Origin: Octopus sinensis
Lineage: Eukaryota
Direction of reading: 5' to 3'
Assembly: GCF_006345805.1 (NCBI RefSeq)
Contig: NW_021835138.1
Span: 1-43,767 of the forward strand
Length of the DNA stretch: 43,767 nucleotides
In this document: positions 1-43,767 of the stretch, one piece after another
Position numbering within the stretch: the first letter of the stretch is position 1
Layout: every line of letters begins with the position of its first letter
Notes under the pieces: model-generated
Databases searched by the model: none
Told to the model about the DNA's origin: nothing
What the model saw: only the letters and a program-made list of their open reading frames with translations
Made by a program: the position numbers and the translations under genes

Positions 1-42
1 CTACATAGATACATACACACACACACACACATACATGCATAC

Positions 43-816
43 GGCGATCTTTCGTTTGTAGTAGCACGTTTCCATCGATTTCCGTAAAAAACTTTTATTT
101 TTTTACATATGGCCTTGCGGGAACATTTGAAGTAATGAGAGCGAAAGAACTAAGAGGAATCGATTGTATGGACGGAAGTTCTTTGAAGTTCCGTGCATGG
201 GAGCATTGAATTGTACATGTTGTGTGTGTTTGATGGGGTGTGTGAGACAGACAGTATGGTTGTGTAAGTGAAGTGCTTCTGTTAGTGTGTGTGAAGAGAC
301 AGAATAATTGTGTAAAGAAAGAGATAACTGAAGTTTTTTACTCGTGTATGTGTATATGTATTATGCATGTATGTGTGTGTGTGTATGTATCTATGTATGT
401 GTGTGTGTATGTATGTTGAATGTATGGCCGATTCAATGTACACTGAATCGACCATACATACATAGATACATACACACACACACATACATGCATACATACA
501 TATACACATACACCGAGTAAAACTCAGTTATCTCTTTCTTTCACACATTACTCTGTTCTCTTCACACACACTAACAGAAGCACTTCACTTACACAACATA
601 CTGTCTGTCTCCCACACCCCATCAAACACACACACACCACATGTACATCAATGCTCCATGCCGGTAACTTCAAAAGAACTTCCGTCCTCATACAATCGAT
701 TTCTCTTAGTCTCTTTCGCTCCTCATTACTTCAAAAGTTCCCGCAAGCCCATATGGAAAAAAAAAATTTATTTTACGGAAATCGACGGAAAGGTCTACTA
801 GAGACGAAAGATTGCC
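43..816. repeat. Long imperfect palindrome (arms ~380 bp, 8-nt loop at 436-443)
   Basis: GGCGATCTTTCG...CATATG at 43-110 is the reverse complement of CATATG...CGAAAGATTGCC at 750-816. Pairing continues inward to TGTATGGCCGATTCA / TGAATCGACCATACA. Confidence 0.9.
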
Positions 817-1090
817 AAAAAGAGAAGGCGAGAGGAGAGAGAGAGTAAAAAACAGAGAAGGGAAGGGGAGAGAGAGAAAGAGAGTAAAAAAGAGAAGGCG
901 AGAGGAGAGAGAGAGAGTAAAAAAGAGAAGGGAAGGGGGAGACAGAGAGGGAGTAAAAAAGAGAAGGGGAGAGGAAAGAGAGAGTAAAAAGAGAAGGGGG
1001 AGGGTAGAGATAGAGTAAAAAAAGGGAAGGGGAGGGTAGAGATAGAGAGAGAGTAAAAAAGAGAAGGGAAGGGGGGAGAGAGGGAGGGAG
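817..1090 (+). repeat. Polypurine GA-rich minisatellite (~30-39 bp unit AAAAAGAGAAGGG...GAGAGAGT)
   Basis: About 8 degenerate tandem units are visible directly. Confidence 0.85.
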
Positions 1091-1139
1091 ATTGGTTAAG
1101 TAAAGAAAGGTTAGGAGTGAGTGTGAGAGTGTAAGGCAA

Positions 1140-1326
1140 GAAGTCCGTCTGTTTGCCGTGCATTGGTCGACCAGTGTGACACGCGATCTCCAGTCGAACG
1201 ATTCGCTTCCGACCTTCATTCATTGACTTTCGATCACGGGAACTTGTCTAGATCGAACTTCAGATCCTCCTTGCTAACTTTAATTCCATTTCATCACACC
1301 CTCGAGTCCTTCGCCGTCCTATTGTG
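1140..1326 (+). promoter_or_regulatory. Candidate non-coding first exon / promoter-proximal region
   Basis: Locally CpG-richer, repeat-free segment ending at a GTAAGT donor (1327-1332). The start exons have splice acceptors, so an upstream exon is needed. The link to the gene and the 5' boundary are inference. Confidence 0.35.
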
Positions 1327-1661
1327 GTAAGTAATTTTATTTTATTTTTACCGTAATTCTTTGAGTTTTTATTTTCCGTAATTTTATTTAATTCCAATAA
1401 GAAAAAAACCCAAAAAATTCAACTCTTCAGCCAAGTCCACAAGAAGAAGAAGAAGAAGAAGACCTTACCCTGACAACCCCACGATTCTCTGAATCCATAT
1501 CTTCTACGACAATTTTGTAAATCTGAGTGTGTGGCTGAGGATATAGACATTGTGCTATTTCGGACCTCCACCCATGGCGCACACGTAAACGCCCTAACCT
1601 CATTTAGAACATTGCTTTTTTACGGAATCCCACTTCTTCGGCTATGGACATTCCGATTCTG

Positions 1662-1696
<35 letters not shown>

Positions 1697-1925
1697 GGGT
1701 AATAATAAATTATTATTACCAGTGGCCTAGCACCAAAAACTAATTAGTCATTAGACTATATATTATTTACATAGAAATACAATAAGAAGCTTCCAAATAG
1801 GAAGGCAGAGGGCTTTCCTATTTTATATATAATAAGTAATATCCGGGTTATAAAAATTATAGAGATTTTTACTGCCAGTGGCACTAGCGTACGAAAAATT
1901 TAGTCAATAGACTAGATATTATTAT

Positions 1926-2103
1926 AAAATACTGTGTCCATTAAAACACATTAAGAGGCTTCCATCATAGGAATGCCTTGCGCTAGAAAGAACAGTTAAA
2001 GTCCAAGAATTTATCCCTAATTAGTGGCTTGGATTTAAACTGTTCTCTCTAGCGCAAGGCATTCCTATGATGAAAGCCTCTTAATGTGTTTTAATGTACA
2101 CGG

Positions 2104-2109
<6 letters not shown>
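1926..2109. repeat. Hairpin, ~82-bp arms, 20-nt loop, next to a (TA)n tract
   Basis: 1926-2007 is the reverse complement of 2028-2109 with few mismatches. Confidence 0.9.
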
Positions 2110-2141
<32 letters not shown>

Positions 2142-2579
2142 TATTATATATATATATATTATAATTAAGGTGTTTTTTTTTTCGAAATTTACAACCAAAA
2201 GCACAAACAATTAATTGTAGGGTTCAAGGTATTTTAATAGTAAGGAAACCTGACAGTTCATTTGTTCTCCTGCGATGTGGCCAGCCCAGTCTATATTTCT
2301 TGTCCTAAATTGCTCCAATCCTGCCGTTTCCAAAGGGGCGAACTGATTCACGCACTTGCTACCTGGGACTTCCATGACCACGACAATTTATATATATATT
2401 TATATATAGTACAGAGTTGGCCCCAAATCCCCCGACAGCCCACCAAACTCCATAAATACTATCTGTAATTCTGGATTGACTCGAATGGAAAAATGGTGTC
2501 GCTCAAGAAGGACTTAAATTTGAACAATTTTCATAATGTCTCATATTTAGATGCTTTTATTAAATTCATGCACTTGTTA

Positions 2580-2700
2580 AACATTACTTAATTTATCGAC
2601 CCCGAAAGGATGAAAAGCAAAGTCGACCTCGGCGGAATTTGAACTCAGAACGTAGTGGGAGACGAAATACGGCTACGCATTTCGTCCGGCGTGCTAACGC
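2580..2700 (-). mobile_element. tRNA-related SINE fragment (family D)
   Basis: Minus strand reads CGTTAGCACGCCGGACGAAATGCG...GAGTTCAAATTCCGCCGAGGTCGAC...GGGGTCGATAAATTAAGTA, with a B-box-like GAGTTCAAATTCC. Recalled as an abundant octopus SINE. Confidence 0.7.
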
Positions 2701-2715
2701 CCCTTTTATTATTAA

Positions 2716-2760
<45 letters not shown>

Positions 2761-2882
2761 ATATATATGTATATATATTTAGATAATGAGGGAGATTAAT
2801 TTAATAATAATTTAATTAATATCAATTTAAAACCAGTAGCCTAGAATACGAAAATCAGAGAAAATTCTAATACATGTGTATA

Positions 2883-3015
2883 TTCAAAGGGCAAGACCAC
2901 TAGGTAGTCGGCCGTAAGCTAGAAATAGATCACCAACGATCAAACTACAAAGAAAACATTGTAGGTGATCTATTTCTAGCATACGGCCGACTACCTAGTG
3001 GTCTTGCCCTTTGAA
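2883..3015. repeat. Hairpin, 52-bp arms, ~29-nt loop, between (TA)n tracts
   Basis: TTCAAAGGGCAAGACC...GATCACC pairs with GGTGATC...GCCCTTTGAA, one mismatch seen. Confidence 0.9.
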
Positions 3016-3334
3016 AAAAAAAAAAAATATATATATATATATACATGTGTGTGTGTGTATATACAGATATTGAAATTAATATGGATGACGTAATGTGCTC
3101 AGTGTTATGTCGACAGCAGTCGTGGTCTTGACAAAGTGAAAAACGTTTTATGATTCTCATGTTGATTGTTGTCGTGAAGGGTGGGGCAACTTCAAAAATG
3201 GATTTTTAGATTTGAACTACGTATATATATATATACACACACCAGATTAAGCACAAGCACCTTGTGGAAAAAATAGTACTCGAATACCGGAGGTAGAGTA
3301 ATATGCTTTACTATTAATGCTGCAAAAATATCAC

Positions 3335-4960
3335 AAAATCTACCAAGGACTATGTAGTTTGCGAGGACATAGGAATTTGGGGGAAAACAAGAGTTTCACG
3401 TTTCCATTCGTCAACGAAGGGGAACGTGAAACTCTGAGTAACAGTTTTTGTGATAATTTTGCTACTTTTGGATAAAATGCATGTGTGTGTATGTGTATAT
3501 ATATATATATATATATGCATAACTGGGTGGGGGTGGATTTCAGAAAATTCACTGAAGTCCGCTTCAATTCGTCTTAACTTGCAGGAAAATGGATATTTTT
3601 TTATGAAACTCTCTACAAATATACCTCGGACTATGTAGATTCCGAGGACATAGAAATTCTGGGGTAAAACAATTGGGGGGGGGGGGGTTATTTTTGAGAA
3701 CTGTTCCCCACCCGGGGGTGTTTCGGAACAAGTCGTCCATATTGGCTTCATTTTCTCCATTTTGTGCGTTTGTGCATCCGTAGATTTCTACCACGCACAC
3801 GCACACACACACACATGTAATTAAAAAAGTTCAAATGGGAATTATTTCATTGGATCTTTTCGGTTTAAACGGCAGTTTTTTAAAATAATTTCCACGTAAC
3901 TAAACACTTTTAAACTTCGTATACTGGTAGAATGTGTTTATAAAACATCTTTTTCTCTTGGCTTTATTGAGAAAATTCTATAGTTTGTAAGATATTTGTT
4001 ATTTTCTTCAATTTCTGCAATTTCAACCAATCAATGATGTCTATTGAGGTGAAAACACATTCTGTGCCGTATGAATATGTCCCTCGTTTAAGTAACAGTT
4101 TGGGTTTATTTACATTTGCGAAGAAAAAAAAGATACCCTTCCCCCCAACCCTAACCCTAAAGCAGAGTGAAATGCAATAGATCGATACTAGGGTCATAAT
4201 TATGGGTGACAATTTCATATGACACCGCTAGAAAAAACTGCCATTCAAACCGAAAAGATCCATTTCATAGAATATCATATTTATTATAGAGATTATGCTT
4301 TACACTTTTATATTTGACTTAGCGTGTATATTCCTTGTTTTAACTTTTGATGTCTTCTGCCTTTCTATTAGAAACGTTTATCTGGGAATTTACTTACAGT
4401 GGGAAGTCTTACCCATATGTGTGTGTACCAGACCTTTAGCTGTTATTTTTAGCATAACGAGTTTTTCTGTGAAGGCTTCATTTGCCTTCATTGTCTGTTG
4501 CGGCACTGGAAATCTACGGATGCACAAACGCACAAAATGTAGAAAACGAAACAAATATGGTCGACTTGTTCTGAAACTCCCCCGAGTGGGGAATAGTTCT
4601 CAAAAACAATCCCGAATTGTTTTCCCCCAAATTCCTATGTCCTCGCAAACTACATAGTCTTTGGTATATTTGTAAAGAATTTCATTAAATGGCTTACAAA
4701 CGCTTTCCACGCTGCAATTGTTTTCGTTTCAGCACACAATCTCAGATCAAATCACTTGCTATGCAGGTACATCTCCGTAAAAAAAATATCCATTATCCTG
4801 AAAGTTAAGACTAATCGTAGTGGACTCAGGTGAATTTTCCGAAATTCCACCCCCTCCTAAAACACTCCCCCCTCCAAATTTTGTATATTCGGAATCAACA
4901 TGATATAACACATATTCGTAGAAAATTTCATTAAAAAATATTAATTTTTCTGAAAGTTAC
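3335..4960. mobile_element. Foldback-like element with long modular imperfect inverted arms (3335-3790 / 4500-4960)
   Basis: Blocks 3345-3390, 3520-3600 and 3700-3790 recur inverted at 4615-4665, 4775-4860 and 4500-4605. Confidence 0.6.
3852..4261. mobile_element. MITE with ~30-bp TIRs (GGATC...GATCC) and 8-bp TSD, copy 1
   Basis: GGATCTTTTCGGTTTAAACGGCAGTTTTT ... AAAAAACTGCCATTCAAACCGAAAAGATCC. Flanks ATTTCATT/ATTTCATA match 7/8. Internal CCCTAACCCTAA. Confidence 0.8.
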
Positions 4961-5004
4961 GATCATCCAAAATCGGTGGAGGTACAGAACTCTGTAGGTA
5001 TGCC

Positions 5005-5350
5005 CATATATATTATTGTATGGGGAGCTGGAAGATGGCAGGAGACCAGCGCATAAGCCTAAACTAAGGTTTAAGGGTTGCCTTGAAAATCCTCTAATAC
5101 AGACAGGAATTGCAGTTGGTAATTGGGAGAGGGAGGTACAAGACTGTGATGGATGGAGGAAGATAGTGCATGATGGTTGTTTAAGGTTTGAGAGGGAGAG
5201 TGTGAAGTATGAGAGAATTAGGAGGGGTCTTAGAAGTGGGGGGACCTGTGGAAAGTGAGAGAATGTTGCTTTTTATGTGTGTGGTTTATGGGAGGAGGTG
5301 TTTGAGTCATGCAGGCCTGGTGAGCCATCAAAAATCTCACAGAAATCGAC
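5005..5350 (+). mobile_element. RTE/BovB-like LINE 3' end remnant
   Basis: YGELEDGRRPAHKPKLRFKGCL...WRKIVHDG, then a decayed C2H2 finger (CVVYGRRCLSHAGLVSHQKSH). Confidence 0.75.
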
Positions 5351-5431
5351 CCATGATAAACAGTGATGTATGTATACATATATATATGTGTGTGTGTGTA
5401 TATATATATATGTATATATATTTATATATAT

Positions 5432-6035
5432 ATCATCATCGTTTAATGTCTGCGTTCCATGCTGCCATGGGTTGGACGGTTTGACTGGGGAGTGGTGAGC
5501 CAGATGGCTGCACCAGGCTCTTATCTGATCTGGCAGTTTCTACAGCTGGATGCTCTTCCTAATACCAACTACTCCAAGAGTGTAGTGGGTGCTTTTATGT
5601 GCCACCAGCACGAGGGCCAGTCAGGCAGTGCTGTCATCAAATTTGATTTTGATTTCACTTGCCTCAACAGGTCTTCGCAAGCAGAATTTAGTGTCCAATG
5701 AAAGAAAAGTACGCCTAAGTGGGCTGGTTATACCACAGTCATAGGCCACGGGATATGGTCTCACTTGACTTGCCAGGTCTTCTCAAGTACAGCATATTTC
5801 CAAAGGTATCAGTCACTAGTCATTGCTTTGGTGTGGCCTAATGTTCACCACCTCATCCCAGGTCTTCCTGGGTCTACCTCTTCCACAGCTTCCCTCAACC
5901 GCTAGGGTGTGACACTTTTTCACACAGCTATCCTCATCCATTCGCACCACATGACCATACCAGTGCAGTCGTCTCTCTTGCACACCACATCTGATGCTTC
6001 TTAGGTCCAACTTTTCTCTCAAGGTACTTACACTT
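5432..6035 (-). mobile_element. RTE-type LINE 3' fragment with (GAT)n tail
   Basis: LREKLDLRSIRCGVQERRLHWYGHVVRMDEDSCVKK...GRGRPRKTW plus the shared 3' UTR and tail. Confidence 0.88.
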
Positions 6036-6810
6036 GAAACAGTTTGGTTCAGTTTCTGTGCTACATCAAACTTCACAGACCCCTAATGGAGCCTGTCTCC
6101 TTCAGGCTATGATGCTTTCTTATACTGACTAACATCAAGAAATAACCAAAGATACAATATATCTGGAAAATATGGAACCATGGTGATGGTCACAGAATAG
6201 GGAATTATATCAAAATTGATAATTTGGTTGTTTAAAACTGTTTCCATCACCTTTGAGATGTTGGAATTTGTTGTTGATTAGCTCCAGGTAGGTTCTCATC
6301 AAACACAACCTATGATGCCTAGACAGTGAATTGAATAACTAGGTATGATCAATAGACCCATATCTCAAAATGTGCTCTCTGAGGAATGGTCCATTGCTCA
6401 AGATGAACAGAGATTTGATCCACAGATCTATAGCTCCAGACATACATTGTGTCCATCTTGCTGAGGTATGATCCACAAACCCAAGCTCAACATGAACAGT
6501 GTCTCCACCTGGCTGACCAACAGACTGTACATTCCAATATTCAGCGTTTACTTGTCACCAATCAGACTGTAATAAGCAGAGTAATGTAGCTGACCAAGAG
6601 ACTCAACACAATGACTGTTGTTAGGTTTATTAGTGCCAAGAAGGACATCCAGATGTAAATAATACTTTAGATAAATTGAAGTTTCTAATTTTTGTAATAT
6701 TTTATGAGAAATATGTGAAACACAGTCTTCTTAACATTGTTGTTTACCTCATTTTATAAGGTTTTGAAACTTTTGATTTCTTTCTTTTTCTAGCATATTT
6801 CATTTAAAAG

Positions 6811-6894
6811 ATGGAATTTGATGAGAATATAAGTAAACTTTTGCTTAGTGACACTCAATATATTAAAGAATATATTGAACAAAATTCACATAAA
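6811..6894 (+). CDS. Coding exon 1a (start exon): MEFDENISKLLLSDTQYIKEYIEQNSHK
   Basis: Polypyrimidine tract and TAG acceptor at 6791-6793, 17-nt UTR, ATG at 6811, GTAAGT donor at 6895. Phase 0 joins INETNSWG of the next exon. Confidence 0.7.
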
Positions 6895-7409
6895 GTAAGT
6901 TGTTCTGTTTATTAATGCCAGGAAGAACATTCAGATGTAATTAATATTTTAGAGGAACTGAAGTTTCCAATATTTGTAATATTTTATGTGAGATGTTAGA
7001 ACCATCAAACTTCTCTGTATTGTTGTTCACCTCATTTTATAAGGTTTTAAAAATCTGTTTTAATTTCTTTCTTTTTCTAGCATATTTCATTTAAAAGATG
7101 GAAGTTGATAAGAATATAAGTAAAATTTTGCTTGATGACATTCAATATATTCAAGAATATATTCGTAACAATTCACATAAAGTAAGTTGTTGTGTTTATT
7201 CTCAAATTTGCTTGTTTGTTATTTTATTCACAATATTAAACATAGGCGTATGAGTGGCTGTGTGGTAAGTAGCTTGCTTACCAACCACATGGTTCCGGGT
7301 TCAGTCCCACTGCGTGGCATCTTGGGCAAATGTCTTCTGCTATAGCCCCGGGCAGACCAATGCCTTGTGAGTGGATTTGGTAGACAGAAACTGAAAGAAG
7401 CCCGTCGTA

Positions 7410-7448
<39 letters not shown>

Positions 7449-10400
7449 CTGTGTTTGTGTGTCTGTGTTTGTCCCCCTAGCATTGCTTGACAACCGATGC
7501 TGGTGTGTTTATGTCCCCGTCACTTAGCGGTTCAGCAAAAGAGACCGATAGGATAAATACTGGGCTTACAAAGAATAAGTCCCAGGGTCGATTTGCTCGA
7601 CTAAAGGCGGTGCTCCAGCATGGCCACAGTCAAATGACTGAAACAAGTAAAAGAGAGTAACAGAGTATTCCTGACTAGGGTAAAGACCCCCCCCTCCTTT
7701 GGTCATGAATGGGGTTGCACCCAGAAAATTCCCTTCTGAAGCATAGGTCTAGGCAAGGTTGTTTATGGAAGACAAGCAGCCACCCTGCCCCTCCATACCA
7801 TCGATGCTATCCAAGGGAAAGGCAAAGGGGCCGATACAGCTTGGCACCAGTGACTTTGCAACTCATTTCTACCGTTGAATGAACTGGAGCAATGTGAGAT
7901 AAAGTGTCTTGCTCAAGAACACAACATGCAGCCCAGTATGTGTTGTGTTTTTGCCTTCTCAAAGTTAATTGTTTATTATTTTATAAAGGTACTAGCAGTA
8001 TCGCCCGGCGTTGCTCGGGTTTGTAAGGGAAATAACTATATAAGCATTTTTAGAGAGTTACTTCCCTTATAGATTCCAATTCGGGCTTTCTTAGCCATTT
8101 CTGTTTTGGTGTCTTCAAGCCATGAAGTCGTTGTTCTAAAAGAACGCTGGTCTCCATTACGACGTTGATTTCCTTACACTCCCTTCCCCACAGCTTCACG
8201 AGGGAGGGAAGAAGGGGGAGAAGCAAACAGGTGCAGCTGTGACCATGGACGCCAACTCCGCTGCCATCGACACACGAAAAATTATGCATTAAAATGGAAT
8301 AAAAAATGTTAAATTATTTTTAAAATCATAGACTCATTGTAGACGCGCGCTAATACTCAGACGAGCTTGATATGAATCACGATTATAAGATACCCGAATT
8401 TGGTTAAACTGCACCGCAAAATGTGGGAGTAGTTAGGACTCTAAATCGTAGGAGACAGACACTCACACAACTAGAGTTTTATATATATAGATATTAAATA
8501 TTCTTAACTAAACAGGGATTTGCCCATCTCTTTCTTCACCTCCACCCTCTAATCCTCGTTATCATTAGATTTTATAACAATTTAACCAAATCTTGGAGCA
8601 TGTCAGACTGGATGGGAATGTGAGAGAGAAGCCCATCATCACAATACTGCAAGGGAGTATTCTGGCAGGAAATGTTCGTTTCAGGAGATGAGATAGAAAT
8701 GGAGCCAACAGATGGATGGTGACTTTGTTAAGAAGTTCTCTTGCCACAAACTGTTGGAGGTTTTACTGATGTGAAGGCCTACACCATTTCTTATGCAGAA
8801 GTTGTCAAACATAAGGAAATACTAATGTGTCAGATAGGAATCAAATCCTCACTTGATCTGGCTTTATAGAATTGTACTTCTGCTCATTGAATTAAAGGAA
8901 GGTACTGAAAGGGATAAATGTAATGGTAGTTTATGACTTTTTACTTCATAATTGAGGGGTCAAGCCATGAGTTGGTCTAATAAAAAGACTCCAGAATGTC
9001 ATATTTGTTGATGCTACCCCTGGTAGAAAACTAAGCTAGCTGAATTTACGAATTAACCCTTGCTTATTCACATTATTTAGAATTATTTGGGTTCAAGAAG
9101 GGTGTCCACAATATCTGCTTGTAACTTTAATTTTTTACATACAGGAGTGATTGCCATTAGGAAGGGCATCCATCTGTAGAAACTTTGCCAGATCAGATTG
9201 GAGCCTGGTGCAGCCTTCTGGCTTGCAGTCAAACCGTCCAACCCATGCTAGCATAGAAAGCAGATGTTAAATGACAACGATGATGATGAGAAAGAATATG
9301 ATTAATAAGAAATTCTCTCACAAAGTTAAGGTTTGCACTTGGAAGTGCTCAAGAGAAACTTGAGACGAAACATAGAAATATATATTACGTAGAAATGTAA
9401 GACCAGGTAATTTAATCCACAAACATGACTCGTGATTTCAGATGGGTTTAAATAACAAGTGTATACCTGATACATCAAAAATATATAAATACACAGACAG
9501 GTGCGTTGAAAGTGTAGCTGCTAGAATAAGAATAGTCTGGGCAAAGTTTAGAGAGCTCCTACCTCTGTTGGTAACAAAAGGCATCTTGCTCAGAGTAAAA
9601 GATAGACTGTATGACGCATGTGTATGAACAGCCATGCTACATGGGCCGTGACTACTGAGGACATGCGTAAGCTCGCAAGGAATGAAGGCAGTATGCTCTG
9701 ATAGATGTGTAATGTCAGTGTGCGTACTCGACAGAGTGTTAATGCCTTGAGAGAAAAGTTGGACCTAAGAAACATCAGTTGTGGTGTGCAAGAGAGAAGA
9801 CTGCTCTGGTATGAGCATGTGGCGAGAATGGCTGAGGATAGCTGTTTGAAAAAGTGCCACACTCTAGCAGTTGAGGGAAACTGTTGAAGAGGTAGACACA
9901 GGAAGACCTGGGGTGAGATGGTGAAGCACGACCTTCAAACATTAGGCCTCACCGAGGCAATGACTAGTGACCGAGACCTTAGGAAATATGCAGTGTGTAA
10001 GAAGACCCAGCAAGCCAAGTGAGACCATAACCTTGTAGCCTATGCCAGGGGCATAACCAGCCCACTTATGCGTACCTTTCCTTTATTGGACACTAAACTC
10101 TGCTTGTGAAGACCTGTTGAGGCAAGTGAAATTGAAATCAAATCAAATTCGCAAATTCGATGACTGGCACCCATGCCAGTGTAGCGCTAAGAGCACCATC
10201 CGAGCGTGATCACTGCCAGAGCAGCTGGACTGGCTCCTGTGCAGGTGGCACTTAAAAAACATGACTTGAGTATGGCTGTTGCCAGTACCGCCTGACTGGC
10301 CCCCGTGCTGGTAGCTTGTAAAAGCACCCACTACACTCTCGGAGTGGTTGGCGTTAGGAAGGGCATCCAGCTGCAGAAACTCTACCAGATCAGATTGGAG

Positions 10401-12971
10401 CCTGGTGCAGCCATCTGGTTTGCCAGCCCTCAGTCAAATCGTCCAACCCATGCTAGCATGGAAAGCAGACGTTAAATGATGATGATGATAGGTTTTAAAA
10501 AACTCTTTAGATGTAGACATAAATATATTAAAACCTACATGTATGCGTAAATATATTGAAGAAGTTTTGAAGTAGTGATGAGAGCGAAATAAAAGATTCA
10601 AGGAGGAAAGAAATTAAAAGTGAGGATAGATAAAATAGGGTACCAGTGGCCATTTCTAGAGGTTAATTGCCGGTAAAAATAAGGGGATATAATACCCATT
10701 ATTTAGGAATTGCTGCTCCTTCAGGGTTACAGGTTTTACAATTGCATGTTGACATATGTATGTATATATATATATATATGCACACATATATATATATGGA
10801 CATATATAATCAAAATAAGCAACAAGGATATCCAGAGGTAATGCACTATGATCGTTTCACACAACTCCATTTAATTGAACAATGCAATCATTACATCAAT
10901 TTAGGATTGCTCTGCATTGTTCAATTAAATGGAGTTGCATGAAACGATTGTACTGCATTACCTCTGGATATCCTTGTTGCTTATTTTGATTCTAATCACC
11001 TTAATGGATCAGTTGTTTTGACATTTCATTTCAGAGGATATTTTTTTATTTCCCTTTTTTAATTATATACACTGTCTTAATTGCAAAAAAAAGTTTTTTA
11101 TCTTGTTTCCTTTATCTTTTTATTATTTGGATTTAAACGAGTTAACTTGGACATTGAAAAAATACATATAACTTAATTATCTTTGATTTTTTTATAAGAT
11201 GTATTGCTTTTAAATCAAAGGAAAGTTTTTTAAAAATGAGACAGTTTATTTAGAATGATAATTTTTAAAACAAGGAGTTACACACAAAGTTATCTTACAG
11301 ACATCACACATGTATCTGCTTTCTCTTCGAATCGGACGAGCAATTGATTTCGTGTCATGCACGTGCATCTATCTAATTATCTTCTTTGTTGTCTTCTGAA
11401 AAATTGTCAGAGTCTGAACTACACATGTCTAATTCATCCCCAGAGTTTTCCAGATCGTGAAATGAAAAATCGCATTCGTGATTACTGAATATATCTAAAT
11501 CTTCATTTTGAGAAAAAAAATGCGTAAATAATTCTCTTATTTGTATAAATAATAGAGAATCAAAACGAGACGGTTCTAAAATGGCATCAACCTTCTCCTG
11601 AATCTGAGAATGCACTGAAGTAAAAGTTCAAAACTCCGAAGCATAAATTCTTTGAAATGGCGCCAGAATATGTGCTGCCAGGCACGTAAATTTGTGATTA
11701 CTCAAAAATGAAACGATACAAAACAAACTCGTTTGAGTGCTAAAATTAAAAATTAATTTTGACCGAGTATACTCGTCTGGTTCTAAAAAGATACATTTGC
11801 GATGCACAAGTAAACTCGGGATAATCCATTTAGGGCTTAGGATCTTTTCCATTTGACCGGCAGTTTTTAAAAATAATTTCTAGTTAACTAAACACTTTCA
11901 AACTTCGTATTCTGGTAGAATGTGTTTATAAAACATCTTTTTCTCTTGGCTTTATTGAGAAAATTCTATAGTTTGTTAGATATTTGTTGTTTTTTTTCTT
12001 CAATTTCTGAAATTTCAACCAATCAATGATGTCTGTTGAAGGTGAAAACATTCTATGCCGTATGAATATGTCCCTTGTTTAAGAAACAGATTGGGTTTAT
12101 TTACATTTCTGGAGAAAAAAAAGATACCCTTCCCCCACCCCTAACCCTAAAACAGATTGAAATGCAATAGATCGATACTAGGGTCATAATTATGGGTTAC
12201 AATTTCATATGACAGCGCTAGAAAAAACTGCCGGTCAAACCAAAGAGATCCAGGGGTTAAATATATCTATATATAATCAGAAAATAGAGAAAATTTTTGA
12301 TCAACAAACAAATTGACCAACATCGGTTGATTATTTTTTACCACAAAACATAACGTAACATGTCTTACGGATATTTCTGCTTTTATGTCATGTTTTCTAT
12401 TGGAAAATAATCAACCGATGTTGGTGAATTTGTTGATCAAAAGTTTTCTCCATTTTCTGGTTATTTAAATTTGATTCTGGATAAACTTTTGTTTATTCTG
12501 TTATTACCTGTACCCTATGAGCATAGTGTGCTTGCATACCCATGCCCAGAGATAGCACAGGTAATTGATACTAATTCCAACCACTAACTCTGCTCACTTA
12601 TATATATTTATTGCCACTAAACAATCAAATTGTAACTGATCTAACGAGCTCCATGTCACTTGGTCTTAAGGGCGATGAATTGATTACTAATGTAAATGTT
12701 TTTACCTATGTGTATACATGTATTTACATGTGTTTATGTGTATACATATGTATGTGTATATGTAATATTCAGGTGTGTGTAGAGTATGTATGTATGTATA
12801 TATATATATATGGTTGTGTGGTAAGTAGCTTGCTAACCAACCACATGGTTCCGGGTTCAGTCCCACTGCATGGCATCTTGGGCAAGTGTCTTCTACTATA
12901 GCCTCGGGCCGACCAAAGCCTTGTGAGTGGATTTGGTAGACGGAAACTGAAAGAAGCCCATTATATATATG

Positions 12972-13002
<31 letters not shown>

Positions 13003-13203
13003 TTGTGTGTCTGTGTTTGTCCCGCCCAACGTTGCTTGACAACCGATGCTGGTGTGTTTATGTCCCTGTTACTTAGCGGTTCGGCAAAAGAGACCGATAG
13101 AATAAGTACTGGGCTTACAAAGAATAAGTCCCGGGGTCGATTTGCTCGACTAAAGGCGGTGCTCCAGCATGGCCGCAGTCAAATGACTGAAACAAGTAAA
13201 AGA

Positions 13204-13236
<33 letters not shown>

Positions 13237-15104
13237 GCTAGCATGCAAAGCGGATGTCAATTGATGATGATATATATATATATATCAAAAAATCAAAATA
13301 GATGAACATCAATGGAATTTGTATCTTTGTGGTACCAGTGCCGGTGGCACACAAGAAAACCATCCGAACGTGGCCGTAGCCAGTACCGCATCAACTGGCC
13401 TCCGTGCTGTGGGCACGTAACAAACACCATCCGATCGTGGCCGTTCGCCAGCCTCATCTGGCACTTGTGTCGGTGGCACATAAAAACACCATCCGAGCGT
13501 GGTCGTCTGCCAGCCTCGTCTGGCACCTGTGTCGGTGGCACATAAAAAACACCATCCGAGCGTGGCCGTTCGCCAGCCTCGTCTGGCACCTGTGTCGGTG
13601 GCACATAAAATCACCCACTACACTCTCGGAGTGGTTGGCGTTAGGAAGGGCATCCAGCTGTAGAAACACTGCCAGATCTGACTGGCCTGGTGCAGCCTTC
13701 GGGCTCCCCAGACCCCAGTTGAACCGTCCAACCCATGCTAGCATGGAAAGCGGACGTTAAATGATGATGATATATATATATATATATATATGTATGTATA
13801 TCTGTAGCGATGACAGGCATTGCTCTCCCAGTCGGTCGCCTGCATATCACAATCCTTAAATTGCAGGCTTGGTTTCTGCCGGGTTCTCTTTCCATTAACA
13901 AGTTCCCCATATAGCATCTGTTTAGGGGTCCTGCTATCCTTCATTCTAATAAGGTGTCCACTCTAACGTCACCGGTGCTTGTACACCATCACCCCAATAC
14001 TCAAGATATCAGCTGTCCTCAGGACCTGTGTGTCTGGAGTTTTTAAGGTCCAACCAATATTCAGAATATGTCTCAAACATCTCTGATGAAAGCATTCAAG
14101 GACCCTTACATGACGTTTGTAAAGGGTCCATGTCTCACATGAGTAAAAGAGCAATGTCAGTAGACATGCACAGTACACAGCAATTTTTGTTTGCCTTGTG
14201 ATGCCATGCTGGGGCCAGACATGAGACAGAAGAGACCGGAAGGAATCAGTTGCTCTCTGCAGCCTGAAAGATATTTCCTCATCCAGGGAGCAAGAACGGC
14301 TGAGTGTGCTGCCCAGGTAGACCCAAACATGTCTACCACCTTCAGAATTGTTCCTTCAACCAAGATAGCTGGTTCTATATATGGAATTCCTGGTGCAGGC
14401 TGGAACATTACAACAGTCTTGTCCAGGCTAATGCTGAGTCCAAATGCCTTGCAAGAAGCAGAAATACGGTTCATAAGTATTTGCATGTCATCCACTGTAT
14501 GAATGACGAAGTCACAGATGGAGGAAGAAGGTTAAAGAAAGGGTTAGCGCCTTTGAAAGAGCATGTATTCTTCTTCATGAAGAATTTAAGCTTGCTGCTC
14601 AGAAGTTAGAGCAGTGAATGGGGAAAGCTTGATTTGCAATGTTTGCAGTTGTGCCTGCTTGTCGGGATTAGGGTTCATTGGCTACCAACGGAGCCGCAAA
14701 TGCAAAATATTCATTCTAGAGCACACACTGTTTCTAAAGGTCAGTACTTCCTCAGTCACAAGTGGATGGCCATCATGTGTATCTGAACGTGGCCAATGCA
14801 GTGCTGCCTTGACTGGCTTCCATGCCTGTGGCACATAAAAAGCACCAACTGACCAACTGATTGTGGCTGTTGCCAGCCTCCTCTGGCCCCTGTGCCGGTG
14901 GCCTGTAAAAAGCACCCACTACACTCACGGAGTGGTTGGCATTAGGAAGGGCATCCAACCGAAGAAACACTGGTATCTCTGACTGGAGCCTGGTGCAGCC
15001 TCCTGGCTTCCCAGACCCCGGTCGAACTGTCCAGCCCATGCAAGCATGGGAAACGGACATTAAACGATGATGATGACATACATACATGTATGCATTTATA
15101 TATA

Positions 15105-15156
<52 letters not shown>

Positions 15157-17441
15157 ATCTGTAGCGATGACAGGCATTGCTCTCCCAGTCGGTCGCCTGC
15201 ATATCACAATCCTTAAATTGCAGGCTTGGTTTCTGCCGGGTTCTCTTTCCATTCACATGTTCCCCATATAGCATCTGTTTAGGGGTCCTGCTATCCTTCA
15301 TTCTAATAAGGTGTCCACTCTAACGTCACCGGTGCTTGTACACCATCACCCCAATACTCAAGATATCAGCTGTCCTCAGGACCTGTGTGTCTGGAGTTTT
15401 TAAGGGCCAACCAATATTCAGAATATGTCTCAAACATCTCAAGGACCCTTACATGACGTTTGTAAAGGGTCCATGTCTCACATGAGTAAAAGAGCAATGT
15501 CAGTAGACATGCACAGTACACAGCAATTTTTGTTTGCCTTGTGATGCCATGCTGGGGCCAGACATGAGACAGAAGAGACCGGAAGGAATCAGTTGCTCTC
15601 TGCAGCCTGAAAGATATTTCCTCATCCAGGGAGCAAGAACGGCTGTGTGTGCTGCCCAGGTAGACCCAAACATGTCTACCACCTTCAGAATTGTTCCTTC
15701 AACCAAGATAGCTGGTTCCACATATGGAATTCCTGGTGCAGGCTGGAACATTACAACAGTCTTGTCCAGGCTAATGCTGAGTCCAAATGCCTTGCAAGAA
15801 GCAGAAATACGGTTCATAAGTATTTGCATGTCATCCACTGTATGAATGACGAAGTCACAGATGGAGGAAGAAGGTTAAAGAAAGGGTTAGCGCCTTTGAA
15901 AGAGCATGTATTCTTCTTCATGAAGAATTTAAGCTTGCTGCTCAGAAGTTAGAGCAGTGAATGGGGAAAGCTTGATTTGCAATGTTTGCAGTTGTGCCTG
16001 CTTGTCGGGATTAGGGTTCATTGGCTACCAACGGAGCCGCAAATGCAAAATATTCATTCTAGAGCACACACTGTTTCTAAAGGTCAGTACTTCCTCAGTC
16101 ACAAGTGGATGGCCATCATGTGTATCTGAACGTGGCCAATGCAGTGCTGCCTTGACTGGCTTCCATGCCTGTGGCACATAAAAAGCACCAACCGACCAAC
16201 TGATTGTGGCTGTTGCCAGCCTCCTCTGGCCCCTGTGCCGGTGGCCTGTAAAAAGCACCCACCACACTCACGGAGTGGTTGGCATTAGGAAGGGTATCCA
16301 ACCGAAGAAACACTGGTATCTCTGACTGGAGCCTGGTGCAGCCTCCTGGCTTCCCAGACCCCGGTCGAACTGTCCAGCCCATGCAAGCATGGGAAACGGA
16401 CATTAAACGATGATGATGACATACATACATGTATGCATTTATATATATATATATATATATACATGTACGTATTTTTATGTGTATTTTTACGTATGCGCTG
16501 TGCATGTGTATGTGTCCATTTCTGTGTGTGAGAATGCTTAAACATATTTGTGCATGAAAAGTTTCTATTAACAGGAATACTAATAAACGCTCTTACATAT
16601 ATGTACGTGTATGCACACATATGTATGTGCATGAGTATAAATGTAAATATATGCGATGATATATATTGTGTATACATGATGATGATGTGTATGTATATGC
16701 ATCTAAATGCATGGAACTAATTATGAATGTCCCTGTGTGTGTGCATATATGTATGTATGTTTATATATATATGTGTGTATATATATGTATAGGTATTTTT
16801 ATATGTATGTATACTGAATTAACAGATGAGTGTAGGAAGCAAATATACGTATATTTTTATATATAGAGATAAGTTTTTCTCTCTTTTTATGTATAACCTA
16901 ACTTCAATATCTCTATTTTCTTATTACTTATATATCATCATCATCATCATCGTTTAACGTCCGCTTTCCGCGCTAGCACAGGTTTGACGGTTCGACCGGG
17001 GTCTGGGAAGCCAGGGTGCTGCACCAGGCTCCAGTCTGATCTGGCAGAGTTTCTACAGCTGGATGCCCTTCCTAACGCCAACCACTCCACGAGTTTGGTG
17101 GGTGCTTTTTACGTGCCACCTGCACTGGTGCCAGGGGAGTCCGGCATTGGCCACGATCGTTTGGTGCTTTTAACGTGCCACCGGCATGGAGGCCAGCCAA
17201 GGTGGCGCTGGCATCGGCCACGTTCGGATGGTGTTTTTTATGTGCCACCGACACTGGAGCTAGTCAAGGCGGCGCTGGCATCGGCCACGTTCGGATGGTG
17301 CTTTTTATGTGCCACCGGCACAGAAGCCAGTCGAGGCGGCACTGGCAACGGCCATGTTCGGATGGTGCTTTTTATGTGCCACCGGAACAGGTATCACAAC
17401 TACTATTTCCATTGATATTTATTTCGATGTTCATGTACATG

Positions 17442-17476
<35 letters not shown>

Positions 17477-17814
17477 AAGTACGTTAACACCAACATCAAA
17501 ATGAAAATCAAATGGAAAGTGTAGTTGTGCTGGTGACATGTAAAAAGCACCATCCGAATGTGGCAGATGCCAGTACCGCCTGACTGGCGTCCGTGTCGGT
17601 GACACGTAAAAGCATCAACCAATTGTGGCGGTTTGCCAGCCTCGCCTGGCACCTGGAGTGGTTGGCATTAGGAAGGGCATCCAGCTGTAGAAACACTGCC
17701 AGATTAGACTGGAGCCTGGTGCGGCCTCCTGGCTTCTCAGACCCCGGTCGAACTGTCCAACCCATGCTAGCATGGAAAACGGACATTAAACGATGATGAT
17801 GATATGTATATATC

Positions 17815-17845
<31 letters not shown>

Positions 17846-20800
17846 TTTATTAATAAAGGTGCAAAGACATCATAAAAACTGTTACTCAGAGTTTCATGTT
17901 CCCGTTAGTCTTACAAATTAGACCAGCCTGGAAAGTGGAAGTAAAACGATGATTGACATACGTGCTTGTGTGTGTAGTCATCTTTCCTGTCCATCTTTTC
18001 CTTTCACATCCCTCTTTTCTCACCCATGCACCTTCCCTACTATTTCTCTTCTCTCTCCCCTTTAATATTTTTCACGTGGCTTCTCTTTTCTTCACTTCAG
18101 ATTAACGAGACAAATTCATGGGGTCTGACATATTTGATGGTTGCCTCTCAACTGGGCAACACTGATTTTGTAAACTTCTTGATAGATTCTGGTGCTGATT
18201 TGGAAGTGAGGGACAAAGATGCTGATACGGCTTTACATTATGCTGTGTTTGGGTAAGTTAAGAATTACAGAAATAAAATCTTCACATCTGTTTTGTTTCT
18301 AAATTTCTTCCAATTCCAGACATCTTAAATGTCCAAAGATGCCATGGCAGTGGCAGGGTTACAGGATGATAAAAATGGTAACCAACAACATCTTTGCCTC
18401 AGTTTCTCCCTGAATCCTCTTCATTATTGAATCGTTAAACTTTTTTTGAGATTTGTTGTCAAAACAAATTACTGTTTGCTTCGGAGATATTATTTGAGAG
18501 TCAGCAGCTCTTGAGATTGATGCTGTGTCATTCATTCTCGGCTTTTAATATTGATTTTGGAAAAATTGATCAATTTTTCTCCAAATAATAATAATAATAA
18601 TAATAAAATTATTGTATACAGTGCTCAGGTGCAGCACAACTTGTCAGAAAGTGCATGCAGTAATGAACAAATGTCTGGAAAGTGAACATGCTTGTGTGAG
18701 TATGGAGGGGAGAAAATCAGGTGTAGTGTTGGCAAATCTCAGGAAGCATGGAAGTTTTGAAGGATGCAGTTCTCCGACAACCAGCAACTGATGCTGGCAG
18801 TTTGTTCCACGCTTCAGCAATTCTCAGCGTGAAAAAATGTTTCCTAAAGTCATGGGAGCTGTGCTGTTTTCTGACTTTGTAAATATGTCCACGGGTGTTA
18901 GATGGGTGGAGTTTGAAAAGGTGCTCAGTGTTATTGTTTGTGCGATGGTTGATAATTTTATGGGTGTCTGCCAGGTCAGCTGCCAGACGTCGGAGTTTCA
19001 ATGTGTCCATGCCCAGGGAAGTAAGGTGTTCAGGATATGGCAAATGCCTGATGGAGGGTATTCTTTTGGTTGCACGTCACTGAACAGCTTCCAGACAATT
19101 GATATCCTGGGCAAGATAGGGGTTCCAGACCGGTGATGCAAATTCCAGGTGAGGTCTTACCATAGCTATATAAAGCCGCAGATAGATAGCCGGAGAGCGG
19201 CTCACAAAGGATTTGGTGAGTGATGCCAAGACACCCTCAGCCTTCTTGACAATTTTGAATATTTCCTTTCAACTCTGAAATGAGAAGAAAGATTCTATAC
19301 TCTCTTTTACTCTCTCTTTTACTCTTTTACTTGTTTCAGTCATTTGACTGCGGTCATGCTAGAGCACCGCCTTTTAGTCGAGCAAATCGACCCCAGGACT
19401 TAATCTATAGGTTTCTTTTGCCGAACCGCTAAGTAACGGGGACATAAACACACCAGCATCGGTTGTCAAGCAATGCTAGGGGGACAAACGCATACACACA
19501 AACACACACATATACATACATATATATATATATACACACACACATATATACGACAGGCTTCTTTCAGTTTCCGTCTACCAAATCCACTCACAAGGCATTG
19601 GTTGGCCTGGGGGCTATAGTAGAAGACACTTGCTCAAGGTGCCACGCAGTGGGACTGAACCCGGAACCATGTGGTTGGTAAGCAAGCTACTTACCACACG
19701 GCCACTCCTGCGCCTATAATTTGTTCTGGCAGAAATAACAAACAGAGATTATGTTGCCCCTCCATCTCCAACATACTCAACACACATGTAGTTGTATTGT
19801 GACCTGAACTCTGCCTCTTCAGATCCTCTCTGGAAATTGAATCATTTTTTAAAGGGATTTTCTTATTTTTATAGCTTCCTCAGTCACAAATTTTTCTTGT
19901 CTTCTGCACACCCACATTTCAGTCTAAATTTGGTGGCAAATTTTCACCACTTCACCAGAAGACAACACTTTCAAATAAATCATCATCATCATCATCATTG
20001 TTTGATGCCCATCTTTCATGCATGGATGGGTAGGACAGTTGGCAGGAGTCAGCCAAGTAGAAAAAAAATCTATCCAATTGGCTTCCTTATGCCGATCACT
20101 CTGAGAGTGTAGTGGGTGCTTTTTATGTGCCACCAGAAGGGGAGCCAGTTAGGTGACACTGGCATCGACCCCATTTGAATGGTGCGTTTTATGTGCCTGT
20201 GACACTGGCATCAGTCATGCTTGAATGACAGTTTTTACATGCTGCCAGCACAAGTGGTACTGGCATCGGCCCCGACTATATTTCATTGGACTCATCAGGT
20301 CTCCTCAAGCACAGTATATTGCCTGACAATTGAAATGTACTTTAAAAGAGGACGGTTCTGTGGCACTGGTATCAGTCACTTGGCTTACCGGGTCTTCTCC
20401 AAAGGTCTCAGTTGCTTGTCATTGCCTCTGTGAGGCCCCAACATTTAAAGATCATGATATATATATATATATATATATAAGAGAAAGGGACAGGCAAAAC
20501 AGGTTGCTTGACCGCATACCGAAAATGCCCGGAGTCCAACTTTGATAGAAATAAGCATTCTTGACTGCTATTTCTATTTTTTCGGTATGCGGTCAAGCCT
20601 GTCCCTTTCTCTTATATACAATATATATACTGAACTTTACAGAAGTTCCTGCCGGTAATCGGCTATATTTACATACCGAATTCTACCAGTAAATAATTGG
20701 GGTTTTTTTAAAAGCCTTTATAGAAATTATTTACTCTTATCATTATATATATCATCATCATCATCATCATCATTTAGCGTCCGTTTTCCATGCTAGCATG

Positions 20801-23494
20801 GGTTGGACGGTTCAACTGGGGTCTGGGGAGCCCGAAGGCTGCACCAGGCCAGTCAGATCTGGCAGTGTTTCTACAGCTGGATGCCCTTCCTAACGCCAAC
20901 CACTCCGAGAGTGTAGTGGGTGATTTTATGTGCCACCGACACAGGTGCCAGACGAGGCTGGCGAACGGCCACGCTCGGATGGTGTTTTTATGTGCCACCG
21001 ACACAGGTGCCAGACGAGGCTGGCAGACGGCCACGCTCGGATGGTGTTTTTATGTGCCACCGACACAGGTGCCAGATGAGGCTGGCAGGTGCCAGACGAG
21101 GCTGGCAGACGGCCACGCTCGGATGGTGTTTTTATGTGCCACCGACACAGGTGCCAGATGAGGCTGGCGGACGGCCACGATCGGATGGTGTTTGTTACGT
21201 CCCCAAAGCACGTAGTCCAGTCTATGCGGTACTGGCTACGGCCACGTTCGGATGATTTTCTTGTGTGCCACCGGCACTGGTACCACAAGATACAAATTCC
21301 ATTATGTTCATCTATTTTGATTTGTTTTGATTTGATTTGATTTGATTTTCACTTGCCTCAACAGGTCTTCACAAGTGTCACTTGCCTCAACAGGTCTTCA
21401 CAAGTGTCACAAGAAGGAAGGTATGCACAGGTGGACTGTCTACGTCGCCGGGTCTTCGGATGGTGTCTTTATGTGCCACCGACACAGGTGCCAGATGTGG
21501 CTGGCGAACGGCCACGATCGGATGGTTTTCTTGTGTGCCACCGGTACTGGAACCACAAAGATACAAATTCCATTGATGTTCATCTATTTTGATTTGGTTT
21601 GATTTGATTTTCACTTGCCTCAACAGGTCTTCACAAGTGTCACGCGTGTCACACACTTGCCTCTGCCTCAACAGGTCTTCACAAAGTGTCACACACTTGC
21701 CTCTGCCTCAACAGGTCTTCACAAGTGTCATAAGAGGGAAGGTATGCACAGGTGGACTGACTACGTCGCCGGGTCTTCGGATGGTGTCTTTATGTGCCAC
21801 CGGCACAGGTGCCAGATGAGGCTGGCGAACGGCCACGATCGGATGGTGTTTGTTGTGCCCACAGCACGGAGGCCAGTCGATGCGGTACCAGCTACGGCCA
21901 CTTCGGATGGTTTTCTTGTGTGCCACCGGTACTGGAACCACAAAGATACAAATTCCATTGATATTCATCTATTTTGATTTGGTTTGATTTTCACTTGCCT
22001 CAACAGGTCTTCACAAGGGTCACACACTTGCCTCAACAGGTCTCCACAAGTGTCACACACTTGCCTCTGCCTCAACAGGTCTTCACAAGTGTCACACACT
22101 TGCCTCAACAGGTCTTCACAAGTGTCATAAGAGGGAAGGTATGCACAGGTGGACTGACTACGTCGCCGGGTCTTCGGATGGTGTCTTTATGTGCCACCGG
22201 CACAGGTGCCAGATGAGGCTGGCGAACGGCCACGATCGGATGGTGTTTGTTGTGCCCACAGCACGGAGGCCAGTCGATGCGGTACTGGTTACGGCCACGT
22301 TTGGGTGGTTTTCTTGTGTGCCACCGGCACTGGTACCACAAAGAATACAATTCCACTGATGTTCATCTATTTTGATTTGTTTTGATTTGATTTGATTTTC
22401 ACTTGCCTCAACAGGTCCTCATAAGTGTCACAAGAAGGAAGGTATGCACAGGACTGACTACGTCCCAGGTCGGGGCCACGGGTTATGGCCTGACTAGTCT
22501 TGCCGGGTCTTCTCATGCACAGCATACTTCCATAGGTCTCGGTCTCTAGACATTTCCTTAGTGAGACCTAAAGTTCGAAGGTCGTGCTTCACCACCTCGT
22601 CCCAGGTTTTCCTGGGTCTACCTCTTCCACAGGTTCCCTCCACTGCTAGGGTGTAGCACTTTTGCACACAACTATCTTCAGCCTTTCTTGTCACATGACC
22701 ATACCAGCGCAGCCGTCTCTCTTGCACGCCACAACTGACGCTTCTTAGGTTCAGCTTTTCTCTCAAGGAACTTACACTCTGACGATTATGAACACTGACA
22801 TTACACATCCATCGGAGCATACTGGCTTCATTTCTTGCGAGCTTACGCATATCCTCAGCAGTCACGGCCCATGTTTCACTACCATGTAGCATGGCTGTAC
22901 GTACACATGCATCATACAGTCTGCCTTTTACTCTGAGCGAGAGGCCTTTTGTCACCAGCAGGGGTAAGAGCTCTCTAAACTTTGCCCAGGCTATTCTTAC
23001 TCTAGCAGTTACACTTTCAGCACACCCACCCCCGCTACTGACTTGGTCTCCTAGGTAGCAGAAGCTATCAACTACTTCTAGTTTGTCTCCCTGGAACGTG
23101 GCAGAAGTTGGTCTCTGCATATTTCCAGTGTTTATTGCTCCTGAGCATTTGCCACAGACAAAAACTATTTTCCTAGTTAGCCTTCCTTTGACATTGCTGC
23201 ACCTCTTATGTGTCCATAGCTTACACTTGGTGCATCTTATAGAGTTTCTACCTACACCTTTTTTACAGATCGAGCAGGGCCATCTACCTGAAGGCGTTTG
23301 TGATTGATCTACCTTCCTACTTATTAGAACTTTGGTTTTGGCTAGGTTGATTCTAAGGCCCTTCGATTCTAATCCTTGTTTCCACACCTGGAACTTCTCC
23401 TCCAGTTCTGATAGTGACTCAGCAATTAGAGCAAGGTCATCAGCATAGAGGAGCTCCCAGGGGCAACCTGTCTTGAATTCCTCCGTTATTGCCT

Positions 23495-23528
<34 letters not shown>

Positions 23529-26500
23529 TAGCAGTGCACCCCAGCATTGCCCGGGTGTTATGACCTACAGCCACATTGTATTATTTATTCCTTTCTTCTG
23601 GGCAGAATCGGCACACAAGGTGCATGAAGCAGGTAATTCTTCTTTATAAACATGTTATTTTTGCTCATTCTCTGATGAACAACACTGCAGTTTCCTTCTA
23701 CTGAATTCAGTCACAAGTTTGTGGTTAGTGTAGGGCTCTAGGGGAAAGCAGTTGCCCGAATGTAGAACCGTGTGTTTGGGAAGCAAATGTCTTAACCACA
23801 CAGTCATCCTTGCTCCTAATGTGTGTGTGTGTGTGTTGTGTGTGTGTGTGTGTTTACATTTGTTGTTAAATCAAGTATTGATAAATATCATTGAGGTAGT
23901 TGCCTCCCTTAGCTAAAGACCCCAAATTTGTGTGACCTGACCTCGTTTTTGATGTTATTTTTGCAGTAAAAAAGAGTTGTTGTGCAAAAAACATACTTTT
24001 ATTTGGTAGCCAAAAGATTGCTGAATCTTCTGATACCTCGTAAATCAAAATCAACAACTCAGTTTTTGAATCCATAAGGAACACACACACACACACTAAC
24101 TCTGTTTTATATATTAAGATATGTGCAGGTGTGTGGCTGTGTGGTAAGAAGCTTGCTTTCCAACCACATGGTTCCAGGTTCAATCTTACTGCATAGCACC
24201 TTGAGCAAGTTTCTTCTACTTGCGTTTAGCAGATGGCAACTGAAAAACCCATTGTATGTGTATATATTTATGGGAATTTGTCCCTCCCACTATCTTCTGA
24301 CAACTGATGTTGGTGTGTTTACATTCCTGTAACTTAGCAGTTCAGCAAAAGAGACTAGTAGAATAAGTATAACGCTTACAAAGTATAAGTCCTGGGGTCG
24401 ATTTCTTCGATTACAAAACCCTTTAATGTGGTGCTACAGCATGGTCGTAGTAAAATGACAAACTTAAAAGAATAAAAAATGCGTAGACAGACAGGTTTGT
24501 ATGTTTGATTTTTTTGACATATTGAACAAGAATGTTCAATATTTAATGTAATTATGTCAATTTTATACATTCAGAGGTCATTGTGATGTGGTGGCCCTCA
24601 TAGTCTCCAAGGGTGCCAATGTTAACAGACAAGACAAGTCTGGCAACACACCTCTCCATTATGCTGTAGAGAAGAACTATGAAGATGTGATGGAAATCAT
24701 ATTAAACACAGAAGCAACTCAGGTTAGTACTCACACACACACACACACACACATACACACACATATACTATTGGCCAAAAGTTTGGGACCACCCTGAAAT
24801 TTTTCACTATGTTCATAAAATTTCCGTGTTTGGAGAATCCAATTAGCCGATTCTATATTATTTCAAATCATTATGCAAGTTTCTCTATAAGTATCGAAAA
24901 TTAATCTTGTATAAGCTGTGGACATTGCTCTTGCATGGAAACCCAGATCCTTTTGCTGAAAATGCCAAAGCATTGAAGGCCCCTTCTGTTGACCCTAGCT
25001 GTGTTTGAATTTGCATCTGTGAACTTAATAGAAGAGAAAAGTACTTTTTTCTAAACTCTGGAGTAAACACTGACCCAGTTTTCTTCTTTCATTTTCAGTC
25101 TGTGATTCAATTTCTGCTGATACAACAACCCTTACTGTATTTATTAAGATCTCATAATTTTGATTTATTCTCGTAAACCCGAGTTCCAGAAAATGGCAAG
25201 AACCAAACAGATTAATATTGAAAACAAGAGCTCAAGTTGAAATTCTTTCAAAAGAAGAATATTCTGAATGCCATATTGCTAGAAAATGGGATTGATCAAA
25301 AAACGATGTGCGTCATGGCCGGAAACGACTTGGTGACACTGGCTCAGATCTTGTCAGGGAAAGATCCGGTCGGCCCAGAGTAACATCTACTGCAGAGGAT
25401 TGGCACTTGATTCTGTTCAGGAAAAGGAATAGAAGCAAAACAGGTCTGGAACTAAGCATTGAATTGAATTCTATGCGACAACATCCGATTTCTCTTGGGA
25501 GAAGACTTCAGTGTTTGTCAGAGGAATGAGTGAAAGTTGCATTGTTCCACCTGTAAGGGATGGTGGTGGATCTTTGGTGATTTGGGGATGCTTTAGAGGT
25601 GAGATTGCTGGAGACCTTGTCAAAATTAAAGGCATAATGCAAAGGGAAGACTTTTATTCACTATTGTAGACGCATGCAATTTCCTCTGGGGGTCGCATTA
25701 TTGGATAGAATTTTGTTTTTCAACAAGATAATGATCCAAAAGACAGCTCTAAATTGTGCAGAGATTCTTTAAAACCAAAGGAAAATAAAAGAATTTTGCA
25801 AATTATGACCAGGAACTCTCAGTCTTTAGATCTTTCGCCAGTTGGACTGGTCTGGGATGAAATTTATTGTAAAGTTCCAAATGAAATGCCTAAGAATGAG
25901 CAAGAGTTGTTTAAAGGGTTTTACAGACTGCTTGGAAATCACTTCTGATAAAATACTTTTACAAGTCACAAGAAAGAATGCCAAGAAACTACTCCACAGG
26001 AATAGAAACTCATGGGGATTTCTTTGGAAATAAAATATGAGTTTTGTTCAGTTTTGTTCTGTGATTATACTCTGTTGATTTTGGGTTAAATTATTGTATA
26101 ATTGGATGCAAAGATAGGAAAAATAAAATTGTTTCTTCAAAAATATAAAACTTATTTTCTTTGCTTTAGAGGAAAATTTCACAGTGGTCCAAACACACAC
26201 ACACACATTATTTATGTACATATATATATATATATATATTATATATATAATCTCATCATCATTTAGCATCTGTTGTCCATGCTGGCATGGGTTGAATCGT
26301 TTGGCCAGGGCTGGCAAGGCTGGAAGGCTGCACCTGACTCCAATCTGATTTGGCATGGTTTCTACAGTTGGATGCCCTTCCTAACGCCAACCACTCTGAG
26401 AGTGTAATGGGTGCCTTTATGTGCCCCCAACACAGGCATCGTACAGTCTGCTTTTCATTCTGAGCTAGGTGCTCTCTGAACTTTGCCCGGCCTATTCTTA

Positions 26501-29500
26501 TTCTGGCATCTATGCTCTCTGATCATCCACCTCCTCTGCTGATTTGCTCACTCAGACAACAGAGTTGGTTAAAGGCAATTGATGGAGTCTATTTTCTGTA
26601 CATTTCTAGTGTTTATTGTACCTGTACTTCTGTCAATCAGACTATTTTTTTTCCTGTTAACCTTCCTTTAATATTGCTGTGCCTCTTTATGTCCATAGCT
26701 TACACCAGGTATACCTCATGGCGTTTCTACTTATCCCTCTTCTACTGATTGAGTAGGGCCATCTACCCGAAGGGATTTGTTATTTGTCCTACTTACCAAG
26801 ACTGGTTTTTGCTAGGTTATCTCTAAGGCTCTTCAATTCTAGACCTTGCTTCCATACCTGGAACTTCTTCTCTAGTTCTGGCAGTGATTCTGGATGGCAC
26901 TGCATAGTACCAAAGAACCCAGCTTCTCCATCTTGAATAAGGACCCAGTACTGTAACAGCTTGGGTTTTAAGGGAGAACAGCTGTTCAATAAACAACCTC
27001 AGGGATTTGCGAGATGGAGATGTGAAGGTCTTCAAGGAGGATCTGGGTAAGTTTTTGAGATCCCAGATGAACGCTCATTGAGGAAGGAGGCACAAAGAAG
27101 AGCAGTTGCATCCAACTTGCTACTTCACCAGAAACTGCACAGAAAAAAACCCCAGTCACACTAAAAGGTGATGCTCCAGCATGGCCTCAGACTCTGAATG
27201 AACCCAAATAAAGAACGCATGTGCGCACATGAGTTTGTACATTACTGTTAAGGGTGTGGACACTAATTAACATCAAAAGTATACATTAGAAATTATAATT
27301 CTTCTTTATTAAACTTGATCTGCTAATCATGTGTTCACTCTTGTTCAAGTCCCCTAAAACTTACTATAGTAAGGGATAAAGGTAGATCAGGCTGAACCCG
27401 ATTTGTTTAGGACATCTTTATTGAGGGACCATATGGAAGGTCCACTTCACTGACACACATCAAATGCACACGATCAGTTTAATCAAGTCCCCAGTAGAAG
27501 ACACAAACGATACATTGATCTTCATCCTGACTTTATGTAAATTTTCTTTCTCTATTCTTTTTACCTCTGTAAAGAGTCATGTGGAAGTGGATACCAGGAA
27601 CAGTAACAAAACAACACCATTGCTCCAAGCCATCTCTGGCGGTCACCTCGGAATGATCCGCAAGTTACTTTCTCGTGGCGCAGATATAAACGCTGTCGAT
27701 AATGATGATAACAACTGTCTGCACTTCGCTGTGAGGAAAGAAGTGTTTCATTCTGAGGGTGAAGCCTTAGGCATTTTAGATGAGGTAAGTTTTGAAATTG
27801 TTTGTAAATATTTGTGAGACAGACAGACAGACAATGTTTGTCATGTCTCAATTCACAGCCATCAAACCCCACCTCCTTTTAGCATTAAGTAATCCAGTCT
27901 TTCTTGATAACCCTACATATATAGTAACTAACAAATTTCCCTTTCCTTCCACCCTCAAAAGCGTGGTCCCCCTCCACTGCCGTGGTGGAAACCGGTCACC
28001 AATTTTGACCACTTAAACACAGCCATCACAGTGTGAAGGAGAGGTGACCTGTTGAAGAGAGGAGATATTATTCCCGGATAGCAATGATACAGGGTAGAGG
28101 AGAGGTCTGTGTAACAGAACAGATGACAACCTTTATAAGGCAATTGCCATGATAAATACATCCAGTCCATTCTGTGAAGGATTCTGACTGAAACAGCTCC
28201 CTGTCACACTTCACCTTCATCATCCTAAAATGCTTTTTTTATTAATTCTGGAATCATTATCGACATGCTTGGCTACGTCTGTGTGGTGTTGCTTGTCTGA
28301 TGTCTGAAGAAATTGCTGTGTTTCAGCCGGTCTCTCTCTCTTCTGATATAACATACATGCTTTGTTGTCATGTTACATTTATATACACAATACTCCCCGA
28401 TCCCTATTTCTCTTGCTGTGGCCAGTTGGCTTTTTTCGAGCCCCATGTATAGATAAGTTCTTGTTGGTTTGTTGTGATATTTGTTCCTTTATATTTCCTA
28501 TTTTTGACTTGATTCTATGATTTTGCTTATAATGTCTATATTTTTTGGTAATTCTGTAATCACCCTTTTATGTTTCATTGTTTGTAGTGCTGTGCTATGC
28601 TTGAATTGGGAAAGAATGCCAGGCTCTCCGGCGCAGTAATAGCTACTTACCTGGCTCTGCAGGGAGCCAACTTTTACCATAAAAATTGCAATAATGCGAC
28701 CCCGTTGGACCTTGTTATGAACCCAGATTTGAAAGAAAAATTTAAATCCCTTTTCCCATCACTGTAAGTATTCCCTAGCAAAGCCAAAACAAATCGGTGA
28801 ATTTTCTATTTTGTACATAATCATGTTTATATGCGTGTTTAGTTTTTATTCTACCAATACATTATACTTCACTGGTGTCTTGAGTAAAGGCCACACAACA
28901 TCATTTAGCGTCCGCTTTCCATGCTAGCATGGGTTGGACGGTTCAACTGGGGTCTGTGAAGCTGGAAGGCTTCGTCAGGCCCAGTCAGATCTGGCAGTGT
29001 TTCTACGGCTGGATGCCCTTCCTAATGCCAACCACTCCGTGAGTGTAGTGGGTGCTTTTTACGTGCCACCCGCACAGGTGCCAGACAGAGCTGGCAAACG
29101 GCCACGAACGGATGGTGCTTTTACGTGTCACCAGCACGGGGGCCAGGCAAGGCTGGCAACGGACACGAACGGATGGTGCTTTTACGTGCCACCGACACGG
29201 TGGCCAGACAGAGCTGGCAAACGGCCACAAATGGATGGTGCTTTTACGTGTCACCGGCACGGGGGCTAGACAGGGCGGCGCCGGCAATGACCACGATCAG
29301 ATGGTTCAGTTAACCACAGCTGCAATTCCCACTGATGTTGATCGACCTCAATTTTGGTTCTGCTTTCTGATATATGATTTGATTTGGTTTGATTTTGATT
29401 GTTCTCACTGGTCTTGCCGGGTCTTCTCGTGCACAGCATACCTCCATAGGTCTCGGTCTCTGGTCATTTCCTTGGTGAGACCTAAAGTTCGAAGGTCGTG

Positions 29501-31395
29501 CTTCACCACCTCGACCCAGGTTTTCCTGGGTCTACCTCTTCCACAGGTCCCCTCAACTGCCAGGTCACCTAGGTAGCGGAAGCTATCAACTACTTCTATT
29601 TTTTCTCCCTGAAACGTGATAGAAGTTGGTCTCTGCATATTTTCAGAGTTTATTGCTCCTGAGCATCTGCCACAGATAAAAACTATTTTCCTAGTTAATC
29701 TTCCTTTGACATTACTACATCTCTTATGTGTTCATAGCTTACATTTGGTGCATCTTATAGAGTTTCTACCTACGCCTTTTCTACAGATCGAGCAAGGCCA
29801 TCTACCTGAAGGCGTTTGTGATTGGTCTATCTTCCTACATATTAGGACTTTGGTTTTGGCTAGGTTGATTCTAAAGCCCTTCGATTCTAATCCTTGCTTC
29901 CACACCTGAAACTTCTCCTCCAGTTCTGATAGAGACTCAGCAATTAGAGCAAGGTCATCAGCATAGAGGAGCTCCCAGGGGCATCCTGTCTTGAATTCCT
30001 CCGTTATTGCCTGGAGGACTATGATAAATAGGAGGGGACTGAGGACTAAGAACACTAAATAGAAAATGGAGTTGATAGATGAAACAAAGAACATCTATTT
30101 TGATTATATTCACATGACTGGTTCTGTTGACAGATATACCTCACACACCACCACCCCGACCTACGACCTACGTCTCTCAGTTGCCTGTCTTAAAGGAAAC
30201 TGTGGTACTAAATAACGAAGGGAATGAACATGTTTTAGCATTGTCGTTTCGAAGTCAGTGGAATTTGTCTGTCTGTGCCAATCAGTCACCACAAGTTACG
30301 AGAAAATGTTTGGAGATCAATGACTTCTTCAGATATACCAAGAACAATTACATCATGCGTGGCAGACAGCATGGCTTACTCTATAAACCTGGATTCAGCT
30401 ATAACTAGGGGCAGGTTTAAGAGCAGGGGATTATCTTTCACTGTGCAATTCTGTTAGCATTTTTTGCTTTAATATCTGTTACATCAAATTTCCAAAATTT
30501 TCCTGTGGAAGGGTTGTGTTTGTTTGACAACAATAGTTGGAAAGGACGCAGGGGTCAGGCACTGAAAGGACCAGTTTGTTAGTTGCACCATTTGCTATAT
30601 TCCACCCATCATAAAACCATTGTCTACCTTTTATTGGACTGGGATCATCAGGATGTTAGTGGTACATTGAAGGCAGATAGAAGCATGACATTTACTGCAA
30701 TCAACTCATCAATTTCCAAAGAGTTCTCTGATTTTCTACATACATACGATTCTTAGGGCATTGTTCTGTTTTAGAATTGTGACCTGTTATGTTACATATT
30801 GTTCATCCATACAAGATGCCATGACAATTGTACCCTGTCTGTCCATCCATACAATTCAAAATCAAATGTCTAAATACTGATCACTTGTTAAACAGATCAA
30901 ATTCAAAAAGTGTTTTAATACACACAACAGAAGAGTGTATATACAAATAGGCCTATATTGTTGAGAAGAATTGAGGTCTATGTTCGAAGTGAGATTTCTG
31001 GAATGTATGGAGTTCATTGTTTCTGTGAACTGCATACATATAGACCAGTTTTTGTTACGTATCAGAGTCAAGACATATTTGTCTATATATATATATGTAT
31101 ATATGTGGAGGCGCAATGGCCCAGTGGTTAGGGCAGCGGACTCGCGGTTTCGATTCCCAGACCAGGCGTTGTGAGTGTTTATTGAGCGAAAACACTTAAA
31201 GCTCCACGAGGCTCCGACAGGGGGTGGTGATCCCTGCTGTACTCTTTTGCAACAACTTTCTCTCCCTCTTTCTTCTGCTGGCCACTCGCTCAGCCAGCGG
31301 GGTGGCGTCATTTGAAGGTTAAAACAATGCGAAGCGCATTGTGACCAGCGATGTGTAGCAACTTCTGACAGCCTGGTCGGTCATGTGATCACGTG

Positions 31396-31427
<32 letters not shown>

Positions 31428-34400
31428 ATAGTGGTTGGAGCATTGGGCTCCCAATCAGAAGGTAGTGAGTTCGATTCCTGGACCGGGCTGTGTGTTGTGT
31501 TCTTGGGCAAGACACTTTATTTCATGTTGCTCCAGTTCACTCAGCTCAGGAATTGAGTTGCATTGTCACTGGTGCCGAGCTGTGTCAGCCCCTTTTGCCA
31601 TTTTCCCTGGATAACATCAGTGGAGAGGGGGAGGCTGGTATGCATGGGCGACTGCTGGTCTTCCATAAACAACCATGCGTGGACTTTCTAGGTTCAGGGA
31701 ACTTTCTAGGTTCAGCTCCATAGTCATTGATAACTAAGGGGCCGTGTCTTTATCCTTTACCCCTTCCCTCCCTATGTTCTCTGTGGCACTTATATACGCA
31801 CAAATCTGTGTGTATATAATTATTTAAAGAGGACTTTGTGATGTAGTCTTACTGGTAACTGTCATGTCTCGTAATATTCACTACTGTCATATTTATAATA
31901 AATGAATCGGATTAGAGCCTGGTGCAGCCTTCCAGTGTGCCAGCCCAGTCAAACCGTCCAACCCATACCAGCATAGATAACGGACGTTAAGGGATGAGAT
32001 AATGATTATGAATGTTATTGATGAGATGTTTGTATCTTGTTCCACAGATGTCTGTTTTGTGAAGAGAAAGTGTCCACACTGAAATGCCAATCCTGTGGAC
32101 AGATGGTGATCTGTGAGGAATGTGGTACCGAACCTAACTCTACATGTCTTGAATGTCAGCAACCCACAACCAGAGAAAGTGGAATTGGTAAGACTACTAT
32201 TTCATCCTGTTTGTCTCATTGGCCCAGGTCTGTCGTAATCTGGCAGATTTATGAATAAAAACTGTTCCATTTGTCTTTGTGATGGTGTATCTATCACAGC
32301 ATCCCCTAAACATTGTCTTCATCCAGTTACAAGACTCGTCACACTTTAAGAGGGTATTGTCTGCAAAATATGACTAATGAATGATACTGAAGGATAAATG
32401 GTGACTAACTGAAATATCAATAAATCTCTCTGGTTCTGTTTGTGGTTAATTATGAGTGACTAATGATTTATTAGTATTTTGTGAATCTGGTCATTAGAGA
32501 CAATGGTACTTATAAGAATGTCAGTCATCTTCGGAGATTCAATGACAAAATCTCAACTGATTTTTATGGAACAACATTGCAGAGTTTCACCGTTGAATTA
32601 TTTGTTCTAGTTGTTATTTGGTGAAAGGTGGTTTAGTAGAAAGTGTTTTAGCAAAGTATTATTGAATGAAAATAAACTAAAGTTAAGTTCTTTTGGCAGA
32701 AATTTGCGAGTAAAGCAAACTTAATTTGAAAGGAATCATTTCATTGGTTGAAAAGTATATAGCTGAAGCCATCTTGGTTTTTGACTGAAAATTATTCCAA
32801 AAGTTTGTTTCTGGACACTTCTAGAAATCTTCAATGAAAGTTATAAAAACCACAATTTTTCTCTGTTTTTTAGTGACATTTACGCTGTCCTCACAAAGCA
32901 ATCTCACTCACAACCTTGCATGTCTCGGAGTGTTGAAATGTCTCTCACACTAACGTAATAGACATGGCATATTTCTCTTTTATGACTTGAAGTCATTTAT
33001 CTTAACTTTTTCTTTAGAATACCTTGATGAATTAGGGGTTCTAATTCTTGTCCTCTCTTCACGATAAATTATCTGTAGCGAAAAAAGACAACTTGAAAAT
33101 GTTTTTCATTACATTGCTTTGGTTTAATCTCCAAGAGAACAGTTTGAGATTACTCCTGGTATTATGTTTTGCAATTGTAATTATTTGTCTCTATAAAATT
33201 ATTAATCAAAATAATGCAACTTTGATCTTTTTCCTTTGATAATGGCCGTTCTATTAACTCCTTCCAGTTGCAAGAGAAAGCCACGGAAGAAAAATATTTA
33301 TACGTCACATACAACATATCTATTCAACATATTCAGTTTGTTTTCAATTAAAACTTTGCCGAGATGTTGCACCAAGACCCATTATTAACTGATCTTGATA
33401 GTTGAACTGTTGACCCCTTAGAAACCATTTATCTAGTTCAGTTAAAGTGGCATCAATAGTTCCAGTATGTTTTTGCAAAGTTGTCCTCCAGAAATTCTCC
33501 ATAATTTGTCATCTTATGAAGAACTCCAATAATTACAATACTCTGATGTTTGATATGTGATGTTGTCCCTTATTAAGGTGTGAACCCAGAATGTCTTGGG
33601 TTAGACTACGTTTTGTGGTAGTAGAGAAAATAATTTCTCTAACAATACTGTAGCAACATCTGATAGCCTGGTCGGTCATGTGATCACGTGATATATATAT
33701 ATGTGTGTGTGTGTATAGTGGTTGGAGCATTGGGCTCACAATCAGGAGGTAGTGAGTTCGATTCCTGGACCGGGCTGTGTGTTGTGTTCTTGGGCAAGAC
33801 ACTTTATTTCATGCTCCAGTTCACTCATATGTTTACATTGAAACCAATTATTAAGGTTAACATTTAAAAAATACACAGACTGGAATAACATATGCGTACC
33901 AGGCGTGACTTGAACTCCCAATTCCTTGTTGGTGACTCTAATGTTTGAGTAACATTTACCAGATCCCTACAGACATTCTTAGACTCCCACTTGTTGCCTT
34001 CTTGATGATATTAATGCTAATAGAGGTAAGGTCTTCAGAGTGTTTCACCTTTTGGTTTTACTTCTGACTTGATTATCCTGTTCAAAGCAGATTATGAAAC
34101 TTGGTCGTTGTTATTTGACCAAGTAAAGACATTTTTATTAGTATTTGGCACTGAACTTGGTAACAATTTTGTTTGGTTGCTCATGGGACTACCATATTAT
34201 TATTTATGCTGAGACACAATCATATTCATTTTAATGAGGGTCACATGTTCTTCACTTGGATTATGATATAATCCATATAGATTATCTAGTATTGCACCAC
34301 CAAGCACAGTGGTAGTGTATCACATATACACCCCATTAACATGATAATTAATCAGCTCTCATTCATTAACTTTCTTACACATGTCTGAAAAGTAACCTCA

Positions 34401-37400
34401 TTTTGTCATGGCATCATCTTGCACCCAACATTTTACAACTTGTTACCCTCCGTGTAAATATATTGTTTTACTTGGGTAAAGGGCCACATCCTTACAAACT
34501 GGGATTATTGACCCTTATAATCCAGTAAGGTTCAGATGTTAATCTCACTTGGCTTCATTTCATTTATGTGACACTCTAATACTTTATAAAATATATCTTA
34601 ATTAGTGACACCTTTCAATTAGTTGATTTTAATTAGCTTTATTGACAAATGTGGTGGTGGTGGTGGAGTGGGGTGTGAGTTGGGTCACACATTCCTTGTA
34701 ATGTTATTCTTGTATTAACAATGATATCAGAAGAACAGTTTCTGTCAGTGAAATCCTCCTGCACAGGTGTAACCCTTGTGTTTTCAAGTTTGTTGGAAAC
34801 TGGGTTTTCATCCAATTGAGCTTCACCACATTGATATAGGGGACATCAAAAGGGTATGATTAATGCATAGATGAGGTTTGATAGAGATGTCCTTTATTCT
34901 TGAGAACCAGTTCTTTTCTACCATTTCAGATATTTTTCTTTTGCAATAACGTGTGGATGAACAGTTATATGTAGTGAATGAGGTTTTGTGCAGTGTTTTA
35001 GGACACCTGTTATTATTTTCTGTTCCACCTGTGTAGAACTAATCATCGCTCACCTGAAAAATAGCTGATTTATTATGGAAAGGGAATGAAATTCAAATAT
35101 TTCCTGAATCAGCTGACATTCTGATGAACCGTGATGTGGGGCAGTTAGAATTAAAGATTTCCAGCAGCTCCCTTCAACAAAGGGATCAGGTGTATGTTTA
35201 TCCTAGTTGGTGTGTCATGATATTGTGCTCTAGGTCTTTGGAGGACTGACTTGGTTGACATAGGAATTAAGCAGAAAATGAGAAGAATGTTGGAAGTGAG
35301 AGGACAATGCCATGCCATTGACTTGGCAGAGATATAAGAAAGGAAAGACAAAACTAGAAAAGCATTTTCATTAAGTGATGATAATTAAGAGATAATTGTT
35401 ACGTTGATTGTGTAGAATGTCTTACTAAAGAGAAGAGGCTGAGGAAGTTTAGTCTGGTGTGGTACCACTGTAGAAAGTATAAAAATGTTGATCCAAGCCA
35501 TGGTGGTCACCAATTGACCATTGATAATAGGAATACCGCATGATAATAAAATGTAGATTATTAACAGAGATAAAGAAATTTTACTACAAATTGCAAAATT
35601 TCAACATATTTATTTCAGAGAGTCGAAAGCTGAAGGAGAAGGATCTTCTGAAAGTGGCCAAGAAGTTAGGGAATAATTGGTGGCAAGTGGGTGAGTATGA
35701 AATAACCGAATTGCTTTCTGTAAAGTTTACTTCCACCGGAGCTATTTTGTTTATCAAAATGTCTGAGAACCGGTTCCATTCCTAATTTCCAATTGAAAGG
35801 TTAACTCTAAAGATATTAAAGAGATTGATATTACTGGAATTTCATAAAATATCCACCACGGTTAGCACTGTGGTTGGTAATAATGGCTAAATTAGAAGAC
35901 GCAATAGAGTTAATATTGTCTTATGGAGCTGGAAAGTAAAATTCATTGTTGTTTAAGAGTAAACAGGTGAGTTAATGGACAATGTCTTTGTTTTACATTT
36001 TAAGTCTGTTGCTAAATTATTGTAATGAAGGAAATATTTGCTGAGTTAACAACCAGAATAAGTTTTCCTTATTCCAGCTGAAGACTTAAAGTTTGGTTTT
36101 TTTTGAAATGATTGAAAACATTAATTGTATAAGAAGCCGATGAATAATCCTATTTATATCAACCTACTGGAAGATGTCCTGCCACAGATCTGGAGATGCC
36201 TCAATAAAAAGAGGCTTAATAGAGGTCGCTCTGCTCAATCTATTCTCCCCAGGCAAAAAGAGAGGATTCCCCTGAGGGAATTTACCGGAAAATGAATATT
36301 CACAAGTGAGGCCAAACTGGCAGAGGCTTCTCTCTCTGTGATTGATATAATAATAAATGAATAAGCTCCGGAGATGTGATTGAATCCGGAGTTCATTGGA
36401 GATTGGTCAAAAGAAATATCACTGATCATTCGATTGTCAGAGTCCTGTTGGGAAGTTTGTAACGTGATAGATTGCACAGAGAGACACTAATTTCATGACC
36501 TGGGTATACTGAGAGAGGGGGTTGATTCAATTAATTCAACCTCATCCACTAAAGGGTCATATTTGGACTCAAAATAACAGACCCCGGTTTAGTCAACCAA
36601 GTTATGATTGATGTCCCATTTAGAAATTGTCTGGAAAGATTACAAATTTATTCATAGGGAATTACATTACTGTCCAAAACAGAGAATGGATTGTGTGAAA
36701 ACAACCTCCTAAAATTTCCGGGTTTTCTAGTGTGGCAGGCAAGTTCTATAGCTTTCAAAGAATACCATTGTATTGTTCACATTGTCCATTTTTTTCTTGT
36801 GTGATGCCGCTGTCTTTTACTTGGGATCACAGGACTACATCATTGACTGTGTCCATTTTAACAGGACAGAGTGTATTTTGAGTGACGTGTTGTAGCTTCT
36901 CCACTGTCAAGTGTCCATCTAGTTGACGATCACACTTCACTCGCATGCAGTCGTCAGTTGAATGTGGTGCAGCATTTTTGCCTCTCCACTGTCCAGTGTT
37001 TGTCTAAGTTGAAGAACACACTTTACTCAGATAAAGTGTTTAATTGTATGTAGGTGTATGGCAGAGATGCTGGTCACTCCTGTCTTCTTTCCTGCTAGCT
37101 GAAACTCTAAAACCTCTCCGTTATCAACTTCTCTCTAAATTGTGGCATTCAGCCAGTGAAAGAGGTCCTTATTACGAGTCATGAACCCAAAATGGTTAAG
37201 CTGGTGTCTTCTAAAATATGTGGTGTGTACCTAACAGTATTATATTTTGTACTTTGTGTAATTAAGACCATTCTGGTGTCATGCTTATTTGTATTTTAAT
37301 TGGTCCAGGTGTCCGTAGTATGACTGGTATTGCTTGATGGTTCAGTCTCCACTTTTTCTAAATGCTGAGACGTTTTTAGTGAAGAAGCCGGCATGTAGGG

Positions 37401-38541
37401 TTTCTCTTCGCTGTGTTCTGTGGTGCTCGTGTCATGCATAACAAGTAATGAAGTAAAGACAGGTTTTCAGAATGTATATTACATTGATATTGATAATTTG
37501 GAATCTCTTGTTATTGGTATGAGGTGAATGCATGAAACACCAGAATGAATATATATATATATACATACATATATATATATATATATAAACGTGGTGGTTT
37601 TGTCTGGTGGTGGCCACTATAAAGAGAGCGACGTTAGTCTAGCTGTGTCTGACCACACGAGTTGAGTAACCAGTGGATAGGCGAAAAGTTAAGACTAAAA
37701 GAGAAAGTGCCAGAGAGAGCCAGGCAAAAAGAGAGAATTGTGTGGTAGATCACTTTTTATAGTCGAGTGGTGGTAATTGCAAGACGGATATTCTTTAAGC
37801 TGAGCCACTTGACCGGAGACCAAGGAATAGACCAAGAATGAGATTGTTGGATAATATCTAAAGTCTTAATTGGTGAAGCTTGAGAATCCAACTGGACAGT
37901 AAGATGAAAGTAACTTTGAAGGGGGTTCCCTGGCGACTCTACCCCCCACAACCCTTTTATGAACAGAGGGTAGAGAAAATGGATAGATGGATGAGATAAT
38001 GTGACTCTTTGGGTGATATTAATTGATTCTTTAGGGTCTCATATGCTATTACCCACACAACCATTTTCCCTGCCATCTCTTTACCAGAAATTCTCTCAAA
38101 TGTAATTTTCAATACTTTTAAAACACAATTTTCTCCGTTTTAATCTTCTTTTCCAACAACTTTGTTACTTTTTAATCAGAATTCATACAAACAGAGAACA
38201 ATGTCCTACATTTTCCATATTTCTTGACTATTTTCAAAATTTCTCTCTTGAAGTTTCTTTGTTAGAACAACCTACAGGAGACATCTTTTATATTATTGTT
38301 GATGTTGTTATAATTATTTCTTCTTTTTGTATCTTTTGCAGGGATTTTCTTAGGAGTTGAAACTTCTGAACTGGAAATTCACGACGATTCTAAAGACACT
38401 GTGAAACAGGGCTACATGGTGTTGCACAAATGGTTTAAAAGTTGTGATCCAGAGAAACAAACACTCAAAACACTTGGAGATGCCCTCGAGGAAGCTGAGT
38501 GCCTTGATGCACTCAAATGTCTGTCATCAGATGTAAAGTGA
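6811..38541 (+). CDS. Spliced gene, 393 aa: MIB-like ankyrin repeats + C8 RING-like finger + Death domain. join(6811..6894 or 7098..7181,18101..18252,24575..24722,27575..27784,28588..28763,32048..32187,35619..35690,38342..38541)
   Basis: Eight exons with AG/GT sites and compatible phases join into one ORF of 1182 nt ending in TGA at 38539-38541. The ankyrin and finger segments resemble the C-terminal half of mind bomb E3 ligases (e.g. GAVIATYLALQGANFYHKNCNNATPLDL vs MIB2 GAAVACFLALEGADVSYTNHRGRSPLDL, recalled from memory). Confidence 0.88.
7098..7181 (+). CDS. Coding exon 1b (tandem duplicate start exon): MEVDKNISKILLDDIQYIQEYIRNNSHK
   Basis: Copy 287 bp downstream of exon 1a. TAG acceptor ends at 7080, identical 17-nt UTR, ATG at 7098, GTAAGT donor at 7182. 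Confidence 0.7.
7245..7660 (+). mobile_element. tRNA-derived SINE family A
   Basis: A-box-like TGGCTGTGTGG, B-box-like GGTTCAGTCCC, internal (TA)/(GT) microsatellite, tail GGGTCGATTTGCTCGACTAAAGGCGGTGCTCCAGCATGGCC. Recurs at 12811, 19305 and 24123. Confidence 0.85.
7670..7932 (-). mobile_element. SINE family B fragment
   Basis: Reverse complement of the element at 31430 (TTCTTGAGCAAGACACTTTA core). Confidence 0.7.
7990..8492 (+). mobile_element. Non-autonomous Helitron/Helentron (DINE-1-like) element
   Basis: Starts TACTAGCAGTATCGCCCGGCGTTGCTCGGG (subterminal hairpin) and ends TTTTATATATATAGAT. A similar head occurs at 23526. Confidence 0.6.
8585..8800 (+). mobile_element. Highly decayed RTE-like LINE C-terminal remnant
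   Basis: Manual translation ILEHVRLDGNVREKPIITILQGSILAGNVRFRR resembles the RTE tail motif. Confidence 0.4.
9155..9290 (+). mobile_element. 5'-truncated LINE tail
   Basis: TTAGGAAGGGCATCC...CCCATGCTAGCAT...GATGATG, the same tail as the RTE copies. Confidence 0.75.
9498..10489 (+). mobile_element. RTE-type LINE 3' fragment (RT C-terminus, 3' UTR, (GAT)n)
   Basis: AARIRIVWAKFRELLPLLVTKG...LYDACV; CNVSVRTRQSVNALREKL; frameshifted. Confidence 0.9.
10808..10991. repeat. Hairpin, 79-bp arms, 26-nt loop, next to (TA)n
   Basis: 10808-10886 is the reverse complement of 10913-10991. Confidence 0.9.
10993..12260 (-). mobile_element. Internally deleted piggyBac-like element with a MITE nested in its terminus
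   Basis: Minus strand: acidic N-terminal-like ORF (11373-11615) abuts a piggyBac-type Cys-rich C-terminus, REESRYMCDVCKITLCVTPCFKNYHSK* (stop at 11246-11248). GGGTTAA end at 12254-12260. Left terminus only weakly recognisable. Confidence 0.6.
11840..12251. mobile_element. MITE copy 2 (GGATC...GATCC, 8-bp TSD)
   Basis: Same sequence as 3852-4261. Flanks AGGGCTTA/AGGGGTTA match 7/8. Confidence 0.8.
12274..12463. repeat. Hairpin, ~60-bp arms, ~65-nt loop
   Basis: TAATCAGAAAAT...CAACATCGGTTGATTATTTT pairs with AAAATAATCAACCGATGTTG...ATTTTCTGGTTA. Confidence 0.85.
12811..13205 (+). mobile_element. SINE family A
   Basis: Same head, body and tail as 7245-7660. Confidence 0.85.
13290..13770 (+). 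mobile_element. LINE 3'-UTR-only copy with 62-63-bp internal tandem repeats
   Basis: GTGTCGGTGGCAC recurs at 13467, 13529 and 13592. Ends in (GAT)n. Near-identical inverted copy at 20752-21320. Confidence 0.85.
13805..14500 (-). mobile_element. RTE/BovB-clade LINE RT fragment (decayed)
   Basis: MDDMQILMNRISASCKAFGLSISLDKTVVMFQP; LLFYSCETWTLYKRHVRVLECFHQRCLRHIL; KQMLYGEL. Confidence 0.88.
14770..15077 (+). mobile_element. LINE tail copy (duplicated at 16113-16420)
   Basis: Shared ...CCCACTACACTC...TTAGGAAGGGCATCC...CGATGATGATG tail. Confidence 0.8.
15148..15842 (-). mobile_element. Duplicated copy of the RTE/BovB RT fragment
   Basis: Unit 2 of the tandem duplication. Confidence 0.88.
16935..17803. 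mobile_element. Head-to-head pair of LINE-tail elements (16935-17440 minus; 17475-17803 plus) around (TA)n
   Basis: (CAT)n at the left end and (GAT)n at the right end. Inner ends are reverse-complementary up to the TA tract at about 17445-17472. Confidence 0.8.
18101..18252 (+). CDS. Coding exon 2, ankyrin repeats (INETNSWGLTYLMVASQLGNTDFVNFLIDSGADLEVRDKDADTALHYAVFG)
   Basis: TTCTCTTTTCTTCACTTCAG acceptor, GTAAGT donor at 18253, clear ankyrin consensus (ORF 18026..18256). Confidence 0.92.
18586..19265 (-). mobile_element. CR1-clade LINE 3' fragment with (TTA)n tail
   Basis: RPHLEFASPVWNPYLAQDINCLEAVQ...LGMDTLKLRR...TRGHIYKV...FFTLRIAEAWNKLP. Confidence 0.88.
19305..19715 (-). mobile_element. 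SINE family A
   Basis: Reverse complement of 7245-7660. Confidence 0.85.
19981..20270 (-). mobile_element. Decayed LINE tail
   Basis: (CAT)n plus a degenerate shared tail. Confidence 0.7.
20474..20618. repeat. Bulged hairpin next to (TA)n
   Basis: TATATAAGAGAAAGGGACAGGC..TTGACCGCATACCGAAAA..ATAGAAATA pairs with TATTTCTAT..TTTTCGGTATGCGGTCAAGCCTGTCCCTTTCTCTTATATA. Confidence 0.85.
20752..23496 (-). mobile_element. 5'-truncated RTE-type LINE: open RT C-half (YADD, PHD finger) and greatly expanded 3' UTR
   Basis: Open frame from QAITEEFKTGCPWELLYADD (about 23494) to the stop at 22494. C4HC3 finger CSIC...CTKC...H..C...CGKC. 3' UTR about 1.7 kb with nested tandem repeats and a (GAT)n tail. Confidence 0.95.
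23526..23680 (+). mobile_element. Helitron/DINE-like head fragment
   Basis: TACTAGCAGTGCACCCCAGCATTGCCCGGG resembles the head at 7990. Confidence 0.45.
24123..24480 (+). mobile_element. Decayed SINE family A
   Basis: GTGGCTGTGTGGTAAGAAGCTTGC head and GGGGTCGATTTCTTCGA tail. Confidence 0.75.
24575..24722 (+). CDS. Coding exon 3, ankyrin repeats (GHCDVVALIVSKGANVNRQDKSGNTPLHYAVEKNYEDVMEIILNTEATQ)
   Basis: CAG acceptor at 24572-24574, phase 2 matches exon 2, GTTAGT donor at 24723, TPLH motif. Confidence 0.9.
24766..26194 (+). mobile_element. Tc1/mariner DNA transposon, transposase pseudogene
   Basis: Left TIR (TA)TACTATTGGCCAAAAGTTTGGGACCACC; inverted remnant AAAATTTCACAGTGGTCCAAAC at 26173-26194. 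SGRPRVTS, GGGSLVIWGCF and FQQDNDPK motifs. SPDLNPIE is decayed to SLDLSPVG, with stops. Confidence 0.88.
26253..26895 (-). mobile_element. Decayed, internally deleted RTE-type LINE
   Basis: ELEKKFQVWKQGLELKSLRDNLAKT plus shared tail and (CAT)n. Confidence 0.8.
26945..27135 (+). mobile_element. Decayed CR1/L2-group LINE C-terminal remnant
   Basis: Manual reading SLGFKGEQLFNK...VFKEDLGKFL..PDE...QRRAVASNLLLHQ, across frameshifts. Confidence 0.5.
27575..27784 (+). CDS. Coding exon 4, ankyrin repeats (SHVEVDTRNSNKTTPLLQAISGGHLGMIRKLLSRGADINAVDNDDNNCLHFAVRKEVFHSEGEALGILDE)
   Basis: Pyrimidine tract and AAG acceptor, 210 nt, phase 0-0, GTAAGT donor at 27785. Confidence 0.88.
28588..28763 (+). CDS. 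Coding exon 5, MIB-type last ankyrin segment (CCAMLELGKNARLSGAVIATYLALQGANFYHKNCNNATPLDLVMNPDLKEKFKSLFPS)
   Basis: TAG acceptor ends at 28587, GTAAGT donor at 28764. Translated by hand (not in the ORF track); resembles the mind bomb post-insert ankyrin. Confidence 0.88.
28905..30050 (-). mobile_element. RTE-type LINE with internal deletions
   Basis: PLLFIIVLQAITEEFKTGCPWELLYADD, PHD finger, deletion junction at about 29560 (RYLGD fused to LAVEGTCG), repeat-bearing 3' UTR. Confidence 0.92.
31106..31392 (+). mobile_element. tRNA-derived SINE family C
   Basis: GGCGCAATGGCCCAGTGGTTAGGGCAGCGGACTCGCGGTTTCGATTCCC head (A and B boxes); ends GTCATGTGATCACGTGAT before (TA)n. Confidence 0.75.
31430..31745 (+). 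mobile_element. tRNA-derived SINE family B
   Basis: AGTGGTTGGAGCATTGGGCTCC...GAGTTCGATTCC head and TTCTTGGGCAAGACACTTTA core. Confidence 0.8.
32048..32187 (+). CDS. Coding exon 6, RING-like zinc finger (CLFCEEKVSTLKCQSCGQMVICEECGTEPNSTCLECQQP)
   Basis: CAG acceptor ends at 32047, phase 2 in, GTAAGA donor at 32188, Cys spacing matches the MIB RING scaffold. Confidence 0.88.
33649..33827 (+). repeat. Direct copy of 31354-31543 (SINE C tail + microsatellite + SINE B head)
   Basis: The same composite junction is reproduced almost exactly. Confidence 0.88.
35619..35690 (+). CDS. Coding exon 7, Death domain N-part (ESRKLKEKDLLKVAKKLGNNWWQVG)
   Basis: TATTTCAG acceptor, GTGAGT donor at 35691, phase 1-1, Death-domain helix 1-2 signature (L..VA..LG..W..VG). 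Confidence 0.85.
35700..36650 (-). mobile_element. Possible very decayed Penelope-like RT
   Basis: By-eye motifs on the minus strand with many stops: CNLSRYKL, GKFPQGNPL, LLLNNNEFYF, WNRFSDIL. Weak. Confidence 0.3.
38342..38541 (+). CDS. Last coding exon, Death domain C-part (IFLGVETSELEIHDDSKDTVKQGYMVLHKWFKSCDPEKQTLKTLGDALEEAECLDALKCLSSDVK*)
   Basis: Long pyrimidine tract and GCAG acceptor ending at 38341, phase 1. Death-domain pattern (LG...E...I...VL.KW...L..AL). TGA at 38539-38541. Confidence 0.85.
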
Positions 38542-38797
38542 AGCTCTGTGTAAATGTTGTTGTTTAGTTTGAGGTCAATCTCGACCAAATACAGACCTTT
38601 GGTTAAATGCATTCCAGTCATGACCATCCTGTCTTTATCCTTACGGTAGAGGAGCTACACAAACATTGTCCAGCGTATTCTTCTTTAGGGGGATAAGGTA
38701 TGAATTGTGGTCGATTTGGCTACTACTTCTAGCAGATCTATCACAAAGAAATCCCTTTGCTGGTTCGTCTCCCCTGTTGTTAGAGATTAAATTTTGA

Positions 38798-38803
38798 AAT
38801 AAA
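38798..38803 (+). terminator. Candidate polyadenylation signal AATAAA
   Basis: AATAAA about 260 nt after the stop, followed by a GT-rich downstream tract (GTTGTTGTTGTTGCT). Confidence 0.55.
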
Positions 38804-38964
38804 GATAAACTTTGAACTGTTCATTTGTTGTTGTTGTTGCTATTGTTGTATGCCTCAGCACCTCCCTAAATACTTCTATTGTTCTAAAACAGTTTTAATA
38901 TCCTCGGGTATATTCATAGTTATCTCCCTTTATTTCTAGCTAGAGTATATATATATATATATGT

Positions 38965-39014
<50 letters not shown>

Positions 39015-39179
39015 CACACACACACACACGTATATGTATATGTATGTATAACAAAGTGAAGTTGTAAGGTACCGCACGAGTGGAAATCTATATACACACA
39101 TACATATTACACACACACATATATCGATGTCTTTTCTCTTAATATATCATACAGAGATAGTATTTCTATATCGTATGAT

Positions 39180-41290
39180 GTAAAGATGACGCTTTAGATA
39201 CAAATAATTACAGAGGTATCAAGCTGTTGGATCAGGTAATGAAGGTTATGGAGAGGGTCATAGCCCAACTAATTAAAGAGAGAGTCAGCTTGGATGAGAC
39301 GCAGTTTGGTTTCGTGCCAGGGAAAAGCACCACTGATGCCATATTCCTGGTAAGACAGCTGCAGGAGAAATACCTAGCCAAAGATAAGCCCCTGTTCCTG
39401 GCTTTCGTTGACATGGAGAAAACCTTTGACAGGGTCCCCCGATCCCTTATCTGGTGGTCAATGACGAAACTAGGGATAGATGAATGGTTAGTGAGAGCTG
39501 TGCAAGCTATGTACTGGGATGCTGTAAGTAAGGTGAGGGTTGGCAACGAGTAAACTGAAGAATTCAGGGTATAGGTAGGGACCCACCAAGGTTTAGTTTT
39601 CAGCCCCCTCCTATTTATCATAGTTCTCCAGGCAATAACGGAGGAATTCAAGACAGGATACTCCCGGGAGCTCCTCTATGCTGATGACCTTGCTCTAATC
39701 GCAGAGTCACTATCAGAACTAGAGGCAAAGTTTCAAGTGTGGAGACAAGGATTAGAATCGAAGGGCCTTAGAGTCAACCTAGCTAAAACCAAAGTCCTAA
39801 TAAGTAGGAAGGCAAGCAAACCACAAATATCTTCAGGTAGATGGCCCTACTCGATCTGTAGTAACGGCGTAGGTAGAAACTCTATAAGATGTACCCAATG
39901 TAAGCTATGGACACATAAAAGGTGCAGTAATATCAAAGGAAGGCTAACGGGGAAGAAAGTTTTTGTATGTGGCAGATGCTCGGGAGCTATAAATAACACT
40001 GAAAATGCGCAGAGAACAACTTCTGCCACATTCCAGGGAGGAAAACTAGAAGTAGTTGATAGCTTCCGTTACCTAGGTGATCAAGTCAGTAGCGGGGGAG
40101 GGTGCGCTGAAAGTGTAGCTGCTAGTATAAGAAGAGCTTGTGCAAAGTTCAGAGAGCTCTTACCTCTGCTGGTGACAAAGGGCCTCTCGCTCAGAGTAAA
40201 AGGTAGACAGTATGACGCATGTGTACGAACAGCCATGCTACATGGCAGGGAAACATGGGCTGTGACTGCTGAGGACATGCGTAAGCTCGCAAGGAAAGAA
40301 GCTAGTATGATCCGATAGATGTGTAATGTCAGTGTGCATACTCGACAGAGTGTAAGTACCTTGAGAGAAAAGTTGGACCTAAGAAGCATCAGATGTGGTG
40401 TGCGCTGGTATGGTCATGTAGTGAGAATGGATGAGGATAGTTGTGTGAAAAAGTGCCACACACTAGCGGTTGAGGGAACCTGTGGAAGAGGTAGATCCAG
40501 GAAGACCTGGGATGAAGTGGTGAAGCATGACCTTCGAACTTTGGGTCTCATCTAGGAAATGACTAGTGACCGAGACTTTTGGAAATATGCCGTGCGTGAG
40601 AAGACCCAGCAAGCCAAATGAGACCATAATCTCGTGGCCTATGCCAGGGGCGTTACCAGCCCACTTATGCATACCTTTTCCTTCTTTGGACACTAAAACT
40701 CTGCTTGCGAAGACCTGTTGAGGCAAGTGAAATCAAAATCAAAATCAAATTCGATGACTGGCATCCGTGCTAGCGGGTTGCAAAGAGCACCATACGAGTG
40801 TGATCATTGATAGAGCGGCTAACCGGCTTCCGTACCAGTGGCACTTAAAAGGCACCATTCGAGCGTGATCGTTACCAGTGTCGCCTTACTGGCACTCGAG
40901 CCCCGTGCTTGTAGGGTATTAAGAGCACCATCCGAGCGTGATCATTGCCAGAGCGGCTATCTGGCCTCCGTGCTGGTGGCACGTGAAAGACACTATTCGA
41001 GCGTGATCGTTACCAGCATCGCCTTACTGGCACCTGTGCCAGTGGAATGTGTAAAAGATTCAAGCGAAGTCGTTGCCAGTACCGCCTGACTGGCCCCTGT
41101 GCCAGTGACATGTAAAAGCACCCACTACACTCTTGGAGTGGTTGGTGTTAGGAAAGGCATCCAGCTGTAGAAACTCTGCCAGATCAAGATTGAAGCCTGG
41201 TGCAGCCATCTGGTTTGCCAGTCCTCAGTCATTTGTCCAACCCATGCTAGCATGGAAAGCGGACGTTAAATGATGATGATGATGATGATG
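39180..41290 (+). mobile_element. RTE-type LINE, longest RT piece in the window (pseudogenised)
   Basis: NYRGIKLL, QFGFVPGKSTTDAIF, FVDMEKTFDRVPR, YADD and PHD finger are collinear in frame, with stops at about 39551, 39570 and 40316. 3' UTR runs to a (GAT)n tail. Confidence 0.95.
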
Positions 41291-41579
41291 TATCTAGGGA
41301 CATTTCACTTTGTCCTGTTGTGTTTCAGGCTTGGCCATTCCAAAGTGGGGGTCGTGGCACACAAATTCAGGGCGTTTTGAATGCAATTAAGAATTATTTT
41401 CATTTTTTATTCTAGCTTTAGGATTAATATTTACTGATTTCTGCAGTTTTTCCTGAAAAAAACTTTGTGATTCTACACTTAAAAATAAATCCAAAACTTT
41501 AAAATCCAATAATAAAACTGTGCTGAAAACTCCTTTCATATTAAAATAATGACACAACATTTGTTTATTTTAATTCCAT

Positions 41580-41900
41580 ATGAGGCACATGGTTCAATGG
41601 TTAGAGTACCAGGCTTCAAACCATGAGGTAGTAAGTTCGATTCTCAGGCCAGGTTGCGTGTTGTGTTCTCGACACATTATTTCACTTTGCTCCAGTTCAC
41701 TCAGATGTAGAAATGAGTTGCAATACCTTTGGTGCCAAGCTGTATTGGCCCCTTTGCCTTTCCCTTGGGTAACATTGATGGCACAAAGAGGGGCAAGCTA
41801 GTATGCTGGCCTTCTATAAACAACCCTGCTCGGACTTGTGCCTAGGAGGGTAACTTTCTAGGTGCAATCTCACGGTCATTCACGACAGAAGGGAGTCTTT
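41580..41900 (+). mobile_element. Decayed SINE family B
   Basis: TGGTTCAATGGTTAGAG...AAGTTCGATTCTC head, body like 31430. Confidence 0.72.
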
Positions 41901-42689
41901 AACGTTTGTGGAAAATCCTCTTTCCAAAAAATCTTCAGATGATGGAAATGAACCCTTTCCCTCTACAATACTTCAAACTGCTCAACTTTTATTGCATTTT
42001 AATTTGCAATTAAATTCCAAGATTTTTGCATATACTCAGATGAAATTGTACGTAAAACCTATGAAACCTCTTAGGACTTCCTTTGGCAATAAAATTATGT
42101 GACAGGAATCTCACTTCTGCAAAATCAAGTGAAACAAGATGGGAAGATTTGTTATTGTAGTTTTTTTTGTGATAGGAGTGAACAAATCGGTTTCGAGATT
42201 AAATCAAAATTATTTAAATTAGACCAAAAATCTTTATCCAAAAATTGATAGGGAATTACTTTTAAGAATGTTTAGTATTAAACAAATAATTTTGTATCAA
42301 ACATTATATAGAATTATTCTAATATCTCAGTGATTTTTAGCTACAATAACTGGAAGTGAAATTATGTTTACACATATATGATGTAAATAAAGATCATTTG
42401 ATGTCAGTTTTCTATGTCATGTTTGGACTAAAAACACAACAAAATAATAATAAATTTGATTTGTCTTCCTGAAAGTTGAATGAAACCATAAGTTACTGTT
42501 GATACGAATTTATTGGAATATTTTTTGTTTTGAATTTAATATGTAATAATAAAATGTTGCCCATAGATAAGTGGTTGAATTTATCAAAGCATGAAACCAC
42601 AGAAAATATTGATGATAAGGCTGAAGAGAGTCACAAACGTCAAGGAGTGTCAGGAACTCACAGGTAAGCAATTCTCTGAGTACAACACA

Positions 42690-42935
42690 GTTTTACATCA
42701 AAAGCAGGAAGCTATTGTGGATTTACTTTTACTTTGAACATATTGAAAAAAATACCTGTTTGTTTAATTTGTAACGATTGTTTGGTGTCTTGAAGTGTGA
42801 AGCCTACAGAAATTAGAAATATTTTAATTCAAGACATTCCTTCTATAGCAGGAAGCCAGTAAAATTGTTTGAAAGGATATTGGAATCTTTTAGTGCTCAG
42901 AAGCAATCTCTTGAGAACCTTCTAAATATGAAGGT
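42690..42935 (+). mobile_element. hAT Charlie/Buster-like transposase N-terminal remnant
   Basis: Manual reading GFT...PVCLICND...SVKP..., KPVKLFERILESFSAQKQ. Frameshifted. Confidence 0.5.
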
Positions 42936-43767
42936 AATTCTGAACATGCCTTTGATGCACAGATATACATAGAGTGACAAGCACAACCCCGAATAAAGAG
43001 AGAAGGGGGCTTTGTTCTTCAGTGATGCCTGCACACCTCCCTTCTGTCTCATCATTACACTAGAACTGTCACCGGCAAATCCTATAAAATTTTCAAAAGG
43101 AATATCATGTAAGGTGAAGAATCTTTCAATAGAGGAAAAATTCCATTAGCAGAGTAATCCTTGGCTACAATCAATAATATTTTGAGAGTTACAATCATAA
43201 AATCGAGCTAACAAAACAAGGTGTTTTTCTTTTTTGTAATTACATCAGTAATTTCATCAACAATTAATGTAATCTTGCACTCTTTGAACTGTTTAATGAG
43301 GTTTTCAAAGTAATTAAGGGCTTAAAATATTTCTATATATTTGAGTGGCTTTGGTTCTTGCACATTTAATATCTTTAGTTATTTTGGAATCAGTACATGC
43401 CTTCTGAATTAGTCCAGGTACATGATCCATAAGTCTTATTGGTAAGTTATGTTCTGCAATGAAGGAACCAAGTTTAAGCTCCGAAGCTGCTTCGTTCGGA
43501 ATATGAACAGAAGTTGTTGGCTGCAAAAAGTCGGTCAGGTTTCCACTTTCATGAATTAACATTTTTAATGTTTATCCGTTTTTTCCGTGCCTCTCCAGAT
43601 GAGTTACACTGCCTTGAATTTCACAACGACAACATTTGCTGTATGCTCTTTCGATATTTGCTTAATACTTTTCTTTCAAAAGAACTTAAATCAAAGTCAG
43701 TTTCATCACTGCGTTTCTCTTTCATATTCTTGTTCATCATGAGAGGAATAAATCCCTCGTAATTGAT
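42936..43767 (-). mobile_element. hAT-family transposase pseudogene fragment (runs off the window end)
   Basis: FIAEHNLPIRLMDH...DSKITKDIKCARTKAT, then IVDEITD, GFAGDSSSVM and CACH (hAT CxxH) across frameshifts. Confidence 0.8.

Follow-up and report, generated by a model that had tools for sequence, protein, structure and literature searches.

The window analysed here, 43,767 nt in length, is the entire Octopus sinensis scaffold VCDQ01005750.1. A gene model was built on its forward strand from consensus splice sites, and the spliced translations were compared with the RefSeq proteins (Table 1). The predicted product is an ankyrin, RING-like, Death-domain protein of 393 residues in either of two isoforms, which differ in the start-codon exon (1a or 1b). 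RefSeq XP_029657080.1 ('MIB2 isoform X1') has the 1b N-terminus and is identical to the translation of the 1b model, and RefSeq XP_036355852.1 ('isoform X2') has the 1a N-terminus, with its CDS starting at 6811, and is identical to the translation of the 1a model. Each RefSeq isoform contains one exon copy joined singly to exon 2, and the public annotation thus already includes two alternative N-termini, in the form of computed models. To our knowledge, NCBI Gnomon issues alternative isoforms only when transcript or RNA-seq support exists. Among the best 120 matches to the full-length protein, those that were near-identical were only NCBI genome-derived proteins, and none was a Logan-derived (sequencing-run assembly) match.

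Table 1. Features of the duplicated start-codon exon and of the downstream gene, in window coordinates
Feature	Position	Strand	Description
Duplication unit A	6617..6898	+	282 nt; Tandem Repeats Finder, repeat search, alignments, sequence reading
Exon 1a	6794..6894	+	101 nt; ATG 6811; 28 codons MEFDENISKLLLSDTQYIKEYIEQNSHK; donor GTAAGT at 6895
1a-1b intron	6895..7080	+	186 nt; sequence reading and alignments
Duplication unit B	6899..7185	+	287 nt; Tandem Repeats Finder, repeat search, alignments
Exon 1b	7081..7181	+	101 nt; ATG 7098; 28 codons MEVDKNISKILLDDIQYIQEYIRNNSHK; donor GTAAGT at 7182
Exon 2	18101..18252	+	first full ankyrin repeat (INETNSWGLTYLMVAS...); used by both isoforms; spliced translation identical to RefSeq
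Exon 3	24575..24722	+	ankyrin
Exon 4	27575..27784	+	ankyrin
Exon 5	28588..28763	+	last ankyrin-like repeat
Exon 6	32048..32187	+	RING-like zinc finger, under the Pfam threshold; fourth ligand His to Gln
Exon 7	35619..35690	+	start of the Death domain
Exon 8	38342..38541	+	remainder of the Death domain and stop codon

A Pfam search of the 393-aa protein returned ankyrin families, a borderline Death domain (21.7 bits; cutoff 22.6) and a zf-C3HC4_3 match of 18.7 bits (cutoff 27), and reported no MIB/HERC2 or ZZ domain. Like the MIB2/Mind bomb E3 ligases, the protein has a RING-like finger of C3HC4 type after its ankyrin repeats, a likeness that accounts for the best-hit naming. Unlike MIB2, it has neither the MIB/HERC2 or ZZ domain by Pfam nor visible MIB repeats or a second RING; its single RING-like finger is sub-threshold with the His to Gln replacement, it ends in a C-terminal (borderline) Death domain, and the gene belongs to an expanded family in three Octopus species. 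This is a large family of ankyrin, RING and Death-domain genes, the close matches being nearly all from O. sinensis, Octopus vulgaris and Octopus bimaculoides. Neither the Pfam domains nor the fourth RING ligand, which is Gln in O. sinensis, places the protein among the MIB2 E3 ubiquitin ligases, and the RefSeq name is a best-hit label on a different architecture, not a family assignment.

Tandem Repeats Finder detected a tandem duplication at 6617-7200 (period 287, 2.1 copies, 85% matches), and in a repeat search of the window the segments 6771-6913 and 7058-7200 were 90% identical. A probe for the 5′ coding part of the exon matched at 6811 and 7098 only, the chance expectation being 0. Over their whole 282/287 nt, units A and B are 83.5% identical. 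Unit A is made up of 177 nt of upstream non-coding sequence, exon 1a and 4 nt of intron, and opens with a 15-nt motif, GTTGTTAGGTTTATT (6617-6631). Within the intron between the two exons lie the motif at the duplication junction, GTTGTTCTGTTTATT (6899-6913), a conserved block that contains TATAAG, and, for 1b, the pyrimidine tract and AG. A third copy of the 15-nt motif, GTTGTTGTGTTTATT (7186-7200), marks where the duplicated segment ends. Directly 5′ of both exons the sequence reads ...TTTCTTTCTTTTTCTAG, the 17-nt leader CATATTTCATTTAAAAG is identical in the two, and both end in phase 0 (...CATAAA/GTAAGT). Repeat detection and direct reading thus bear out what a sequence-only reading had described, namely tandem copies with the same acceptor, leader, ATG and GTAAGT donor. 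An assembly artefact was ruled out, as both copies are also present in the independent O. vulgaris assembly.

The 84-nt coding parts of 1a and 1b are 86% identical. Their alignment gave, as that reading had counted, 12 nucleotide differences in 8 of the 28 codons, every one of which replaces the residue (F/V, E/K, L/I, S/D, T/I, K/Q, E/R and Q/N), and no codon differs solely synonymously. The 12 differences represent about 8 mutational events: a consecutive CGTA versus GAAC comprises four of the five differences in the E/R and Q/N codons, and a dinucleotide AG/GA makes up S/D. An AlphaFold2 model from a 17-sequence family alignment (mean pLDDT 84) has one helix over residues 2-11 and another over 15-24, after which come regular ankyrin helix pairs. 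Since these helices lie directly before the ankyrin repeats, exon 1 is predicted to code for a helix pair that caps the ankyrin domain at its N-terminus, in keeping with the earlier placement of the differences on the first ankyrin-like helix pair. The hydrophobic residues I7, L11, L12, Y17, I18, Y21 and I22 are identical in 1a and 1b. In helix 2 the variable positions are 15, 19 and 23 (i, i+4 and i+8, on one helix face) plus 24, a periodicity which suggests that they are exposed. At position 15, where 1a has Thr, family members carry a hydrophobic residue.

The all-replacement pattern had raised the idea of positive selection on the pair, on numbers called too small for proof, and the divergence data do not support it. 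By the Nei-Gojobori method, 1a and 1b differ at 11.5 of 70.7 replacement sites (Nd) and 0.5 of 13.3 silent sites (Sd), giving a nominally high ratio with a Fisher p of 0.2. Replacement divergence is 16.9% (12/71) versus 17.5% (28/160) in the duplicated flanking non-coding sequence. The gene-wide constraint between species (omega 0.37) is rejected for the exon (P 0.007 with 12 changes and 0.037 with 8 events), and neutrality is compatible with the all-replacement pattern (P 0.13-0.25). Across paralogues, pN is equal to or greater than pS for exon 1 in most comparisons, and the pattern is not special to 1a/1b. Because the replacement rate equals the flanking intron rate and the pattern is a family-wide trait of exon 1, positive selection is unsupported. 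The all-replacement pattern shows, on these comparisons, weak constraint on most cap residues and not adaptive change, and the earlier view is corrected in that the pattern is no signal of selection here.

When 1a is spliced to the main acceptor of 1b, the reading frame is MEFDENISKLLLSDTQYIKEYIEQNSHKHISFKRWKLIRI and then a stop, after 40 codons, so that translation confirmed the in-frame stop previously proposed for this junction. The stop, at 7117-7119, lies 3′ of the 1b start codon, with 62 nt left to the junction of 1b with exon 2. As the exon length of 101 nt is not divisible by three, inclusion of both exons shifts the frame and would be non-productive. Exclusion by steric hindrance, in which donor and branch point lie <50 nt apart, does not apply to 1a/1b, and nor does exclusion by U2/U12 incompatibility, as the intervening intron is 186 nt and both introns are of the GT-AG type. 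An inverted-repeat scan for docking/selector RNA structure returned weak AU-rich pairings only, and folding gave a z-score of -1.9. The sole candidate, a stem of 6980-6992 with the donors, was dropped for lack of conservation, as alignments compared by eye show its pairing disrupted, with no compensating change, in 1b of O. vulgaris and in O. bimaculoides, and the element unconserved in the paralogue. Mutually exclusive exons reportedly derive from tandem exon duplication, as Kondrashov and Koonin (2001) and Letunic et al. (2002) are said to have found. The class has been treated in human surveys (PMC5740500, PMC8373072, PMC9741552) and in a review (PMC9013439). In humans, steric or U2/U12 incompatibility is no obligatory feature of these exons, and lengths not divisible by three are the commonest situation, found in ~60% of mutually exclusive clusters (PMC5740500).

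The octopus pair resembles this class in several respects. Exons 1a and 1b are adjacent homologues that match in length and phase and have identical splice signals, both in the context of the AG acceptor and in the GTAAGT donor, they code for the same structural element, a helix pair, and the event that produced them appears to predate a species split. Inclusion of both shifts the frame, and the isoforms differ in the substituted segment alone. By junction reads, members of the class are recognised as exons each joined so as to bypass the other, with no stable transcripts that contain both (PMC5740500); here, exclusivity is putative, X1 and X2 being gene models with one copy each. The pair differs from typical cases in that the duplicated exon bears the start codon, each copy having its own ATG and leader, and joint inclusion consequently makes an overlapping upstream ORF instead of a simple internal frameshift. 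It also differs in that one related species has probably lost a copy and that our search revealed no conserved competing RNA structure at 1a/1b.

Taking these features together, we propose that an old tandem duplication, between copies of the 15-nt motif, copied the start-codon exon with about 180 nt of upstream sequence, and that the signals kept in both copies would allow each alone to be joined to exon 2, giving two 393-aa proteins with 8 of 28 N-terminal cap residues different. Double inclusion would cause a frameshift and probably nonsense-mediated decay, leaving single-inclusion mRNAs alone as productive, and mutual exclusivity would be enforced by the frame rather than by steric or spliceosome incompatibility. 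Residue differences would have gathered in 1a and in 1b alike, at close to the neutral rate of the locus, while the hydrophobic positions were retained, and changes at this rate at positions 15, 19 and 23 would fit relaxed constraint on the less constrained cap positions. The analysis itself shows the anatomy, what the frame entails, the occurrence of the pair in two species and its absence from a third, the relative age and the substitution statistics. From the RefSeq isoforms we infer that both mRNAs are really made; that the choice is exercised at splicing, together with decay of double-inclusion mRNAs, we likewise infer. The reading we prefer, with confidence only a little on the favourable side of even, is that 1a and 1b arose by tandem exon duplication and encode alternative N-terminal caps, the two exons being mutually exclusive in effect. 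That both yield productive alternative N-termini through splice choice seems to us marginally probable. The proposal of mutually exclusive alternative N-termini thus stands insofar as X1 and X2 carry one copy each and joint inclusion is non-productive, but at least one species, O. bimaculoides, lacks 1a and so can dispense with it.

A second proposal had been that 1a serves as a regulatory uORF. Such a uORF or decay switch would work through the 40-codon ORF of a 1a+1b mRNA, which overlaps the 1b ATG and would lower the amount of 1b protein. This we consider very improbable. Beyond the arithmetic, that is, a strong 1a ATG context identical to that of 1b (AAAAGATGG) and a stop that falls beyond the 1b ATG, nothing was found in its favour, whereas a 1a+1b transcript is absent from the annotation and RefSeq joins 1a directly to exon 2. 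Moreover, such a role needs neither the hydrophobic helix pattern of the family nor a phase-0 donor compatible with exon 2, both of which 1a has.

At the orthologous O. vulgaris locus, units A and B are 98.3% and 99.4% identical to those of the window, and acceptor, leader, ATG, frame and donor are intact in both 1a and 1b; relative to O. sinensis there are one synonymous and two replacement changes in 1a and one replacement change in 1b. Given how close the two species are, this intactness says little. Neither 1a nor 1b is used in the evidence-based annotation of O. vulgaris, in which one model begins with a 33-nt exon of unrelated sequence (9298-9330 in the window) and another with Met41, which lies in exon 2. 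The N-terminus MINQKFSHKVK of the former was considered as a third copy of the exon and rejected, the 33-nt exon being unrelated and adjoining a repeat. ARAGORN called no tRNA in the repeat just 3′ of 1b. The O. bimaculoides locus has a single unit, which shares 91% identity with B and 79% with A; the annotated protein begins with MEVDKNISKILLDEIQYVQEYIRNNSQK, which is of the 1b type, and the exon is orthologous to 1b. No remnant of 1a was found in the fetched O. bimaculoides locus, which included 10 kb on both sides of the coding region. It had been proposed that splicing of only one copy, with decay of the other in conspecifics or sister species, would speak against a functional pair; both copies are intact in O. 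vulgaris, but 1a is absent from O. bimaculoides. In the closest paralogue (P0127, locus L004 on CM016887.1), the exon-1 unit aligns over ~430 nt including non-coding flank, and a scan of the locus found it in single copy.

With O. bimaculoides as the sole reference, 1a seems to have all 12 coding changes and 21 of the 24 lineage-specific changes in non-coding sequence, a polarity that would demand an unexplained ninefold faster rate in 1a, intron included. A recent duplication followed by acceleration of 1a was rejected, as 10 of the apparent 1a changes are states common to 1a and the paralogue. We compared parsimony-informative sites in the quartet of 1a, 1b, the O. bimaculoides exon and, as outgroup, paralogue L004. 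Ten sites (5 coding and 5 non-coding) unite 1b with the O. bimaculoides exon (bootstrap 97%), as against three sites for 1a with 1b and one for the third arrangement. In addition, the junction motif at 6899-6913 retains the C of the paralogue, while a G occupies this site both in the motif 3′ of 1b and in that of O. bimaculoides. The quartet sites and the C of the junction motif together indicate that the separation of 1a and 1b predates the split of O. sinensis from O. bimaculoides (whole-gene dS 0.217), that is, that the 1a lineage is older than that split and the duplication old, not recent. Either 1a was then lost later in O. bimaculoides, or the sequence of 1a may have been overwritten from an unsampled paralogue. 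The inferred ancestral exon 1 is MEFDKNISKILLSDIQYIKEYIRKNSHK; from it, the 1a lineage has the changes K5E, I10L, I15T, R23E and K24Q (7 nt) and the 1b lineage F3V, S13D, K19Q and K24N (5 nt), so that replacement changes lie on both lineages. The breakpoint motif GTTGTTnnGTTTATT is present at either end of the duplicated segment (6617-6631 and 7186-7200), the copy at the junction being a hybrid, and these short direct repeats point to an origin by unequal recombination or slippage.

Given that O. bimaculoides has only the 1b-type exon, 1a could be a tolerated relic beside a functional 1b, rarely or never productive, with X2 reflecting low-level splicing noise. The replacement divergence that equals neutral flanking divergence, the absence of 1a from the O. 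vulgaris annotation and the location of I15T and K5E at positions conserved in the family all accord with this. So does the survival of its reading frame, which is not improbable by chance: in simulation, an intact ORF survived 7 random substitutions in 55% of cases and 12 in 37%, and its intactness was accordingly set aside as uninformative about 1a function. However, the longest identical run between A and B measures 41 nt (P=0.011 by shuffling) and reaches from the polypyrimidine tract and AG through the leader to ATG-GAA, and this block, untouched in 1a, is near-invariant in O. bimaculoides and in a paralogue. Elsewhere in the unit the 1a lineage has roughly 17-22 changes, against 0 in the 41-nt block, for which we estimate P at about 0.03-0.06 from quartet site counts for the 1a lineage alone. 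The 1a donor is also intact, all seven hydrophobic positions listed above are retained, the copy has apparently been kept since before the O. bimaculoides split, and a RefSeq X2 model exists. We therefore regard the relic as unlikely and keep to two productive exons.

Alternatively, each unit may have its own core promoter, with 1a and 1b as first exons that have very short leaders. On this reading the isoform would be chosen at transcription initiation, and the apparent acceptor would be a pyrimidine-rich initiator region. Variable first exons of the protocadherin and UGT1A type are alternative first exons with their own promoters, and the octopus exons are like them in being tandem homologues that bear the start codon and are joined to a common downstream exon, with conserved duplicated sequence upstream. 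In five of six units a TATAAG or TATAAA lies ~39-43 nt upstream of the exon start, ~200-320 nt of upstream sequence is more conserved among paralogues than the coding exon, and paralogue homology stops ~320 nt 5′ of the ATG. Paralogue L005 has lost the TAG at the site of the acceptor, and the O. vulgaris CDS that begins at another exon in intron 1 hints at several start exons. Consistent with this also, our search yielded no upstream non-coding exon that could donate to the 1a and 1b acceptors. On the other hand, TATA-like strings are frequent in AT-rich introns, and five of six units have a near-perfect polypyrimidine tract and AG exactly at the predicted exon start, with at least one AG within 20 nt upstream of the ATG in every unit examined, which is what an acceptor would demand. 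The pair also differs from the protocadherin and UGT1A arrays in having two copies only, in being tiny (28 codons) rather than whole domains, and in having a canonical acceptor before each copy, the promoters here being putative. Weighing both sides, we regard separate promoters, with the choice made at initiation, as rather unlikely; splice choice between two cap exons is the reading that we retain.

As an event, this is an ordinary exon duplication of a well-described class whose isoforms are already in RefSeq. It offers a cleanly dated invertebrate case of a duplicated start-codon exon with alternative N-termini and recognisable 15-nt breakpoints, in which a related species has probably gone back to one copy. 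Conceivably, though we think it quite unlikely, the cap serves as a surface for specificity in an Octopus family that evolves fast, possibly in innate immunity or signalling, and the pair was selectively kept; if so, one gene would offer two variants for recognition, both controlled by a conserved regulatory cassette, in parallel to the combinatorial linker exons of paralogues.

For the paralogues L005 and L006, the sequence around exon 1 was compared with unit B. Identity to L006 was 79% upstream, 70% in the CDS and 89% in intron bases 1-19, and identity to L005 was 76%, 58% and 95%, respectively. Among paralogues, the non-coding flanks are thus better conserved than the cap exon between them, in which pN equals or exceeds pS in most comparisons.

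Across the paralogues, the coding sequence of the start-codon exon is less conserved than its own non-coding flanks, that is, about 200 nt upstream and intron bases 1-19, GTAAGTTGTTCTGTTTATT. This higher conservation of the flanks suggests that the fast-changing cap exon sits within a conserved cassette with a regulatory role, either as promoter or in the control of splicing. A separate ATG exon, 33 nt long, lies within intron 1; it is the start exon of the O. vulgaris annotation CAI9744513.1, and its O. sinensis copy is likewise intact and in a frame that matches exon 2. The sequence of this exon is unrelated, and a dispersed repeat adjoins it.

In the O. sinensis paralogues (family proteins P0041-P0046 and P0026-P0032), the RefSeq isoforms vary in their use of linker segments, which is both alternative and combinatorial. 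These segments, of about 17-26 residues, are tandemly repeated between the RING and Death domains (e.g., VCPKFEEKAVQTVAESV), and the window gene is without this linker. Exon duplication with alternative use seems to be recurrent in the ankyrin, RING, Death-domain family.

At the position of the fourth zinc ligand in the exon 6 RING-like finger, O. sinensis and O. vulgaris carry Gln (CGQMVIC) where O. bimaculoides has His (CGHVVIC), and the finger scores below the Pfam threshold. E3 ligase activity of the product is doubtful, as is the aptness of the RefSeq name MIB2.

Features and compared regions in the window and at related loci
Feature	Window	Other loci	Strand (window)
Start-codon exon and flanks compared	6590-7222	O. 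bimaculoides L002 9776-10125; paralogues L004 9776-10125, L005 1880-2120, L006 1776-2120	
33-nt ATG exon (MINKKFSHKVK, then GT)	9298-9330	O. vulgaris L001 10001-10033	+
RING-like finger (exon 6)	32048-32187		
1350-bp tandem duplication, transposon-derived, intron 1 (copies 98.2% identical)	13770-15119; 15127-16461		
Segment missing at syntenic O. vulgaris position	20634-23497		
297-aa ORF in this segment	22494-23387		-
Related fragment	39179-40555		+
SINE-like dispersed repeat, ~350 bp, four copies	7240-7600; 12811-13149; 19392-19717 (-); 24130-24410		

The 152-aa RefSeq protein XP_029653116.1, annotated on the O. sinensis chromosome scaffold CM016887.1, is identical to the C-terminus of the window gene, and the window scaffold may thus belong to the CM016887.1 region, either as an unplaced piece or as an alternative haplotype. 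Paralogue L004 is also on CM016887.1. In the O. vulgaris models P0020 and P0124, the last exon of the window-gene counterpart continues into downstream sequence (window ~42503-42664), and one model extends into the adjacent leucine-rich-repeat plus Death-domain gene; this is probably read-through or merged annotation.

Both copies of the 1350-bp duplication match the equivalent stretch of O. vulgaris, where the unit thus appears to be single-copy. The ORF in the ~2.9 kb segment resembles the C-terminal portion of a reverse transcriptase from a retrotransposon. ARAGORN called no tRNA in the SINE-like repeat, the first copy of which begins just 58 nt 3′ of the donor of exon 1b, the second of the tandem start-codon exons.
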